Positions 1 through 64,000 of a stretch of 64,000 nucleotides of DNA are shown in pieces; the first letter of the stretch is position 1, and every line of letters begins with the position of its first letter. The notes under the pieces are model-generated. The model saw only the letters and a program-made list of their open reading frames with translations, did not search any database and was not told the DNA's origin. The position numbers were made by a program, and so were the translations under genes. Source of the stretch: a virus (Duplodnaviria; Caudoviricetes); the IMG/VR virus record IMGVR_UViG_2894682665_000004, positions 309-64,308 of that record. One strand, written 5' to 3'.

Positions 1-1
1 C

Positions 2-1057
2 GAGAACGCCGTCAGCGAAAAACCCGAAGCCAACGACGTGCTGGCAAGCCTGATGACTGCGTACGCCCAGATGGACGCCGAGGGCCGGATCAGCAACGCC
101 GATGCCTACCGATCGGCGGCCCAGTCGCTGAAACGGTTCGTGGATGGTCTGAGCGACGCGGACCGGGCGCAGCTGCTGCCGACGACGGGCAAGAAAAGCG
201 CGAAAACGAACCTGCTACGCTTCGATCACCTGACGCCCGAGTTCCTGTCCCGCTACGAGGCCTGGATGCTGCAATTCGGCGCCTTCGCCCGAAAGGAAGG
301 ATCAGCCCCAACGCCGGCGTCCTTAACTACGGTGGGCATTTACCTGCGTCAGGTACGGACCGTCTTTAACACCGCCATTCAGGAGAAAATCATCGCCGAG
401 AACGCTTATCCGTTTTCGCGCAAAGGCTACGTAATCCCCACCGGCCGCAACGTCAAAAAGGCGCTGCGCAAGAACGTGATCCGCGATATCATGGGGTATG
501 CCTGCCAGCCGGGCACGCTGGAAGAGCGGAGCCGGGATCTGTGGGTCCTCTCCTACCTGTCCAACGGCATGAACCTGACCGATATCTGTAACCTGCGGTG
601 GTCGAATGTGAGCTACGCGGATCAGACGATTACGTTTGTTCGGAAAAAGACATCGCGCACCCAGCGGGGTAATCCCATCACCGTGCAGGCAACGCTGTTT
701 CCCGAAACCAAAGTGATCATCGAGCGCTGGAAGGGCGAGAGCCAGGCGCTGGGGGCGTTCGTGTTCCCCTTCATTACCGATCAGATGGATGCCCGGCGCA
801 AAAAGCGCACAATCGCTCAGCTGATCAAGACTACCAATAAATACATGAAGCTGATCGCTCAGGCGATTGGCGTCGATATCGAGATTCGGACCTACGAGGC
901 CCGCCACAGTTTTGCCTCGGCGATGCTGAAGGCCGGCGCGGATCTGGTGTATATAAAGGATAAGCTCGGACAGAGCAGTCTCAAATCGACCGAGTCCTAC
1001 GTGGTGAGCCTCCACGACGAGGACGAGCAGACGATGCTGCGCAATTCCCTGATGTAA
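2..1057 (+). CDS. Tyrosine recombinase / phage integrase (5' end outside window)
   Basis: Frame open from base 2; SAM-like N-domain, GMNLTDI, RKKT, YEARHSFA, LGQSSLKSTESY boxes of Bacteroidota integrases. Confidence 0.9.
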   Translation, partial: ENAVSEKPEANDVLASLMTAYAQMDAEGRISNADAYRSAAQSLKRFVDGLSDADRAQLLPTTGKKSAKTNLLRFDHLTPEFLSRYEAWMLQFGAFARKEGSAPTPASLTTVGIYLRQVRTVFNTAIQEKIIAENAYPFSRKGYVIPTGRNVKKALRKNVIRDIMGYACQPGTLEERSRDLWVLSYLSNGMNLTDICNLRWSNVSYADQTITFVRKKTSRTQRGNPITVQATLFPETKVIIERWKGESQALGAFVFPFITDQMDARRKKRTIAQLIKTTNKYMKLIAQAIGVDIEIRTYEARHSFASAMLKAGADLVYIKDKLGQSSLKSTESYVVSLHDEDEQTMLRNSLM

Positions 1058-1294
1058 TTATCGATTACGCAGCTGCTGACTGATCTGCTTTAGCTCGGAC
1101 AGGGTCGCCAGATTGGTCAGCCGGTACCCGCTGATCTGATCGCAGATGGCCAGGCTCAGCGACAAATAACTATCGACCGAGAGATTGGTCAGGTCATGGA
1201 CTTTCTGATATTCGAGTTGCTTGAGCGTTTGCTGGCTTGCGACCAACTGCGCTTCGAGAAAAAATAGACGCTGACGGAGTTGTCGACGATTCAT
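1058..1294 (-). CDS. Hypothetical helical protein (78 aa)
   Basis: ORF abutting integrase stop; ATG at 1294 (MNRRQLRQRL). Confidence 0.4.
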   Translation of the reverse strand: MNRRQLRQRLFFLEAQLVASQQTLKQLEYQKVHDLTNLSVDSYLSLSLAICDQISGYRLTNLATLSELKQISQQLRNR

Positions 1295-1328
1295 GGGTGG
1301 TATTACTGCCCTAAAATTTATGAGTTCA

Positions 1329-1385
1329 ATCCCTTTGCATTTCCTTTGCAAAATATTGAAAGCTGTAAAGGAAATGCAAAGGGAT
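1329..1385. repeat. 22-bp inverted repeat, 13-nt spacer; each arm has two CTTT(G/A)CA copies at an 11-bp period; candidate integrase arm/att site
   Basis: atccctttgcatttcctttgca (1329-1350) vs tgtaaaggaaatgcaaagggat (1364-1385), one mismatch; sits at the GC-to-AT transition after int. Confidence 0.75.
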
Positions 1386-1409
1386 ATTTAAGTTGAAAAA
1401 GAACATTTT

Positions 1410-2231
1410 TTAATGAACAGCATCCCATATTTTAACCAAATCCTCAATAAGAGAGCGCATTTTTGAAAGCGGGTAAGTACTTGCTGGATCTGAAAGCGCT
1501 TGCTCAGGATTAGGATGCGTTTCAATAAAAACTCCATCTGCCCCAACTGCAATGGCTGCCTTGGCCAGCGTTAATGTCTCATCTCTGTTACCGCCTGACA
1601 TACCTTCAGTTAAATTGACAATCTGTACTGTGTGAGAGCAGTCTACAATTGAATATTCGTCTTTTCGATTGTTGACTTTTAATTTAGGAACATCTCTAAA
1701 ATCCACAACTATGTCGTGTTTTCCAAAGGTCATTCCTCGCTCTGTTAGAAACAGTACTGCATCAGGATTAACATTTCGGATTTTTTCAACCTGGTAGAAA
1801 AGAGTTTCCACTGTCATGAATTCACCTTTCTTTATGTTAATTGGCATTTTAGAAGCCGCAACAGCTTCCAATAGATTAGTTTGCCTAGAGAGAAAAGCGG
1901 GGATTTGAAGGATATCAACATGTTGCATTATTTCAGGCACCTGAATCGATTCATGAATATCCGTTAACACAGGAATTTCAAACTCTGACCTAATAGTGCT
2001 TAAAATATCTAATGCTTTAGAGTTTTCCATTCCTCTAAATGACGTTGCCTTAGTTCTATTTGCTTTAGTAAAAGAAGCTTTAAAAATATAATTAATATTA
2101 TACTTTGCACAAAGCGTCTTTAAGTGATTAGCAATTTCGTAACATATATTCTCATTCTCTACTACACAAGGCCCTGCTATAAGTATAAATCTCATATTGG
2201 GCTTAGAAAGATAATCTTTGAGATCAGTCAT
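1410..2231 (-). CDS. kdsA: KDO8P synthase (3-deoxy-8-phosphooctulonate synthase), metal-dependent type
   Basis: AGPCVVE, KASFxKANRT, IPAFLSRQT, KKGxF, ERG, FIETHPNPEQALSD motifs; Cys/His/Glu/Asp metal ligands present. Confidence 0.93.
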   Translation of the reverse strand: MTDLKDYLSKPNMRFILIAGPCVVENENICYEIANHLKTLCAKYNINYIFKASFTKANRTKATSFRGMENSKALDILSTIRSEFEIPVLTDIHESIQVPEIMQHVDILQIPAFLSRQTNLLEAVAASKMPINIKKGEFMTVETLFYQVEKIRNVNPDAVLFLTERGMTFGKHDIVVDFRDVPKLKVNNRKDEYSIVDCSHTVQIVNLTEGMSGGNRDETLTLAKAAIAVGADGVFIETHPNPEQALSDPASTYPLSKMRSLIEDLVKIWDAVH

Positions 2232-2245
2232 CTAAAGGTTGTTTA

Positions 2246-3088
2246 TTAAATATATTTTTGCAGTGAATTGTCATTTATATAATTCGTATCATAGCTATTA
2301 CGATTGTCCATGTATTTTTTCCAAGACTCATTATTATCATGAAATATCGTGTTACATCTAAAGAAAAAATAAATTGTAAACGCCAATGTTATTAACATTG
2401 ACCCTTCAGAAAGAAAGCATATTATTCTGTACTCTATTTTCACTGTATTGTTGTCAGTTCCCCAGCCAAGCCACAGGAAAACGTTAGTTACAGCTATACA
2501 ACATAAAGCTAAAACCAACTGGAGAGTACAGAAAGTTTTGAACTCGAATCCAGCAAAATATTTTCTAACAGTTATATGTAAATGATCAACCTTTCCTTTA
2601 CTTCTGTTAGCCAGTATCCAGAGAGGCGCATAATCAGAGTCGTTAATCGATTTGGCTTGTTTTAAACGTTTAAGTAAAGGCAACTCATAAGCAAAAAACA
2701 AATATGTGATTTGGTGAACGGCTTGATAAAACCAAGAATTGCCAAAAAAAGTACTAATCAAAATAATGACCGACATCAATATTCCATATATTGAAACCTT
2801 ACCAATATCAGCAGAATTTGGGACTATGTTTTGAGCGATAAAACCAATAATTGTAATCTGAGCTAATATCAAGGCTCTAAACGATGAAAAAATATAAGAA
2901 GTCTCTGTGCGTAGAGCTTGATAAGACTGATCAAATTTGGGTTCTACAGATGGATCAGCTTTGGTAGATACAGGTTCTTTCTCGGCGAGAAGAGATGCTT
3001 TGTGCTTATTAAACTCGTCTTCCGTAATAGCTCCCTCCTGTTTCAATTTGTGCAAAAGTTCTAGGTTTCGCAACGAATCTTGGTTCAT
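2246..3088 (-). CDS. SHOCT-domain multi-pass membrane protein
   Basis: N-terminal LELLHKLKQEGAITEDEFNKHKASLL SHOCT motif, about 4 hydrophobic segments; stop 14 bp upstream of kdsA start. Confidence 0.75.
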   Translation of the reverse strand: MNQDSLRNLELLHKLKQEGAITEDEFNKHKASLLAEKEPVSTKADPSVEPKFDQSYQALRTETSYIFSSFRALILAQITIIGFIAQNIVPNSADIGKVSIYGILMSVIILISTFFGNSWFYQAVHQITYLFFAYELPLLKRLKQAKSINDSDYAPLWILANRSKGKVDHLHITVRKYFAGFEFKTFCTLQLVLALCCIAVTNVFLWLGWGTDNNTVKIEYRIICFLSEGSMLITLAFTIYFFFRCNTIFHDNNESWKKYMDNRNSYDTNYINDNSLQKYI

Positions 3089-3168
3089 TTCTGTGGTGTG
3101 GTTTAAAGTTTAATAGTAAATTGATAGATACAATTGAACTGCTGTATATTTAGAAAAAGATTGAAATT

Positions 3169-3768
3169 ATGGAATCAGAAGAAGACTCAAGACCGGAAAT
3201 TCAAATTAATTGGAAACCAATCGTAGCTGATGTTTCAAAAGTTTCCATTGAAGATTTGAAGTTCATTTTTGCTCAAGCCGAAAAACGTTTAGATGACAGC
3301 ATTAAAAATTTCGACATTACAACAACTAAGTCCACATCCTTTATTACTCTCAGTTCTACACTGTTGACTGCACTAACAGCTTACTTCTTTATTAATCACG
3401 ATCCTCGGGGAACATTTGACCCAAAGCTTTGTACTGTGAGTGTAACTTGCCTCTACTTGTTTGCAATTTTAACGCGCTTTGTTTGGATCATTTTACCGAA
3501 ATCAATTGAGCCAATAGGGACATATCCACAAGACTTATATAATGATAATGTACTTTATGAAGACCCAAAAACAGCAGACAACTCAGCAAAACCATATATT
3601 AAAGAGATCTATCTAACTGAATTGCAGAGTTATGATAGACGTATTCAGCACAATGAGACAGTCAATCAAAATCGCCAGAATGTATTCAATCAGTCGGTGT
3701 GGCTTATTTGTGCTATGCCTGTTATAGCCACAATACTTTATTCCTTATTATCAGTTTGTTTTTCATGA
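3169..3768 (+). CDS. 3-TM membrane protein, resembles Pycsar/DUF5706-type effector topology
   Basis: Helix-K-hydrophobic TM1, TM2, soluble linker, C-terminal TM; family by resemblance only. Confidence 0.6.
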   Translation: MESEEDSRPEIQINWKPIVADVSKVSIEDLKFIFAQAEKRLDDSIKNFDITTTKSTSFITLSSTLLTALTAYFFINHDPRGTFDPKLCTVSVTCLYLFAILTRFVWIILPKSIEPIGTYPQDLYNDNVLYEDPKTADNSAKPYIKEIYLTELQSYDRRIQHNETVNQNRQNVFNQSVWLICAMPVIATILYSLLSVCFS

Positions 3769-3887
3769 TCTTGGTCGCGTTCCCGATAAACTGGCCGGTT
3801 TGTACTAGGTCGGTCACGCTCTTCATTATGAGCTTTATCCCGGTTTACTTCTTTAGGTTTTATGCGTCTTTCCTCCTTTTTAGCCAT
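3738..3887 (-). CDS. Small highly charged peptide (49 aa, MAKKEERRIKPKEV...)
   Basis: Manually translated ORF, co-oriented and 12 bp after the 3900-4046 ORF; below ORF-track cutoff. Confidence 0.35.
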   Translation of the reverse strand: MAKKEERRIKPKEVNRDKAHNEERDRPSTNRPVYRERDQDHEKQTDNKE

Positions 3888-3899
3888 TTAGATCAAGGT

Positions 3900-4046
3900 T
3901 TATTTGGTTCGCCTTTCTTTGGGTTCATTTGACTCACGTAGTACCTGACGGCCAGTTTCATAGCGCTCCCGTTCGACTTGCGGTGGAGGTGATGGGGTTG
4001 GTGCCGGTGGCGGTGTTTGGGCTGGCTGGCTTGGTTCAGTTGCCAT
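3900..4046 (-). CDS. Small Pro-rich peptide (48 aa, MATEPSQPAQTPPPAPTPSPPP...)
   Basis: Manually translated ORF with biased composition. Confidence 0.4.
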   Translation of the reverse strand: MATEPSQPAQTPPPAPTPSPPPQVERERYETGRQVLRESNEPKERRTK

Positions 4047-4145
4047 AGTAGTGTGTGGCTTAGTCGAGGTTTTAGTTTCCGGTTGAATGTTATTGTCAGG
4101 CTTTATGTTATTACATTTGCAAGCAAACTATTCATACTCAATACA

Positions 4146-4340
4146 ATGGAAATCATATCATACATCCTTGTTGCTGTAGCACTCGCCGTCTGTGTATTCT
4201 GCGAACGCCGTATCAAACGCTATCAGGCGGAACAAAAAAGGCTTTTCGACGAGCAAAAACGCGAAATGACTCGTTTGGAAGCGAACATTGACCTGTTACT
4301 GAATAAGCTCAACTCGAATGTTCAGCTGCATCAGAATTAG
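4146..4340 (+). CDS. Small single-TM coiled-coil protein (64 aa)
   Basis: ATG at 4146, N-terminal TM; TACATTTG -7 box at 4112-4119. Confidence 0.55.
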   Translation: MEIISYILVAVALAVCVFCERRIKRYQAEQKRLFDEQKREMTRLEANIDLLLNKLNSNVQLHQN

Positions 4341-4348
4341 TTCTACTC

Positions 4349-5311
4349 CTATTCTGCTTTTTGTCCTCCCTCGCTAAGCAGTTTAGTCTTTGATTCAAGT
4401 AGTTCCTTGATTGAGAAATCGGGAAAAAGTGGCTTTATCTCATCAGAAGCTTTTATGGATGGGTAAAATTGAGCCCCCTTTTCTATAAGTGCGCCAATTG
4501 CCTCAATAGAGCCCCGCATGTTATTATTCAGGTTCGGCGAATCCTTATCCGCCATATACATACTTATGATATGCTGAGCCTCCCCTTCCTCGATTAGTTG
4601 AATTTTTTTTCGCTCTGCCTCAATAAGCATTTCCAGGTAGTCATTTTTGATTTCAAGCGTTCTTGCATGTTCAATAAATACTTTACCTTCTCTTGCTTTA
4701 TTTTGAATAGCAACAGCTGCCCAGATTAGATTTGCACATAATTTAAGCGCCATACCAGCAGCTCCAATTATTCCAAGTGTGATCCAAACAGAACCACTGT
4801 CAACTTTCTCAACAGTTACTTGGCCACCAATTTCTAAGACGGGTGTGTTAAATGACCTTCTTAGAAGATTAGCGGCCTTTTCCAGTTCCTCTAAGCTATC
4901 TATATGTTTTAATTCGACATCTAAGCTCTCCTCCGTTGCTTCTGTAAACTCTTTCGGTCCAACAAAATTTATAAACCTAATAACCGAACTCATAAGATCA
5001 ACTGATGCGTTGATTAATGCCTCTGCACTTGCCTTATCTGTTGGATAATACTCTCTAGTTGAGTTTTCAATTGGCTCAAGTATTCTTCTTATTAAAGGCG
5101 TAATCAAATAAGGAGCAAATAATTTAACTTTTTCATAAGCATCCCGAAAAACGGGTAAGTCATAAAATAAATGATCCTTATCAGGGTCATTATTATAATC
5201 GTGTTTTTTTAACTCTAGTAATGGGTATACTTTAGAAAGTATTCTGTAAGCTTGTTTATTATTCATGCCTTTTCTAGCGGTGTGGAGTAGGGTATAATTT
5301 GATGAAATCAC
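4349..5311 (-). CDS. Hypothetical protein (320 aa)
   Basis: Long AT-rich ORF in cargo operon; no motif recognised. Confidence 0.75.
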   Translation of the reverse strand: MISSNYTLLHTARKGMNNKQAYRILSKVYPLLELKKHDYNNDPDKDHLFYDLPVFRDAYEKVKLFAPYLITPLIRRILEPIENSTREYYPTDKASAEALINASVDLMSSVIRFINFVGPKEFTEATEESLDVELKHIDSLEELEKAANLLRRSFNTPVLEIGGQVTVEKVDSGSVWITLGIIGAAGMALKLCANLIWAAVAIQNKAREGKVFIEHARTLEIKNDYLEMLIEAERKKIQLIEEGEAQHIISMYMADKDSPNLNNNMRGSIEAIGALIEKGAQFYPSIKASDEIKPLFPDFSIKELLESKTKLLSEGGQKAE

Positions 5312-5493
5312 ATTTTTTCTTCCTCCTTCGCTAATCTCAATGAGCTTGGAAACATTTTAGCCGTTTTAAATTCGCTGTTTTTGTCAAACCAAACACAAAC
5401 AGCTTCCGCGCCGATATATCCGCTAAAGGTCATTATTGGACCACCTGATTTTAACTGCACCAAATCCCCTTGTTTAATTTTTTCGTTTTCCAT
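5308..5493 (-). CDS. YodC / DUF2158 family protein
   Basis: GDLVQLKSGGPIMT...CVWFD motif; start reassigned to MENEK at 5493. Confidence 0.85.
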   Translation of the reverse strand: MENEKIKQGDLVQLKSGGPIMTFSGYIGAEAVCVWFDKNSEFKTAKMFPSSLRLAKEEEKM

Positions 5494-5563
5494 TTTCTTA
5501 AAAATTAGATGAAAACAATACCACTTTATATTATATGCACTTTCATTAATACTGGCGATTAAT

Positions 5564-6397
5564 TCATCCACCAACTAATTCGTTACCCTTTCCCGAAAGG
5601 CATGCTTGTTTGAACTGAATACCGAAATCAGTAAGTCTTATTAACTTGTTATATGCTGATGCAGTGTAGTTGGAGCCAAGCACACCTATTAACAGATTAT
5701 ACTCTTCAGATCCCGTTAATCTATCGTACTCTGATATATCATTGAGTTTTTGTCCATATGGAATCTCAAGAATTCCTAAACGGCACAGATTATTTAAATA
5801 GTTTGGAAGAAGATCGGGTACTTTTACATTGGCCTCCATATTAATGTGTGAATAGTTGTCATAATAATTTAAATATCCGGGATTATCACCTCTTTTAACC
5901 CTGATGTCAACTAAGGGCTTTTTATCAGTTTCACCGAAAATATTTATTATTAAACCCTCATCTGAAGTTAGATTTTTGATGATTTCTACAAAGCTAGGGT
6001 GAGCCAACTGCACAGTATCCCTGTCCATAGCATTAGCTATTAGATTGGCATACATTTCTGCTAATGTTTCGTTGTGGCCAGTAAACCGTAAAGACTCTAC
6101 AGCTGGGCCAACAACATGAGGGTCAGGCGTGACAATATTTTCGGGTGGAGTATTGCTAAGCTTTTTCTCTAGGGTCGAAGTGAGCCAATCACTGATCTTT
6201 TCGTAGCCCCAGACTATTCCAGTAATTGGAGCTAAGGCTACATGAATGATTTTTGCGGCATTACCCAGACCTTTACCTACTTCTTGTAAAGCTGGCTGTG
6301 CTAAATCATTGTAAATTGGTACAGCTTGAACCAAACCAGTTGCCGCTTCAATAGTACCTTTTACAATACCTCCGCCATTGCTGTCTTCGTCTGCCAT
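5564..6397 (-). CDS. DUF4393 / Abi-alpha family protein
   Basis: PDPHVVGPAVESLRF...EMYANLIANAMD...AHPSFVEIIKNLTSDE...NNLCRLGI signature. Confidence 0.85.
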   Translation of the reverse strand: MADEDSNGGGIVKGTIEAATGLVQAVPIYNDLAQPALQEVGKGLGNAAKIIHVALAPITGIVWGYEKISDWLTSTLEKKLSNTPPENIVTPDPHVVGPAVESLRFTGHNETLAEMYANLIANAMDRDTVQLAHPSFVEIIKNLTSDEGLIINIFGETDKKPLVDIRVKRGDNPGYLNYYDNYSHINMEANVKVPDLLPNYLNNLCRLGILEIPYGQKLNDISEYDRLTGSEEYNLLIGVLGSNYTASAYNKLIRLTDFGIQFKQACLSGKGNELVGG

Positions 6398-6433
6398 GCT
6401 TTCCTTAAAGTGTGGATTAGGTGTATTGGTTAG

Positions 6434-7108
6434 TTAATTTGGTATATTAGGCACTGAGATTATAGTAGATGGTGCTGGGTCTGAAAGCTTAGTACTCTCA
6501 CTGTTATTCGTTGCAGCAATTCCCCGAGTCACTTTAGCGGGCAATACAAATAGAAATTCAGCGAGCGTTCGGGTAAATTCTACCGCTTTTTTAGCATCTT
6601 CAACAGATGGCATACTCGCATTTTCGTCAGCGTGCCGTTCGTCATTAGCGTCAAGCCGGACCTGATGCGCCCACGTTTCCATATCGGGGGTTAACAGTCC
6701 ATTCTTAGCTGCTTCGTCAATTCGCTTATATAGGCTTCCTTTCGAATACCCTTTCTCTTTTAGCATTGCATCTACAGCGCTCGCGCAGAGCATTATAGAA
6801 CCAGAAGGAGCAAACGTGGTTTCGATAGCCTGTTGAAGGAAGTTTCTTACTTTGGGTGGTAGAATATCGCTTAGCGTATCAACGCCTGGATAAGTTTCTT
6901 GTACAACTTTTCGGTTATAACCATCGATTTTTGCAGAAGCTGTTACAACTCCTCCGCAACGACTGCATTTATAAGTTCTCCAGTACCTGGTATCTTTACC
7001 ATTATCTGTTTGTGTATAAAATTCACCAGACACAAAGACTAAATTAGGCTTATCAACTGAGCAATGCGGACACTTGCCCAATTTTAAGTGATCATCAAGG
7101 GTTAACAT
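6434..7108 (-). CDS. DUF4145 (HEPN-like) protein with Zn ribbon
   Basis: CPHC/CSRC Zn ribbon; ASAVDAML...LYKRID...RLDANDERH. Confidence 0.85.
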   Translation of the reverse strand: MLTLDDHLKLGKCPHCSVDKPNLVFVSGEFYTQTDNGKDTRYWRTYKCSRCGGVVTASAKIDGYNRKVVQETYPGVDTLSDILPPKVRNFLQQAIETTFAPSGSIMLCASAVDAMLKEKGYSKGSLYKRIDEAAKNGLLTPDMETWAHQVRLDANDERHADENASMPSVEDAKKAVEFTRTLAEFLFVLPAKVTRGIAATNNSESTKLSDPAPSTIISVPNIPN

Positions 7109-7139
7109 ATATATAGGCGTGGTTTAGATAATAGCCTGA

Positions 7140-7421
7140 TCAAGCTTTATCCTTATTGCTCAGCTCTTCCAAAATTTTCAATGCTCTTGCGGCAATATCT
7201 TTGGCAAGAGCGTTAATTTCCTCTTCTACTTTTGCCTTTGCAGCTTCTTCGTCTTCCCCCCTCAAGTGCGCTAAAATTCGAGTTGATTTCATAGCAGCAG
7301 CAAGGCTCGTAGCCTCTATCCTGCTTAGCGAGGTAATGAGATAGGGCGTTAAATTATTTAGAGTCAGAGTAACGGTTTTGTCAAAGCGTGAATCTGGTTG
7401 TTGATTTAGTTCAGTTGCCAT
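7140..7421 (-). CDS. Hypothetical protein downstream of repressor
   Basis: 93-aa ORF co-oriented with cI. Confidence 0.6.
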   Translation of the reverse strand: MATELNQQPDSRFDKTVTLTLNNLTPYLITSLSRIEATSLAAAMKSTRILAHLRGEDEEAAKAKVEEEINALAKDIAARALKILEELSNKDKA

Positions 7422-7457
7422 GATTAGGTGCGGATTGGTTAGTGAGAAAAGTTAGGT

Positions 7458-8162
7458 TTAGTCAGCAGGAGAATCAATAATGCGCAGTATTTTCCAGATA
7501 TGGTGTATCTGATCTGTGGGTACAGTCGTGCTTCCATAATCGGGATTATCTGAGTGAAGGGTTAAAAAACCTTTGGTGTATAATTCGTTATCTTTTATGC
7601 GCTTTACGACGAAAGAGTCATTATAGCTTATTGCATATACCCCAGACGAGATATATTCCCAATCGGCTGGGTTAACTATTTTACATCGAATTTTTGTACC
7701 TTCTGAGTACTTCGGATACATACTTTGACCTCTAACTTCAAAGACTACATTCCGCTCTACGTTCTCGCCCCTCTTTATTATCACTTTTATCTTTTCTGCC
7801 TGACCGTAATTCGATTCAGGATCTGACATCTCGTTAAAGCTGCCCTGCAACGGGATTGAATAGTAAGGTAACCACGCACTTTCATACTCTTCGTCATCTA
7901 CCATTTTCAGTTCGACAGTCCCTTTCGGAGCAAACATTTCCCCTTGGCCGGTTTCCCACCAAATAGGGTTCAAATGCAACAACCTTACTAGTTCATTTGA
8001 CTTATGCTTACCGATAGGTCTTTTCCCCGCTTCCATCTGGTAATAATTCGATGGATTCTCCTCAAGTTTATCCGCAAACTGTTTAGGATTCAATCCAAGC
8101 GTCTCTCTTACTTGAATTAATCTTTGGGCTTTATCACTCACAAGTTCTAACAGTTCGGTCAT
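7458..8162 (-). CDS. CI-like repressor (XRE HTH + S24 peptidase)
   Basis: HTH (LGLNPKQFADKL...YYQMEAGKR), FEVRGQSMYPKY catalytic Ser, FVVKRI Lys; start MTELL at 8162. Confidence 0.92.
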   Translation of the reverse strand: MTELLELVSDKAQRLIQVRETLGLNPKQFADKLEENPSNYYQMEAGKRPIGKHKSNELVRLLHLNPIWWETGQGEMFAPKGTVELKMVDDEEYESAWLPYYSIPLQGSFNEMSDPESNYGQAEKIKVIIKRGENVERNVVFEVRGQSMYPKYSEGTKIRCKIVNPADWEYISSGVYAISYNDSFVVKRIKDNELYTKGFLTLHSDNPDYGSTTVPTDQIHHIWKILRIIDSPAD

Positions 8163-8174
8163 AGTAATAAAAAT

Positions 8175-8252
8175 ATAGTTCAAAAGATTTGCTTTGAATA
8201 GTTCAAATGAACTATATTTGCTATCAGTTACGAACGATAGCAAGCAAATCTA
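8175..8252. promoter_or_regulatory. Lysis/lysogeny switch: operator palindrome and two opposing -7 boxes
   Basis: ATAGTTCA-aa-TGAACTAT 8198-8215, extra half-site 8175-8182; TATATTTG (+) 8213-8220; TAGATTTG (-) 8245-8252. Confidence 0.65.
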
Positions 8253-8494
8253 TGTCAAATGCCTTCATAACGCAAGAAAACCCAGTTGAAACGGTAGCAA
8301 ATAATACACAAGCGTTTCGTCGTGCGTATAAGCGGTTAAATTCCGGTGAGCAGAAAGACGAGCAGAAAGCATTCTGCCGCCACTACTCAATCTCACCGCC
8401 CGCCTTCCGGGCTCGATTGTCTGGATCGACCCGCGTTTCGGATAGTGAGTTAGCTTGGTTCGAAAAACGCGTAGCAACCTACTTCCCCAGTTAG
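8252..8494 (+). CDS. Cro-like HTH protein
   Basis: Divergent from cI; FCRHYSISPPAFRARLSG HTH-like segment. Confidence 0.7.
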   Translation: MSNAFITQENPVETVANNTQAFRRAYKRLNSGEQKDEQKAFCRHYSISPPAFRARLSGSTRVSDSELAWFEKRVATYFPS

Positions 8495-8496
8495 CC

Positions 8497-8793
8497 ATGA
8501 CGCACGATGAACATAAAATCCCAGCCACTGAGGTTCTTAGGCAATTTTTAGCTGGAACGAAGACACCACAACAAATTCACGAAGCTCAACCCCCTATGCC
8601 ACAAGAAGAAAAGCAAGCCCTAGCCGATCAGATTCGGCAGAAAGCAACTGAGTTGAATGATCTCGTCAAAACCGCTACCGATGCCGGGCTAACGGTTGAC
8701 TTGACCACACCTGATATCTATCAGTCGCTAATTCGTGGTGCACAACCCAGTATCAAGATCGATATCAGAGAGATTCAAACCACAAAATTCTAA
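8497..8793 (+). CDS. Hypothetical early protein (paralog of next gene)
   Basis: ATG at 8497; shares LADQIRQ...AGL with 8797-9000. Confidence 0.65.
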   Translation: MTHDEHKIPATEVLRQFLAGTKTPQQIHEAQPPMPQEEKQALADQIRQKATELNDLVKTATDAGLTVDLTTPDIYQSLIRGAQPSIKIDIREIQTTKF

Positions 8794-8796
8794 ACA

Positions 8797-9000
8797 ATGA
8801 GTGTCGACGAAAAAGGAGTCTTAGCTGATCAAATTCGTCAGACGATCAGCACACTCAACTCGCAGCTCACAGTAGCCCACTACGCCGGACTGGCCGTTGT
8901 TATTCAGGGCGCAAGGGACTGCGAGATCATGGTTGCTGGTAATGGGCAATCCCCGCACGTGGAAGTGACAATCAAGGAAGCAGAAATTAGGCACTATTAG
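8797..9000 (+). CDS. Hypothetical early protein
   Basis: Tightly packed 67-aa ORF. Confidence 0.65.
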   Translation: MSVDEKGVLADQIRQTISTLNSQLTVAHYAGLAVVIQGARDCEIMVAGNGQSPHVEVTIKEAEIRHY

Positions 9001-9002
9001 CC

Positions 9003-9791
9003 ATGAACACGTTACAGGTTTTCAGCTACAATGACTTTTCGATCGAGTTTGAGCTGATCGGCAGTCAGGTTTACGCCAATGCAACAGCCATGTGTAAACC
9101 CTTTGGTAAACGTCCCAACGACTGGTATGTACTTCCTGACACCCAACGCTACATTCAGGCAATTACCGGAAAATCTGGTAATTCTGATTATCAGCTCTTT
9201 ATCAAAAAAGCGGGAAATCCTGACTATGGCGGGGGTACCTGGATACACGAAAAGTTGATCATTAAGCTGGCTCAGTGGCTGGATGTTGACTTTGAAGTAT
9301 GGTGCGATCAGCAAATCGCTACGCTATTGACTCGCCGGCAACTCGCCGTTTCCACTCCCTCTTACATGATCGAAGACCCCATTCAGCGGGCCGAAGCGTG
9401 GATCCGGGAAGCGAAAGAGAAACAGGCGCTAAGCTTTCAGAACGCTGAGCTTAAACCAAAGGCCGAGTACGCCGAAACGGTACTGCTCAGCGAGTCGGCG
9501 CTGACGACCACGAAAATTGCGCAGCAGCTGGGCATGTCGGCCATTAAGCTCAACCGGATTCTGCGCGACAAACGGGTGCAGTATAAGCAGTCGGGCATCT
9601 GGAACCTCTACAGCGTTCACACCGGTAAGGGGTACGCTACCCTTCGAACGTATATGCACCCCGGTAGCGATGGCATTATTCGCACGGAACACCTGCTGGT
9701 CTGGACCGAAGCGGGTCGTCAGTTCATTCACCAGCTGCTCAATCCCGCCCTAAGTCCAGTCGCCAGCCCGCTACGAGTCGCCACAGCCTAA
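9003..9791 (+). CDS. Antirepressor, KilA-N + KilAC/ANT domains
   Basis: NATAMCKPFGKRPNDW...GGTWIHEKL...AQWLDVDF; LKPKAEYAE...TKIAQQLGMSAIKLNRIL...WTEAGRQFI. Confidence 0.9.
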   Translation: MNTLQVFSYNDFSIEFELIGSQVYANATAMCKPFGKRPNDWYVLPDTQRYIQAITGKSGNSDYQLFIKKAGNPDYGGGTWIHEKLIIKLAQWLDVDFEVWCDQQIATLLTRRQLAVSTPSYMIEDPIQRAEAWIREAKEKQALSFQNAELKPKAEYAETVLLSESALTTTKIAQQLGMSAIKLNRILRDKRVQYKQSGIWNLYSVHTGKGYATLRTYMHPGSDGIIRTEHLLVWTEAGRQFIHQLLNPALSPVASPLRVATA

Positions 9792-9804
9792 ATACTCCCT
9801 TGTT

Positions 9805-10068
9805 ATGGATAATCCCTTTGAAACGCTCTCGACGCAGCTTAGTCATTTGCAGGGACTGGTGCAAACGCTGTCCAAAAATGTGCAGGCGCAAAAACCTGTC
9901 CCTGAATCCGACGATCCGATCACGGTCAAACAGGCGGCTGAATACCTGCACCTGTCCCAGTCGGCACTCTACCAGAATATCGATCGTATTCCTCACCGCA
10001 AACGGCACGGTAAGCTCTATTTCTTTAAAAGTCAGCTCCGGGCCTACCTCGACGAGGGTAATGCGTAA
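9805..10068 (+). CDS. Excisionase-like HTH_17 protein
   Basis: ITVKQAAEYLHLSQSALY...IPHRKRHGKLYFFKSQL. Confidence 0.85.
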   Translation: MDNPFETLSTQLSHLQGLVQTLSKNVQAQKPVPESDDPITVKQAAEYLHLSQSALYQNIDRIPHRKRHGKLYFFKSQLRAYLDEGNA

Positions 10069-10076
10069 GGCAGGCA

Positions 10077-10174
10077 CTACAATCTAAATCAACTAGTGAA
10101 GCGTGACCTATAATCTAAATCAGTAAAAGGCACGCCCGGCAAAAAGCGTCCGGGCGTGACCTACAATCTAAATC
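10077..10174 (+). repeat. Three copies of CTA(C/T)AATCTAAATC around a GC hairpin
   Basis: Copies 10077-10090, 10101-10121, 10154-10174; cacgcccgg/ccgggcgtg stem 10131-10158. Confidence 0.7.
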
Positions 10175-10187
10175 TAACAGTAAAGTT

Positions 10188-10607
10188 ATGCAAACTCTCC
10201 AAGCTCCCCGCAAACGGCTTGTTTTTGCCGCATTGCTGGCCACCTTCTCCACGAACGCAATCAGTTCACCCGCCCCCGAGACAGCACCCCTCACCCTGGC
10301 GGATCTGGATGCTGAGCAGGATTTTTCCGAACTCGAACACCTGGTCAGCAAACTGGCCGGTCCCCACTGCTCCAGCATCGAATTTCACGACGATAACCGC
10401 AAACACGGCTGCCGCTCCCTGGAATGGATCGTTTGTACGCCGGTTTACAACGGCTATTCCGATCGCAATGAAGACGGAGTTTACGCCGACACCTCACCCC
10501 TGCGGGAAATTATCTGGGTGCCGGTTGAGGCTCACCACACCATTCAGAACATCGCCGAACGGGTAGCCTACGAAGTACAGTGTATCGACGATAACCGCTT
10601 CGCCTAG
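10188..10607 (+). CDS. Hypothetical protein
   Basis: 139-aa ORF in early operon. Confidence 0.6.
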   Translation: MQTLQAPRKRLVFAALLATFSTNAISSPAPETAPLTLADLDAEQDFSELEHLVSKLAGPHCSSIEFHDDNRKHGCRSLEWIVCTPVYNGYSDRNEDGVYADTSPLREIIWVPVEAHHTIQNIAERVAYEVQCIDDNRFA

Positions 10608-10614
10608 CCTAGCC

Positions 10615-10833
10615 ATGACAACACTCAAACTTATCGGTTGGGGCTGCCTGGTGGTGGCCCTGCTGATCAATATTCCCTTTTGGATTCATATCATCCGGCA
10701 TTTAAAGCTACGTAGCCTCTGGCGGGAACTTTGCGCCTGGTGGCTGCTGCGGTCGGAGGATCTGGGCGGACTGCTGCTGATCGTGCTGGTTGTTGCGTTT
10801 CTCTGGGTTGGCCTACTTATCACCTGCCCATGA
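10615..10833 (+). CDS. Small 2-TM membrane protein
   Basis: Two hydrophobic segments; ATGA overlap with next gene. Confidence 0.6.
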   Translation: MTTLKLIGWGCLVVALLINIPFWIHIIRHLKLRSLWRELCAWWLLRSEDLGGLLLIVLVVAFLWVGLLITCP

Positions 10834-11117
10834 GTCTGCTCAACGATATCTACCAAACGCACCTGCAAACGCTGCTGGGCAAGACAACCCGCATCGAGGA
10901 AATTGACATCGATGATGATTTCATCACGTTTGCCCTGCCCGTCGATCAGCCACTGGATCTGCAATTGGGCGTAAAGCTCACCATCTACGGCATCAACGAG
11001 GGTAAACTATACTGCTCCATTTTCAACCACGAACTGGAAAAGCAACTGGCCGATCTGCCCCGGTTTGATGCGCTCAAGCAACACATTTTTACCGAAGCCT
11101 CCCATGACCAAACGTGA
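10830..11117 (+). CDS. Hypothetical protein
   Basis: Start MSLLND at 10830 coupled to upstream stop. Confidence 0.6.
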   Translation: MSLLNDIYQTHLQTLLGKTTRIEEIDIDDDFITFALPVDQPLDLQLGVKLTIYGINEGKLYCSIFNHELEKQLADLPRFDALKQHIFTEASHDQT

Positions 11118-11214
11118 ACGACTGAAAGCAGAAAAAGCCGAACGGGACCGTGTTCGGCAGGAACAAAAGGATTGGTACGAACGCGAAAAAGCCCGGCTCG
11201 CCCAGCAAGTCTAA
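11104..11214 (+). CDS. Small charged helical peptide (36 aa)
   Basis: Manual translation MTKRERLKAEKAERD...; fills operon gap. Confidence 0.4.
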   Translation: MTKRERLKAEKAERDRVRQEQKDWYEREKARLAQQV

Positions 11215-11216
11215 CC

Positions 11217-11339
11217 ATGTCGAAACGCACACGCTACTACGTCTGGGTGATCTTTTTTGCCCTGCTGCTGGGCGGCTTCGCCTGCAAACATTCGCTCTAC
11301 TTCCGAGCCAACTTTCCGGCCCTCTGGAGCCGGCACTAG
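11217..11339 (+). CDS. Small single-TM peptide (40 aa)
   Basis: Manual translation MSKRTRYYVWVIFFALLLGGFACKH... Confidence 0.45.
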   Translation: MSKRTRYYVWVIFFALLLGGFACKHSLYFRANFPALWSRH

Positions 11340-11358
11340 CGTCTATTTTTTATTTTTT

Positions 11359-12390
11359 ATGGCTGGCCTTTGGATTGATGACGAGATAATGAAGCTCAAG
11401 CGGACGCCTGCCGAACGGCTACTGCTGGCCCGTATTTGCTACCGGGCCGGCATAGCCAAGGATGAACTATGCCACGACAGTAATAAAGAACTGGCGCTGG
11501 CAATCGACATCCATGCCCAGACGGCATCCGATTTGGTTCAGAAGCTCGAAAAAGACGGGTTGATAAATACGAAAGTCTATCCCGAAAAGAAGAACGAACG
11601 CACGATTTCGCCTATCCGTAAAATCCTTATACCCTATAAGGAAAATGCGGATAGGTATAAGGAAAAGACTGATAGTGACTATAAGGAAATTCCTTACAGT
11701 ACCCCCGAGACCCTATCAGGAAATTCCTTAGAGGGTATAAGTCAAATCCTTATAGGGTCTAAGGAAATTCCTGATAGCTATAATAAGGATATAAAACCTT
11801 TAGAAAACTTAGAAAAATCTAAAGCTGCTGCCTCCGCTTCAAGCGCGGGCGCGAGGGATGAACCGGGTAGTCAACACCTACCGGCTGAACAAAAGCCCCC
11901 TAACCCCCCTGTTGCGGCCGCCCCCCAAGTCCCCAAAAAGAAGTACGGCGACGGCAAGCTCCAGCAACTCGTCAAGGCCTTCATCCAGGCCAACCCCGAC
12001 AAATACGAGACCGAGATGTACGTCGATTTTCTGGAAAAGTGGACGGCCATCGTCGATGACTCGAAAATTACGGCCGACATCGGCAAGGAGCTCTGGCGAA
12101 CGCAGGACAGCTTCTCGGTAGCTACCCGACTCAAAAACTGGCACCCCGGCTATCTCAAAGACCAACAGAAACCGCATGAATCAGCAACTCGCCCTTCGCA
12201 ATCCAACCATTCAGCTGGTAAGAATTCAACCGGCTATTCAGGTAAGCCGGTTAAACGACTTGCCCTTATCCCCCCTGGCAGCCTCAGCCGTTTCGGCAAA
12301 GCTAAACGGGACGAAGATCCTCAACGCGACGGAGGAACAATTAGAATCGATGTGGGATCAGATCACGGTTCTGCTGGGGATCAAAGTTGA
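11359..12390 (+). CDS. Phage replication initiator (lambda O-like architecture, N-terminal wHTH)
   Basis: wHTH (SNKELALAIDIHAQTASDLVQKLEKDGLI), iteron-rich linker, helical C-domain. Confidence 0.75.
   Translation: MAGLWIDDEIMKLKRTPAERLLLARICYRAGIAKDELCHDSNKELALAIDIHAQTASDLVQKLEKDGLINTKVYPEKKNERTISPIRKILIPYKENADRYKEKTDSDYKEIPYSTPETLSGNSLEGISQILIGSKEIPDSYNKDIKPLENLEKSKAAASASSAGARDEPGSQHLPAEQKPPNPPVAAAPQVPKKKYGDGKLQQLVKAFIQANPDKYETEMYVDFLEKWTAIVDDSKITADIGKELWRTQDSFSVATRLKNWHPGYLKDQQKPHESATRPSQSNHSAGKNSTGYSGKPVKRLALIPPGSLSRFGKAKRDEDPQRDGGTIRIDVGSDHGSAGDQS
11622..11795. repeat. Iteron cluster / putative replication origin inside initiator gene
   Basis: TATAAGGAAA at 11635, 11656, 11680; inverted TCCTTATA at 11624 and 11747; A(A)GGAAATTCCT palindromic cores near 11683, 11718, 11761. 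Confidence 0.75.
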
Positions 12391-13024
12391 AGAAAAGGAC
12401 CTTGAGGCCCACATCGAGGAAATTGCCGCCACGACGGCGTGGCTTCAGGAGAACTACGGCGAGAAGCTGACCTGCGAGGAAATCGTTAACGCCTACAATC
12501 TGGCCTGCCAGCGTAACCTCAAGCTCAAAGAGTTATTCGGGCTCATTTCTCCCAAACACGTCGGCGACGTGCTGGATGCCTACCGCACCTACGTCCGGGA
12601 GGATCTGGAGATCAACCGGGTCTTCGCCCAGCAGCTGCTACTCGATCAGGAGCCCCGCCAAACCGAAGAGGAAATCACGGCCTTTATGGAATCGGCGCTG
12701 GAGAAGGCCCGCGCCGAGGTAGCCGCCGGTAAATTCTATTTCGATGCCGGTAACGGGCTCTTTGACTGGCTCTACCAGAACGGGCGCATCACGATCGACG
12801 AGAACCAGGCCGATCATTTTTACAAAAAAGCCAAACAGCAGCTACCCAAACTGCTGGAGCGCGAAAAGAAAGACGTTACCCCGGGCGACACCGGCAAGCA
12901 GTCGCAGCTGGAGAAGCTCATTCAGCACGCCGAAATGGGGCTGATCGGCGCTGATCACCATGCCCGCATCGAGGCCTACGCCAAACGGCTATTTCTCAAT
13001 CACTACCTGACCCAGCAGCCATGA
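12176..13024 (+). CDS. Hypothetical replication protein (helicase-loader position)
   Basis: 282-aa ORF between initiator and VRR-NUC; function from position only. Confidence 0.65.
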   Translation: MNQQLALRNPTIQLVRIQPAIQVSRLNDLPLSPLAASAVSAKLNGTKILNATEEQLESMWDQITVLLGIKVEEKDLEAHIEEIAATTAWLQENYGEKLTCEEIVNAYNLACQRNLKLKELFGLISPKHVGDVLDAYRTYVREDLEINRVFAQQLLLDQEPRQTEEEITAFMESALEKARAEVAAGKFYFDAGNGLFDWLYQNGRITIDENQADHFYKKAKQQLPKLLEREKKDVTPGDTGKQSQLEKLIQHAEMGLIGADHHARIEAYAKRLFLNHYLTQQP

Positions 13025-13440
13025 AAAAGCGCCCCAACGTGAACGAAATGTCGGCCGCTGATTTCCGTAAACGCTACGTCGATCAAATCGAACATAACCT
13101 GCAAAAGCTCTGCATTGACTGGTTCCGGCTTGACTACCCGCAGCTGATGATTGCCGCTGTGCCCAACGCTGGCGACCGCTCCCCGGCCGAAGCGCAGAAG
13201 ATGCTCAATGAAGGCCTGCTTCCGGGCTTCCCCGACACCGTCATTCCGTTTCCGAGTGCGTCCTACCACGGTCTGTTTGCGGAGCTAAAAACGGTCAAGG
13301 GCCGCATTTCGCCCCAGCAGCACATCGTTCATGCTCACCTGCGGGCGCTGGGCTACCAGGTGATCGTACCCCGCACGTTCGAAGAATTTCAATCACAGGT
13401 TACCGACTATCTACATGGCCCAGCAAATTCGGGGCACTGA
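13021..13440 (+). CDS. VRR-NUC nuclease (Holliday junction resolvase-like)
   Basis: VPNAG...GLLPGFPD...FAELKTVKGRISPQQ. Confidence 0.88.
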   Translation: MKKRPNVNEMSAADFRKRYVDQIEHNLQKLCIDWFRLDYPQLMIAAVPNAGDRSPAEAQKMLNEGLLPGFPDTVIPFPSASYHGLFAELKTVKGRISPQQHIVHAHLRALGYQVIVPRTFEEFQSQVTDYLHGPANSGH

Positions 13441-13702
13441 GCCCCCCGGTTACATTCATCTGCCAAAATTGGGATTAGTGGCTACGAGTGATATAGGCTA
13501 TTTCGTCTCGCAGAAACAGTACTGTCACATCTACTTCGTAGGCTCCAATAGGCCGCATCTGCTCAGCGAGCCACTCGCCTACTTTCGGCGGAAGCTGCCG
13601 CACTTTGTTGAAACCCGCTTTCACAACTGCCAGGGTTTACGCATTCGTCGAAAACTCTATAACCCGGCTCTGCCTGCCATAAACGGCCTGCGTGAAGCGT
13701 AA
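13415..13702 (+). CDS. LytTR-like DNA-binding protein
   Basis: DIGYFVSQKQYCHIYF...PLAYFRRKLPHF resembles LytTR consensus. Confidence 0.5.
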   Translation: MAQQIRGTEPPGYIHLPKLGLVATSDIGYFVSQKQYCHIYFVGSNRPHLLSEPLAYFRRKLPHFVETRFHNCQGLRIRRKLYNPALPAINGLREA

Positions 13703-13714
13703 ACCCTACCGCCC

Positions 13715-14419
13715 ATGATCTACTACAAATCGAAAATCAAATACAGCGCCCTGGTCGATGGGGAGGCCAAAGCCCTGACCGAAATCTACCTGCACGAGGC
13801 CATTAACTACGGGGAGGTCGAAACCCAGTGCCCGGAGATCCTCAAGACGCGCATCAAAACCTTCGACGAGGATACGATTGCCAATATCGGCAAGATCAAG
13901 TTTGCCGAGGTCATCTTTCATCCGATGGCCGAAGACGACGCCTTCTGGCAGGTCAAGGTGACGGTCTTCGACGAGAAAAAGCGCAGCTGGGCCTGTCTGG
14001 TACCGGCCCTCGATTACATCGCAGCGGGCCAGCGTGTCAGCGACTACCTGAAGGGATCACTTTTGCCCTACGAGATCGCCGACGTCAAAAAGTCCGATAT
14101 CCTGGCCGTCTGGCATCCCAAGAACGAGCTCTGGCAGGGCGACTGGTACAACCGGATGGAGCGGCTCTACGACGAGGGCAAACGCGAAGTCGGCCACAAT
14201 CAGCTCGATATTGATTTCGACAGCAAAGCCGATGAGGACGACGAAGACGATTCGGATAATTATGATTATGCCCAGCGCCGTAATCAGCTGCACGACGAGT
14301 TAACGAGTCTGGGCAATGGTTTGGGAGCCGTCCAGATTACGGCCAGCGGTACCGATCGGGCGGGCAATCACAAGTCGGTGACGGTCAACCTGCGAAAAAA
14401 CCGAAAACGGAATGGCTAA
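13715..14419 (+). CDS. DUF4494 family protein with acidic tail
   Basis: YYKSKIKY...EIYLHEAINYGEVE...FWQVKV...YEIADVKKSDILAV. Confidence 0.8.
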   Translation: MIYYKSKIKYSALVDGEAKALTEIYLHEAINYGEVETQCPEILKTRIKTFDEDTIANIGKIKFAEVIFHPMAEDDAFWQVKVTVFDEKKRSWACLVPALDYIAAGQRVSDYLKGSLLPYEIADVKKSDILAVWHPKNELWQGDWYNRMERLYDEGKREVGHNQLDIDFDSKADEDDEDDSDNYDYAQRRNQLHDELTSLGNGLGAVQITASGTDRAGNHKSVTVNLRKNRKRNG

Positions 14420-14882
14420 CGTCGTCCGTATCGTCGCCGGCCTGAAACCCTCAACCGGCGACTACCACATCATCACCGTTTTTGACGACGACCGCATACG
14501 CATCGAGCGCCCGTTTTGCAGCCTGCTGCTGCGTCGGGAAATGGGCACGCTTGACGAATCCAGCTGGAAACCGCACCGACACCTGATCGGGCTCCTTGAG
14601 CCAAACGCCTACTTCATAATCCACTACTGCCCATGCCGATCACACCCGATAATAAAGCCCGCTATCCCCGAGATTGGAAGCAGATTTCGCAGCGTATCCG
14701 TACCCAAAGAGCTGGCAACAAGTGCGAAGTGTGCGGCCTGCTCAATGGATCGCGCGGCTGGCGCACTAAGGACGGGACGTTTTACAGCGTCGAGGGCTTT
14801 GCAGGCGAAGCTATTAGCCCGCTACACGAAGATGAACTCTGCAAACTCGTTGGCAAACGCAACCCAATTACAATTGTTCTGA
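14412..14882 (+). CDS. Hypothetical protein (3' half overlaps HNH gene)
   Basis: Coupled start after DUF4494; 250-nt overlap lowers certainty. Confidence 0.4.
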   Translation: MANVVRIVAGLKPSTGDYHIITVFDDDRIRIERPFCSLLLRREMGTLDESSWKPHRHLIGLLEPNAYFIIHYCPCRSHPIIKPAIPEIGSRFRSVSVPKELATSAKCAACSMDRAAGALRTGRFTASRALQAKLLARYTKMNSANSLANATQLQLF

Positions 14883-15046
14883 CCGTCGCCCACCTGGATC
14901 ATACGCCGGAAAACTGCGCAGATGACAATCTGAAAGCCATGTGCCAGCAGTGCCATAACCGTTACGATATGTCCCACCGGCAGGCGAACGCCCGCAAAAC
15001 ACGGCTCGATAAAATCTTCAAAAAGCAACTTACTCTATTCGCATGA
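14633..15046 (+). CDS. HNH endonuclease-like protein
   Basis: YPRDWKQIS...RAGNKCEVC...VLTVAHLDHTPENC...LKAMCQQCHNRYD. Confidence 0.85.
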   Translation: MPITPDNKARYPRDWKQISQRIRTQRAGNKCEVCGLLNGSRGWRTKDGTFYSVEGFAGEAISPLHEDELCKLVGKRNPITIVLTVAHLDHTPENCADDNLKAMCQQCHNRYDMSHRQANARKTRLDKIFKKQLTLFA

Positions 15047-15096
15047 ACCAGCCCTTTCGCCTGCGCGGCCCACCTAAACAGTAGCTGCTGTCATAG

Positions 15097-15156
15097 CACC
15101 GGACACGGATGGGTGTCAAAATGGGAATCTTACCCCTACCGTGTCCGGTGTTTTTC
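15097..15156 (+). terminator. Hairpin + U tract ending early operon
   Basis: caccggacacgg (15097-15108) / ccgtgtccggtg (15139-15150) then ttttt. Confidence 0.6.
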
Positions 15157-15582
15157 CGTCAATTAAGATTTATACGCTACTATTTAGGCCCAATAATTCA
15201 TAAAAAATATTCAAACTATCTTATAAAGAAGGGGCTTTAATAGCTGTCAAACTTTTATTTATAATACAAAATAAAAATTAAGTAAAAAGTGGATAAAAAT
15301 AACTAGTAAATTCAATTATAATTTAAGTATTAACGGCAAAAATAAACTCATCTTAAATACAAGTAATTGACGTATATAGTATTATTACTTTACACGCTTT
15401 AAGTAAAAAATAGTAGAATATTACTTACCAAAAATTTAATAATAACTAATAATTACTCATATCCAAAAACTGTAACTTTTTATTTAAAAATTTTTAGATT
15501 TTTTACTAGTATATAGCATCGATTAAATCCTTTAATCCAAAAATATCTTATTATAATTTTAAATCTCTTACCGTCTATTTTT

Positions 15583-17076
15583 ATGAATACGATGTATAAA
15601 AGACCAGTCTGCTTATTACTTGCATCAGTTTTACTGATCTTCTCCGCTTGCCAAAGGGGAAGTATGGAACCGGTCGATTTTGGCCAAACTCAATCGGTGA
15701 AGGTTAGCGCTGAAGTTGCTGAACAGTATCGCATTGAATTCGCGAAACTAATGGCTAAAGCCGTGGCTAGGGAAGATGTGCGCACGCTATTGAAAACAGA
15801 GGCAAAAAAACAGTTTGATAATGATACGGATATACTGTATCAAAGAACCAAAAACACTAAATTAGAAAACGGTCAGACGTTTGAAGAAGCTCTCATTGAA
15901 CTGTATGGATCCCAAGAAAATTTCAATAAGATTGTTAATAGCTTACCACTACTAACAATTTTTATTCCCACGTTGGATAAATTTTCCGTTGACAAATGGG
16001 ATATTAAAACAGAATTACCACAGGTCGCTTCCTATCCAAATAAAATTGGTGATGGGAAAAATCAGTATACGTTCCCCGCTTTTACTCAAGCTGGTGAATC
16101 GGTGCTTTTACAGAAGCATATTAAGCCAACTTCTGCAACCATTTTGATCAAGGACAATGAGCGACTATTTGTCAAAAATAAAGATAATCAAAATGCCCGG
16201 CTTCCTTTTGGTGCCAATCGCTTGATAAATGAAGGCGGAGTTACCTATGATTTTATTGATGCCTCCTTTGATGCCAGCTTCAGCAAGTCGGTTGCCAATA
16301 ATAAGCAGGCCAGAATTGCCCGTTCTGCTAACGAATTAGGACAAGAAGTAAAAGATTCGTATGAATTTGGTCTGCAATACCAACGCGATTATATCTATTA
16401 TGGCATTGCCCCTGAACGGGGCGTAAATACAGGTACTCTCCGCGATAATTATTATGAGTACATAACCACGTTTGGGGTATTAAGTCCAGCTAGTTTCGAT
16501 CATATTGTTGACGATCCAACGAACGACTGGGGTGACGGAAATCTGGAATTCGTTATCAATGTTATTGCAGTAGACGGTAAGTCTGCCTTAAACACCCAAA
16601 CGAAAGGTTTCAGCTGTAATCTTCGTGATATGTTCTTTTTTTCTGGCAACAAAGACAGTCATCAGGTGTACAACTCATATACGTATTTTCTTCCTACCCC
16701 TATCGAATTATTCCGGTGGGATATGGAGCGTTATGGGGATGCAATTAAGTTTTTGGTTTACGAGAGCGATCCAACCACGTCAGGAACAACCACCTATAGT
16801 ACGACTACTACCTCTACGTATGGCTTTAATTTTAATATTGGGGTTAAGGATGGTCCCAATTTTGGCATTAATGCCAGCAACGTGGATGCCAGGAATCATA
16901 CGTACAGTGTAGTCGTGGCTGGCGCACCTGATTACTTGTACGATGCTGTACTTACCTGGAGAGATAAAGTTGTGACGGAAAAATACGACCTAGGCGGAGG
17001 TTCCGTGTATTATGGAATTAATGATGTCCAGACTGGAACAGTCAGTATGACGGTAGAGCCGCGAAGGAAGTTTTAG
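15583..17076 (+). CDS. Large lipoprotein moron (497 aa), unknown function
   Basis: SPII lipobox LLIFSAC; AT-rich; 420-bp very AT-rich leader; own terminator. Confidence 0.8.
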   Translation: MNTMYKRPVCLLLASVLLIFSACQRGSMEPVDFGQTQSVKVSAEVAEQYRIEFAKLMAKAVAREDVRTLLKTEAKKQFDNDTDILYQRTKNTKLENGQTFEEALIELYGSQENFNKIVNSLPLLTIFIPTLDKFSVDKWDIKTELPQVASYPNKIGDGKNQYTFPAFTQAGESVLLQKHIKPTSATILIKDNERLFVKNKDNQNARLPFGANRLINEGGVTYDFIDASFDASFSKSVANNKQARIARSANELGQEVKDSYEFGLQYQRDYIYYGIAPERGVNTGTLRDNYYEYITTFGVLSPASFDHIVDDPTNDWGDGNLEFVINVIAVDGKSALNTQTKGFSCNLRDMFFFSGNKDSHQVYNSYTYFLPTPIELFRWDMERYGDAIKFLVYESDPTTSGTTTYSTTTTSTYGFNFNIGVKDGPNFGINASNVDARNHTYSVVVAGAPDYLYDAVLTWRDKVVTEKYDLGGGSVYYGINDVQTGTVSMTVEPRRKF

Positions 17077-17093
17077 TAAAACAACCCAGTTTT

Positions 17094-17137
17094 GCAATAA
17101 AAAAGGCGCTCCGACATTCGAGCGCCTTTTTTATTGC
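17094..17137. terminator. Bidirectional intrinsic terminator
   Basis: gcaataaaaaaggcgctc / gagcgccttttttattgc perfect 18-bp stem. Confidence 0.85.
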
Positions 17138-17157
17138 CCGGCGGATCAGGGCCATAA

Positions 17158-17415
17158 AAGCCCGGCTGGCTGAGTTGCAACTCCCGAACCGGGCAACTGC
17201 CGCATTCGACCAGTAGCACCCCGGAGCTCATGAGGTACGCCAAATCGGCACTGGACTCGATCTTTGCCTTTGGCTACCACTATCAGAAAGTGGGCGTGAT
17301 GCTAACCGATCTGGTGCCCGCTTATTTATTTGTTCAATCATCCCCTGAGAGGGTGGCTAGGCCGGAAGGCCACGCAGCCACCCTTGAACCAATAAAAAAT
17401 GGTTCGTACAACTAA
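17158..17415 (+). pseudogene. umuC: Remnant of Y-family DNA polymerase V C-terminal region
   Basis: NSRTGQLPHSTSSTPELMRYAKSALDSIFAFGYHYQKVGVMLTDLVP matches UmuC little finger; no catalytic N-terminus. Confidence 0.75.
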
Positions 17416-17583
17416 TGACCTTTATCAGGCGGGTTGCTGATCAACGGCGATCCGATCCGAAATTTCGCTCGGGTTTCGTCTGTTCAACGGAACCCGTTAA
17501 CGAATAAACGCGCCAACAACTTTTTGCCATCCTAAAAAGGGCCTTTATCCCTCTTCGCTTACTACAGCATGCCTGAACTAATA

Positions 17584-17832
17584 CTAAATGCTACCTTGAT
17601 AATAGCGTAAGGCTTGTTCAACTGATATACCTTGTAACCGAGCATTATCAAGGATGAGGAACGTGATTCTGTAAGCCTCAGGATGTTTGCAAAAACGTTT
17701 CCATAGCCTATAGGCGTCATCATAACTATGGCCTGTCTTGGTGGATATATAGACAAGTTTGCGGGCGTCCCAGACCGAGTAGGGAGCTAATATCGCTTTT
17801 AAGTACCGACTAATAAATAAAAGTTTGCTCAT
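17584..17832 (-). CDS. Hypothetical protein
   Basis: 82-aa ORF, no motif. Confidence 0.4.
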   Translation of the reverse strand: MSKLLFISRYLKAILAPYSVWDARKLVYISTKTGHSYDDAYRLWKRFCKHPEAYRITFLILDNARLQGISVEQALRYYQGSI

Positions 17833-18363
17833 GAAGTAGGTTGTAGTTCACTGGTAAACATAAGTACTTATGCTCAGTGATTTTTAGCCCCTCTATTAAA
17901 TTGGAATTAAATCGGTATGGGCTAATTTCTCTTGTGAAGCGATTGAGATTCACCCTGGAATGGCCTGTGCACCGGGAACAAATTAGTTGCCGGACACCTT
18001 GTCTAGTTTAAGTAAAGCCATTTCGTTTCTGGCTTCTGGTAAGGTTAGCTTATACGAATAGAACATCGATCGGCAGAGCCGGGCTATACCCTGCAATTAC
18101 TACTTGAAGTAGGTCAGTACATTAAAACTAGCAAACACCTACCCAGCATCCCTGAGCGGCTGAACTCGTTGAGAGGCGGATTGATGTGGCCACCCACGTG
18201 AGTACCGCAACGATAAAGTAGCCATGATTATTCACTGACGTTCACAGTTAATAAAACGGACTTTTGTCGGTTCTGTAGGGTAGGCATTTAAGCGTTTTCA
18301 ATTCAGAAATTGGCTGTACCTGATTTTCTTTGTATCCTTACTCAACGGGAACAACAACTACCT

Positions 18364-18591
18364 ATGCCAGAGCAAGCCGCATTAAGACAAGCCGCCGAAT
18401 ATTGGGAAGAGCAGTACAATCGGATCAGCGAGCAGGCTGAATCGTTCCCTAAGACAGGAATCATAGAGGATGACCTGGAAACAGCCTCTTGGTTGGCGGA
18501 AGTGAAGGAAATGTATCATCAGAAGTATCAGAAGGCTCGGCAGGACTACATTGACGCTGACTACGGCAATGTGCAGGATTTGCTAGGGTAA
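18364..18591 (+). CDS. Hypothetical helical protein
   Basis: ATG at 18364; hairpin after stop. Confidence 0.5.
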   Translation: MPEQAALRQAAEYWEEQYNRISEQAESFPKTGIIEDDLETASWLAEVKEMYHQKYQKARQDYIDADYGNVQDLLG

Positions 18592-18725
18592 AAAAGGCCA
18601 GCTCATCCGGGCTGGCTTATCGAATAAGGGTGACCATGAGGCGCTGATCTCTTTTTACGGTTATTCACTAAATATAGTCTATTGCTGTGCGTTTTCTTGC
18701 TACATGAACCCTTACCGTTAAGCCT

Positions 18726-18917
18726 ATGGAAGGACTATCCGCTGAACAATCGCCCGAGCCGCATCAACCCACCATATCGCAGCAGCAGTTCGATGCCGCC
18801 AATGATTTTCTATCCATCTGTGATCGGTTGTCGAATGAGTACGACAGCGGCTATTATTGGGCTGATGTGCAGCGGGCCCTACGTATTGCCGCTGGACTTG
18901 AGAAATGGCCTGAATAA
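18726..18917 (+). CDS. Hypothetical protein
   Basis: 63-aa ORF with protein-like composition. Confidence 0.45.
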   Translation: MEGLSAEQSPEPHQPTISQQQFDAANDFLSICDRLSNEYDSGYYWADVQRALRIAAGLEKWPE

Positions 18918-18984
18918 GCAATAAGCTTATAGTGGGCAATCATACCTACCCCTAAAGTGCCCAAAAGCAATAGGGCATGCTCGT

Positions 18985-19138
18985 GAAAAACGAGGTTTAA
19001 GCGGATCGATCATGTTCGCTGAGTAAACCGACTAGTTTGAAGCTAAAGTAGGCGGATAACCGTGGCTATGGTAGCGTTATGATCCTGAAATAAGGGTCTC
19101 CTTTTCGTGAGTCGTCTAGAAAAACGAGGTTTAGGCGG
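18985..19138. repeat. 20-bp direct repeat pair
   Basis: gaaaaacgaggttta(a/g)gcgg at 18985-19004 and 19119-19138. Confidence 0.7.
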
Positions 19139-19322
19139 CGTTTTCGTCGACCTGTATGTAGCCGTTTACTATATTTTCTGATACTTCCCTTCTCTGCCAT
19201 CGTCTCACGCTCATCGTTGACAAGCCAGCCCGGATGGATAGGCGTCGAGGTCCGATCTTCATTGGCCTGTCGTTCGCCTATCCAGTACGGTTTCTTACCA
19301 CTTACTCCAGCATCGACCACGC

Positions 19323-19964
19323 ATGGCCCTACTCCAGCTCTCCGCTATCAAGCAACTCCAAAAAAGCATCACCCGCCAGAAACAGGCCGTCAGTAGCCAT
19401 TGCTTTAACTGGCCGTCTGATCAGGCCATAGCGCCGGACCTGTTCATCCGGATCAGTAAAGCCGAGCTACAGGTCGCTAACTTAGTATCCCAACTGGCGT
19501 TGCTTTACCAAGCCTGTCTGGCACTCGCCCAGGACAGGGTCATCGACGAGCCGTGGTCTTTTGAGGAGGAGCCGCCAATCGATCCCCTGGCTGGCATCCG
19601 CTTTGTGTTCCACGCTCAAACCGAGTGTGATTTGCCCCCCACCATTGAGCAGTACAAAGAACTCCATGAACTGGCTATGACCTACAGCCAGTTCCAGAAA
19701 GCCCGGCGGCAACTCGTGCAGGGGGTGACAAGTAGCTATCCTGAATTGACGGACCGGGGCGAGCTTAAACTCATACCCAAAAGGTCACTGACTCTCGCAG
19801 CCTGGGCCCAAAAAGAGTATCAGCAGGAAATTGCCGATATTGACGTTGACTACTGCTTAGGGGGTTACAATCAATTCTATCAGCAGAGTATGACCCTTCT
19901 GCAAGCGAACACCGATGGCCAGCGAACAGCCCTAAGTATCTTACAATTGATCAAACTACACTAA
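19323..19964 (+). CDS. Hypothetical helical protein (213 aa)
   Basis: Long ORF convergent with TOPRIM gene. Confidence 0.65.
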   Translation: MALLQLSAIKQLQKSITRQKQAVSSHCFNWPSDQAIAPDLFIRISKAELQVANLVSQLALLYQACLALAQDRVIDEPWSFEEEPPIDPLAGIRFVFHAQTECDLPPTIEQYKELHELAMTYSQFQKARRQLVQGVTSSYPELTDRGELKLIPKRSLTLAAWAQKEYQQEIADIDVDYCLGGYNQFYQQSMTLLQANTDGQRTALSILQLIKLH

Positions 19965-19979
19965 ATAGGAAGGCTTTCA

Positions 19980-21344
19980 TTAATTAATTTCCTGCCTTAA
20001 GTCCTCATTGAAGTCTTTGTTCAATGACTTGATGATTTGAACGCGCTGATTGAGCCGGGTCAGTTCCAGCAGGCTTGTACAAACGGCTGACAGCGGAGCG
20101 ATCGCTTCCGGAATAACCAGATCAAACTGCCCGTTGGTATCCACAACCATAAGGAGCTGGCTCTCCCCCGAGTCGGTCGTTATTGGCGAACCCATCCGAA
20201 CGCCATTGTTATAGGTAGCGATCCGGTCAAGTAGCGCCTCCCGCAGCGGCCAGTATCGTTCCTGGGCCGGAAGGCGATAACCGATCCGGCCAGGGCCAAC
20301 GGCGGTCGGGCGGATTGGCAATTGAATCGCGATGAGTTGCTGAATGAATTGCAGATCGAACAGATGCCCTTTGGTATCGTTGTCGAAAGCCAGGTTGATT
20401 CGCCAGGCGGGTGATTTTTTAAACGAGTCAATGTACCGGGTGATGGTATCGACCTGCTGGGGAGTAAGCTGCCCCCCGGTGGAAAAATAGACCGAATTAA
20501 TTGTATCATCTCCCCGCCTGGTCCGCAACTGCTTGTGCGAAAGCGCATCGATAGCGCTCTCCAGGACGAAAAACTGCTCCGCTATCGGCACCGGATTCGA
20601 CAGAAACACACTGTTGAGCCGATCACTACCGGGCGCATGCAGCTTTACCTGCTCATTGCGAAGTTCCAGTCCCGTCACGTCCGCTGACAGGCCATTGTAG
20701 TACGGAAACGCCACGTTCGTAAACTGGATGTACTGCCGCTGGGGATGCGCCTTTACCGTTGGGAACTGTTCGGCGTGGCCCCCTTTCGGATCATAATAGG
20801 TAACCTGGGAAACCACTTTACCCGCAAACTCAGGACTATTGATCGTTTCGGGAGAAATTTGCCGCTTGATGAGGTAGTTCTCGTTCTCCAGCGGTCGGAT
20901 ATCAAACAACGCTACATCAAAGGCCTCCTTTGGTTTATCATCGGGCAACCGGACCGCCATTTGCGGATTGCGGACAATCAATTCAGCGTCGACCTGGAGG
21001 TAGCTGTAAAGGACACTGGTTATGTTTTTGAACTCATTGTCAGCCGGTTGATTGAACTGACTAAAAACCGTTACCAGTCGATTCCGGATAAAGTCAATGA
21101 TCGTACCCGAGTCGGCAAAGTCACCGGCGCGCTGATAGACCTGTTGGGCAGGATTTCGGGGATTTTTGATGACAATTCGATCCTGATAAGCGGTGTGTTC
21201 CAGTACCGGCCGACTATGCCCTTTGTTGGGTTGCAGCTCGTACCCATAATGCAAAGCCAGTTCGATAATCGAGACGGTAGCCCGAAGTTCCTGAACAGGA
21301 ATCAGATTGGGAAAGCGCTTCCGGAGTTCATCGAGCTTTGTCAT
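19980..21344 (-). CDS. TOPRIM-domain primase-like protein of Bacteroidota mobilisable/conjugative elements
   Basis: SGTIIDFIRNR N-domain; FFVLESAIDALSH...YFSTGG...LAFDNDTKG TOPRIM motifs. Confidence 0.82.
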   Translation of the reverse strand: MTKLDELRKRFPNLIPVQELRATVSIIELALHYGYELQPNKGHSRPVLEHTAYQDRIVIKNPRNPAQQVYQRAGDFADSGTIIDFIRNRLVTVFSQFNQPADNEFKNITSVLYSYLQVDAELIVRNPQMAVRLPDDKPKEAFDVALFDIRPLENENYLIKRQISPETINSPEFAGKVVSQVTYYDPKGGHAEQFPTVKAHPQRQYIQFTNVAFPYYNGLSADVTGLELRNEQVKLHAPGSDRLNSVFLSNPVPIAEQFFVLESAIDALSHKQLRTRRGDDTINSVYFSTGGQLTPQQVDTITRYIDSFKKSPAWRINLAFDNDTKGHLFDLQFIQQLIAIQLPIRPTAVGPGRIGYRLPAQERYWPLREALLDRIATYNNGVRMGSPITTDSGESQLLMVVDTNGQFDLVIPEAIAPLSAVCTSLLELTRLNQRVQIIKSLNKDFNEDLRQEIN

Positions 21345-21549
21345 TAGTCAAAGTAAGGCATTTTAGCCGATACGCCAGACTTATACAACCCGTGATTCAG
21401 GCCGGGCTGTGCTTCAACCCGGCATTGGCACCATTACCGACCTGAAGTATCTGTTGATGCTGATCAATTACCAGTATCAGAGCACGGTTGAGCCCAGCCC
21501 CAACCCGATGAATTAGGGGGCTATCTTCCAAACAGCCGGCATACCTTCG

Positions 21550-21825
21550 TTAGCCGACGGTTCCCTCTAGTTTGAAGAACCGGCCAAAGGACGTTAGACT
21601 AATGTTGAGAAACAGGCCAAAGTGGCCGCTTTCCATCAAGTCCAGATAGATTCGCTGATGATCTTTATCCACACTGATCACAAAGCCTTTGGTGCCTACC
21701 CGAATAATACCCGGACTGGCCGAGGAAGTGATCTGAATGATTCCTTTCGAAATGTAATCGGCATTTAGGCGAATCTCAGCCGTGGAAACCACCCGGTCGC
21801 TGGCTTTAAATGGTCGTAACGTCAT
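21550..21825 (-). CDS. Hypothetical protein (SH3-like beta fold suspected)
   Basis: 91-aa ORF. Confidence 0.45.
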   Translation of the reverse strand: MTLRPFKASDRVVSTAEIRLNADYISKGIIQITSSASPGIIRVGTKGFVISVDKDHQRIYLDLMESGHFGLFLNISLTSFGRFFKLEGTVG

Positions 21826-21917
21826 GATTATGATGCAGATATATTAACTACAAAGCAACTTAGTAACGAAACTACTGTCGATCCATTCGGGGTTCTACGC
21901 TAAATATACCGCCTAAC

Positions 21918-21950
21918 AAAAAACCCCGGACCTATCAGCTCCGGGGTTTT
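21918..21950 (-). terminator. Late-operon terminator after endolysin
   Basis: aaaaccccgga / tccggggtttt stem, T-run on minus strand. Confidence 0.75.
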
Positions 21951-21970
21951 CCGACTACAAACCTACTTTC

Positions 21971-22423
21971 TTAACTAAAATACAGATTGGCCTCCCGCTC
22001 CCGACGAGCTACCAGTACCGGTAGTTTGACTTTCTCGCCGTTTCTGGTACCGAACACCCACCGGTTAAACTGCTTCCGGATATCAGGATCACGAGGGTTT
22101 TTATTAATCACCTTCAGCAGCGTCGAGCCTCTGAATGCCCCCTCGCCGGCGTTAAAGGCAAAACTGACGCAGGCGTCAAACATCTGCTGCGTGAGCGGCT
22201 GAGTAACACACTTATTGACGCAGGCCTCGAAGCGGTCGAGATCCGAATCGAGCAGCCGCAGCGCTTCGGCCGAGGTGATGGTTTTGCCCATGAACACGTC
22301 GGGGCCCGTATGACCGATGCCAATGGTGGGCACACCCACCTGGTCGCGGTAGGCTTTGAGTTTGCAGCCTTCCTCATTCTTAATGAAGTCGATGCCGCGC
22401 ACGGAAATTTTGTAGCTATTCAT
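21971..22423 (-). CDS. Endolysin, GH24 lysozyme
   Basis: IKNEEGCKLKAYRDQVGVPTIGIGHT (E..D..T triad), SFAFNAG, LVARREREANLY. Confidence 0.95.
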   Translation of the reverse strand: MNSYKISVRGIDFIKNEEGCKLKAYRDQVGVPTIGIGHTGPDVFMGKTITSAEALRLLDSDLDRFEACVNKCVTQPLTQQMFDACVSFAFNAGEGAFRGSTLLKVINKNPRDPDIRKQFNRWVFGTRNGEKVKLPVLVARREREANLYFS

Positions 22424-22569
22424 ACAAGTTACGCTAGTTTACGGTAGAACTTTTATGTGATTGTGTGCGTGTCTGTGTGCATTACCGGCTAGGCCAACTA
22501 GCTCATAAACAGCGCGCTCTTACTTGCCTGGGATCGTGACGGTTATGTGACTGTGCGGCTTGTGGGCGG

Positions 22570-23001
22570 TTAAAACTTTTCCAGTACTGACTTGATCCAC
22601 CGCTTGCGGCCCCAGCCCAACAGGCGCGTACGCAGCAGCTCACTCTCCAGTTCCGATCGCAGTTCTTTGATCTGCCCGTTCGATTCGACGAGCGCCTGGC
22701 CAACCTGGCGCTCCCGGCCGCTGGCGGTCGTCAGCTTGGCGTTGGCCTGATCCTGCAAGGCCTTGATGCGGGCGTCTTTCTCCTGGATCAGATCGCGGCC
22801 GGCCAGCCTAGTCTGTTGCAATAGACTCACCGACTCGTTGTATTTGCTGGTCATCTGCTCCAGCTGCTGTTTGTAGGTAATGGCCTGCGTGCAGCAGTCG
22901 GGTATGGGTACAGGTTGCCCCTGGGCGACGAGGGCCGACCAGACCAGCAGGGCCAGCACGGCCGTCAGCCCCGCGATGATTTTTTCGGTTTGGTTTTTCA
23001 T
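22570..23001 (-). CDS. Signal/TM-anchored coiled-coil protein, spanin-like
   Basis: Start MKNQTEK at 23001; N-terminal hydrophobic stretch, CC pair, long coiled coil; directly upstream of endolysin. Confidence 0.6.
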   Translation of the reverse strand: MKNQTEKIIAGLTAVLALLVWSALVAQGQPVPIPDCCTQAITYKQQLEQMTSKYNESVSLLQQTRLAGRDLIQEKDARIKALQDQANAKLTTASGRERQVGQALVESNGQIKELRSELESELLRTRLLGWGRKRWIKSVLEKF

Positions 23002-23228
23002 GGGTTGATCTGGTTTAGGGAGTCCCACCGGGCTTTGGCGGATTGTTCGCTCGGCCGGGGGGCGGTAAACACCGAGTCGGGCCGGGTTTCGCCCAGCACG
23101 TAGACGGTCTTTTTCTGCCGGTACTGTTGGTAGAAGCCCCGGCCGATCAGGCCCAGGGCCGTCAGGGTGAAGGCGAGCAGCAGCAGCTTCAGCCCGTTCT
23201 TTTTGAGGTATGACTTTACTTGATCCAT
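22998..23228 (-). CDS. Small single-TM lysis-cassette protein
   Basis: LKLLLLAFTLTALGLIG TM; coupled to both neighbours. Confidence 0.6.
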   Translation of the reverse strand: MDQVKSYLKKNGLKLLLLAFTLTALGLIGRGFYQQYRQKKTVYVLGETRPDSVFTAPRPSEQSAKARWDSLNQINP

Positions 23229-23677
23229 TTGTCAAAGGTTTGTTCCATCCGCACTTTCATGCCCGCCAGCGTCTCCTTGATATCCTGCGCCATCTCCTTG
23301 GTTTCGGTTACCTCTTCGCCCAGCTTGGCCACCTTTTCCGACAGCTGGCGGGCGTGGTTCTCGGTTTGCAGCTCCAGCTTGGTGGTGCGCTCGGCGATGT
23401 GCTCGCGCCAGGTCTGCCACTCGCGCAGGTTGGCCTGGTAGGTGGTCTTGTGCTCAGCCAGGTTATCGGCAATCGCCTTCAGCTTGGCTTCTTCGTATTG
23501 TTCGGCCTTTTCGGCGGGTCGGGTAAACAGGGAGCGAAACAAGTAGCCGGCCAGGGCCGACACCAAGGCCGCAATGCCGGTTTGCACCAGGGCGGCCGCG
23601 CCCCCGCCCGAATCGGACGCAATGGCGATGTTGGCCGGCTTGTCGACGTGTTGCAGCAGCAGAAAAAAAAGTGTCAT
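23216..23677 (-). CDS. TM + coiled-coil protein, holin-like position
   Basis: ALVQTGIAALVSALAGYLF TM then coiled coil. Confidence 0.6.
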   Translation of the reverse strand: MTLFFLLLQHVDKPANIAIASDSGGGAAALVQTGIAALVSALAGYLFRSLFTRPAEKAEQYEEAKLKAIADNLAEHKTTYQANLREWQTWREHIAERTTKLELQTENHARQLSEKVAKLGEEVTETKEMAQDIKETLAGMKVRMEQTFDKWIK

Positions 23678-23705
23678 TCGTTCAGTACAGTTACGGAGGT
23701 AGTGG

Positions 23706-23969
23706 TTAATTGGTAAGGGGGTTTTCGATCTTGGCGATCGAGACCAGGTAGGTCAGTAGTTCTCGGATCGCCTGCGAGGAAGCCCCCACAATGAAGGCCG
23801 CTACGGGGATTAGCCAGTCCATTTTCTGACTCGACAAATGGTTGCTGAAGGCCGAGATGCCGGCTCCGGAGATAGAAGTGGTTGACAGCCGGTCGAGTAC
23901 GCGGTTGATCGCGTTCATCGTCGCGATCGTCCGGCGGTCGAACTGGAGTAATTTGGGGGTTGTGTCCAT
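23706..23969 (-). CDS. Small membrane protein, holin candidate
   Basis: 87 aa, hydrophobic WLIPVAAFIVGAS segment. Confidence 0.5.
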   Translation of the reverse strand: MDTTPKLLQFDRRTIATMNAINRVLDRLSTTSISGAGISAFSNHLSSQKMDWLIPVAAFIVGASSQAIRELLTYLVSIAKIENPLTN

Positions 23970-24024
23970 GGTTACGTTACGGTATTTTATTTACGGTTTT
24001 ACAAAAGCGTATCTTTGGGGCACC

Positions 24025-24129
24025 ATGAGTAAAAAGTCATTTCCCTTTCCCGGTCCCTGGACACTGGTGGCGTTGGTCAGCGGCTATCTGTTTTATTTGG
24101 CCGTGAAGTGGCTTATCGGGCTGTTTTAG
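24025..24129 (+). CDS. 34-aa single-TM peptide antisense to late operon
   Basis: MSKKSFPFPGPWTLVALVSGYLFYLAVKWLIGLF; TATCTTTG -7 box at 24010-24017. Confidence 0.55.
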   Translation: MSKKSFPFPGPWTLVALVSGYLFYLAVKWLIGLF

Positions 24130-24141
24130 CTGCTAGACTTT

Positions 24142-24573
24142 CTAGTCGATGTAGGCGATCCAGCAGATATTGAGATTGGTCAGCACGGATATACCGTTGA
24201 TCTTGATATAAATATTGGTGCTGTCTGCCGTCCAGCTGGTGCCAAGCGACAAGGGCGTATTATACTGAAACGAGTACTGGACATTGACGGGCGTTGCGCT
24301 TAGCCCGTGCGGAATCGTGAAGCTCTGCGTACCGATCGCCAGCGTCAGCACGGTAAACACCCCTCTGGCCTGAGTGAGCGGCTCGGACTTTACCCACCGG
24401 CCCACCGGCCAGCTGCCGATCACTTTCTTGCCGTCGTCAGTCCCTGTCGACAAATCATCCCAGAAAAACAGGCCACCCATTTTATCATTCATGACAACCC
24501 CATACCGGACGATGGCAAAGCTGGAGGAGGTTCCTTTTTGCGCCCGGAGCGCGGTTAAGTTTTCAAAGCGCAT
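24142..24573 (-). CDS. Tail fibre/spike-associated protein
   Basis: GGLFFWDDLSTGTDDGKKVI...GRW tailspike head motif; C-terminal FTIPHGLSATP domain. Confidence 0.7.
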   Translation of the reverse strand: MRFENLTALRAQKGTSSSFAIVRYGVVMNDKMGGLFFWDDLSTGTDDGKKVIGSWPVGRWVKSEPLTQARGVFTVLTLAIGTQSFTIPHGLSATPVNVQYSFQYNTPLSLGTSWTADSTNIYIKINGISVLTNLNICWIAYID

Positions 24574-25007
24574 CAGCGTAGCTCGATTGAATAGATGAGG
24601 TTATTACTGCCCGGTACCGGTGCGGTCGTGTAGTAGATCGTTACGTTGGTAGCGTCCACAGTATAGTAGCGGATATTGGCCGCGTCGTTGCTGTTGGGAT
24701 GGACGGCCACAAAGCTTGGCGTAAAACCCAGGCTGTGGGCGACGGTAAAGGTGGTTTGATTGCCCGTACCGGACAGCGACGCACTCAGCGGATAGGTACC
24801 AAACGGTTTACCATTGACGGTTACATTGTTGCCCGTGATCGACAGGCCCGGTATGCCCAGGTTCGCTTTGGCCGTGGCCACGTTTCCCAGATCGGACAGG
24901 TTGGCGCTTTTGGCCATGCCCCCGATTTGATCGAGCGTCGGCATCGGACCGGGGGTGATTTGGGCGAAACTGGCAGTAGAGACTAGCAGAAACAAAATCG
25001 CTTTCAT
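24573..25007 (-). CDS. Signal-peptide protein with tail-fibre repeat
   Basis: MKAILFLLVSTASFAQ; AKSANLSDLGNVATAKANLGI fibre motif; C-terminal FTVAHSLGFTP domain. Confidence 0.75.
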   Translation of the reverse strand: MKAILFLLVSTASFAQITPGPMPTLDQIGGMAKSANLSDLGNVATAKANLGIPGLSITGNNVTVNGKPFGTYPLSASLSGTGNQTTFTVAHSLGFTPSFVAVHPNSNDAANIRYYTVDATNVTIYYTTAPVPGSNNLIYSIELR

Positions 25008-25014
25008 GGTCTCG

Positions 25015-27027
25015 CTAGTTTGGTGTAACCGCCAGCCCTACTACGCCTGTCGCTTGGCTGGTTGCAGAGGTGATAACAAACTCATAGATCTGGCCAGCAC
25101 CCACAGTGCTTGGATTGCCAGTAGTCAGCGTGGCACTTCCCTGATTTGCCGGTATAGTGATTGTCCCTATCAGCGTGTTAGTGGGGTAGGTCTTGTTGTA
25201 TACATCGACCGTTACGGATTGTGCGATTGGCTCTGTAAGGAAAATGCTTAGTGTTGCTCCGTCCGCCATTGTTAAAGGGCAGTGGACAAATCCACGATTG
25301 TTCTGCGCATGTGGTATAACTGATCGTAACGTGAACACAGCTTCATAGGCGCGGGGCGAGGGCTTATCGTCGGCAAAGAATAAAGCAGCTGGCTTGCCTA
25401 CGTAGCTGCTGTAATCGGTACTACCCATCCCCGTAGTGCGAACATAGCGAGCGCTAGTCGTACTGCTGCGCGTGGGGTTTCCGGTGCTTAGGCTCACTAT
25501 GGCGGAGGTTGTGCCACCGACCGCGAGTTGACCCGCCTTGAACCCGCCTAGGTACTTGGTCGATAGTCGGGGTGAGTCGCTACTGAACACAAAGTCGATA
25601 TAGCCCACTCCACCCCCGGCGATGGTGCCTACGTAGTACTCTTTGCTATTTTTTACTTGCGTATCGACATAACTATCATTTGCAATGAAGCTAAACGTAT
25701 TGTCCTGATAGATTTCGATTGTGTTGCCGCCCGTAGCCTGCATTGCCCCCGTGGGACTCACGCCTGTCAGCCGGGTATTTGCTCCCGACACACTTGCTGC
25801 ATAGTTAGAAAAATACTGCGCTGCTTTCGAATTAATGACAACATAAATCGCCTTTTGTCCCGTTGCGGCAGTGAACGCTGTTAGGCTCATTCCCAAATCC
25901 ACATAATTGCTGCCAATGCCAACCAGTTTGAGGTCTGCTACCTTTTTGTAGCGAACATCGCCCCGGAAATAGCCAGGGTAATAATCCCACACATTGCCAC
26001 CCAGGTTAGTTACTTTGAGTTCAGCATCGTACTTTTTTGCCTGGTTAATCAGCGTAGACGGTGGGACCAGAAATTCAGCAAAGGCACTCGCTCTGGCACT
26101 GTATCCCGCGCCGGACGGGTGAACCAGATCGCCCAGCAAGGGAAGTTGTGTACCTGCCGTTAATGTTGTGGTGGACTGGCCAAATACCCTATCCCAGGTA
26201 TCGAATAGGCGAACCCCAGAAAAGTCGTTACGTACAGCGAGATACCCATTCCGTAGGCCCTGATTCCATTTTTCGACAAGTGCCTGATCCGTTGGTAAAT
26301 CCTGCCCAAAGTTGGGATACGCTGTTGAACTTGGAAATCCCTGCCCAGCCGTGAAGGGTCGCGCCGTCATCGGGTTAGGCGTGCGCAAGATGATCTTGTC
26401 TTTTGGATAGGCTTTCTGAATGCGCGTGATGGCGGTACGTAGGCGTTGTGCGATGTAATCGCTTATCTGGGCCTGCGTCAGGTTACCCGTAGCGGCATAC
26501 AGAATTAGGTCGTTGATGCCGTAACAAACCACCCAGCATACCTTATCGGCTTTACCAGCCCGCCAGTTGAGTTGCGTAGCGAGTGAGGTGGCCCCGCTTG
26601 GTTTGTGCCCGTAGTAATCCCACTGATTGATACCCGCATTCGTGGTCACAATGGTAGGGGGCGTAGCTGCGGCCCCGGTTAGCCAGTCGTCCAGGCGGTG
26701 TCCGGAAGCCCCAAAACTGACCGTCCCGACGACACGCTCCAAAACTTCGCCCGGCTTGCGCAGTTCGGTAAGCCGATCGAATCCGTACCCCGAACCCTGG
26801 TCCTGCTCGGTGGTGGAGTCGCCACTAAAAAGAAACAGCACATTGTCGGGCGAGAAATCACCCAGCCCGCCCACCGAAACGATATTCAACGCATCCGCCA
26901 CCATGACCGATTCGCTGCCCGTGCCCGTTGGTGTGTACGAGGTAGTACCACTACCGCCACTGGGTTTATACACCTGCGCCTGCACCAATCCTGCGCAGAG
27001 CAGTAAAAAAACGAGTATCTTCTTCAT
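25015..27027 (-). CDS. SGNH/GDSL hydrolase (putative polysaccharide deacetylase) with signal peptide
   Basis: MKKILVFLLLCAGLVQAQ; FSGDSTT, YGINDL, DLVHP catalytic blocks. Confidence 0.85.
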   Translation of the reverse strand: MKKILVFLLLCAGLVQAQVYKPSGGSGTTSYTPTGTGSESVMVADALNIVSVGGLGDFSPDNVLFLFSGDSTTEQDQGSGYGFDRLTELRKPGEVLERVVGTVSFGASGHRLDDWLTGAAATPPTIVTTNAGINQWDYYGHKPSGATSLATQLNWRAGKADKVCWVVCYGINDLILYAATGNLTQAQISDYIAQRLRTAITRIQKAYPKDKIILRTPNPMTARPFTAGQGFPSSTAYPNFGQDLPTDQALVEKWNQGLRNGYLAVRNDFSGVRLFDTWDRVFGQSTTTLTAGTQLPLLGDLVHPSGAGYSARASAFAEFLVPPSTLINQAKKYDAELKVTNLGGNVWDYYPGYFRGDVRYKKVADLKLVGIGSNYVDLGMSLTAFTAATGQKAIYVVINSKAAQYFSNYAASVSGANTRLTGVSPTGAMQATGGNTIEIYQDNTFSFIANDSYVDTQVKNSKEYYVGTIAGGGVGYIDFVFSSDSPRLSTKYLGGFKAGQLAVGGTTSAIVSLSTGNPTRSSTTSARYVRTTGMGSTDYSSYVGKPAALFFADDKPSPRAYEAVFTLRSVIPHAQNNRGFVHCPLTMADGATLSIFLTEPIAQSVTVDVYNKTYPTNTLIGTITIPANQGSATLTTGNPSTVGAGQIYEFVITSATSQATGVVGLAVTPN

Positions 27028-27033
27028 AGGTTG

Positions 27034-27594
27034 TTAGCGGGTTCCAATGATTAAAAATGTGTTGCCAGCGCCGGGATCATAGGTGATCGCTCCATGTTTG
27101 ATGCCTGGAATAGCAGGAAACGTAAAGCCCGTTTGAGCCGCCAAGGGTTGTCCCATCAGGGTTCCGCTGGTGGTGCCGTTGTTGAATACACTCACGAAGT
27201 AGGCTCCGGCTGCTATTGTACCGGCGGTCGTGGCCGGCGTGTTAAAATCAGTACCAGTTGTGGTTGTGATCGTGACGTTACCGCCCCCACCGCCGCCCGA
27301 CGCGGGAATAGCCGCTTCGTAGTTGGCCAGCGCGGTCGCCACCGTGGTGCCCCAGGCGCTGCCATCCGCCTTTTGAAAGTTGGCCACCTCGTAGGGAAAC
27401 GAGTAGCCGCCGACGCGCACGTTGATGCTGCTGCCGGCTGCGGTCACGGCGATATCGCCCGGGGCGAACGTGCCACTGATAGAGGTGCCCCGCACGCCGA
27501 CCTGATCGCCGACGCGGTAGAGTTTGATAATGTTCTGCCCGAAGCCGATGCTGGCCAGCAGGCACAAGAGGGGAATTAACAGGAGTCGTTTCAT
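27034..27594 (-). CDS. Signal-peptide Gly/Thr-rich beta protein
   Basis: MKRLLLIPLLCLLASIGFGQ; GGGGG linker. Confidence 0.75.
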   Translation of the reverse strand: MKRLLLIPLLCLLASIGFGQNIIKLYRVGDQVGVRGTSISGTFAPGDIAVTAAGSSINVRVGGYSFPYEVANFQKADGSAWGTTVATALANYEAAIPASGGGGGGNVTITTTTGTDFNTPATTAGTIAAGAYFVSVFNNGTTSGTLMGQPLAAQTGFTFPAIPGIKHGAITYDPGAGNTFLIIGTR

Positions 27595-27618
27595 GGTATA
27601 CAGGGGGATTAATTAAGA

Positions 27619-29787
27619 CTATTGATCGGATCGGATGCGGTAAATTTTCCACTTTACGCCACCGATGGACGGGTATTGACCATCGCCATTCGGGTCTTTG
27701 TATTGGATCGAAAAGCCGAGCATGTGGGAGCCATCCCAACCTGAAACGTTTGTCATGTCAACCGTGTAGGTCTGACGGCCAGCGTTCGGATTGATACTAA
27801 AGTCTCGGCTACGCTCTACGCTAGGGTTGTCCGGATTCGACCAGACGATTTTCATCTGAGAAGCCCCGTTTACGAACTCCGCATCGATGTAGATTTTCTT
27901 AACGAACTCGCCATTGATCCACTGCTCAGGGCTTGACGCTTTCATGTCTTTTCCCTGTTGATCGCCCTGAAGGAGCGGTACAACTTCCAGATAATCGGTG
28001 ATATTCTTCTCCAGCTGATCGCCCGCATGGTTGTAATACCAGCCCAGACGCGACCGCTGATTAAAGACATAATCGAACTTGCCCGTCCATCTTGGCTGCG
28101 CGTAACACCAGGCTTTAATCTCATCGACGGTTCCGTATTTGGCCGCAAAGTCCAGGTCGTAAATGGCGTCTTTATGATCGAGAATCAGGTGCGGAGCAGA
28201 ACCCACATAGAACAACGCGAAGTCTTTATCGATGCCGGTATCGGCCCCTTTGCGGTCATTATCGTGCGCCCAGCGCCCCGAAAAAGGCATATAGAGACCC
28301 CATCCTTTGCCTATCCGGTTATCGATTGCCGCCATGCAGGGCTCAGTCGATCGGAACTGAGTAGCCCCCCCGTCATCTTCCGGCTGATTTCGGGAAATCC
28401 AGTTGCCGGTGTAGGGTTTACCCGTTGCGTACATGACCGTCGTAAAGTCCGGAACAAGCATAAAGCAAGGCGTTTCCTGCGTCCTAACGTCGGGAAACGA
28501 ATTCGACCAGGCGTCGTCGCGGAACATCGTCCAGCGCATGTGCATTCGGAAAGCAGACGCGTCGTTTGGATCGTGCCTGAGCCACTTTTCCATGTACATC
28601 TTACCCAGAACCCGGCTCATGTCCCATTGATAGGGCTGCGCTTTGGTATAGAGCTTGCCCGTACTTTTGTGGAATGTCAGTAAGGGGGAAAAGTCTCCGT
28701 TTGAACCCTCGTTGCCACCTTCGATGGGATTCCATCCGATGCCGTGCGTCACCTGCCCCGCTTCTGTATACTCATCTCCGGCCCCTCGTGGCGTGGAGTA
28801 GGCTCCCATTTGGACCTGCCGGCCCGCATCTAAAATGCCATTACCCCAAATTGGACTATTAACCTGATTCTTGCCGTTGTACGCAGAGGAGACACTGAGG
28901 TAGTCCAGGAATCCGGCACCCGTCAAATTTAGTCCGATCCGAACACCGCCCGAAGTCGGTGGATCAAGATATACCCGGTTGTAAGCGCCGTTCGCTTCAC
29001 CTGAGCCGCTACGTCCCGTCTCTGACAAGGCGACATACGTACTATTTAGCTCGTAGGCATTACCGTACCCTGCCGTCGTTGTGGCCGTATTACTACCAGG
29101 GTTTGTCGTGGTCTGCGAGGGCGGCTGGGTAACGGTCGTGCTGGTAGCATTGAACAAGGCCACGTCTCTCGCTCCGGAAACAGGCGTAAACGTTTTACTG
29201 AACGTCACCTGATCGGACTCTTTGCGGATGGTTATTTTCTTGGCGGAACCGTTCGGCAAATTGACGATCCAGCGCCGGGTATTACTGGTGGGCTCCGATC
29301 CGAAATAGAACGTCGTGTTGTTGATCGGTACGCCGTCCGGATTATTGATAGTAAAGCTGCTGCCGTCTGCGTTTTCAAAGCGCATTTTGACGTTATCCCC
29401 CGAATTCAGCGAAACCGTGGCGTTTACCGTCAGCGAGTTCGGACTGAACGAATACGTCGCCGACGCAAAGGCCGGGCCGGTAGCGGTCGTCGAGCACGTC
29501 GGCTCGACAATGGGCGCTTTGCCCGACGGGAGCGGACACCCGCCCGATTTGGTGACGCGGGCAATGGTGCCATTGGCCACGGCCGCTTTGAACTCGTTGT
29601 TCTTGCTAACGGTATACGGATACGTCGTCAGGTTGCGCTGGGCAATGACCCGGTACAACTCGACACTGGGCGCGTTGGGTTTGTAGATATAAAACTCGAC
29701 GGGTACGACCGTTTGCGCGAGTCCACGCGGGGCTAAACCCGACAGCGTCAGGCACAATACGGACAGAAGTGTAAGAAGCTTTTTCAT
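27619..29787 (-). CDS. Signal-peptide multidomain protein, probable carbohydrate-interacting
   Basis: MKKLLTLLSVLCLTLSGLAPRGLAQ; Thr/Pro linker, Trp-rich central beta domain (DAGRQVQ...GWNPIEGG), CBM-like C-terminus. Confidence 0.75.
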   Translation of the reverse strand: MKKLLTLLSVLCLTLSGLAPRGLAQTVVPVEFYIYKPNAPSVELYRVIAQRNLTTYPYTVSKNNEFKAAVANGTIARVTKSGGCPLPSGKAPIVEPTCSTTATGPAFASATYSFSPNSLTVNATVSLNSGDNVKMRFENADGSSFTINNPDGVPINNTTFYFGSEPTSNTRRWIVNLPNGSAKKITIRKESDQVTFSKTFTPVSGARDVALFNATSTTVTQPPSQTTTNPGSNTATTTAGYGNAYELNSTYVALSETGRSGSGEANGAYNRVYLDPPTSGGVRIGLNLTGAGFLDYLSVSSAYNGKNQVNSPIWGNGILDAGRQVQMGAYSTPRGAGDEYTEAGQVTHGIGWNPIEGGNEGSNGDFSPLLTFHKSTGKLYTKAQPYQWDMSRVLGKMYMEKWLRHDPNDASAFRMHMRWTMFRDDAWSNSFPDVRTQETPCFMLVPDFTTVMYATGKPYTGNWISRNQPEDDGGATQFRSTEPCMAAIDNRIGKGWGLYMPFSGRWAHDNDRKGADTGIDKDFALFYVGSAPHLILDHKDAIYDLDFAAKYGTVDEIKAWCYAQPRWTGKFDYVFNQRSRLGWYYNHAGDQLEKNITDYLEVVPLLQGDQQGKDMKASSPEQWINGEFVKKIYIDAEFVNGASQMKIVWSNPDNPSVERSRDFSINPNAGRQTYTVDMTNVSGWDGSHMLGFSIQYKDPNGDGQYPSIGGVKWKIYRIRSDQ

Positions 29788-29790
29788 GGT

Positions 29791-31680
29791 TTAATTCGAA
29801 ATAGCGGTGGGTATAGTTTCTGAGTTGGCGGCCGTAAACCGGTAGTCACCCGTCCAGGTGATGGTCGGCGAGGGGGTGATCAGTGGACTGGAGTAGCGAA
29901 AGCGCAGGTGCTGGGGCAGTATCGTTGTACCAGTCGGAACATTGGGAATTTGCCAGGCATCCACGTACGTCTTGCGGCCCGTAATGAAAAAATGCGTCGA
30001 GCCCGATTTCCAGCTTCCCGTATCGACCCACACGTCAACGCGGACCTGATCAGCGGGGTCGAGCATCGGCCAGGCGGCTACAATCTCGACGTTATTGCCG
30101 GTCTCCGAAATGCGGCCCCGGATGCAGGCTTCTTTCCACTTGTCGAAGTCCACGTCAATGCCCCGGTGCGGGCGCACCCAGTACCAGTTGCCCCAGTTGC
30201 GACCTTCAAACTGGCTAAACCGATGCAGGCCCTTGACGATGTATTCAAACTGGCCCAGATTGGTCTTATAGCCGCCCTGATTGACCGTTACCCCCGGAAA
30301 CTGAATCGCTCCGTTATCGAACGTAGTGGGGCTACGCTGTAAATATTCCCCATGCCAGAGGAATTCGCTGTCGTGCAGCAGGGCGCGAAAGATGGTGCCA
30401 CTCTCCAGCGCATCGCCGTCGACCGGGCGTGCATCGGTCTGCCCTGGTGCATTGGCTTCTTCGGTATTGGTCCGGTACCAGTCGCCCAGCATGACCCCCG
30501 TAAAGTCGGAACTCCGGTCATTTTTCCGCAGCGCGTAGGTTCGGTTGTTCATCCAGAACCGATTGGCCTCCTCGCCAGCTACATCTTCGTAGAGCCAGCT
30601 GGTATGATAATCGTACTCGTTCTGATTGAAGTAGTTAGGGTCGTTGCCATAGACGGTGAAGGTTTTACCGAAGGCAGTTGTCGTTGAATTGTCCGTCCGA
30701 AGAACCCGGCGACCATTGGCCAGCACGTACGACCCGTCCCCGTTTTTCTGGTAGATCGTCTGCATGCCACCGATCGTCGTCCGGTAGTAATGATCGCCAG
30801 CGGCAACGCCCCCCCCGTTCGCCCGCAGTGCAACGGCCATCGGGCTGTTCACATCCAGGGGAGCCGAGGTGTTCCCCGTGCCCCACCAAAAGTTGATGGC
30901 GTACTGAGGGTGTTCCGTGAACAGGTAGCCATCGATCGACTTTCCCTTATCGGCGTAGCCCTTGAAGCTGGGCGAGGTAACGGGTTTGGGCCCGTAGGTA
31001 AACACCTTGCTGGTGGTACAGACCTGCAAAATGCCCTGGTAGAGATAGCCGACAAACTTTTTCAGGGAGCCTTCTTTTTCCGGGTGATCCCAGTAGTGGG
31101 CGCTTTCCTCATCAATCGTCACCCATTTGGGGATTTTACCCCCGCAAATGCCATTCTTGATCAGATCGCCCATCCAGGTGCCCATCAGCCTGGCCGCATC
31201 CGGATCCGTAACCGGAATCAGCGAGTTGATGTAGGGAGCAATTTGGGCTTTGCGGGGATCACTGTCGGGCAAGGCGTTGTAGGGGCCAGTCAGGTACGAG
31301 GGCATATTGCCCGGCGAACCCGGCATGAGGATATACCCCATCATTTTATCCCCCGAATTGTTGAGAATATCCTGATAGTTTACCGCATCATTACCCGTAC
31401 CGGAGTAGTTCAGGTTTGGGATTAACTGCCGAAAGCCGTGCGTAAAAAAGTCGTCATCCCACTCCCCGATATCACCCGACCGTTTTTTAAAGCGTGGCCC
31501 CCAATAGATCCAGTCTTTTTGAATCGAAAAACGGGGAAACCGTTTCCAGTTCAAGGCCGCTTTCGCCTGCTGGGGCTGGTAGGTGTAATCGTTACCTTGT
31601 GGTCGTAGATAGTTACGGTAGGTCTGGCCGAAGGAAAGGCTACCCGACAGCAGGAGCCAGAGAATAAGGAGCTTTTTCAT
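29791..31680 (-). CDS. Signal-peptide protein, possible glycoside-hydrolase-like fold
   Basis: MKKLLILWLLLSGSLSFGQ; aromatic-rich, TIDEES motif; catalytic family not assigned. Confidence 0.7.
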   Translation of the reverse strand: MKKLLILWLLLSGSLSFGQTYRNYLRPQGNDYTYQPQQAKAALNWKRFPRFSIQKDWIYWGPRFKKRSGDIGEWDDDFFTHGFRQLIPNLNYSGTGNDAVNYQDILNNSGDKMMGYILMPGSPGNMPSYLTGPYNALPDSDPRKAQIAPYINSLIPVTDPDAARLMGTWMGDLIKNGICGGKIPKWVTIDEESAHYWDHPEKEGSLKKFVGYLYQGILQVCTTSKVFTYGPKPVTSPSFKGYADKGKSIDGYLFTEHPQYAINFWWGTGNTSAPLDVNSPMAVALRANGGGVAAGDHYYRTTIGGMQTIYQKNGDGSYVLANGRRVLRTDNSTTTAFGKTFTVYGNDPNYFNQNEYDYHTSWLYEDVAGEEANRFWMNNRTYALRKNDRSSDFTGVMLGDWYRTNTEEANAPGQTDARPVDGDALESGTIFRALLHDSEFLWHGEYLQRSPTTFDNGAIQFPGVTVNQGGYKTNLGQFEYIVKGLHRFSQFEGRNWGNWYWVRPHRGIDVDFDKWKEACIRGRISETGNNVEIVAAWPMLDPADQVRVDVWVDTGSWKSGSTHFFITGRKTYVDAWQIPNVPTGTTILPQHLRFRYSSPLITPSPTITWTGDYRFTAANSETIPTAISN

Positions 31681-31681
31681 G

Positions 31682-32101
31682 TTAATTGGTCGGATCGGTT
31701 AGTATGTTCGCGTCGGAGTAGGTGACGGGCGTGCCTGAGTCATCGGTGTCGTTGGGGTTTCCTGCGGTCCAGGCCGTGCCATCGGTGGGCAATGGATCGG
31801 GGTCAGGATCGGGCGTCGTGCCCCCGTCGACGGGGGGCTGGGTGACGTATTCGGCCAGCGTGTCGTTACTGGCGATCGCGCAGACCAAAACCTCTTCCTG
31901 CTTGCCCGCGGGAGGGCCTGTGCGATCAATCAGGGCCGCGATGTTTTGAGCCGAGCTGGTCCACAGCGTTGGCACGTCCGCGCAGACCGATGCGAGAGCA
32001 ACGGGTATCATTTTGTCGACCACCGTAACCGTTGGCGGATTCGTGGAGCTGTCGGTTGTGGTCTCGACGACAAGCAAAAAGCAATCGGTTATTGTTGCCA
32101 T
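31682..32101 (-). CDS. Acidic Thr/Pro-rich tail-associated protein
   Basis: 139 aa, DPDPDP linker; in tail operon. Confidence 0.65.
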   Translation of the reverse strand: MATITDCFLLVVETTTDSSTNPPTVTVVDKMIPVALASVCADVPTLWTSSAQNIAALIDRTGPPAGKQEEVLVCAIASNDTLAEYVTQPPVDGGTTPDPDPDPLPTDGTAWTAGNPNDTDDSGTPVTYSDANILTDPTN

Positions 32102-32104
32102 GGT

Positions 32105-34792
32105 CTACAGCGGGTAGAGTTGAACGGTTGTGTGATCGGGCGTACTGGCCTGCGGCAGGTAGTGGGGCTGCACCTCGGAATTCGCCACCGTTTGCAGCTT
32201 GACGGCGAAAATGTTCAGCGCCCGGGTGGTGTTGGAAAAGTCCTCATCGGCGAAGAAAGTCACGTGCGTATAGCCCGGCGGCAGCGTGCCCCAGCTGGTC
32301 TGGGCGTTGTAATCCAGTTTCTGCATTACCCCGTAGGTGGCATCATTTCTGGATTGTAGGTAGCGCGACCGCACGTCTGCGTTAGCCGCATTAGTACCCT
32401 CAATCCTGACCAGAATAACCAGGTTTTCCGACACCGTGCCGGAAGACGGTAAGATCGAATGCCAGCCGGTTGGGTGAAACACCGTTACCTTGGCGATGCT
32501 CAGGGGCGTGGTTTGATTGGCCACATTCTTGAAAACGATGGCCTTCTCAATGACCGCCCCGTTGCCGAAGGTGAAGAAGATTTTACCCGGCACATCGGCG
32601 GTGATCGAATTGATTGGGGTATGGATTTTAGTACGCGAATCGGCCAGGGCAATCAAATCAACGCCCGGTGGGTAGGGCTCAAAGAGGCCATACGCCCCTT
32701 GCGAATCGATGTAGTTCTGCCGGCTGCCGTTGGTGTATACTGCGTCAATTGAATACTCTGGATCACTGCCCCCTTCGACGGCTTCAGTCGGACCAACGAT
32801 TTCATATTTATCAAAAACAGCCGTGTCCGCTACGTTGATCAAATCGATCAGCTTCTCGACGTAGCCACCACCGGCCGGGAAGGTGAAACGAAGCGTACGG
32901 GTCAGGTTGGCAGTAATTGAACCCATTGGCAGGGTTACCGTGCCGATCGCATTCATGCCCGTAGTGGCCGTCATACCATCCGGATACGGCGTATTGATCG
33001 AGTAGGCACCCGATTCCGTGTACTGCTCTTCGAGTGGCGCCTGATTGAAGAGCGCCACTACTTTAAAGTGAGCCTGGGGCCCTCCTTCAATAATGGCCTG
33101 CGACGTTTCAATGCGATCGATGCGGTAACCCGTGATGTACCTTGTAATTGATGCGTCATAGATCTGAATGACTTTGCTGGCATTCAGGCCCAGATAAGCC
33201 GCCGTAAGCGTCGGGCTGCGGGTATCGTTTGGCGTTGAGTTAACGGCGGCAAATAGCACCCCGTCGGCACCCCACGTCAGGGAGAAATCACCACCCGTAG
33301 TTTTATTTGATGCAGCCGTTACATCCTCCGTATCACCGTTGGTGTAGGTCAGCCACACTTTTTGGTTGGTCTGTGCGCCTTCGTTCTGACCCAATGGACC
33401 CAGTATTTCCAGCTTTTTAGGCAGACGGGTAGGTGGTGTACCGCCGTCTGGAGTCTTACTGGGCGCCATGATCCGGATGGAATTCAGCCGGACGTAGTTA
33501 CAAGCCCCGCCGGCATTACTGTTCTTGCTGGTGACCAGTCGAACGTAGCGCAGGGATCGGTAATTGGCATCAAGATCCGTCTCAACGGGCAAAACGATTT
33601 CCTGGGTGGTACGCGCTTGGTTGGTAACTGTTGCCAGCACAAACCAGGTAATCCCATCCGTGGAGCCGCTGAGCTGATAATCTACTGGTAGCCAATCGGC
33701 ACCATCTGAAAAATTGTTCGGCACTAGCCGAATCTGCTGGGGGGCAGCCGTTCCGCCCAGATCGACGCGAATGGTAACGGGCTCGGTTTCCCCTACGCAA
33801 GGGGTGGTATAAGCCGAATCCGGATCATCGTCGGTCAAATGCTCGGCGACCCAGATCGGCCCAAAGCCCGAATCAGGCGCGGTTACGGTCGCATCGACTG
33901 CTACATCAATCAGATTACTCAGACTCACGCAGGCGAAATCCGACGTTCTGGGTGAATACCGGAAGGCAGTTGTGCCGGACAGGGGGCGAATCTCGACGGT
34001 AATAGGCTCCCCGTTTTTGAACACATCGGGAATAGTAAACGTCCAGCCGCAGATGTGCGTAGTCGCGCCGGATAGCCCTAGTACGTCAGCCACTTCGGGC
34101 CGGGCGAACGTAGCCGTGGCAATACCCGCAAAAATGCCGTTGATGAAGACCCGCAGCTTGGCGGGCGTATTGAGATTATTAAGATCATACACCCAGCCGC
34201 CACACTGAGAACAGTTAACGAAATCCAGTGAGGCATCATAGAGGGGGGCCAGGATGCTGACCGGCGACCATTGGATAATGTTGGTTGCCGTATATGTTTT
34301 GGTAACCGTACCCGATAGGTTGCAGGTTGCCGCGATAGCACAGAACAGTTGCTTCAGGCTTGGATTAGCGCTTATGGTAGTAAGCACCGTTTGCCCTAAC
34401 AACAGCAGCGTTTCGGGTGCCAGGCTTCGCAAAAAGGCGCGATACACAGCATCCCGGTCCAGATCGTTCGACCGGGCAACCAGGGAGGTCAGCGAGGATG
34501 AGCCGGTCGAATTCTCTTCACTCGGATCGACAATATCGTAGCCACCCGTCTCCTTGAAGACCACCCGAATCAGCTCCTCGTCCGCCATGTGAACCGGATG
34601 GTAGCCCAGAAACCGGTAAACGATTCCCGCCACGAACGGGTCATTGTTGTAATCCTTATCGAAGTATGGATCCTCAACCTGCTCCCGTTTATCGTCCAGG
34701 TGGCCAGCCTCATTGGACAACACCGAAAAGGTGAAGCCCTTGGTACCATAGCCACCCGTCGTCAGGGTGATTTCAGAAACGGGATTGCTCAT
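32105..34792 (-). CDS. Tail tip/fibre protein with F5/8-type C (CBM32-like) and Ig-like repeats
   Basis: VTIRVDLGG...YQLSGSTDGITW...RYVRLV discoidin motif; three (L/Y)EI(L/V)GP..EG-type repeats. Confidence 0.75.
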   Translation of the reverse strand: MSNPVSEITLTTGGYGTKGFTFSVLSNEAGHLDDKREQVEDPYFDKDYNNDPFVAGIVYRFLGYHPVHMADEELIRVVFKETGGYDIVDPSEENSTGSSSLTSLVARSNDLDRDAVYRAFLRSLAPETLLLLGQTVLTTISANPSLKQLFCAIAATCNLSGTVTKTYTATNIIQWSPVSILAPLYDASLDFVNCSQCGGWVYDLNNLNTPAKLRVFINGIFAGIATATFARPEVADVLGLSGATTHICGWTFTIPDVFKNGEPITVEIRPLSGTTAFRYSPRTSDFACVSLSNLIDVAVDATVTAPDSGFGPIWVAEHLTDDDPDSAYTTPCVGETEPVTIRVDLGGTAAPQQIRLVPNNFSDGADWLPVDYQLSGSTDGITWFVLATVTNQARTTQEIVLPVETDLDANYRSLRYVRLVTSKNSNAGGACNYVRLNSIRIMAPSKTPDGGTPPTRLPKKLEILGPLGQNEGAQTNQKVWLTYTNGDTEDVTAASNKTTGGDFSLTWGADGVLFAAVNSTPNDTRSPTLTAAYLGLNASKVIQIYDASITRYITGYRIDRIETSQAIIEGGPQAHFKVVALFNQAPLEEQYTESGAYSINTPYPDGMTATTGMNAIGTVTLPMGSITANLTRTLRFTFPAGGGYVEKLIDLINVADTAVFDKYEIVGPTEAVEGGSDPEYSIDAVYTNGSRQNYIDSQGAYGLFEPYPPGVDLIALADSRTKIHTPINSITADVPGKIFFTFGNGAVIEKAIVFKNVANQTTPLSIAKVTVFHPTGWHSILPSSGTVSENLVILVRIEGTNAANADVRSRYLQSRNDATYGVMQKLDYNAQTSWGTLPPGYTHVTFFADEDFSNTTRALNIFAVKLQTVANSEVQPHYLPQASTPDHTTVQLYPL

Positions 34793-37434
34793 TGCGTAAA
34801 GAAGGTTACCTGACGGCGCAGGGTGGATTTAAGCTCGCCGATCGTAATGCCGTCTTGGCGCACGATGGCACCGAGCTTGGCCTTACCTGGTTCAATGGGC
34901 ACAAAGCCGCTCACGCTGGCCGTTGCGCCGAGTTTGGGAACAATACCGACACTGGTCAGATCCTGTAAAAATTTATCGTGGCGACTGGTTGTAACGGGCA
35001 AACTGGGCGGCACGGGCTGATCGGCCTCGTCGGGGTTCAGCGGGATCAGATTGCCGTCCTTCTCCACCCAGAAGCCTTTCGGCGAGGGCAGCTTTTCAAC
35101 GTCTTCGTGCATGATACGTACGCTGCTCGTTTCGTAGCGGCAGCCCTGCACGTCCCATTCGAACCGCGAGGCAATTTGTTGATCGTAGGGCTGAAACGTG
35201 GTTTCCTTGATCGTGCTGGCATCGGCAATGGTCACCTGCGAGACTTTCTGACTGATGACCGTGCGGTCTACCAGAAAATACCACGGATTGCGCACAAAAG
35301 CGGGAATTGAGGTAACTGTATAATCCCCAAAATTCAGTCCGTCGCTAGTGACTCGGATGGTCATGCCCACCTTGATCCAGGGTAGATACACCCCAGGGTA
35401 AACGGCATTGACAATCTCTTTTTTGAATTCGACAAGCAGATTCGTCGCCTGCGTGGCGGGCTCCTCAGAAGGGATACCGCCAATATCCAGGTAACGCAAA
35501 ATGGTATGCATACCCAGCGGCAATCTTCCTAGCAGCGTGGCCTCGACCACATCAGCCGGCTGCATATACTGGCGGGCCATGGATGCGGCCAAATGATACG
35601 GCAAGCCCTGACCAACGGCACTAGCCCCCGTTTTGTCGGCCCGATCCCAGCTGACGGTTGGCTCGTGGGTACCCAGGCGAAACAAAGGTCCCGTGCGGTC
35701 ATACGGCAGGGGGAAATACACATCACCCAGCGTCAGGCTGGCGGTCGTCTCTAGTTTGCGCTTTGAGCTAGTAATGGTGACCTGCGTACTATCGATGCTG
35801 ACGCCATCCTGCTTGGTTTCCAGCGTGATGCCGTACTGCTTCAGGTACGGGCGGTTGCTAGGCGTACCGGGATTCGCGCCCCCGCCGGGCTTGTCCAGCG
35901 CTTCACCCACGCAGACCCACACCTGAAGAAAGCGCACGTTGCCGATCGCTTCCATCTCCAGGGCAAACTCCGCCTGTCCGCTGTAGGTGATCGTGCCCGC
36001 ATCATTGCAATGGTAGGTCAGAATGCCGACTAGCTCCGATGTTTTGGGGCTCTCCTTCCAGGCTCCCCCCTTTTGCAAAATGTGCATTTGCAGCGGGCCG
36101 TTGCTCTGTTGTGTGTAGGCAAACACAACGATTTTGGACGCCCTGAGCAGGTTTAGCTCGAACTTACCCCGCAGCACCCGTTTGTAGGCTTGCTGATACT
36201 GGGGTGAATCTTTGGCAAACTCGACTTGGTAGCGAATGGAGGGTGTGTCGGGTTTGGCTTTCTCGTCGCCGTACCCGTACAAAACCATTGCGTATTGATC
36301 CTCTTCCGTGCCAACTCCGACCCGAAAAGAGTCAGCGGCACTGATGTTGTTACGCGTCCAGCCCGTCGCCAGGCCCGTATTGTCGACCTGCCCCCAGTCC
36401 CCGCTTTTTAGCCAGTTCAGGTAGCGCCCAAAGTCCTGTTCGACCGTCACGCCCGGTTTGATGCCCAGTAGCCGAACGGTGGGTTTTTCGTTTAAAACCT
36501 GCACCGGTTTTCCGGGATAGATATCAACCCCAAAGTCAACACTGCGCTCCGAGAGCCCATCGGGGGGAGCCGACAGATCCGGGCTTGAATAGTTGCGCAG
36601 GTGAACCGTCTTTTTAGAGCCCTGATTCCAGACGTCCCAGCCCCCACCCGCTTCATCGGCCCGCAGCACCAGCCAGCCGCCCCCTGCTCCGCCCAGCTGA
36701 CCGATCCGGCAGCCGTAGGGCTCGAGTACTTTTTTTAGCGCATCGTAGCAGCTGAGCGTATCGTTCTTTTCGTTGACGAGGGCTTCAGCCACGATCTGCG
36801 TCGTGAAGAGCGGATCAATGGCCGGGTCAACTTTGCCGTTCACGATACTCAGCGAACGCAGCGTCGCCTGCTCGTAGATGTTTACCCCGGTGACGAGCGG
36901 CAGATCGAAACCGGTGTTGAGAAGCGCGGTGCGAATAACCGTCGACAAGCTAACGTATCCCTGTAAACGTTTACCGTCTCGATCTACGATCGGGCGGTCG
37001 CGCAGCGTTGAGAGACCGCAGGCCGCACTCACCTCGATCGGGTAGGGCTTCTTTTTATAAGTTTCCGAGTAGTCGGCCGGCATGATCCAGCCCGCAAACT
37101 CGACGCGGGCATAGTTACCCGTGTTGGATGGGTCGCTCAGCAGCACGGCCTGTACCTCCCGGTCCGAGCGGACGTAGAATTCCCGGCTCTGGTAGAATGA
37201 CTCCGCGCGGAGCTTGAAGTCCGCCTTCAGGGGATGCCAGAAAGCAAACCGGCTCTGATCGGACGAGGACTTACTGATCTTGACCGGCGTGCCTTTGTAA
37301 AGTGAAAGCTCTTTGGGCGTACCGGTAAAATCTCTGAATCGAAATTCGACGCGGTACTGCACCGGCGCGATGCCCAGCCCCTTATTGGGCAGGTCAACGA
37401 AATCAGCGTAGTATTTAACCGCGTAGGTAGACAT
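34789..37434 (-). CDS. Minor tail protein (distal tail/baseplate hub)
   Basis: 881 aa, first tail gene after tape measure; IEVSAACGLSTLRD pattern; role by position. Confidence 0.75.
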   Translation of the reverse strand: MSTYAVKYYADFVDLPNKGLGIAPVQYRVEFRFRDFTGTPKELSLYKGTPVKISKSSSDQSRFAFWHPLKADFKLRAESFYQSREFYVRSDREVQAVLLSDPSNTGNYARVEFAGWIMPADYSETYKKKPYPIEVSAACGLSTLRDRPIVDRDGKRLQGYVSLSTVIRTALLNTGFDLPLVTGVNIYEQATLRSLSIVNGKVDPAIDPLFTTQIVAEALVNEKNDTLSCYDALKKVLEPYGCRIGQLGGAGGGWLVLRADEAGGGWDVWNQGSKKTVHLRNYSSPDLSAPPDGLSERSVDFGVDIYPGKPVQVLNEKPTVRLLGIKPGVTVEQDFGRYLNWLKSGDWGQVDNTGLATGWTRNNISAADSFRVGVGTEEDQYAMVLYGYGDEKAKPDTPSIRYQVEFAKDSPQYQQAYKRVLRGKFELNLLRASKIVVFAYTQQSNGPLQMHILQKGGAWKESPKTSELVGILTYHCNDAGTITYSGQAEFALEMEAIGNVRFLQVWVCVGEALDKPGGGANPGTPSNRPYLKQYGITLETKQDGVSIDSTQVTITSSKRKLETTASLTLGDVYFPLPYDRTGPLFRLGTHEPTVSWDRADKTGASAVGQGLPYHLAASMARQYMQPADVVEATLLGRLPLGMHTILRYLDIGGIPSEEPATQATNLLVEFKKEIVNAVYPGVYLPWIKVGMTIRVTSDGLNFGDYTVTSIPAFVRNPWYFLVDRTVISQKVSQVTIADASTIKETTFQPYDQQIASRFEWDVQGCRYETSSVRIMHEDVEKLPSPKGFWVEKDGNLIPLNPDEADQPVPPSLPVTTSRHDKFLQDLTSVGIVPKLGATASVSGFVPIEPGKAKLGAIVRQDGITIGELKSTLRRQVTFFTQ

Positions 37435-37545
37435 AAAAACGACGCCCCTGTGGGGGCCTTCGAAATTACGGCTACCCTTAAGGGGTGTCGCTTAACCAGC
37501 GTTAAGGCGCATTACTTAAACTTTTGAAGTTACGCAAGCTGGAAC

Positions 37546-37567
37546 AATTCGTGTATATACACGAATT
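37546..37567. promoter_or_regulatory. Perfect 22-bp palindrome, candidate operator
   Basis: aattcgtgtatatacacgaatt. Confidence 0.55.
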
Positions 37568-38046
37568 CCTTAAGTTGGAATTGTAAATAAATAATCGAAA
37601 AAAATCGTTAACGGAGGTAATCCGCTTTGTACTGATCAATCTTAGTTTGAAGGTTGTCGCACTTATCCTCAAATATTTGTTGAAGGAGCCGAATAGTTAC
37701 TTGACGTTGCCTTGCCCGTTTATTCGAGTTCATAGCCCGCCGGGAAGACTCTTTAGATTTCCTGTTTGAAGTCAATAAAAAGTGGGCGACTGATGAAGTT
37801 CCATTTTCGTCATGGGTTTCCATAGCGGTTCAGACTTTAGTGTGTCTGTTAGAAAACAACACGCCACATTGGGAAACGATTTATTTTTCACTGTTGGGTT
37901 GTGTCATACAGGCGAGTATTTCTCTCGATTCCCTCGCCTACTGCGTTGGCAATAAGTCAAAGAAAGTTGTAATCTATAACTAGGGACCAAATTATTTGTT
38001 ATGATCGCCTATTTACTATATTTGAACTTAGTTACAAAGGATTTCA

Positions 38047-38253
38047 ATGAATGATATTAAGCTATTAGTTGGCCAACAGATTCGGGAAGCGCGCAAAGTG
38101 AAAGGGCTGACTCAGAAGGAGCTGGGCGAGAAGCTGGGGGTGGGAGAACCTACAGTGAATGGTTATGAAAGCGGCAAGCAAAATCTTACAATTGAGACTC
38201 TTCAAAAGATCGCAAATGCGATAGAAGTAGAAGTTAATACTTTCTTCAAATAG
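38047..38253 (+). CDS. XRE-family HTH regulator
   Basis: GQQIREARKVKGLTQKELGEKLGV...YESGKQNLTIETL; TTTG 37995 and TATATTTG 38017 promoter. Confidence 0.92.
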   Translation: MNDIKLLVGQQIREARKVKGLTQKELGEKLGVGEPTVNGYESGKQNLTIETLQKIANAIEVEVNTFFK

Positions 38254-38416
38254 AATATATTTTTGACCTTAAACTTGCCATATATCAGAAGTTTTTGTAT
38301 TATTGTAATGTAAATGGGAATGAGTGTCACCCATTTACATAGATAAACCCCCAACGCAAACATCTTGGCGGACTTAGCGAAGGGGGCGATGTGTCACACA
38401 AAAACAGGTAGTAATC

Positions 38417-38836
38417 ATGAACACGCAGCAAAGCTACGCGGGTAGGGCGAATCACGCAACCCCGAATCCACCAACGGCCCAAAGTGGGGGCCCAACCTCG
38501 CCTATTACTGATAGTCGGCAACAAAGCACAGTCCCAGCATTGAGCGACGAATTGGTTACAATTCCCGAAGACCTGTATAATGCCTTCATTCAGTTCAAAT
38601 CAATTTCGGATGATTTTTTAGGTATCTCAGAGAGCCCCGTTTATGCCATTACCAGAATCTTAGAATCTTGGCTTGTCGATGCTCGACTATATAAGGATTC
38701 TACCGATATGAAATGTCTGCTGACGACTCTGCGCCTGCTCGATTTTTTGTATGATCTGCGCGTTGAGCGCGAATCGCTTGAATGGTTTCAGGACGAGGCA
38801 AGGAAAATGGCGAAGGGAGGGCAGAATAATGAATAG
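38417..38836 (+). CDS. Hypothetical protein
   Basis: 139 aa preceded by two hairpins (38308-38340, 38348-38386). Confidence 0.6.
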   Translation: MNTQQSYAGRANHATPNPPTAQSGGPTSPITDSRQQSTVPALSDELVTIPEDLYNAFIQFKSISDDFLGISESPVYAITRILESWLVDARLYKDSTDMKCLLTTLRLLDFLYDLRVERESLEWFQDEARKMAKGGQNNE

Positions 38837-39086
38837 CTTAGTAAGTGTTCGCTCGATTACCCACCAAGTTGTCACCCGCGTAGCCATTCTTTGGAATGAG
38901 CCCCGCTCGGAAGTGTACGCCCGAATCTATAACCGGCTTCACTGCTTCTACGGTATAGACCTGACCCAGTACCCGCGTAGTAAAGGGGAATCATTGCTTG
39001 CCGTTGCGGAACGACTCGATGTGATCGACAAGGTCTATCAATTAGCCGAAGCCGAAAGCCTGTATCTGCCACTCACCGAGAATTAG
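38829..39086 (+). CDS. Antirepressor C-terminal-like (ORF6C-type) protein
   Basis: VYARIYNRLHCFYGIDL...SLLAVAERLDVIDKVYQLA; start at 38829. Confidence 0.55.
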   Translation: MNSLVSVRSITHQVVTRVAILWNEPRSEVYARIYNRLHCFYGIDLTQYPRSKGESLLAVAERLDVIDKVYQLAEAESLYLPLTEN

Positions 39087-39089
39087 TCA

Positions 39090-39479
39090 ATGAGCAAGCA
39101 ACTTGTTCAGCACAAGGGTTTGTCTCGCACAGCCCTTGTGCGCTTGATTCGTCGGCTTGATCTGTACGAACAATGGAAACGGGCAGTGTTCATTCGTGAC
39201 CGCTTTACGTGCCAGCACTGCGGAGCCAGAAACGGGCGAAAACGCGTTATTGAGGCCGACCATATTATCAGTCTCACTCAATTGGTAAAAGACAACAACG
39301 TAGGCTCAATCGAAGGGGCTGCTGCGTGTCTAGCCTTGTGGGATATTGGCAACGGACGGACGCTGTGCCACACCTGCCATGAGCAGACAGAATCATATCC
39401 AATACAACTTAGAAAAAAGAAAACATCATATGCCAGCAAGAGTCGTAATTCCCGAAGAGGTGCTATCAAAAATTGTTGA
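39090..39479 (+). CDS. HNH endonuclease
   Basis: WKRAVFIRDRFTCQHC...EADHII...LWDIGNGRTLCHTCH. Confidence 0.9.
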   Translation: MSKQLVQHKGLSRTALVRLIRRLDLYEQWKRAVFIRDRFTCQHCGARNGRKRVIEADHIISLTQLVKDNNVGSIEGAAACLALWDIGNGRTLCHTCHEQTESYPIQLRKKKTSYASKSRNSRRGAIKNC

Positions 39480-40605
39480 TGCTTACCAACAAGGAGTACC
39501 CATAATTAAGCTTATTTCTCAGTTTGGATATGGAGAAAAGACCATAACCAGAACATTAACCAATTTGGGGGTTCATCAAATTTCACCTCGACAGTTTCAC
39601 CTTTTAACTGGAAAGGAAGAGGAAGTAAGAAGACTATACCAAAGTGGTTCCAAGTTGGCTGTTATTGCCAAAAGCTACGGTGTTGGCAAGTGTGTTCTTT
39701 CGCACTTCATTAAAAAGAATGACATTAAAATACACCCCCTTGGTAACGATGCGAAAGAAAGAGAAGGGTTGATACTAGGCGACTACGAAAGCGGAATGGG
39801 GATTTCTGAAATTGCTAAGAAGTATAGGGTCTGCGCTAAGAAAACGGTTCGCAGATTATTGGTCAACGCTAATATTGTTCCTCGAACTGCTTCTGAAAAT
39901 TCTAAAATTGCCCATGCAACAAAAAAGAAACGAGGCAGTAAATTGGCTCCGCGTCGTTACAACATTGATGAAAATTTCTTAGATCAAATCGACTCAGAAG
40001 CGAAGGCGTATTTCTTAGGCTTCTTTTATGCAGATGGGTATAACGATCAGAAAAGGGGTGAACTCTCAATCGAGCTTAATCAGAAGGACAGGGCAATACT
40101 AGAACTGTTTCGTACATTTTTCGGCAATACGAGGGCGGTTTGGGACTCAAAGCCGGGTTCAGTTAAATTTCGAATGAAAAGCAGAAAGTTGTCAGATCGA
40201 CTTGCGGAACTAGGGTGTCCGCAGCGTAAATCATTTATTTTGACTTTCCCGGAGTGGATTGACGAAAATTTATTGCACCACTTTTTGCGAGGCTACACGG
40301 ATGGTGATGGGTACGTAATGTGCAGGTCTAAACGTACAGGTATTGGCGCAATTGGCTCAGATGCGTTTATTGACGCAATGGCAAGAATAATCTCAAAAAA
40401 ATGCAGCGTATTTTGTTCCTTTCAGCCACATAATATCAGTAAAGGTATGTTGAATTTCAGGGTGAGCGGGACCCAGCAAGTTAAGAGAGTAGTACAGTTT
40501 TTGTATAAAGATGCTACTTATTTTTTGGAGCGAAAGAAGCTAAATGCGGACGCGATTATCGCGAAGAGAGTTATTAACATGCAACTGTTTCTTGGCGAGC
40601 TTTAG
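39430..40605 (+). CDS. Free-standing double-motif LAGLIDADG homing endonuclease with N-terminal HTH repeats
   Basis: AYFLGFFYADG and HFLRGYTDGDG motifs; start MPARVV at 39430. Confidence 0.9.
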   Translation: MPARVVIPEEVLSKIVDAYQQGVPIIKLISQFGYGEKTITRTLTNLGVHQISPRQFHLLTGKEEEVRRLYQSGSKLAVIAKSYGVGKCVLSHFIKKNDIKIHPLGNDAKEREGLILGDYESGMGISEIAKKYRVCAKKTVRRLLVNANIVPRTASENSKIAHATKKKRGSKLAPRRYNIDENFLDQIDSEAKAYFLGFFYADGYNDQKRGELSIELNQKDRAILELFRTFFGNTRAVWDSKPGSVKFRMKSRKLSDRLAELGCPQRKSFILTFPEWIDENLLHHFLRGYTDGDGYVMCRSKRTGIGAIGSDAFIDAMARIISKKCSVFCSFQPHNISKGMLNFRVSGTQQVKRVVQFLYKDATYFLERKKLNADAIIAKRVINMQLFLGEL

Positions 40606-40822
40606 TTGCGGCATAATACCGGGACAAAACCACATGAAAGGTAGAGCGGTCACTGTACATCCGGCGACCTTTGTACCATTTTTCGTGGCTTTGTTCGGTT
40701 AGCTCGTAAGCCAGCGCCTTATCTCCCACTAAGTCCAGATTTTTTCGGTACTGCTTGATAAACCCCTCGACGCTATTAAGTGCAATAATATCCTGCACAA
40801 AATCGAATAAAAGACTTTCCAT
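40574..40822 (-). CDS. Small helical protein, paralog of 50495-50800
   Basis: AYELTEQSHEKWY...YSDRSTF; starts right after tape-measure stop. Confidence 0.6.
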   Translation of the reverse strand: MESLLFDFVQDIIALNSVEGFIKQYRKNLDLVGDKALAYELTEQSHEKWYKGRRMYSDRSTFHVVLSRYYAATKARQETVAC

Positions 40823-40823
40823 G

Positions 40824-43589
40824 CTAATTGAAATATTGATTGGTTTGATGATAATCGTCAATGGCGGCTGAGAGGTCACCATTACGGAGGTTGAAACCAC
40901 CAGAAACGTTCAAGTCTAGCGACTGACGACCAACTCGGTTCATGTCAGGCCGGTTGAAACGAAAATTATTGCCGAGTTGCTTGGTGATGCGGTCGCCAAT
41001 CAGGTTAGCACCTAAATCGACTGAACTTATAAATTCCCCTCCACCTTTACGAGCTTTCGACGTTTCACCGCCGTAAAGCAGTGTGGGTCCCGTTAGTAAG
41101 CCCCCCGACTCCATAGCGGTAGCCCCCCCACCTATTTTGGCAGCACCGGCCTGAACGGCAGTACCCAGTGCGACCAAGGCAACACCAGCCACCGCAGCAA
41201 CGACAGGGTTTAGCGTCTTTAAGGCCGCTTGTATTGCGCCAATACCTATTGCCGTTTGAATAGCCAACGTACCTAACTGCTTTAACATGCCGCCGAGTGT
41301 GCCGAGTAACATTCTCGGAAGCGCATCAATGCTTTGCGTTCCAGCAATTAGGCCGCCAATAACCTCCCCCATACCCACCAGTGCGCTTACAGCCCCTTCT
41401 CTTAGAATGTCCCGAACACCTATATTAAAGTCTCTCAACTTCTGTTTAGCGGCCTCTAGGGGGGCTGTAATTCGTTGCTGCAAGCCTTCTAAGCCGGGCA
41501 ATGGCGGAGGGGCTCCAATTCCGTTTATCGACCTAAACGCATCGGCAAAATTTATTGAAGTCGCTATAGGCTTAACCTCGCCGATGTTGACGGGCTTAAA
41601 ATTCGCCCGCTCCTTGTCGAGTTTAACCAGTTCCTGAAACGCGGCCACCTGCCGACTGCGTGATTTGTCGCCCGTATCGCCCTGCTCTTTAAGTTCTTTG
41701 GTGAGCCGCTTTAAAATGCGCTCATTGGTTGTTAATGCACTACCCACCCCTTCAACGGCGGGCTTCTGCTTTCTAAACGACGCGGTCGCCGAATCCAGAC
41801 TAGCTTTTAGCTGATCATACTCAATCTGCTGCGCGGAGACATCGAGTCTTTTCAGCTTGCCGCTGGTGATCTCGTCCTTGAGCGCTTTTAACTTGTCTTT
41901 GGCCTGCTCAGCGGCCGAGCCCGCCAGGTTGATGCTGGAGTAATCAAATGGTTTGGGTGCGGCCGCTGCGGTTTTAGCACCCGTGGCCACCGTCAGCGAA
42001 ACGCCCGCCTTGGCCACTGCCTGCACGGATTGAATGTTGCCTTTCAACCCATCCAGTTTCACCAGTGCCTTGTCGATGCCGGCGGTTATTTTGTCCGCCA
42101 GGCTGGTGGCTCCGAAAAACTGGAACGTAGCGGCAATGGAGCGGCCAATCCCTGCCGCCATGAGCCGGAACCCATCGATGAGCAGGTTCCAGATCGATTT
42201 GGCGACGATGAGCAGGCCATTGCCAAACTGCGAGAAATTTCCCGTCAGCAGGCCCGTTAGCGCCGTAAAAATACCCTGAATAATACCTGCGTTGAATCTA
42301 AAAATTGCGGCTACGGCTTCAAACGCCGTTTTGCCAATAGCGGTGAAAAAGCCCCCAAATCGCGCCCAGATTAGCCCGGCTACATCAATCGTTCGCTGGA
42401 TGACGGCCCGAATATACCCCATTGCTGAAGCAACTAACCCTTGAACACTCTGCCAGATACCCGAATCGGTCAGGATCGTTTTGATGCTACTCCAATTAGT
42501 GGCAATTAATACCGCAGCCCCGACAACGGCCGCCCCGATCAGCAGGATTGGACCGATGGCAACCCCCAGCGTGGCGGTAATGGCGGTGGCTCCGGCGATA
42601 ACAGACGGCACCAGGGCTAACAAACCACCGACAGCCAGCGCCAAGGGGCCAATGGCAGCGACCAGACCGGTCACCGTCAGAATTACTTTCTGCGTCGTAG
42701 GTGATAAAGCCGCAAACTTATCGGCCAGGCCGGTGGCCCCGTTGCCGATCCGGTCAATGAGCTCGGTCAGCCCAAAGGCTTTATCGGCGGCCTGCCCAAA
42801 GTTGAACTGGGCCAGCTTGACGGCATCGCCCAGATTTTCCAGCGCATTTTTGGGGCCGCCCTTGACCCGCTCCAGTTGGGACAGCTTCGCCGTCAGATCA
42901 GTGATGAAGTCCATCGGGGAGCGGCCCGCAGCTTGCAGCTTCGCGCTGATCTGCTCGGAGTCGACCGTGCCGAACATTTCCTTGATGGCCTTGGCAACGG
43001 CGGGGCTGGAGGTTAGAATAGGCTTTAAGTCCTCGGAGAGCACTTTAGCCTTACTGCCCATCTGAGTCAGCTGGGTCAGCACCGAATCCAGTTCGAACTT
43101 ACCCCCGCCCGTCAAAGCCAACGCGTTGCCGAATTGTAACAGGGACTCCTTGGATTGCAGAGCTGAAAAGCCGACAGCTTGCAGGCGCACATCCCCCTTG
43201 ATCGCTTCTTCCAGGCCGAGGCCTGGCAGGCGCACCACGGGCAACAGTTCGTCGAACCGGGCTTTGGCCCCCGCGGCCGAACCCGTGATGTTCTCCAGCC
43301 CCAGTTGCAGGGCGTTGATCTCCGAGTAGGCTTTAAACGAGGTGATGCCGACGACAGCAATACTGGCGGCTACGATCGAGGCCTGCCGGCCAAACGACTG
43401 AATTGATTTACCCAGTTGGCCAATGCCGCGCTCGAACTGCCGGGACTGCCGGTCCGCAGCCGCGAAGCCCGCCGACAGGTTGCTGTTTAGCTGGGTAGCC
43501 AGTTGCGCCGTAGCCGCACCCGCGGCCCGGAACCCCGCAATGAAGTCCGTGACGATTGCCCCCAGTCGAATATTAACAGCTCCTGCCAT
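40824..43589 (-). CDS. Tape measure protein (921 aa)
   Basis: tape_meas N-terminal domain (FGNALALTGG...LTQLTQM...LSEDL), Ala/Gly-rich amphipathic repeats. Confidence 0.95.
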   Translation of the reverse strand: MAGAVNIRLGAIVTDFIAGFRAAGAATAQLATQLNSNLSAGFAAADRQSRQFERGIGQLGKSIQSFGRQASIVAASIAVVGITSFKAYSEINALQLGLENITGSAAGAKARFDELLPVVRLPGLGLEEAIKGDVRLQAVGFSALQSKESLLQFGNALALTGGGKFELDSVLTQLTQMGSKAKVLSEDLKPILTSSPAVAKAIKEMFGTVDSEQISAKLQAAGRSPMDFITDLTAKLSQLERVKGGPKNALENLGDAVKLAQFNFGQAADKAFGLTELIDRIGNGATGLADKFAALSPTTQKVILTVTGLVAAIGPLALAVGGLLALVPSVIAGATAITATLGVAIGPILLIGAAVVGAAVLIATNWSSIKTILTDSGIWQSVQGLVASAMGYIRAVIQRTIDVAGLIWARFGGFFTAIGKTAFEAVAAIFRFNAGIIQGIFTALTGLLTGNFSQFGNGLLIVAKSIWNLLIDGFRLMAAGIGRSIAATFQFFGATSLADKITAGIDKALVKLDGLKGNIQSVQAVAKAGVSLTVATGAKTAAAAPKPFDYSSINLAGSAAEQAKDKLKALKDEITSGKLKRLDVSAQQIEYDQLKASLDSATASFRKQKPAVEGVGSALTTNERILKRLTKELKEQGDTGDKSRSRQVAAFQELVKLDKERANFKPVNIGEVKPIATSINFADAFRSINGIGAPPPLPGLEGLQQRITAPLEAAKQKLRDFNIGVRDILREGAVSALVGMGEVIGGLIAGTQSIDALPRMLLGTLGGMLKQLGTLAIQTAIGIGAIQAALKTLNPVVAAVAGVALVALGTAVQAGAAKIGGGATAMESGGLLTGPTLLYGGETSKARKGGGEFISSVDLGANLIGDRITKQLGNNFRFNRPDMNRVGRQSLDLNVSGGFNLRNGDLSAAIDDYHQTNQYFN

Positions 43590-43591
43590 GC

Positions 43592-43915
43592 CTATGAGTT
43601 AGCGATGCGGCTTACCAGATCCGCCCACTGAGCTTCGGTTCGTTTTTTGAGTCGGGGTGCCGACTGGCCCCGCCGTTTTTTCTCGCCCGGCAGCCGGAGC
43701 ACGTCCTGACTGTCGATGGCGGGGGTTTTCTCGCCCCGGTTGATGTTGTAGAGCAGCGCGTAGAGCTCCCGGAAGTAGATACCCTGCGGGTTGGTCCGCC
43801 GGTAGTAGCCGGCCAGCATCCGCTCGAAGTCGGCGGGCGTGGTCTCCCAGAACTCTCCGGACCGCAGGCCTATTTCGTATCCGGTTTCTTGGAGGGCTTC
43901 CCAGTCAGTGGGTTT
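43592..43915 (-). CDS. Tail assembly chaperone frameshift extension (gpT-like)
   Basis: -1 frame open from the slippery heptamer A-AAC-CCA (43909-43915) to 43592: ...EFWETTPADFERMLAGY. Confidence 0.7.
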   Translation of the reverse strand, partial: KPTDWEALQETGYEIGLRSGEFWETTPADFERMLAGYYRRTNPQGIYFRELYALLYNINRGEKTPAIDSQDVLRLPGEKKRRGQSAPRLKKRTEAQWADLVSRIANS

Positions 43916-44259
43916 CCGTCTTCGCCCAGCCCCAGCAGCCCGTTTACCCGGGCGCTTACGTTTGGGAGTCGCTCGAAGGCGCTGCGGGAGGCCACCAGCA
44001 CTTTAGCCAGATCCTCGTCCGACATGGCATCCATCAGCTCGTAGACGTCATCGACCTTAAAATTGTCGGCCAGCGCGTTCTGGTCGAAGCGGCACATCAG
44101 GCCCGCCCAGAGCGTGAGTGCAATGGTTTCGATGTTGCCCGTCAGACCCTCGCCGTGTTTTTCGACGAGTTTGGCGGCCAGCATGCCGAATTTGAAGGTA
44201 AAGGGTTTACCGTTGATGAAAACGACGATCTCGCCGTTGGTTAGTTCAGTAGGTTTCAT
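43870..44259 (-). CDS. Tail assembly chaperone (gpG-like)
   Basis: Between tail tube and tape measure; FTFKFGMLA motif. Confidence 0.85.
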   Translation of the reverse strand: MKPTELTNGEIVVFINGKPFTFKFGMLAAKLVEKHGEGLTGNIETIALTLWAGLMCRFDQNALADNFKVDDVYELMDAMSDEDLAKVLVASRSAFERLPNVSARVNGLLGLGEDGNPLTGKPSKKPDTK

Positions 44260-44297
44260 GGGGTCAATCGTTACGGATGGGTCACTCGGGTTTTCTA

Positions 44298-44337
44298 AAA
44301 AAACCTACTAATTCACTTCTGCTTTAGTAGGTTTTTT
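44298..44337 (-). terminator. Terminator/attenuator after major tail gene
   Basis: aaaaaacctacta / tagtaggtttttt. Confidence 0.65.
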
Positions 44338-44354
44338 CTCGGTTCCTGGCTGGT

Positions 44355-44816
44355 TTACGACAGTGTGGAGCGGGTCGGCAGCTGAAAGAAATTGAACTTG
44401 GCCCCGCCCGTGGCATCACCCTTCTGGGGGCCTTTGCGCGAAAAGCCGTTGAAAAAGCCCTGGCCCGTGTAAACCGGATCGCCTGCCTTATCGCCCACCG
44501 AATACTTCAGATCGATCGTCGCTGCGGTATCGTTCCACTGCTGAATCTCGTCGTCGGAGACGTTGGTGGCCTTGTCGCCGGTGGCGTAGTTGCGCACGAT
44601 ATGCTCGATCGAGAGCGTAGGCACGGCGATATCGCCCGAGGGGCTTTTGGTGGTACCCGACCGGCAGGCCGTTTCTTCGACTTCGGCCCCGGGCGAATCC
44701 AGATCGGCGGCCGTCATGCAGCCAAAGAGGATGTAGTCGGTACCGCCCGGCTTTTTGATGAGAACAATAATTTCCCTGCCTTTCACAAGGGTATTGGTGC
44801 GTGCAGCAGCTGCCAT
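44355..44816 (-). CDS. Major tail (tube) protein
   Basis: 153 aa; position after tail terminator; YTGQGFFNGFSRKGP. Confidence 0.85.
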   Translation of the reverse strand: MAAAARTNTLVKGREIIVLIKKPGGTDYILFGCMTAADLDSPGAEVEETACRSGTTKSPSGDIAVPTLSIEHIVRNYATGDKATNVSDDEIQQWNDTAATIDLKYSVGDKAGDPVYTGQGFFNGFSRKGPQKGDATGGAKFNFFQLPTRSTLS

Positions 44817-44817
44817 C

Positions 44818-45216
44818 TTACAGTTTGGTTACGGTTAAATCGAAAATCAATCGTTTATAAAAAGCACTGATCTCGGGGTCGGCCTCGTCGAAATCGTCGT
44901 CGTTGGTCTCGATGCTGACCAGGTAGCCCAGATGAATGCCATCATAGCGGTTCAGTACCTCCACAAGCGTATCGGCCAGTCCCTCGATCTCTTCGGAATT
45001 ATTGGCAATGGCCCCGATCTCCAGTAGTCCCTGCTTGGTCGCCGAACCACCCCGGCAGCCGAGCGGCCGCAGCCCCTTGGTATTGTAGTACAGGGCCGGA
45101 AACGCGCTCGCCTGCTCAAAGACGACCGGCGTGACCCGGCCCCCGTGCAGAGCCAGCAGATCGGGTTGCGTGCTCAGCAAATCGTACAGGGCATTACCAA
45201 TTCGGTTTGTACTCAT
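44818..45216 (-). CDS. Tail terminator/completion protein (DUF3168-like)
   Basis: ALYDLL...RVTP...FPALYY; canonical position. Confidence 0.75.
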   Translation of the reverse strand: MSTNRIGNALYDLLSTQPDLLALHGGRVTPVVFEQASAFPALYYNTKGLRPLGCRGGSATKQGLLEIGAIANNSEEIEGLADTLVEVLNRYDGIHLGYLVSIETNDDDFDEADPEISAFYKRLIFDLTVTKL

Positions 45217-45695
45217 CGGCGTAATTCAGTTTCAACCACGGCCTGGGCAATTTGGCCGATGCCCGCTTCGATCAGGGGTGTACCCCGGCTTTCGGTGCGG
45301 GCCAAAAAATCATTGACGCCCACCCGGTGGATATTGGGCCGGGTAATCCAGTGGGTTCGCCAGCCGGCGTAGCCCCGTTTTTTGCTGGCCCCGACCAGCA
45401 CCCGGGCCACTTCACCCGGGCCGCCCGGCACAATCAGAATCCGCAGGCTGCGTTTAGTAGCGCCACCCTTGTCGTACGTGCTATCCCGCTTCAGCTTGCC
45501 CGACCGGAGCCGGCGCGTCAACTGGGAGCGGAACGTTCGACGACCGACGGGCACTTCCTGCCGGGCAATGCCCAGAACCGGCTGCGTAGCCGTTTTAAGC
45601 GTTTTGCCCATTAGCCGGGCATCGAAGACACGGCCCACCCTGGCCAGCGTTCGATCCATCGCATAGAGCTCCGTCGAGTCGGTTTGAATGCGCAT
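45213..45695 (-). CDS. HK97 gp10-like neck protein
   Basis: Basic 160-aa protein in canonical position. Confidence 0.75.
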   Translation of the reverse strand: MRIQTDSTELYAMDRTLARVGRVFDARLMGKTLKTATQPVLGIARQEVPVGRRTFRSQLTRRLRSGKLKRDSTYDKGGATKRSLRILIVPGGPGEVARVLVGASKKRGYAGWRTHWITRPNIHRVGVNDFLARTESRGTPLIEAGIGQIAQAVVETELRR

Positions 45696-46051
45696 CAGTC
45701 ATGTTTCTGGGCTTCGATGATGAGCCACTGCCGACGTCCCTCGCCCTCGCGGACGTTAAGAATATCGTAGCGAACCCCCTCGCAGTAAAGAATCATCGTT
45801 TCCAGCACGCCCGTGCGGTAGCGCAGATCGAATTCAACCGTGCCGAAGGCCGTCTCGCGGGAAGCCTGGGCCGAGCCCGAGCCGTCCCCACCCGTTTCAA
45901 CGCCCCCGGTTTCGCGTTTACGACAGGGCACGTTTTGGGCGAAGGGCGATGGTGATTCACCAATCTTTTCGCCTTTGCCGTTTTTGTGGGCGTCTTTGGT
46001 AAACAGGTCCAGCGTCCGATCCAGGTTGCCGGCTTGTAAGGGCTTGGCCAT
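45695..46051 (-). CDS. Head-closure protein (SPP1 gp16-like)
   Basis: AGNLDR...FDLRYR...YDILNV...GRRQWLIIEA; start MAKPL at 46051. Confidence 0.85.
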   Translation of the reverse strand: MAKPLQAGNLDRTLDLFTKDAHKNGKGEKIGESPSPFAQNVPCRKRETGGVETGGDGSGSAQASRETAFGTVEFDLRYRTGVLETMILYCEGVRYDILNVREGEGRRQWLIIEAQKHD

Positions 46052-46053
46052 CG

Positions 46054-46605
46054 TTACAGTATGGGTAAAACGTAATCCTTGATGAGCCACTCGGCGTGCG
46101 AGGGCACTTCCTTTTTCTCGTCCGATCGGATGTCATACCAGCGCCCGATCAGCAGCCGAATGGCCTGCACGATATCGGCCGGCACACTCGTTGGCTCGTA
46201 GCCCGCCCGGTAGCTGACGCGGATCCGGGACACACCCGTAATCATCTGCGCTAACGGGTAAAATGTCAGTTCGCCCGTCTCCGTCCAGTCGTAGCTGGAA
46301 GCATCCAGTGTGACCCAGTCCGCAGAACCCATCAGCCGATACTCGATTTTGGTCACGCTGAGCACGTTCAGACTGGGCAGATCAGCTTGCAGGCCAAACC
46401 CCTCCCCGAAGGCGAAATAATCCCGGGCAAAAATGGGCTGCTTGCACATTGTTTCGATCCGGGCCATCGCCGACCGCATCAGATCCGCTGCCACCCCTAG
46501 TTCCGCCATCGCTCCGACATCGGTGCGCAGCCATTCGCAGGCGGTAGCCAGATCCATGACAGGATCAAGCGGAACGGCGGGGTTTTGCGGGCGGGCGGTG
46601 AGCAT
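46054..46605 (-). CDS. Head-tail connector (HK97 gp6/SPP1 gp15-like)
   Basis: LATACEWLR...YRAGY...VPADIVQAIRLLIGRWYDIR. Confidence 0.9.
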   Translation of the reverse strand: MLTARPQNPAVPLDPVMDLATACEWLRTDVGAMAELGVAADLMRSAMARIETMCKQPIFARDYFAFGEGFGLQADLPSLNVLSVTKIEYRLMGSADWVTLDASSYDWTETGELTFYPLAQMITGVSRIRVSYRAGYEPTSVPADIVQAIRLLIGRWYDIRSDEKKEVPSHAEWLIKDYVLPIL

Positions 46606-46829
46606 TACTTGTTGCGGGTTTCGCCTTTTGGTTTGGCAGTAGCCGTCTGACCAGTTGGGTTCAGCTTCGCCGTTTCACCCGAAGGCTCTGCGGTCGCCGT
46701 CTGGACTTCTTCGGCCAATCCGTGTTTGACCAGATCGGCTCCTACTGCCGGGTCAACTCCTTCAACCACCTGGTCTTGATGGAAGGAGTAGTTGACGCCG
46801 GAGCAGGAGGTTGTTAGTTTAATCGTCAT
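46605..46829 (-). CDS. Small head-associated protein
   Basis: 74 aa after capsid; ADLVKHGLAEEV. Confidence 0.65.
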   Translation of the reverse strand: MTIKLTTSCSGVNYSFHQDQVVEGVDPAVGADLVKHGLAEEVQTATAEPSGETAKLNPTGQTATAKPKGETRNK

Positions 46830-46831
46830 GG

Positions 46832-48097
46832 TTAGGCTGCTGCGTGCTGCATGAATTTAACGGCGCTCGTATTCATCAGCCGGGCATCAGTGCGCATAAA
46901 GCCCACGTAAGCCGTCTGGTTGAATTCAGCGAAGCGCTCCGTTAACCGGATGATCAGTGGTTGCGCTACGTTCCGGATGACGTACTTGTTAAAATCGCCA
47001 AAGCCAACCGACTTCGCGCTCGCTCCGATATCCGCCAGGTCGTCGTTGATCACGTACTGGTAGCCCCAGATCGTGTCGGGTGCGCCCTTCTGTATATCGC
47101 CCAGCTGCCAGACGTAGCGGCCCTGGTTGTCCTTTAGTTTGCGAATAGCCGCTAGCGTCAGATCATTGAGCGTGTACTTACCGTTTTTGCGGTACGCCCG
47201 GTTTACCGAGTGCAGCAAATCGATCAAATTGTCAGCCGTGAGCGCGGTTGCCGCCACGTTCGTGTTGAACACGCCCGCGTTGATGATGACGCCTTCGGGT
47301 TTGTTGGTACCGTCGGCTTTGGTGTAGTGCTCATTCTGAATCCGGCCAAAGCGAATGCCCATGGCTTCGGTGATCAGCGCACCCAGATTGAACGCACTAT
47401 CTTGAATCAGAGCGTTATCTACTTTGATCACGTCCGAGGTGTAGGTGAATGCGCTCAGCGTTTTGTTACCAAAACCAAGGTCGGTCGAGCCCGTGGTCGC
47501 ATCGGTGCCGGAGGCCAGCAAACGACCTTTGGTCGCCGTGTCGTCCATGGTTGGCCAGTCGACCGTGGCGCCCGTACCTGTACCCCAAGTGCGGCCTAGT
47601 TCCAACATACCGCCGTAGGCTTTCAGCGCAATTTCGAGTTCGTTGGAAAACTCGCGGGGTACCGTGTAGCCGCCCGCTGCGCCCGATCCTGCACTCTGGG
47701 CCCGGGTTTCACCGCCATTGACGTCTACTGCTTTTTGAAAACCACCCAAGGCCCGCTTTTCGGCTTCGGTCAAGTCAGCAATACCATGACGCAGATACGC
47801 ATCAAACGCCTGCCGATGGGCCGTCTCCGCCGTTTTGTCGTCCGTTTTAGCGCGTTTTTCCTCTTCAGCCTTGTTAGCCGTTTCGGCTACTGAGCGCTGA
47901 TCAGCTTCTTCGCGCTGGTAGTGCGAAATTTGCCGGTCAATGTCGGCAATGTCCGAATCGTGTTTGTCGAACTGGCTGCGCTCCTCGGCCGAGAACGAGC
48001 GGCTATTCTCCGCGTCTGCCTTGTCGATGAGTGACCGTTGTTCCGCGACAATACGCCCTTTCTTTTCCTGAAGGGCTTTCAGTTTGTCTTTTGACAT
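46832..48097 (-). CDS. Major capsid protein, HK97 fold with delta domain
   Basis: Coiled-coil N-terminus, GGYTVP, GTIWGY-type segment, FGDFNKYVIR. Confidence 0.97.
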   Translation of the reverse strand: MSKDKLKALQEKKGRIVAEQRSLIDKADAENSRSFSAEERSQFDKHDSDIADIDRQISHYQREEADQRSVAETANKAEEEKRAKTDDKTAETAHRQAFDAYLRHGIADLTEAEKRALGGFQKAVDVNGGETRAQSAGSGAAGGYTVPREFSNELEIALKAYGGMLELGRTWGTGTGATVDWPTMDDTATKGRLLASGTDATTGSTDLGFGNKTLSAFTYTSDVIKVDNALIQDSAFNLGALITEAMGIRFGRIQNEHYTKADGTNKPEGVIINAGVFNTNVAATALTADNLIDLLHSVNRAYRKNGKYTLNDLTLAAIRKLKDNQGRYVWQLGDIQKGAPDTIWGYQYVINDDLADIGASAKSVGFGDFNKYVIRNVAQPLIIRLTERFAEFNQTAYVGFMRTDARLMNTSAVKFMQHAAA

Positions 48098-48099
48098 AG

Positions 48100-49092
48100 T
48101 TATAAAGAGTTACGATGGGCAGTATTTTTCGCTTTATACCAGTCCAAGGAATGCCCTTGTGTTTCCTCCGACTGGATGTTTTCAGACGACTCCGCGGAGC
48201 GCGTCTCTGGATTTTCGGTAGTGGGTTGCTGGGTCGCCGCTTCGCCGGCTGGCTTAGCGCTACGCTCGGCATCGACGGGCGTTTCGGGCGTTTCGACGAC
48301 AGCTTCCTGAAGCTCGGCGATCGTTTCTTCGATCCAGCTTTGCGAATAGATCAGATCGCTCAGCCGGCCCGCAGCCAGGCGCTTGACATTCTTGTCGGTC
48401 AGCTTGGGAATGCCCTGCGAGACGAAATCGATCTGGGTTTGCAACTGGGCAACCATGCCCGTCAGAAACGCCTGGTCATTGTCGTTAAGCTGTTTCTTTT
48501 CGCGCATATACAAGCCGCGTGTCGTGGCTTCTTCGGCAGAGATGCCCGCGTAGGAACGCGTCGAAGCCGCTACGCCAATGGTGGTTTGCAGATAAGCCGC
48601 CCGGGTCACCAGCGAAAGGTCCATCAGCTTGCTGATCTTCTCGACGTAGCGGTAGAGTACGTTATCCTTGGTTTCCCAGCGGTCCTTGGCCACAAAGAAC
48701 TTAAAGCTCATGCCCCGGATATCACCCCGGTTGACCCAGACCTCACAGTCGTTGCCAACGGTGTTCTCGGGCTTGAGAATCCGCACGTCCACGCCCGTTT
48801 CGGTGGTTTTAAAACTCAGCGTTCCCGAATAATTCGCGCCCAGCAGCCGGTTCTCGTCGTGATTGAACACGGCCAGCACCTCCGACAGATCGGTGTCATC
48901 GTCGATGGCACCCGGCTCGATGATTTCCTGAAATACGCCCCGCTTCTGATCGTAGAGCGGCCGCGAGGGTTGATTGAAGACGATACCGGTACCGACAAAG
49001 AATTTGCCCCCACCTTCGGTAGCGGACCGCTCTTCGACGGTGATACTGGTTTTATAGAGCCGTTCTTCAACGGTGGCGACTAGCTCGTTCAT
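48100..49092 (-). CDS. Prohead protease (HK97/S78) with C-terminal extension
   Basis: FQEIIEPGA...LAVFNHD...GMSFKF...DLSLVTRAAY. Confidence 0.93.
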   Translation of the reverse strand: MNELVATVEERLYKTSITVEERSATEGGGKFFVGTGIVFNQPSRPLYDQKRGVFQEIIEPGAIDDDTDLSEVLAVFNHDENRLLGANYSGTLSFKTTETGVDVRILKPENTVGNDCEVWVNRGDIRGMSFKFFVAKDRWETKDNVLYRYVEKISKLMDLSLVTRAAYLQTTIGVAASTRSYAGISAEEATTRGLYMREKKQLNDNDQAFLTGMVAQLQTQIDFVSQGIPKLTDKNVKRLAAGRLSDLIYSQSWIEETIAELQEAVVETPETPVDAERSAKPAGEAATQQPTTENPETRSAESSENIQSEETQGHSLDWYKAKNTAHRNSL

Positions 49093-50450
49093 GCGTCAGT
49101 AGATGGTTTAGGGTCGGCGGGGTCGGGTTTACCGTCACCCACTTTGGGTTTTGCTTCACCCATATGCGAATCGGCGGTCACCTTTTGCATGTTCATCTGG
49201 GTGAAGGTGTCGTCCAGATTCGGTTTGCGGTTCATGTTGCTGCGCCGGCGGATCTCGTTCGGCGTAATGGAGGCCGTGTTGAAGAGCGCTTGGATCTTGG
49301 TGGCTTCGGCCGTGGAATCTCCCCGCAGCAGAAAATCAAAATCAAAGACAACCTCTTTGACTTCCTTATCGTCTTCGGCAATCAGCTTACTTTCGAATTC
49401 CTGCCGAACCTGCTCAGTCCAGGGCAAAATGGTGTCAGTAATAAACTCCTTGTTCTGGTGCTCGATGTTGTTATTCGTCGAGCGGTCGAGCTTGCCAATC
49501 TTGTGCTGGGGTACTCCGTACATCCGGGCGATATCTTCCACCTGGAAGTTGCGCGTCTCGATGAACTGGGCGTGGTTGGGCGGAATGGTGACCGGTTTAT
49601 AGGTCATGCCGTCTTCCAGAATCAGCGGCTTGTGGGCGTTGCTGAGGCCCGCCTGCCGCTCGGCAAACTGCTTGCGCAGCCGGTCGATCGCGCCCGAGTC
49701 TTTGAAGGTTTTTCCCGTCTCCAGCACGCCCATACCCCCCGCCCCCTGGCCGAAGAACTTGCCGCCGAACTCCTCGGCCGCCAGCGATAGCCCGATGCCG
49801 TTGGCAAACAGCTCGATGGGACTTTTGCCCTCGATGCCGTTGGTACCCGGGCACTTGAGGTGAATGATATCCCGCTTGTTGACAATCTCCCCGAACACGG
49901 TGTAGTACAGATAGCGCGTGCGGCCCATGTTGACGTAGATGGGCTGACACTCACCGGGCTCCAAAAAGCGCACGCCGATCGGCTTCATGTAGGTATCGCG
50001 CTCAATGAAGGCGTAGGAATTACCCCGGGCCAGGCACGTAGCTACCAGCATGTTCATAAAATTGAAGCGGTTCATCAGCTCGTCGAGCCCGTAGATGAAC
50101 AGCTGCTGCAAGGGATCTTTCTTGTCCAGATCCCGGCCGTACTCGGTTTCTTTGTAGACGCCGATGGGCAGCATGGCGATGGTCGACGCAATGCGGTTGA
50201 TACAGGCGTAGACCGCCGATACGCGCATGGCTGATTCGGGGGTGACCGCAACCCCGGCATGGGAAACGCTGGGCGCTCCGCCGTACACATCCGCCCAGGA
50301 AGTCATGGCGGACAGGGGAACGGCTGGGTTTTCGAGGGAGCGGGATTCCGAACCGGAACTCTCCCCAGTATACGCAACGGGCAAAGCAGGAGCATCGGAC
50401 GAACCGGCCCCTGTTAGTAAATTCCTCGCCCACGTTGCGAATCCCGCCAT
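49089..50450 (-). CDS. Portal protein, HK97 family
   Basis: VYACINRIASTIA...GNSY...GKSPI...DIARMYGVP...TPNEIR. Confidence 0.97.
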   Translation of the reverse strand: MAGFATWARNLLTGAGSSDAPALPVAYTGESSGSESRSLENPAVPLSAMTSWADVYGGAPSVSHAGVAVTPESAMRVSAVYACINRIASTIAMLPIGVYKETEYGRDLDKKDPLQQLFIYGLDELMNRFNFMNMLVATCLARGNSYAFIERDTYMKPIGVRFLEPGECQPIYVNMGRTRYLYYTVFGEIVNKRDIIHLKCPGTNGIEGKSPIELFANGIGLSLAAEEFGGKFFGQGAGGMGVLETGKTFKDSGAIDRLRKQFAERQAGLSNAHKPLILEDGMTYKPVTIPPNHAQFIETRNFQVEDIARMYGVPQHKIGKLDRSTNNNIEHQNKEFITDTILPWTEQVRQEFESKLIAEDDKEVKEVVFDFDFLLRGDSTAEATKIQALFNTASITPNEIRRRSNMNRKPNLDDTFTQMNMQKVTADSHMGEAKPKVGDGKPDPADPKPSTDA

Positions 50451-50494
50451 TCTGCCCTTTGAGAGACCCGAAATTGAGCGGTTTGCACCGGGAT

Positions 50495-50800
50495 TTATCT
50501 AGTGGATTGGCTAGATAACGCGAGTTTTATGACTTTTCCCCGGCTGAACTTGGAATAGCCGTCGAAAAAATCATCCCGATCGGCAAAACAGCGGCCGCGC
50601 TGGAGGTATTGCTCGTAGAGTGCCTCCGTTTGCTCGTAAGCCCTTGTTTTCAGGCCCCGTTTGGTGCGGGTGGTGCCCCAGATCAGGGCCAGTTGACCCT
50701 CGTAGACCCGGTAAAAACCGGCCCGCGTCTGGAAAAACAGGCAGAATTCGAGCGCTTTGCGGGCCGATTCGCACAGCGGCAGGGTTGGCAGCTCAGGCAT
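50495..50800 (-). CDS. Small helical protein before portal
   Basis: AYEQTEALYEQY...FADRDDF. Confidence 0.6.
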   Translation of the reverse strand: MPELPTLPLCESARKALEFCLFFQTRAGFYRVYEGQLALIWGTTRTKRGLKTRAYEQTEALYEQYLQRGRCFADRDDFFDGYSKFSRGKVIKLALSSQSTR

Positions 50801-51131
50801 GGCGCTGAGCGGTTACGATAGCCGAAATGGGCACATGCAATGTTTTCAGGCGCATTTCGGTGCCGATCACGGTCAATTTGCCCCGTTTGGTCGCCAGAAT
50901 GGCCGCTTCGCCCCGACTCTCCAGCACCAGGTAGGGGATGTTGTCGGTTTCCAGGCCAACGACCCGGCCTTCCAGCGTATAGGGAATGGATGCCACTTCG
51001 GGGCCAGACGGTGTATAGCGCTGGCGATCCCCATCGGGCAGGCCTTTGTAATAAATTGAGGTCGGCGCTGTGCGGCAGCGCAGGTCAACCTGCATCCCGG
51101 GGGTGAAGCGGGCCAGTTCGGAAAGAGTCAT
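50793..51131 (-). CDS. Hypothetical protein
   Basis: 112 aa coupled to next gene. Confidence 0.6.
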   Translation of the reverse strand: MTLSELARFTPGMQVDLRCRTAPTSIYYKGLPDGDRQRYTPSGPEVASIPYTLEGRVVGLETDNIPYLVLESRGEAAILATKRGKLTVIGTEMRLKTLHVPISAIVTAQRHA

Positions 51132-51198
51132 TCAAGTACAGTTACGGTTACGGCAGACTCTTTCGAGCTGATGTAAAAGTAGCCGACTTGTTTAGCGA

Positions 51199-51243
51199 AA
51201 TCGTCTCATTCTGCGCCGTTTTTGGTTGCAGAATGAGACGATT
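51199..51243. repeat. Perfect 16-bp inverted repeat, 13-nt spacer
   Basis: aatcgtctcattctgc / gcagaatgagacgatt. Confidence 0.8.
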
Positions 51244-51273
51244 ATCAACTGAAATTTTGTATATACCTACGAC

Positions 51274-51696
51274 TTACTTCTTCTCGAAGTCGCCGGGTAT
51301 CTCGGCGTTGGTTTTTAGTTGGGTCTGAATAAGCCGATGACTGTTCGGGGGCGAACTGGAGACTTTATCTTCGTAGGCAATAAAGAAAAAGACAGGGCTT
51401 TCCGTACTAAGGATCTGGTAGATTCCGGTAAAGTCTGCCAGGTCATAGTTGACCACCGCATTTCTGGGATCGAAGTTGAGTCCATCCACATTTTGGATGT
51501 ACCCCTTGTCTTTCGCGTCCGTGCCCTCAAAGATGAGTCGGGCGTTGTAGCGGATGCCGTGCTGAAGAGCCTTGCTGATCAGCTTGATTTCGTAGCGGGT
51601 ACTGATGTCCCGGTAGGCGGTGACGGTATAACTTTCAATTTCAACCTGTATAGAGGCCATGCACGTATGGATTAGATTTTGCCCGAAGTAAATCAT
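51274..51696 (-). CDS. Hypothetical moron between terminase and portal
   Basis: 140 aa (alt start 51660), lower GC than neighbours. Confidence 0.6.
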   Translation of the reverse strand: MIYFGQNLIHTCMASIQVEIESYTVTAYRDISTRYEIKLISKALQHGIRYNARLIFEGTDAKDKGYIQNVDGLNFDPRNAVVNYDLADFTGIYQILSTESPVFFFIAYEDKVSSSPPNSHRLIQTQLKTNAEIPGDFEKK

Positions 51697-51764
51697 AATC
51701 CAATAACACCGACGAATCTGTTTAGCAAGCGGTTATCCTGTTTTATGACCAGTAAGTCAAGCCC

Positions 51765-51998
51765 TTACCCACGCCGGTACAACACCCGCTTAAAGGTGGC
51801 CAGCGCAAACGGCAGCTGGTGCCGGTGCAGCTGCTCATAGTGCTCCTTCGCCCAGTCGAACCGCTCGCTAATGGTCCTCAGCCGGTGATTGCGCATGGCC
51901 GGCTCGTAGAATTGTTTCAGAAATTGTTCTTCCAGGGTAGGCAGTGGGTGCATAAAGTCCAGTAAGGGGTTATAATTCGATGAATCCGCGACTGTCAT
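51765..51998 (-). CDS. Small helical protein after terminase
   Basis: 77 aa overlapping terL stop. Confidence 0.5.
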   Translation of the reverse strand: MTVADSSNYNPLLDFMHPLPTLEEQFLKQFYEPAMRNHRLRTISERFDWAKEHYEQLHRHQLPFALATFKRVLYRRG

Positions 51999-53724
51999 AC
52001 ACGTTACCGCCCACCTCGTTGCGATCCATCATCCAGCCGGCCATGCTCATGATGCCCGACACGATGCCATCGACCTTATCAGGGGCCCGGCGGGGGTCTT
52101 TGGTGATCTTGATGTTGCCGTTGGTGTCGGTAATGGGAATGGCATTGCGCATCATCCACTGGGCAATGGGGTTCATGCCGTGGTTGAAGCGCTCCTGAAG
52201 CACCAGATCCCGAAACGCTTTGGTGGGCTCGGCGAACATGGGCATCGTCTGGGGAAATTCCAGCGCCGGCACGCCCCCTTTTTCCTGCACGGTCAGCGCC
52301 GTCGAGGTCGCATTGTAGCGATCGTACGTCATGCTCTGAATATCGTAGAGGGGCTTTAGGGGTAACACCATCTCTTCGATCTGGCGCGGATCGATCACGT
52401 TGCCGTCCAGCACGGTAATGAGCCCGTTTTTCTTCCAGTCCCGTAGATTGTGCAGCCCGTCGGATATCCGGTTGTCGAATTTGAAGCTCGGGATCCAGAA
52501 CCACCACAGTATGTGGTGAATGCCGGGTACTTTCAGGGGTGAGCGCAAATAGAGCAGCTTGTCTTTCTGCTCATCGGTCAGCTCCTCGTCGTACTCCCAC
52601 CAGTTCTCCGGCGGAAAATACAGCGAGTAGGCGCAAAAATCGTTGGTCGCTCCCATGTCCAGCCCCGCCCAGGCTTTACGGCCCTCCAGCATGGCCGGAT
52701 CGAATTTGCTACCCGACTTGATCCAGATCGAATCCGGAATAAACACCTGGGGCGCATCGCACCACCAGTTTAGATTCAGCGTCTTGAAACTGACGATACC
52801 CTCCTCCCCTTTCAAATACTGCGCGTCGCGTTCCTCGACGAGCGTTTCGAGGTTAATGATACCGCCTTTACAAAGCATCGGGTTGGATTTGATCCACGTA
52901 TCGGGCCGCTCGATCTCGTCTTCCGAGTCCTGGGAGTAGATGACCACGAAGAACGAATCGTTGTGTACCGACCCATTCAGGATAGGCATGTACACTTTGA
53001 ACTCGGCCTGAAAGCAGGGCCATTCTTTGTGGCTGCCCCGGGTAGTGACAATGCTCATGATGGGCTCATCTTTTTTGATCAGACCCGAGGTGAGCTTGTT
53101 GAGCATTTTGTCGTCTTCGAACTCGTGGTACTCGTCGATCACTGCATAACTCGGTCGGGTACCATCAGCCGTTTTGGGGTTTGACGTTAAAAACCCAAAC
53201 TTGGCGTTACTCGACGGGTTGAAAATGCGCTCAGCGGATGCCTTCAAATAATCCTGCAATTCAGGTGATGAGTTGAGCATCAGTACCGCATCATCGAAAG
53301 CAATTTTGGCCTGCGCTTCCTTGGTAGCCGATACGTAGGCCTCGGCGTTGGTTAGTCCTTCGACCGTCAAGTGATAGAGGATCTGGAGCGATTCGATCGG
53401 GGTTTTCCCGCTACCTCGGGCGCAACTCTTATACTTCCGGCGAAACCGTCGAAACCCGTTTTCCCGCTTCCAGCCGTAGAACACATATAACTCCCACACC
53501 TGAAAGGGGAACAGATGCAGCGGCTTTTCGGGGCCGATGTTGACGCAATCGGCAAAGTCGAGCATTTTCTGGCCCGCGTCATGATCGAAATACAGTCCCC
53601 GTTTGTGGCCGTTCTTCAGATCATCCCGCTGGCGTTTGACGGCCTTGATCAGTAGATCACCTGCCAGCAGCCGGCCGGAAAGAATGTCTTCTTCGTACTG
53701 GTACGCAATCTCGTTGTACTCCAC
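51970..53724 (-). CDS. terL: Terminase large subunit (Terminase_1 type)
   Basis: Walker A ARGSGKT, Walker B VIDEYH, GLDMG nuclease Asp, KVDGIVS. Confidence 0.97.
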   Translation of the reverse strand: MEYNEIAYQYEEDILSGRLLAGDLLIKAVKRQRDDLKNGHKRGLYFDHDAGQKMLDFADCVNIGPEKPLHLFPFQVWELYVFYGWKRENGFRRFRRKYKSCARGSGKTPIESLQILYHLTVEGLTNAEAYVSATKEAQAKIAFDDAVLMLNSSPELQDYLKASAERIFNPSSNAKFGFLTSNPKTADGTRPSYAVIDEYHEFEDDKMLNKLTSGLIKKDEPIMSIVTTRGSHKEWPCFQAEFKVYMPILNGSVHNDSFFVVIYSQDSEDEIERPDTWIKSNPMLCKGGIINLETLVEERDAQYLKGEEGIVSFKTLNLNWWCDAPQVFIPDSIWIKSGSKFDPAMLEGRKAWAGLDMGATNDFCAYSLYFPPENWWEYDEELTDEQKDKLLYLRSPLKVPGIHHILWWFWIPSFKFDNRISDGLHNLRDWKKNGLITVLDGNVIDPRQIEEMVLPLKPLYDIQSMTYDRYNATSTALTVQEKGGVPALEFPQTMPMFAEPTKAFRDLVLQERFNHGMNPIAQWMMRNAIPITDTNGNIKITKDPRRAPDKVDGIVSGIMSMAGWMMDRNEVGGNVYDSRGFIEL

Positions 53725-53746
53725 GTTACGGTATAGAGGTAATCAG

Positions 53747-54241
53747 TTAGTTGCCACCCATTAATTTCCCCAGCTTCGATTTGGGCTTGGTATCCACGGC
53801 ACCCGCTCCCATGGTCAGCCGGGTGCGGGCCGCCGGGGTAAAGCCGAACTGGGTGGCCAGCTTCAGGGCTTCGTTGAGCGCATCCTTGCGAAGGCCGGTG
53901 AACGGATTCTTTTGCACCCGCACGACCAGCCCCTCTTTGCTTTTGATCGCAATCACGGCACCCTTCGCTTTCACCTGAGCGTCGTATTCCCAGTAATTGG
54001 ATACCTCATTACAGTAAGCCGCGATCAGGCTTAAATCCGTGCCGGCCAAATTGCCCGTATCGTGCAGCCAGCGGCAGACAACCCCCCACTCGCGAACGCC
54101 CCACTCGCCCAGCCCTTCGGGCGGATCAGGAATGTGGGCCAGCAAATCGGGTTGCACCTCGTTGGGCATAGCCCGGTCTGGCCGATAAGTACCTTCCAGC
54201 ACTTTAACGGCCGTAGGTTTGGCGGGTCGTCCGGGGCCCAT
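53747..54241 (-). CDS. terS: Terminase small subunit, P27 family
   Basis: GRPAKPTAVKVLEG...IAAYC...KNP...FGFTPAAR. Confidence 0.95.
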   Translation of the reverse strand: MGPGRPAKPTAVKVLEGTYRPDRAMPNEVQPDLLAHIPDPPEGLGEWGVREWGVVCRWLHDTGNLAGTDLSLIAAYCNEVSNYWEYDAQVKAKGAVIAIKSKEGLVVRVQKNPFTGLRKDALNEALKLATQFGFTPAARTRLTMGAGAVDTKPKSKLGKLMGGN

Positions 54242-54849
54242 CAGCTACGCTTTTTTAAGAATTCGTGCACGATGACCATCAGCGCTTCCCCGTCGGTCTC
54301 TTTTACCTGCTCCAACTCACGCTCCATTTTGGCCGTGGTCAATGCCCGTTTGAGTTCTGTCTGCTGGAAAGTGCTCAGCTGAAAGGTTATTTTATCACTT
54401 TCCCGCTCCACCTTTTCGCCGGCTTCCTCTTCTTGCTCATCCTCGAACACCGAAAAGCCCCACGAGTCCAGATCGATACCGTGCTCTGCGCCCAGTTCCG
54501 CAATCACCACCGAATCAAAGTCCAGATTAACTTGGCTGATCTTGTTGTCGGCCAGCGCCAGTTTGCGTCCCTGCTTGCTGTCGATATCCAGATCCGTACG
54601 CTGCACCACGATCAGTTTGGTACCGTCCGAGGGTACGATGATCACGTCGTTCATGCCGATCGCAGCAGCGGTTTCGAGGGTTTTATTGCCCGCGATCACG
54701 TTGCCGTGTTTGTCGGCCAGAATCGAGCGGCCAGCCCCCAGTTCACGCAGTGATTTCTCAAGCAGGTGCTGGCCGAATTCTTTACCTTTATTAGCGTTTT
54801 TCTGGTCCGGCGTCAAGTCTTTGATCGTTCCGGCTTTGAGATTGTTCAT
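54241..54849 (-). CDS. ParB-like N-terminal domain protein
   Basis: LTPDQKNANK...SLRELGAGRSIL...IAGNKT...LALADNK; no methyltransferase domain follows. Confidence 0.75.
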   Translation of the reverse strand: MNNLKAGTIKDLTPDQKNANKGKEFGQHLLEKSLRELGAGRSILADKHGNVIAGNKTLETAAAIGMNDVIIVPSDGTKLIVVQRTDLDIDSKQGRKLALADNKISQVNLDFDSVVIAELGAEHGIDLDSWGFSVFEDEQEEEAGEKVERESDKITFQLSTFQQTELKRALTTAKMERELEQVKETDGEALMVIVHEFLKKRS

Positions 54850-55030
54850 GGGGTCGTTACGGTGAATAAACGGCAATTAATTTTAGGTCGAAACGGCAGG
54901 TTACTCCCTATGGAAATCAGTGGCTTAACTAGTTGCAACAGGCCCCGAGTAAGTGTGAATATTGACGCGCGCTTTTTTTGGGGATAGCTACGGTCGCAAA
55001 GCCGGCTCGCTTTGAGGATTTAACCCACCC

Positions 55031-55324
55031 CTACCCCTTGCTGGCGTCGTCCGCTGTCTGGTGCTCCGGCGGCACTCTCGAAGCCTCTATAGCAGCATGT
55101 GCTTCGTCCTTCGAATCATACACATTCACCAGCATCGTTAGCCTAAGTCGGGTTGAAGCTTTACCCTGTGCGGCAGCAAGCGGCTGCTCAAGCGTAGCAT
55201 CAATGATACGTGGGACAACCTGCCCTTGCTGATCTAGTACAATGATGACTCCCTTCTGTAGATAGACACTGTAAGCTTGATTGAGATGGCGTGTCTTTAG
55301 GTGGCTTATGTCTTCGTTTTGCAT
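55031..55324 (-). CDS. Hypothetical protein
   Basis: 97-aa ORF in operon. Confidence 0.5.
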   Translation of the reverse strand: MQNEDISHLKTRHLNQAYSVYLQKGVIIVLDQQGQVVPRIIDATLEQPLAAAQGKASTRLRLTMLVNVYDSKDEAHAAIEASRVPPEHQTADDASKG

Positions 55325-55329
55325 AGTAA

Positions 55330-55872
55330 CTAAGTTTGGCTTCGTTTGCGTAGGCCATTGAAAGATCTCGACTTTTCGTACTGGACTGGGGCTTCAGTAA
55401 CGTAATCCCGTTCGGTCACCGCTTCCCTTTCTGAATTAGCTTCAACAGTTTCACCTATCTTCCGTTTACCACTTGCCACATCAGTTACTCGATCGATCGT
55501 TTCAATCGCTTCGTCAATACCAGCGAAGCCCGTCTTACCACGGGTAGGTTCTTTCACAGCCCCCTCCTGTTCAGCGGCTGGCTCGGCTTGCCACTTAATG
55601 GCTACTTCACCACCACCCAACACTTCCATTATAGGCTTGCTGCCAGCGGGCGGCTGGATAATACCGGTACGCTTATCAACGATGTCCAGATCAGCCGTTG
55701 AGGCTACAGCAAACCGGCCCGGATAGTCGATAACATCGTCAACTGTTTGCTTGATCAGGTATAAAACGCGCAACGCTGTTTCCGGATAGCCCTGATTCTT
55801 GTAGCGCAGATAGTCGTTGACCAGATCATGCAGCAGCGGCACTTCTTTGGGCATTGGGGGTGGGTTCATCAT
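55330..55872 (-). CDS. Hypothetical protein
   Basis: 180-aa ORF coupled to upstream gene. Confidence 0.6.
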   Translation of the reverse strand: MMNPPPMPKEVPLLHDLVNDYLRYKNQGYPETALRVLYLIKQTVDDVIDYPGRFAVASTADLDIVDKRTGIIQPPAGSKPIMEVLGGGEVAIKWQAEPAAEQEGAVKEPTRGKTGFAGIDEAIETIDRVTDVASGKRKIGETVEANSEREAVTERDYVTEAPVQYEKSRSFNGLRKRSQT

Positions 55873-56147
55873 CGGGGTAGCTCTTCGGTGAGTGAATCAA
55901 CGTGGTGCGTGGTGCTGCTCTTGCCTGACCGGGTGGTGTAGTCGTAGCTGACCTTGCCTTTGCAGGTCGTAAAGTACACATCCCGGCCACCATCGTTGAA
56001 CCGGTACACTTTGCAACCATCGACTTCTAAAAGCAACATGGTGAGCTGGCCGGGGTTGTTGGTGGTGACCACATCGATGGGCGTCATTTTGCTTTTGCAG
56101 CTGGCTGCGATAAGCACGAGAGCCAATAAGGTAAAGATGCGTTTCAT
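55869..56147 (-). CDS. DUF4884-like lipoprotein
   Basis: Lipobox IAASC; LEVDGCKVYRFNDGGRDVYFT. Confidence 0.8.
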   Translation of the reverse strand: MKRIFTLLALVLIAASCKSKMTPIDVVTTNNPGQLTMLLLEVDGCKVYRFNDGGRDVYFTTCKGKVSYDYTTRSGKSSTTHHVDSLTEELPR

Positions 56148-56174
56148 AAGGTACGGTTAGTGGTAAAGAACGGT

Positions 56175-56516
56175 TTACTGCGCTTTCGCCTGGTGGCGCT
56201 CCTTGGCCGACTTGGTCTGGTGACACTTTAGGCACAAACTGTTATAATTCTCGGGATCCCACGGCTCACCACCCTGATTGATGGATCTGATGTGGTCGGT
56301 GATGGTCGCCACGGTCAGTTTGCCGGCGGCTTCGCAGTGCACGCAGAAGGGGTGAGCCCGCAAATGATTCTTCGAGGTGCGTTTCCAGCGGGAGGAGCCG
56401 TAGATCTCCCGGTTTGGATTCTCCCGGCCCTGGTTAGCGGCAGCGGGCACTATTCCCCTGGAGGAGGGGCGTTTGACTTTAAAAACGGTGGGCATTGAAC
56501 CAATTGATAAGGGCAT
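56175..56516 (-). CDS. HNH endonuclease, packaging cofactor (HK97 gp74-like)
   Basis: YGSSRWKR...HPFCVHC...DHI...WDPENYNSLCLKCHQTKS upstream of terS. Confidence 0.92.
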   Translation of the reverse strand: MPLSIGSMPTVFKVKRPSSRGIVPAAANQGRENPNREIYGSSRWKRTSKNHLRAHPFCVHCEAAGKLTVATITDHIRSINQGGEPWDPENYNSLCLKCHQTKSAKERHQAKAQ

Positions 56517-56585
56517 CCAAAAATATAGAAAATATCTATAGGATAATAAATTAAATCAATTGTCTCGATAAGTAGTTGTACGGGG

Positions 56586-56711
56586 TTAAGCTAGTCCGTC
56601 AGGGAGTAGGGAAACGAAGTGTTTACCGGTTAGCGGGAACAGGGCAGCCGCTAGTTCGCGGGCCTAACGTTCCAGTTCGTCAGCGGTGGGTGGAGTGGGT
56701 TGATCGTTCAT
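56586..56711 (-). pseudogene. Small ORF with internal TAG
   Basis: MNDQPTPPTADELER*ARELAAALFPLTGKHFVSLLPDGLA; stop at 56664-56666. Confidence 0.3.
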
Positions 56712-57027
56712 AAGGGTACTCAAGGTAACTTATGAAGAAGTGGCGGCTTGTTATACACAAAAGCCCGGCTAGTAGCTGGGCCCTGTTATCCTCTCTATCC
56801 AAAATAATGTTTTAACCTAGTTAAAAGCACATTTGGCTTCTTCCTACTTGAAGGTTAGTAGGAAAGAAAAGAGCCCAGCGCAAGGCATCGGGCTTTTCGG
56901 ATCTATCCACGCCGCGCATGAGAAGTGAATCCCGTGCGCACAAGGTAACTATCAAAGCTACTGTTCAGAATACGGCTGGCAAAATGGTAACTTGGGCCGA
57001 AGTAAACCCCTCCTATTTGAAGCTGAT

Positions 57028-57252
57028 ATGAATGAACAACGGGTAGCTAACCAACCACTAAAGCTTGATGCGAGGGACATTAACAGAACTCTGCGCGCAA
57101 CTAAGCTTGCCATTGATGATTCTAAGAAACGCCTTGCCGAGTCAGTACATAGGCAGCAAGCCCTTAGTAATAAGCTTGCGGGTCTTTACCTGAAAATAGA
57201 TGTACTGGGCGAGTTTATTCAAAAACTGAAAACTGATTGGGGTGTAATTTAA
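57028..57252 (+). CDS. Small coiled-coil protein
   Basis: ATG at 57028. Confidence 0.5.
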   Translation: MNEQRVANQPLKLDARDINRTLRATKLAIDDSKKRLAESVHRQQALSNKLAGLYLKIDVLGEFIQKLKTDWGVI

Positions 57253-57357
57253 GGGAGCCTCCAATTGGTATTTAGCTAGTGTACAATAGACACTTAGGCT
57301 TATCGGGTTTACATGGAAACCAATCGTTGTCAATTGACTCTAAGCTAAGAATTACAT

Positions 57358-57558
57358 TCAGGGGGTATTACTCTTTGTAAATCGCCTGTTGCAGTGCGGA
57401 CAATAGTACGAAGATCGAGAATGCATTTTTGATCTAGGTTCCTTGCGGAGCAGATGAGCGCAGCGGGGACAGTTGGCTTTAGAGCTGAGCTTAAAGTACA
57501 AAAAGCTGCTGGCCGTCAAAGCACTAGTGAGCATACTGATAGGTAAGAGTGCATCCAT
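57358..57558 (-). CDS. Small TM + Zn-ribbon protein
   Basis: N-terminal hydrophobic stretch, CPRC...CPHC. Confidence 0.55.
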   Translation of the reverse strand: MDALLPISMLTSALTASSFLYFKLSSKANCPRCAHLLRKEPRSKMHSRSSYYCPHCNRRFTKSNTP

Positions 57559-57911
57559 ACGAGTAGTTTATAATAGGTGTATTTTTACATAAATGTATGC
57601 TTAACAATCAATTAGTTAACATATAGCAATAAAAGAAAACTTAATATTTATTATTAGGTAAATGTACTAAGATATAAGTAAGTATAAATCTTGAAAATGA
57701 CCTAGGTGATAGAACATAAAAAAGCCGAACCCTAGTAGAGTCCGGCTTAGTTAACTATCTCGTAGTATTCTATATAATAGACCTCTCTTATATAGTAAAG
57801 GTTCCTCCGCTTAATATATTTTGGTAGAATTTCATGGAAAGAGTTTGTGAAAAAATTAATACAGTAACTACATTGCTTTCGTGTTTACACGTCTATCTCG
57901 TTGTATTCGGC

Positions 57912-57947
57912 ACAGTCAGGTTGCCCGAAGGCAACCTGACTGTTTTT
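57912..57947 (+). terminator. Intrinsic terminator
   Basis: acagtcaggttgcc-cgaa-ggcaacctgactgt-tttt. Confidence 0.8.
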
Positions 57948-58039
57948 GGTTTAACAAATCGCAACCAGTATATAGCATAGACTTTCTGATTTACTCAGTA
58001 GTGGCCCCTGAAAAGGGGTATGTAACGTTAAGTGTATAC

Positions 58040-58073
58040 AAAAGCCGCCTCCCTTCTGGATGCGGCTTTTTTT
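58040..58073. terminator. Intrinsic terminator (bidirectional)
   Basis: aaaagccgc / gcggctttt plus T-run. Confidence 0.75.
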
Positions 58074-58114
58074 GTTTTTAGTTGGAGTTACCCAAGCTGG
58101 CGAGGTAGTTGTAG

Positions 58115-58627
58115 TTAATAGTCTAGGTAGGCAGACAAACGCTCACTAACGCGCCGTTGTCCAGCTTTTGCCTGTTTCAATTGCTTACGGTAAAGGGTCA
58201 TTTGCATTTCAAAACGGATATAACAGGACTCCCAGTAAGCGGTACGGGGTAGCCGGTGAATACGACCCTCCGTTTTTCTGATAGCAGCTTCAAGCCAATC
58301 GATTCGGGTTTGATACGTTTCATGCAAACGCCCGGAACAACTGGTAAGCAGTTGATGAGTGGCCGATTGGGGATTAACAGACTCATTAAGAAGAGTAGTC
58401 CATTCGACTTCAAGTTTTCTGATATGGGACGCGATTGGCTCACCATCGAAGGCTTCGGACGGTAGAGGCGTACGAAGGCCATTATCAAGGAGGTGAACGT
58501 GTACGACGATCCCGCCAGTCCTCACAAACTCACTAAGCACATCGAAGGTTTCTTCCAATGTGGAGAGTTGGGAGGAAAAAGGCCGAAATTGGCCCTCATT
58601 ATCCATTGTTACGAATACTAAGATCAT
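58115..58627 (-). CDS. Hypothetical protein
   Basis: 170 aa (alt start 58606), C-terminal coiled coil. Confidence 0.6.
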   Translation of the reverse strand: MILVFVTMDNEGQFRPFSSQLSTLEETFDVLSEFVRTGGIVVHVHLLDNGLRTPLPSEAFDGEPIASHIRKLEVEWTTLLNESVNPQSATHQLLTSCSGRLHETYQTRIDWLEAAIRKTEGRIHRLPRTAYWESCYIRFEMQMTLYRKQLKQAKAGQRRVSERLSAYLDY

Positions 58628-58853
58628 GCAGGTCGAAAAGTAGGGTATCGTAAGCGTTGAGGTATAAAGCTAACGGTTAAACTACAATTAGAAAACGATG
58701 GGGGGTTATCTATCAAATGGGTTAGGTAAAGGGCTACGATTAAGCGTTACGCAACTGGCGAGATACGTGTATATTCACTAAAACGATCGATCAATAAAAC
58801 GCCCGGTAGCGTAGGCTGATCGGGCGGGTAAAGCAAACCATACTCGCAAACCT

Positions 58854-60827
58854 CTATTTCTTATCCACGAGCTGCTTGACCAGCTGCTTGAGTTCATCAA
58901 TCTCTTTCTGTTGCTCTTGATTTTCCTTCAGTCTTTGCTGATCACTTTGCTGCAATTGCCGATTGGTTTTTTCCAGCTGAATGCTATACAGGGTCAGTTC
59001 CTCGATCTTGGCTAATAGCTTGGCATCCGTCTTGTGCAGATCATTACCCTGCTCAACCATCTCTTTGGCCGAGGGTACACCGGGCAGATGCTCATGCTCT
59101 TGAATGTACTGCTCAACCTGAGACAGGGGTTGCAATGCATAACCCGGCTTGAAGACGTAATCACTCCACTCGCTAGTGTTCTTGACGGCTACCTTCACCT
59201 TTTCGGTTAGAATACCTTTGCTCACAAACAGATTGTAGTCCGTTGGCGTCTTATCCACGCCCTGACCGATAATGATCGATTCCCCGTTGGTGCTCTGCAA
59301 GAATGATCCTTTCCGCTGCCACAGGGCATCCGCAGCGCCTTCGCGAGCTGAACCATTCAGGCTGCCCAGAATCACGTTACCAGAACCGTCCACTGTCAGA
59401 AACTTGGTCTGATTAGTCACGCTGGCGTTATTGCCGATAGTTAAATTCTGTAAGCGAAGACCTGATGTGCCATTCACGCCGGTACTGATGTGTAGCTTGG
59501 CCGAAGGAGCCCCCGTACCAATACCAACGTTGGCATTGGCTCCCAAGACGATACTGTTGCTCTGGCTAACCCGAGCACGAGCACCGATGGCGGTAGCATT
59601 AGTCAGGTTAGGTGTGTCAGGTGTAACATCAGCCGCAAAGCCAATGAAGACGTTTTCATCGTTACGGCTTTCTACACCCGCGAAACGGCCAATGGCCACG
59701 TTGTGAGTGCCTGTACTGTTGCGCAGTAGTGAGCCATCGCCAATGGCCGTATTGCCCAGGCCAGTGGTGGTGGTACTGCCCGACGCGTTCCCCATGAACA
59801 GGTTGTATGAACTGGTAGTGTTGTAGCCTGCCTGTTGACCCAAAAACATATTACCTGTACCAGTAGAGTTGGTGTAGCCAGCCGCACTACCAATAAAGAC
59901 GTTGGCCTGACCAGTAGTATTGCCATAACCCGCCTGATAACCCATGAACGTATTCTGGGATCCGGTTGAATTGCTACTCCCCGTTGAGGCACCCACAAAT
60001 GTATTATTAGCGCCCGCATTCGTGGTATAACCTGCACCGCTACCGATAAACGTATTTTGGGATCCTCTATCATTGCTGTAACCAGCTTGGCCCCCCAAAA
60101 ATGTATTGCTGAAGCCCGTGGTATTACTGATGCCGGTTAGAGAGCCATAAAAAGCATTTTGCGAGCCGGTTGTCGTTGAATAACCGGCCTGGTTACCCGT
60201 AAAGGTGTTGTCGGAACCTGTCGAGTTATAGTAGCCGGCTGAGCTGCCTAGGAAGACATTTCGGCCACCGCTCGTATTAGTGTAGCCAGAGCTACTACCC
60301 AGGAAGGTATTTGTTGTACCTGTATTGTTTTTGTAGCCTGAAAAATAGCCGATGAACGTGTTGTCATTACTGCCCGCATTGGTTCGACCGGCTGAATGAC
60401 CTAGAAAAACATTTCTCTCGCCATAGTTACTGAAGCCTGCTTCGTTGCCAATAAACGTATTGTAGCTTTTATCAACATTGTTGAAGCCGGCAGCGTAACC
60501 AATGAAGATATTTTCCAAACCCGACGTAATGCTGTAACCTGAGCGAGACCCCATACTGACATTACGGCTACCCGATCTGTTGTTATGCCCTGCATTAAAG
60601 CCAACGAATGTATTTTCATGGGCGTTTTGCGAGCTTTGACCAGCCCAATAGCCTAAAAAGGTATTGCTACTGCCATTAACGGCAGTAGCCGTCATTGGGC
60701 CAATCAGTGTATTGTAAAAACCGGTACCGGTCGAGTTGGATTCAGTAATTACGTAATTGCCTTGTGCCTGCACCAACCCAGGCAGCATAAGCAACAGAAA
60801 AACCAGTGAAAAGTAGAGTCGTTTCAT
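58854..60827 (-). CDS. Secreted trimeric-fibre-like Gly/Asn/Thr-repeat protein (Bacteroidota TMF/tail-fibre-domain type)
   Basis: SP ...GLVQAQ; about 20 NTF(L/I)G..AG..N repeats; WSDYVF...LPGVPSA...LLAKIEELTLY C-terminus. Confidence 0.85.
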   Translation of the reverse strand: MKRLYFSLVFLLLMLPGLVQAQGNYVITESNSTGTGFYNTLIGPMTATAVNGSSNTFLGYWAGQSSQNAHENTFVGFNAGHNNRSGSRNVSMGSRSGYSITSGLENIFIGYAAGFNNVDKSYNTFIGNEAGFSNYGERNVFLGHSAGRTNAGSNDNTFIGYFSGYKNNTGTTNTFLGSSSGYTNTSGGRNVFLGSSAGYYNSTGSDNTFTGNQAGYSTTTGSQNAFYGSLTGISNTTGFSNTFLGGQAGYSNDRGSQNTFIGSGAGYTTNAGANNTFVGASTGSSNSTGSQNTFMGYQAGYGNTTGQANVFIGSAAGYTNSTGTGNMFLGQQAGYNTTSSYNLFMGNASGSTTTTGLGNTAIGDGSLLRNSTGTHNVAIGRFAGVESRNDENVFIGFAADVTPDTPNLTNATAIGARARVSQSNSIVLGANANVGIGTGAPSAKLHISTGVNGTSGLRLQNLTIGNNASVTNQTKFLTVDGSGNVILGSLNGSAREGAADALWQRKGSFLQSTNGESIIIGQGVDKTPTDYNLFVSKGILTEKVKVAVKNTSEWSDYVFKPGYALQPLSQVEQYIQEHEHLPGVPSAKEMVEQGNDLHKTDAKLLAKIEELTLYSIQLEKTNRQLQQSDQQRLKENQEQQKEIDELKQLVKQLVDKK

Positions 60828-60974
60828 ACTATATAAGATTATAATTTAATAGCCTAAGCTAACAGAGATAGTTGTAGCAAATTCCAAGCAGCTATCCTTT
60901 TTACTTTTCGGCACTGTCCGTTCTAGTTTAAGTAACATTACTGGAATAGAGTAGCTCCTTAGTTCTTACAACAA

Positions 60975-61164
60975 AAACGCCCGGCTCAAGATGACCGGGC
61001 GTTTCCTCTTCTATCCACACCATATTTAGACGAGGTATCGCCGTCTATAGACGGGAATCCGGTCTAATGTCGTCTAGGCTCGTCTAAGCCTTTGTTCGGT
61101 TTTAGGTAGGATGATTAAGATACCCGGCCACAAGCGCAGCCGGGTAGTCTGCTTCTATCCACAC
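60975..61164. repeat. GTCTA array between two hairpin+CTATCCACAC units
   Basis: ccgtctatagacgg palindrome 61041-61054; GTCTA at 61062, 61072, 61082; ttctatccacac at 61009 and 61153. Confidence 0.65.
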
Positions 61165-61192
61165 CCTGATAGCTATTCGCTACCAGATATCG

Positions 61193-61420
61193 TTAGGCCC
61201 ACCGGAGCAGGCGCTGTATCGTATCGCGGGTCTGGGCCCGCGTTGGTTTGACTCGTTTGTATCTGGGAAAGCGCCAGCGAACATTTATTTCCTTAGAAAC
61301 CTTGACAATCTCTCCAGTTAACGGATCCGGAAACCAGAAATGCAACCAAGTTGTGTAATTATAAGATTCACCTTCATTGACTGACGCAGGCCCTTTTATG
61401 GTGTAATACGGATCGTTCAT
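61193..61420 (-). CDS. Hypothetical protein
   Basis: 75 aa, last of coupled small-gene operon. Confidence 0.55.
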   Translation of the reverse strand: MNDPYYTIKGPASVNEGESYNYTTWLHFWFPDPLTGEIVKVSKEINVRWRFPRYKRVKPTRAQTRDTIQRLLRWA

Positions 61421-61854
61421 GCGAAGAATAGTTTATACTGACCGCGATGATCGACTCTTGCTTCGGGTTCATCGGCGATAACTGGCTTTGCAACTTGTTG
61501 ACCGAAATACACTTCGGGGCCAACAAACACCAACTCTCTATTACCACATTTTACCTGCATACCTTCGTAAGAACGTCTCCGGTTGCCTTTATCAACCTCA
61601 ACAAAATGATTTATGTACCTTAAAGGCTTCAGTTCGCCTTTATAGCTAGATAGGTCCACGACCCGCTGGCAGTCAATAACTTTCCAGCCTTGATTGCCCC
61701 CCTTTGATACGGCACCCGTGGCCACCCATTCCTCATTTTGCCACATGAACGTTTGACATTTGCCGCCATCGACAATGCTTTGGCAGGATATCTTTTTGTC
61801 CATCTCCTTGAATTTGGCCTCAGGGACAAATACGGTAGCATCGTAGTAGCTCAT
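61417..61854 (-). CDS. Hypothetical protein
   Basis: 145 aa, ends GQYKLFFA. Confidence 0.65.
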   Translation of the reverse strand: MSYYDATVFVPEAKFKEMDKKISCQSIVDGGKCQTFMWQNEEWVATGAVSKGGNQGWKVIDCQRVVDLSSYKGELKPLRYINHFVEVDKGNRRRSYEGMQVKCGNRELVFVGPEVYFGQQVAKPVIADEPEARVDHRGQYKLFFA

Positions 61855-61857
61855 AGC

Positions 61858-62337
61858 TCAGAATAACATGAGTTGACCTTTGCTACCGACCTGCGGATCC
61901 GGCACCACGACAGGCTTGGCTACAAGTAGGGCTTCTAGCTTGATTTGCTGCTGCTTCAGCTGATACCCTGCCGTAACCGGGTGGTTGTGCGGCTGATTGA
62001 AGTGATAGCCCAGTTCATGCGCGATGATCGTATTTCCCTCGATCGCCAGATTGAACCACGTCAGACAGTGATTATGCACGTGGTAGCCACACAGACAGAA
62101 GTAGGCCAGCTGGAGGGTATGGTAGCCGGCCCCGTTGCTGTAGAACGATAAGCGGGCATTATGCTTCTGCTGACAGGGCAAACCCGTTTTGATCCAGCCC
62201 ATGTCCAGCCCCACGATCGTGCCAGTGCTGTACTCCTGCTTCGTTGCTGTTACGTGGATCTGGCCGAGTTCGGGGGTAACGACGATGAACGAATCCCCGT
62301 CGCGGAAGGACTGTTTATTGACCAAGTAGGTGTTCAT
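61858..62337 (-). CDS. Hypothetical protein
   Basis: 159 aa, Cys/His-rich, ends KGQLMLF. Confidence 0.65.
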   Translation of the reverse strand: MNTYLVNKQSFRDGDSFIVVTPELGQIHVTATKQEYSTGTIVGLDMGWIKTGLPCQQKHNARLSFYSNGAGYHTLQLAYFCLCGYHVHNHCLTWFNLAIEGNTIIAHELGYHFNQPHNHPVTAGYQLKQQQIKLEALLVAKPVVVPDPQVGSKGQLMLF

Positions 62338-62620
62338 AGCTCTTTATCTTTTTTCTGACCCATTCGACGTGTTCCTGCAATAGAGTCTCAACCTGTTGCC
62401 AGGCCTCGACCTCCGTTAATTTGGCTTCCAACAGCTGAACGCCATCGGTGTAGTACGGCCGGCGGTTGCTGATCACCCCGTCCTGATCCGGTGGGTGCAG
62501 CAGCGTGTAGAAGTTGCGACCCGGCACCTGCCCGGCGAACGACCAGGCTTTGACCTCTACCCCGTCCGGGAGGTAGATCACGGTGCCGTACTCAAGTGCT
62601 TTGAGTTCGTCGGCCGTCAT
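62315..62620 (-). CDS. Hypothetical protein
   Basis: 101 aa coupled ORF. Confidence 0.6.
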   Translation of the reverse strand: MTADELKALEYGTVIYLPDGVEVKAWSFAGQVPGRNFYTLLHPPDQDGVISNRRPYYTDGVQLLEAKLTEVEAWQQVETLLQEHVEWVRKKIKSYEHLLGQ

Positions 62621-62808
62621 AGACTGATCTTTTTACAGTTATCGGCTGACACGGTCTTCTTCGACTCAGAGGCCTTATCGGGCTGAACAATGAGTTTACC
62701 CCCGTCTGTCCAGTGAATCACCGTCGCTTTGTAAGTACCCCGAACGTGGCCCTTCACAAGCTTTGTAACCGATACCCGGTCGCCGGGCTTAATGACGGGT
62801 GATTTCAT
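62617..62808 (-). CDS. Small SH3/KOW-like protein
   Basis: IKPGDRVSVT...YKATVIHW. Confidence 0.55.
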   Translation of the reverse strand: MKSPVIKPGDRVSVTKLVKGHVRGTYKATVIHWTDGGKLIVQPDKASESKKTVSADNCKKISL

Positions 62809-62962
62809 AGCTAGAGAGAGCAGCGTGCTTGACGACGACTTTGTGGGGTTGACCGAACAGGCCAGGGCGAACGGGCTGGCTCGTCTGCTGTACGGTATTC
62901 AGGCAAATACGGTAGGTGTAGGCAGCCAGCAGGAATAGGGCGACGGGGATAACTTTTGTCAT
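62789..62962 (-). CDS. Small N-terminal TM protein
   Basis: Start MTKVIPV at 62962, first gene after minus-strand -7 box. Confidence 0.45.
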   Translation of the reverse strand: MTKVIPVALFLLAAYTYRICLNTVQQTSQPVRPGLFGQPHKVVVKHAALSSYEITRH

Positions 62963-62985
62963 GATTGAGGTTGATTTAGATTGTA

Positions 62986-63058
62986 TCGACTTAGTCGACA
63001 TGCAAATGTAGCAAGTATATTTGTTACAATCAATACTATTAAACAAATATTATTGTTT
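62986..63058. promoter_or_regulatory. Second divergent promoter switch
   Basis: TACATTTG (-) 63003-63010, TATATTTG (+) 63016-63023; palindromes tcgact-t-agtcga 62986-62998 and aaacaa/ttgttt 63041-63058. Confidence 0.6.
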
Positions 63059-63092
63059 ATTTTTGTCCATCAACTCAAAGCTGCTTACTATT

Positions 63093-63443
63093 ATGACAAA
63101 ATTACTTGTTATGGCAATTGAGGCCGAGATTAAAGGTCAATGGTTAAGGGAGGCTATCGAGTTACAAGGTGATACCCTAAAAGAGTGTGCGTCTAAAATG
63201 GGACTGAGCTACCCGACCACAGTTTACAATCATGCCAACGATGTGAGCTATATGGGGGCAAAGCTTTTGGCAGGTTTAGCACAAGTTTATCCAAGCATCA
63301 ATCTTCACTATATTCTTACTGGGGTGGGGTTGCCGAAGCTCTCACTAGGCTCTGATTTTTCCAGCCTAACGGATGATGCGCGTACGGCTTATGAAGCAAA
63401 CAAGCGCATAGTTGATCATCTGAAAGCTTTTGATGACTTATGA
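63093..63443 (+). CDS. XRE/CI-like HTH regulator without peptidase
   Basis: TLKECASKMGLSYPTTVYNH...INLHYILTGVG; start MTKLL at 63093. Confidence 0.75.
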   Translation: MTKLLVMAIEAEIKGQWLREAIELQGDTLKECASKMGLSYPTTVYNHANDVSYMGAKLLAGLAQVYPSINLHYILTGVGLPKLSLGSDFSSLTDDARTAYEANKRIVDHLKAFDDL

Positions 63444-64000
63444 GAACCTATTTCATTTATATACTATCAGACCCCAGAGATAATAGAGTGCGTTATGTTG
63501 GCTGTACGCTTAATCCAAAGAGTAGGCTCATTAGCCACATTTCTGGCAAAAGTGGATTTAAGCGTGCAGAATGGATCGACGAACTTAAGGTTTGTAATTT
63601 AATCCCGACTCTTACTGTTGTGTCAACGAGCCATGAAAAGCAGGCTGCCGTTTTAGAGGAAATTAGGGTCTATAAACTATATGATCCAAGTGACCTGGTT
63701 TGCGAAAACCCAGAAAGATTTAAATATTCTCAGGCCTCCAGTAAATACGAAAAGGCCAAGGGGTTGTTAGCCACAAGTCAAACCGATATCCTCGATTTCC
63801 TAAAATCGACACGATGGCTGAATATCGACTGGGTTGCAAACCAAATGTGGCCTAACAACAAAAGTGCAAACACTTACCTCAGCCGTAAGCTCAGCGGAGA
63901 ACGACCCTTTACTCGAAAGGACGCTTTGTTGGCAAAAGATGTATTGAATAAATTGGGTGTGACACTGACAGAATTGTCAGTTGCGGATGTCTATAAATAG
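63440..64000 (+). CDS. GIY-YIG endonuclease with C-terminal HTH-like domain
   Basis: YFIYILSDPRDNRVRYVGCT...RLISH; C-terminal LNIDWVANQMW...YLSRKLSG..PFT. Confidence 0.85.
   Translation: MRTYFIYILSDPRDNRVRYVGCTLNPKSRLISHISGKSGFKRAEWIDELKVCNLIPTLTVVSTSHEKQAAVLEEIRVYKLYDPSDLVCENPERFKYSQASSKYEKAKGLLATSQTDILDFLKSTRWLNIDWVANQMWPNNKSANTYLSRKLSGERPFTRKDALLAKDVLNKLGVTLTELSVADVYK

Follow-up and report, generated by a model that had tools for sequence, protein, structure and literature searches.

A possible exported host-surface module encoded between tail tip and lysis genes in a Spirosoma prophage

Tailed-phage virions assemble in the cytoplasm, and the particles are held to be built there entirely; depolymerases are held either to be virion-borne or simply to be freed at lysis. 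Virion-borne depolymerases and SGNH-esterase tailspikes are products of the last genes of the tail module and combine a conserved N-terminal part with a swapped C-terminal part. Late phage proteins can make use of host Sec export before the cell lyses, as do the Sec-exported and signal-anchor-release endolysins (Lys44 of fOg44 and Lyz of P1), and exclusion lipoproteins such as T5 Llp and phi80-like Cor are encoded beside receptor-binding genes. We know of no demonstrated case in which a protein docks onto a tailed-phage virion after export.

A gene arrangement of interest here occurs in Cellulophaga phage phi10:1 (KC821618), a cultured Bacteroidota siphophage that was obtained as a free phage from seawater and has a marine host of a different order. 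Its gp088 belongs, as a distant relative, to the tail-tip protein family represented by p881 in our locus. Behind this gene come five closely spaced genes (gp091–gp095), all with signal peptides that expose Gln (SP+Q), and then holin-like and endolysin genes. In GenBank, gp091–gp094 (four of the five) are labelled ‘structural protein, experimental MS/MS proteomics’; gp095 is a pectate lyase that has the leader but is not flagged as structural. We found no discussion of these leaders in the phi10:1 record or literature. Prophages of Porphyromonas gingivalis likewise carry genes with signal peptidase I leaders that expose Gln, read as an adaptation to the host Sec pathway; their function is unknown and outer-membrane modification has been proposed (Matrishin et al. 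2023, PMC10367356). A literature search on exported tail fibres and depolymerases gave no direct description, only a brief remark on Porphyromonas phages.

The window, the whole 64,000-nt stretch of DNA analysed here, comes from a siphovirus-like prophage in a Spirosoma genome. Five adjoining leader-bearing genes lie on its minus strand at 24573–31680: SP629 (29791–31680, 629 aa), SP722 (27619–29787, 722 aa), SP186 (27034–27594, 186 aa), SP670 (25015–27027, 670 aa), and SP144 (24573–25007, 144 aa). On one side are the leaderless tail-tip proteins p895, which has an F5/8 type C domain, and p881 (32105–37434), and the small leaderless protein p139 (31682–32101), which ends 1 nt ahead of the SP629 start. 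On the other side are the leaderless p143 (24142–24573) and the lysis cassette (21971–23677), with a holin-like protein (23216–23677), a spanin-like SP+Q protein (22570–23001, from an internal Met), and a phage lysozyme (21971–22423; PF00959, E 1e-41); all of these are also on the minus strand. Intergenic distances across the five-gene block are 1, 3, 24, 6, and 7 nt, and a neighbouring gene is overlapped by 1 nt. The original prediction had described five ORFs with Sec leaders ending before Gln, packed tightly, with tail-tip genes on one side and the lysis cassette on the other. All five are present on the minus strand with the starts that it gave, and the gaps of 1–24 nt bear out the packing.

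There is no Bacteroidota-type promoter motif on the minus strand between 21.5 and 38 kb, and consensus scans of this interval, which can miss internal promoters, placed sigma-70-like and terminator-like sites at chance level. Among sequencing runs, the stretch occurs in a single DNA run, probably its source, and in no RNA run. The GC3 of the five genes (0.57–0.70) matches that of the head and tail genes and is unlike that of the AT-rich cargo region. On sequence grounds, we assign the five genes to the late tail-to-lysis block.

Leaders were called with a purpose-made heuristic, a test of the n-, h-, and c-regions and of the Gln, calibrated on the host genome. All five n-regions contain one or two Lys/Arg and precede a 9-residue uncharged core with a mean Kyte–Doolittle value of 2.6–3.4. 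The predicted cleavage sites have small residues at -3 and -1 and Gln at +1 in five of five proteins (SFG|Q19 in SP629, GLA|Q25 in SP722, GFG|Q20 in SP186, VQA|Q18 in SP670, and SFA|Q16 in SP144). Such sites follow the Q-rule of Bacteroidota signal peptidase I substrates (PMC5837995; PMC10653852), and the host obeys this rule: suitable n- and h-regions occur in 18% of its ORFs of at least 150 aa, and [AGSC]Q is found in the c-region of 59% of these as opposed to 8.7% at a control position. The host also encodes a glutaminyl cyclase (PF05096, E 1.5e-84), and the spanin-like lysis protein of the phage has the same kind of leader. Because only about 10.6% of host ORFs pass the complete test, five passing genes in a row are not a chance outcome. 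None of the flanking proteins (p143, p139, p895, and p881) passes this test, nor does any gene of the head and tail module (40.8–54 kb); beyond the five, only the spanin-like lysis gene and four genes elsewhere in the window pass. No lipobox with a +1 Cys is present at the predicted cleavage sites, Cys occurring only within the h-regions, after Leu at -1. The five proteins also have no T9SS C-terminal sorting domain of the Por_Secre_tail type in profile searches of Pfam (E ≤ 0.1) and NCBIfam (E ≤ 1), which confirms what had been judged by eye. Together, these data indicate that the five look like genuine Q-rule substrates, as predicted, of Sec and signal peptidase I.

The leaders are also maintained in relatives. 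Orthologues of SP629 at 80, 78, and 66% identity have leaders that have diverged in sequence but look functional and retain [AG]|Q. In a prophage of S. endbachense, the counterparts of SP629 and SP722 and a third protein have leaders. We compared 20 related prophage loci from the lineage defined by p881. At least one SP+Q protein occupies the tail-tip-to-lysis position in 15 of the 20, and by manual count 27 of the 85 ORFs of at least 250 aa in this interval are SP+Q, where the genome-wide rate is 10.6%. Orthologues at 66–80% identity thus keep the signal and do not start at a downstream Met; more distant homologues at the same locus, however, lack it. These leaderless forms were not foreseen in the original prediction. 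Their existence is what could be said for the idea that the leaders are non-functional, that is, that the N-termini are uncleaved, the starts mis-called, or the leaders relics with no export role. We consider this very improbable. The starts lie 1–24 nt past the upstream stop, which leaves no space for an alternative start; all five leaders obey the host-specific +1 Gln rule; the orthologue leaders diverge in sequence while their features stay; and the pattern repeats across loci.

SP629 has a predicted TIM-barrel glycoside-hydrolase-like domain and a C-terminal beta-sandwich. Its AF2 model (pLDDT 81, pTM 0.86) has only glycosidases as best fold matches (GH27, GH140, GH51, and GH53), at middling Z values of 9.5–10.4 spread over many families; Foldseek added PslG, GH39, and GH44, and the SP629 profile gave only a weak GH42 match in the PDB (E 0.014). 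The family is rare, with 18 representatives in 1.84 billion proteins, and its distant members are ordinary secreted proteins of other bacteria. S. fluminis has a homologue that is 66% identical and keeps the leader, in a decayed element with no tail genes nearby, which suggests that a protein of this type can work without a virion. From the model, SP629 appears to be an enzyme-like, TIM-barrel glycosidase-like protein of a rare family.

In two phages, the last ~35 residues of the adjacent p139 occur together with an SP629-type enzyme; where another enzyme lies downstream, they are replaced (three phages compared). The sequence makes p139 a candidate adaptor, or a candidate N-terminal remnant of a split gene, and block inheritance from a formerly single gene can explain the co-variation. 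Similarity of p139 to the N-terminal extension of leaderless fused forms is not significant, and homology was rejected as a demonstrated relationship (hhalign probability 0.3%; Smith–Waterman shuffles, z 0.7–3.8); only a short motif at the junction is suggestive.

SP722 is modelled (AF2, pLDDT 78.5) as a post-leader N-module and beta-sandwich (residues 26–215), a GH174-like beta-supersandwich (about 247–567), and a C-terminal jelly-roll. Its core shares the beta-supersandwich of GH174 endo-alpha-1,3-fucanases (PMC11943901), with Z 23.5, rmsd 3.8, and 286 aligned residues for 8jd7_A, and Z 22.0, rmsd 3.5, and 276 aligned residues for 9k1g_A; the sequence identity is 8–11%. Generic mutarotase-like folds give a background Z of about 16. 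Residues D119, E120, and E218 are critical in GH174 (PMC11943901). The core of SP722 is modelled as a GH174-like endoglycanase fold, the substrate of which need not be fucan. PDB sequence searches with SP722 and its profile gave no match (profile at E ≤ 1), and a BFVD fold search gave low-TM matches only, except for chlorovirus proteins with the same sandwich. Over residues 280–700, SP722 shows about 30% identity to secreted or lipoprotein proteins of the host that form a multi-copy family; 49 of 201 Spirosomaceae genomes contain matches, and the present genome has four paralogues. A search for SP722 relatives among genome contigs found none. The N-module of SP722 is common to other leader-bearing prophage proteins. 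A common origin with the post-leader module of SP186 was rejected, only the leaders being alignable.

SP670 combines an SGNH/GDSL esterase domain (residues 69–310) with a beta-rich C-terminal half. It matches PF13472 (E 1.1e-10, 42.8 bits against a cut-off of 32.9) and also exceeds the cut-off of PF00657. Catalytic blocks I, III, and V are present (GDS 69, GIND 170, and DLVH 300), and SP670 is a predicted intact SGNH esterase. Tblastn against 50,697 phage records gave no match for SP722, SP670, or p881, and Pfam searches with the host paralogues, the SP629 relatives, and gp091–gp095 of phi10:1 gave no informative family.

The two remaining proteins are small, modular, and not enzyme-like. SP186 consists of an N-module (KLYRVGDQ...), a Gly-rich linker, and a short C-terminal part; its N-module recurs in six other SP+Q proteins of 181–629 aa from two other genomes. 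The N-modules are conserved directly behind the leader and the C-termini are variable or swapped, and from their sequences the N-modules look like anchors. SP144 has a fibre-like motif and a small C-terminal domain. The fibre repeat originally claimed for this smallest protein is less secure than thought and rests on a PHROG tail-fibre match (phrog_2282) at E 0.003; a second PHROG match, at E 0.0003, is also weak, and the other four proteins have none. The p143 protein has a tailspike-head-type N-terminus and a small C-domain as in SP144. Pairwise BLASTP puts the proposed sharing of this domain only at E 0.016, but relatives of both proteins carry it. Small proteins with this domain are encoded immediately upstream of tailspike-head genes; they bear a leader (L055), a membrane anchor (L054), or neither (L057). 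The p143 gene is a conserved partner of SP144-like proteins.

In three enzyme families, leader-bearing proteins alternate with leaderless or N-terminally extended homologues at the same locus. Residues 19–627 of SP629 align with residues 117–714 of leaderless 715-aa proteins (hhalign 99.7%, E 5e-26). SP722 is 31.5% identical over residues 33–695 to the leaderless P0008, which has an open frame of only 15 codons upstream, and a third family repeats the pattern. From these alignments, the same enzyme domains appear to alternate in evolution between forms with a leader and leaderless forms that are extended at the N-terminus, and their source appears to be host secreted glycan enzymes.

An alternative is lysogenic-conversion cargo (morons), in which case host-derived secreted enzymes would be made in the lysogen for superinfection exclusion or glycan foraging. 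The host paralogues of the SP722 domain and the intact stand-alone homologue in the decayed S. fluminis element fit this explanation, and T5 Llp and phi80-like Cor set a precedent beside receptor-binding genes. The Q-rule genes of P. gingivalis prophages have been read in this way (PMC10367356). By contrast, the five genes are packed in an operonic manner with the tail genes, promoter-like sites do not exceed chance, and the composition is that of structural genes rather than of the cargo region. Moreover, phi10:1 carries the same kind of cassette as a free seawater phage, and such proteins fill the position in 15 of the 20 related loci, swapping domains in the manner of receptor-binding modules. 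On balance, we regard cargo genes as unlikely.

The original prediction also held that glycan-degrading parts may be routed through the periplasm. This is well founded because the leaders are host-adapted and conserved, the genes are members of the late block, three of the proteins resemble glycan-active enzymes, and no T9SS domain is present. Part of the host-surface toolkit of this phage thus very probably matures outside the cytoplasm. We tentatively favour the idea, which we place somewhat short of an even chance, that the five proteins form an exported host-surface module, maturing in the periplasm and coming into contact with the virion upon lysis. The five genes would be transcribed along with the tail genes. 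Their products, to judge from the sequence features, their conservation, and the host machinery, would be exported by Sec, cleaved before Gln, cyclised by the host glutaminyl cyclase, and folded in the periplasm. Three of them would be enzymes that act on surface polysaccharide, namely the glycosidase-like TIM barrel SP629, the GH174-like endoglycanase SP722, and the SGNH esterase SP670; the other two are small modular proteins. Once the envelope is breached by holin, endolysin, and spanin, the exported proteins would encounter finished particles. In the least certain step, at least some may dock at the tail tip via their post-leader modules or a leaderless adaptor such as p139, and would then serve the virion as depolymerase and recognition accessories.

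What happens after export is where this idea diverges from one in which the enzymes also mature in the periplasm but are never on the particle. Soluble depolymerases and esterases could trim nascent or envelope polysaccharide in the dying cell, or clear EPS and receptors after lysis, which would help progeny to escape and spread. The models of SP629 and SP722 resemble apparently monomeric CAZymes and not trimeric fibres, and the S. fluminis homologue has its leader without tail genes; both observations speak against docking and for free enzymes. The latter are also favoured by the place of the SP722 catalytic domain in a family of host enzymes that are secreted or lipoproteins, by the secreted distant relatives of SP629, and by the unflagged pectate lyase gp095, and frequent gain and loss of leaders fits a post-lysis job for which the compartment of origin matters little. 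On the other hand, release at lysis alone needs no leader, and neither SP144 nor SP186 is enzyme-like. The anchor-like pairing of conserved N-modules with swapped C-termini, the co-variation of the p139 tail with the downstream enzyme, and the annotation of four phi10:1 positional equivalents as virion-found are indirect signs that fit docking better than free enzymes, although the MS/MS label of these equivalents could come from co-purifying secreted proteins. Free exported enzymes are the main alternative, one that we consider only somewhat less likely than docking.

Conserved, host-adapted export of tail-end enzymes and fibres would mean an additional morphogenesis or release step for phages of a major phylum of bacteria, and would account for the resemblance of many Bacteroidota phage ‘fibre’ genes to secreted proteins of the host. 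Because leader-bearing genes are usually set aside as non-structural, it bears on the prediction of receptor-binding proteins and host range from sequence. A broader form of the docking idea, to which we give somewhat less credence than to the module itself, is that Bacteroidota tailed phages complete their host-recognition apparatus outside the cytoplasm, with Sec-exported pyroGlu parts joining cytoplasm-built particles at lysis via adaptors or N-modules. If so, gaining or losing a leader would routinely move one enzyme, over evolution, from one assembly route to the other. The locus also brings to light two glycan-enzyme families that are as yet uncharacterised, a GH174-like one that is multi-copy in Spirosomaceae and a rare TIM-barrel one, and offers a testable case in which host secretome genes become phage tail enzymes by exchange of a leader for an anchor.

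The proposed module differs from each of the systems that it resembles. Known depolymerases and tailspikes are leaderless, usually trimeric, and assembled on the particle in the cytoplasm, whereas the window proteins have a predicted cleavable leader where those have an N-terminal anchor. Lys44 and Lyz are peptidoglycan hydrolases of the lysis cassette, whereas the proteins in the window are glycanases and fibre-like proteins of the tail locus. Llp and Cor, both small lipoproteins, act by blocking a protein receptor, whereas the window proteins have no lipobox and the large ones are predicted enzymes. The study of P. gingivalis prophages did not tie the Gln-exposing genes to a tail-fibre locus, glycan enzymes, or leaderless homologues (PMC10367356). 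The cassette of phi10:1 shares its position, packing, and leaders with the present one, but its proteins have no detectable sequence similarity to the five described here, and the tail-tip protein is the only detectable sequence similarity between that phage and the window.

The minus strand of the window is a siphovirus-like prophage, with strong PHROG or Pfam matches for the large terminase (51970-53724), the tape measure protein (40824-43589), the portal, protease, major capsid protein, head-tail adaptor and major tail protein. A plus-strand insert (37440-40820), which encodes a LAGLIDADG-type protein with HTH domains (39346-40605), interrupts the tail operon, with the tape measure gene on one side and p881 on the other. 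After the insert, the order is p881 and p895, encoding two leaderless tail-tip proteins (32105-37434; p895 has an F5/8 type C domain), p139 (31682-32101), five leader-bearing genes, p143 (24142-24573), a holin-like gene, a spanin-like gene and, downstream of it, a phage lysozyme (PF00959, E 1e-41). The five are SP629 (29791-31680), SP722 (27619-29787), SP186 (27034-27594), SP670 (25015-27027) and SP144 (24573-25007), all on the minus strand. The host is a Spirosoma with a 7.17 Mb genome; the nearest proteins are those of S. endbachense (80% identity) and S. fluminis (66%).

The original prediction was that these five consecutive genes carry Sec signal peptides ending in Gln, and this held for each of them. 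Using our own sequence heuristic, all five products have one or two basic residues, an uncharged hydrophobic core, a small -3/-1 site and then Gln, that is, a predicted Sec/signal-peptidase-I leader with Gln at +1 (SP+Q). Four leaderless neighbours of the block were negative in the same test, as were all head and tail genes of the window, and leaders outside the five were confined to the spanin-like protein of the lysis cassette and to four genes in other places. No lipobox was found in the five leaders and, as first judged by eye, no T9SS C-terminal domain was detected in the five proteins. Signal-peptidase-I substrates of Bacteroidota follow a Q-rule (PMC5837995, PMC10653852). In the host genome, n and h leader regions were found in 942 of 5237 long ORFs, with [AGSC]Q in the c-region of 59% of these as compared with 8.7% at an internal control position; therefore, the host obeys this rule. 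A glutaminyl cyclase gene is also present. Export of the five proteins, as predicted from their leaders, is well supported.

The spanin-like protein is a 221-aa ORF (22570-23235) that is probably 143 aa from an internal Met (22570-23001), where homologues in other prophages also begin; this form begins with an SP+Q leader and contains a Cys-Cys motif. The window also encodes a 657-aa SP+Q protein (58854-60827) and a 497-aa lipoprotein-like exported protein (15583-17076), both without a Pfam match. Separately, the Bacteroidota O-glycosylation sequon D-[ST]-[AILMTV] occurs once in the 2351 residues of the five exported proteins; shuffles, or the rate in the host secretome (0.30 per 100 aa), would lead one to expect about 7 (Poisson P ~0.007). 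The leaderless proteins of the phage are at the expected 0.30, and related loci L031-L047 show the same trend more weakly (observed/expected 0.69 for SP+Q proteins versus 0.95 for the rest). This scarcity is possibly an avoidance of periplasmic glycosylation.

SP670 is a predicted SGNH esterase by family match and catalytic blocks, with a Pfam match above cut-off and GDS 69, GIND 170 and DLVH 300 all present. The predicted structure of SP629 is a TIM barrel with a C-terminal beta-sandwich (pLDDT 81, pTM 0.86), and all of its good structural matches are glycosidases (Z 9.5-10.4), spread over families with none prominent. This family is rare, with 18 representatives among 1.84 billion proteins. 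One homologue, P0018 (1580 aa), is 55% identical to SP629 over its first 621 residues, leader included, followed by a 960-residue extension without a Pfam match. Another, in S. fluminis (L049, 10001-11863), is intact, leader-bearing and 66% identical; it adjoins Rad52, GIY-YIG, NikA-like and ordinary host genes, away from any tail genes, and may be a domesticated remnant. SP722 is modelled as an N-module with a beta-sandwich, a GH174-like core and a terminal jelly-roll. The core matches GH174 endo-1,3-fucanases at Z 23.5 and 22.0 against a generic mutarotase-like background of ~16, and shares ~30% identity with a family that lacks a Pfam model and occurs in 49 of 201 Spirosomaceae genomes. The host has four paralogues of it (G000 C1:1621582-1623150, C4:2654-4084, C1:619955-621388 and C1:2450963-2455243), most of which carry an SPase I or lipoprotein leader. 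This multi-copy host family (~480-530 aa, secreted or lipoprotein) has look-alike clusters in Planctomycetota and Verrucomicrobiota and may be an unrecognised glycanase family. In SP186, a glycine linker and a short tail follow an N-module that is also found in six other proteins with leaders (181-629 aa). For the fibre repeat noted in SP144, the match is a weak tail-fibre signature. The small C-domain of SP144 is found again in small proteins encoded immediately upstream of tailspike-head genes, the arrangement seen here with p143. It is possible, and nearly as likely as docking on the virion, that the five are free exported enzymes, a reading supported by predicted folds resembling monomeric CAZymes, by the host paralogues and by the persistence of a leader-bearing SP629 homologue alone in S. 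fluminis.

Gaps within the five-gene block are 1-24 nt. Promoter-like and terminator-like sites were no more frequent than chance, and the TTTG...TAnnTTTG motif was absent from the strand of the five genes between 21.5 and 38 kb of the window. Their GC3 (0.57-0.70) matches the structural genes and differs from that of the host paralogues and also from that of the AT-rich cargo region. Operon structure and composition argue against lysogenic-conversion cargo, which is an unlikely explanation. The five genes are likely to be co-expressed late and to have a function directed at glycans.

Where homologues at this position are more distant, they are leaderless. Residues 19-627 of SP629, a segment that begins precisely where the mature protein is predicted to start, match residues 117-714 of leaderless proteins 715 aa long (hhalign, 99.7%, E 5e-26). 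The alignment of SP722 with a 688-aa protein that lacks a leader runs end to end; upstream of that protein only 15 codons are open. Forms with and without a leader alternate likewise in a third enzyme family, and SP144 family variants have a leader, a membrane anchor or neither.

Two sister prophages in one genome (L067 and L068, IMG/VR 2911130114) have near-identical tail-tip genes and swapped exported-enzyme cassettes. Between the two, p881, the N-termini of p895 and residues 1-75 of the p139-like protein are identical; from a breakpoint at about residue 75, the p139 tail and the downstream exported enzyme differ. The p139 of the window has a different N-part and the same tail as in the phage sharing SP629. 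This co-variation of sequences fits p139 as a putative adaptor with its tail matched to the enzyme, and equally fits p139 as the product of a split of a once-single gene. Direct homology between p139 and the N-extension of the fused leaderless forms was not significant.

Among 20 related prophage loci gathered with p881 as query, 15 have large SP+Q proteins in the interval from the tail tip to the lysis cassette; by our count, 27 of the 85 ORFs of at least 250 aa there are SP+Q. The gene order p881, p895-like, p139-like, SP629 orthologue and SP722-like protein is conserved in the S. endbachense prophage, with leaders. Orthologue leaders keep their features while their sequences diverge.

As a comparison, the cultured Cellulophaga phage phi10:1 (KC821618) encodes a distant p881-family member, gp088, followed by gp091-gp095, which all have SP+Q leaders like the five here and are spaced by 2-7 nt or, for gp094/gp095, overlap by 4 nt. 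The GenBank note for gp091-gp094 reads 'structural protein, annotation based on experimental MS/MS proteomics analysis'; the note is absent from gp095, which is a pectate lyase. This annotation is the sole experimental hint that exported proteins of this kind travel with virions, and the label could instead come from co-purification. We tentatively favour docking of the five proteins on the virion at lysis because the modules after the leaders are anchor-like, leader-bearing forms interchange with leaderless ones that have an N-extension, the p139 tail co-varies with the enzyme, and phi10:1 proteins carry the MS/MS annotation. Our literature searches turned up a short remark on Q-rule genes, function unknown, in P. 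gingivalis prophages (PMC10367356), and nothing that describes exported enzymes or fibres of a tail locus. To this, the window adds enzyme identities, three independent leader/leaderless pairs and co-variation of the candidate adaptor.
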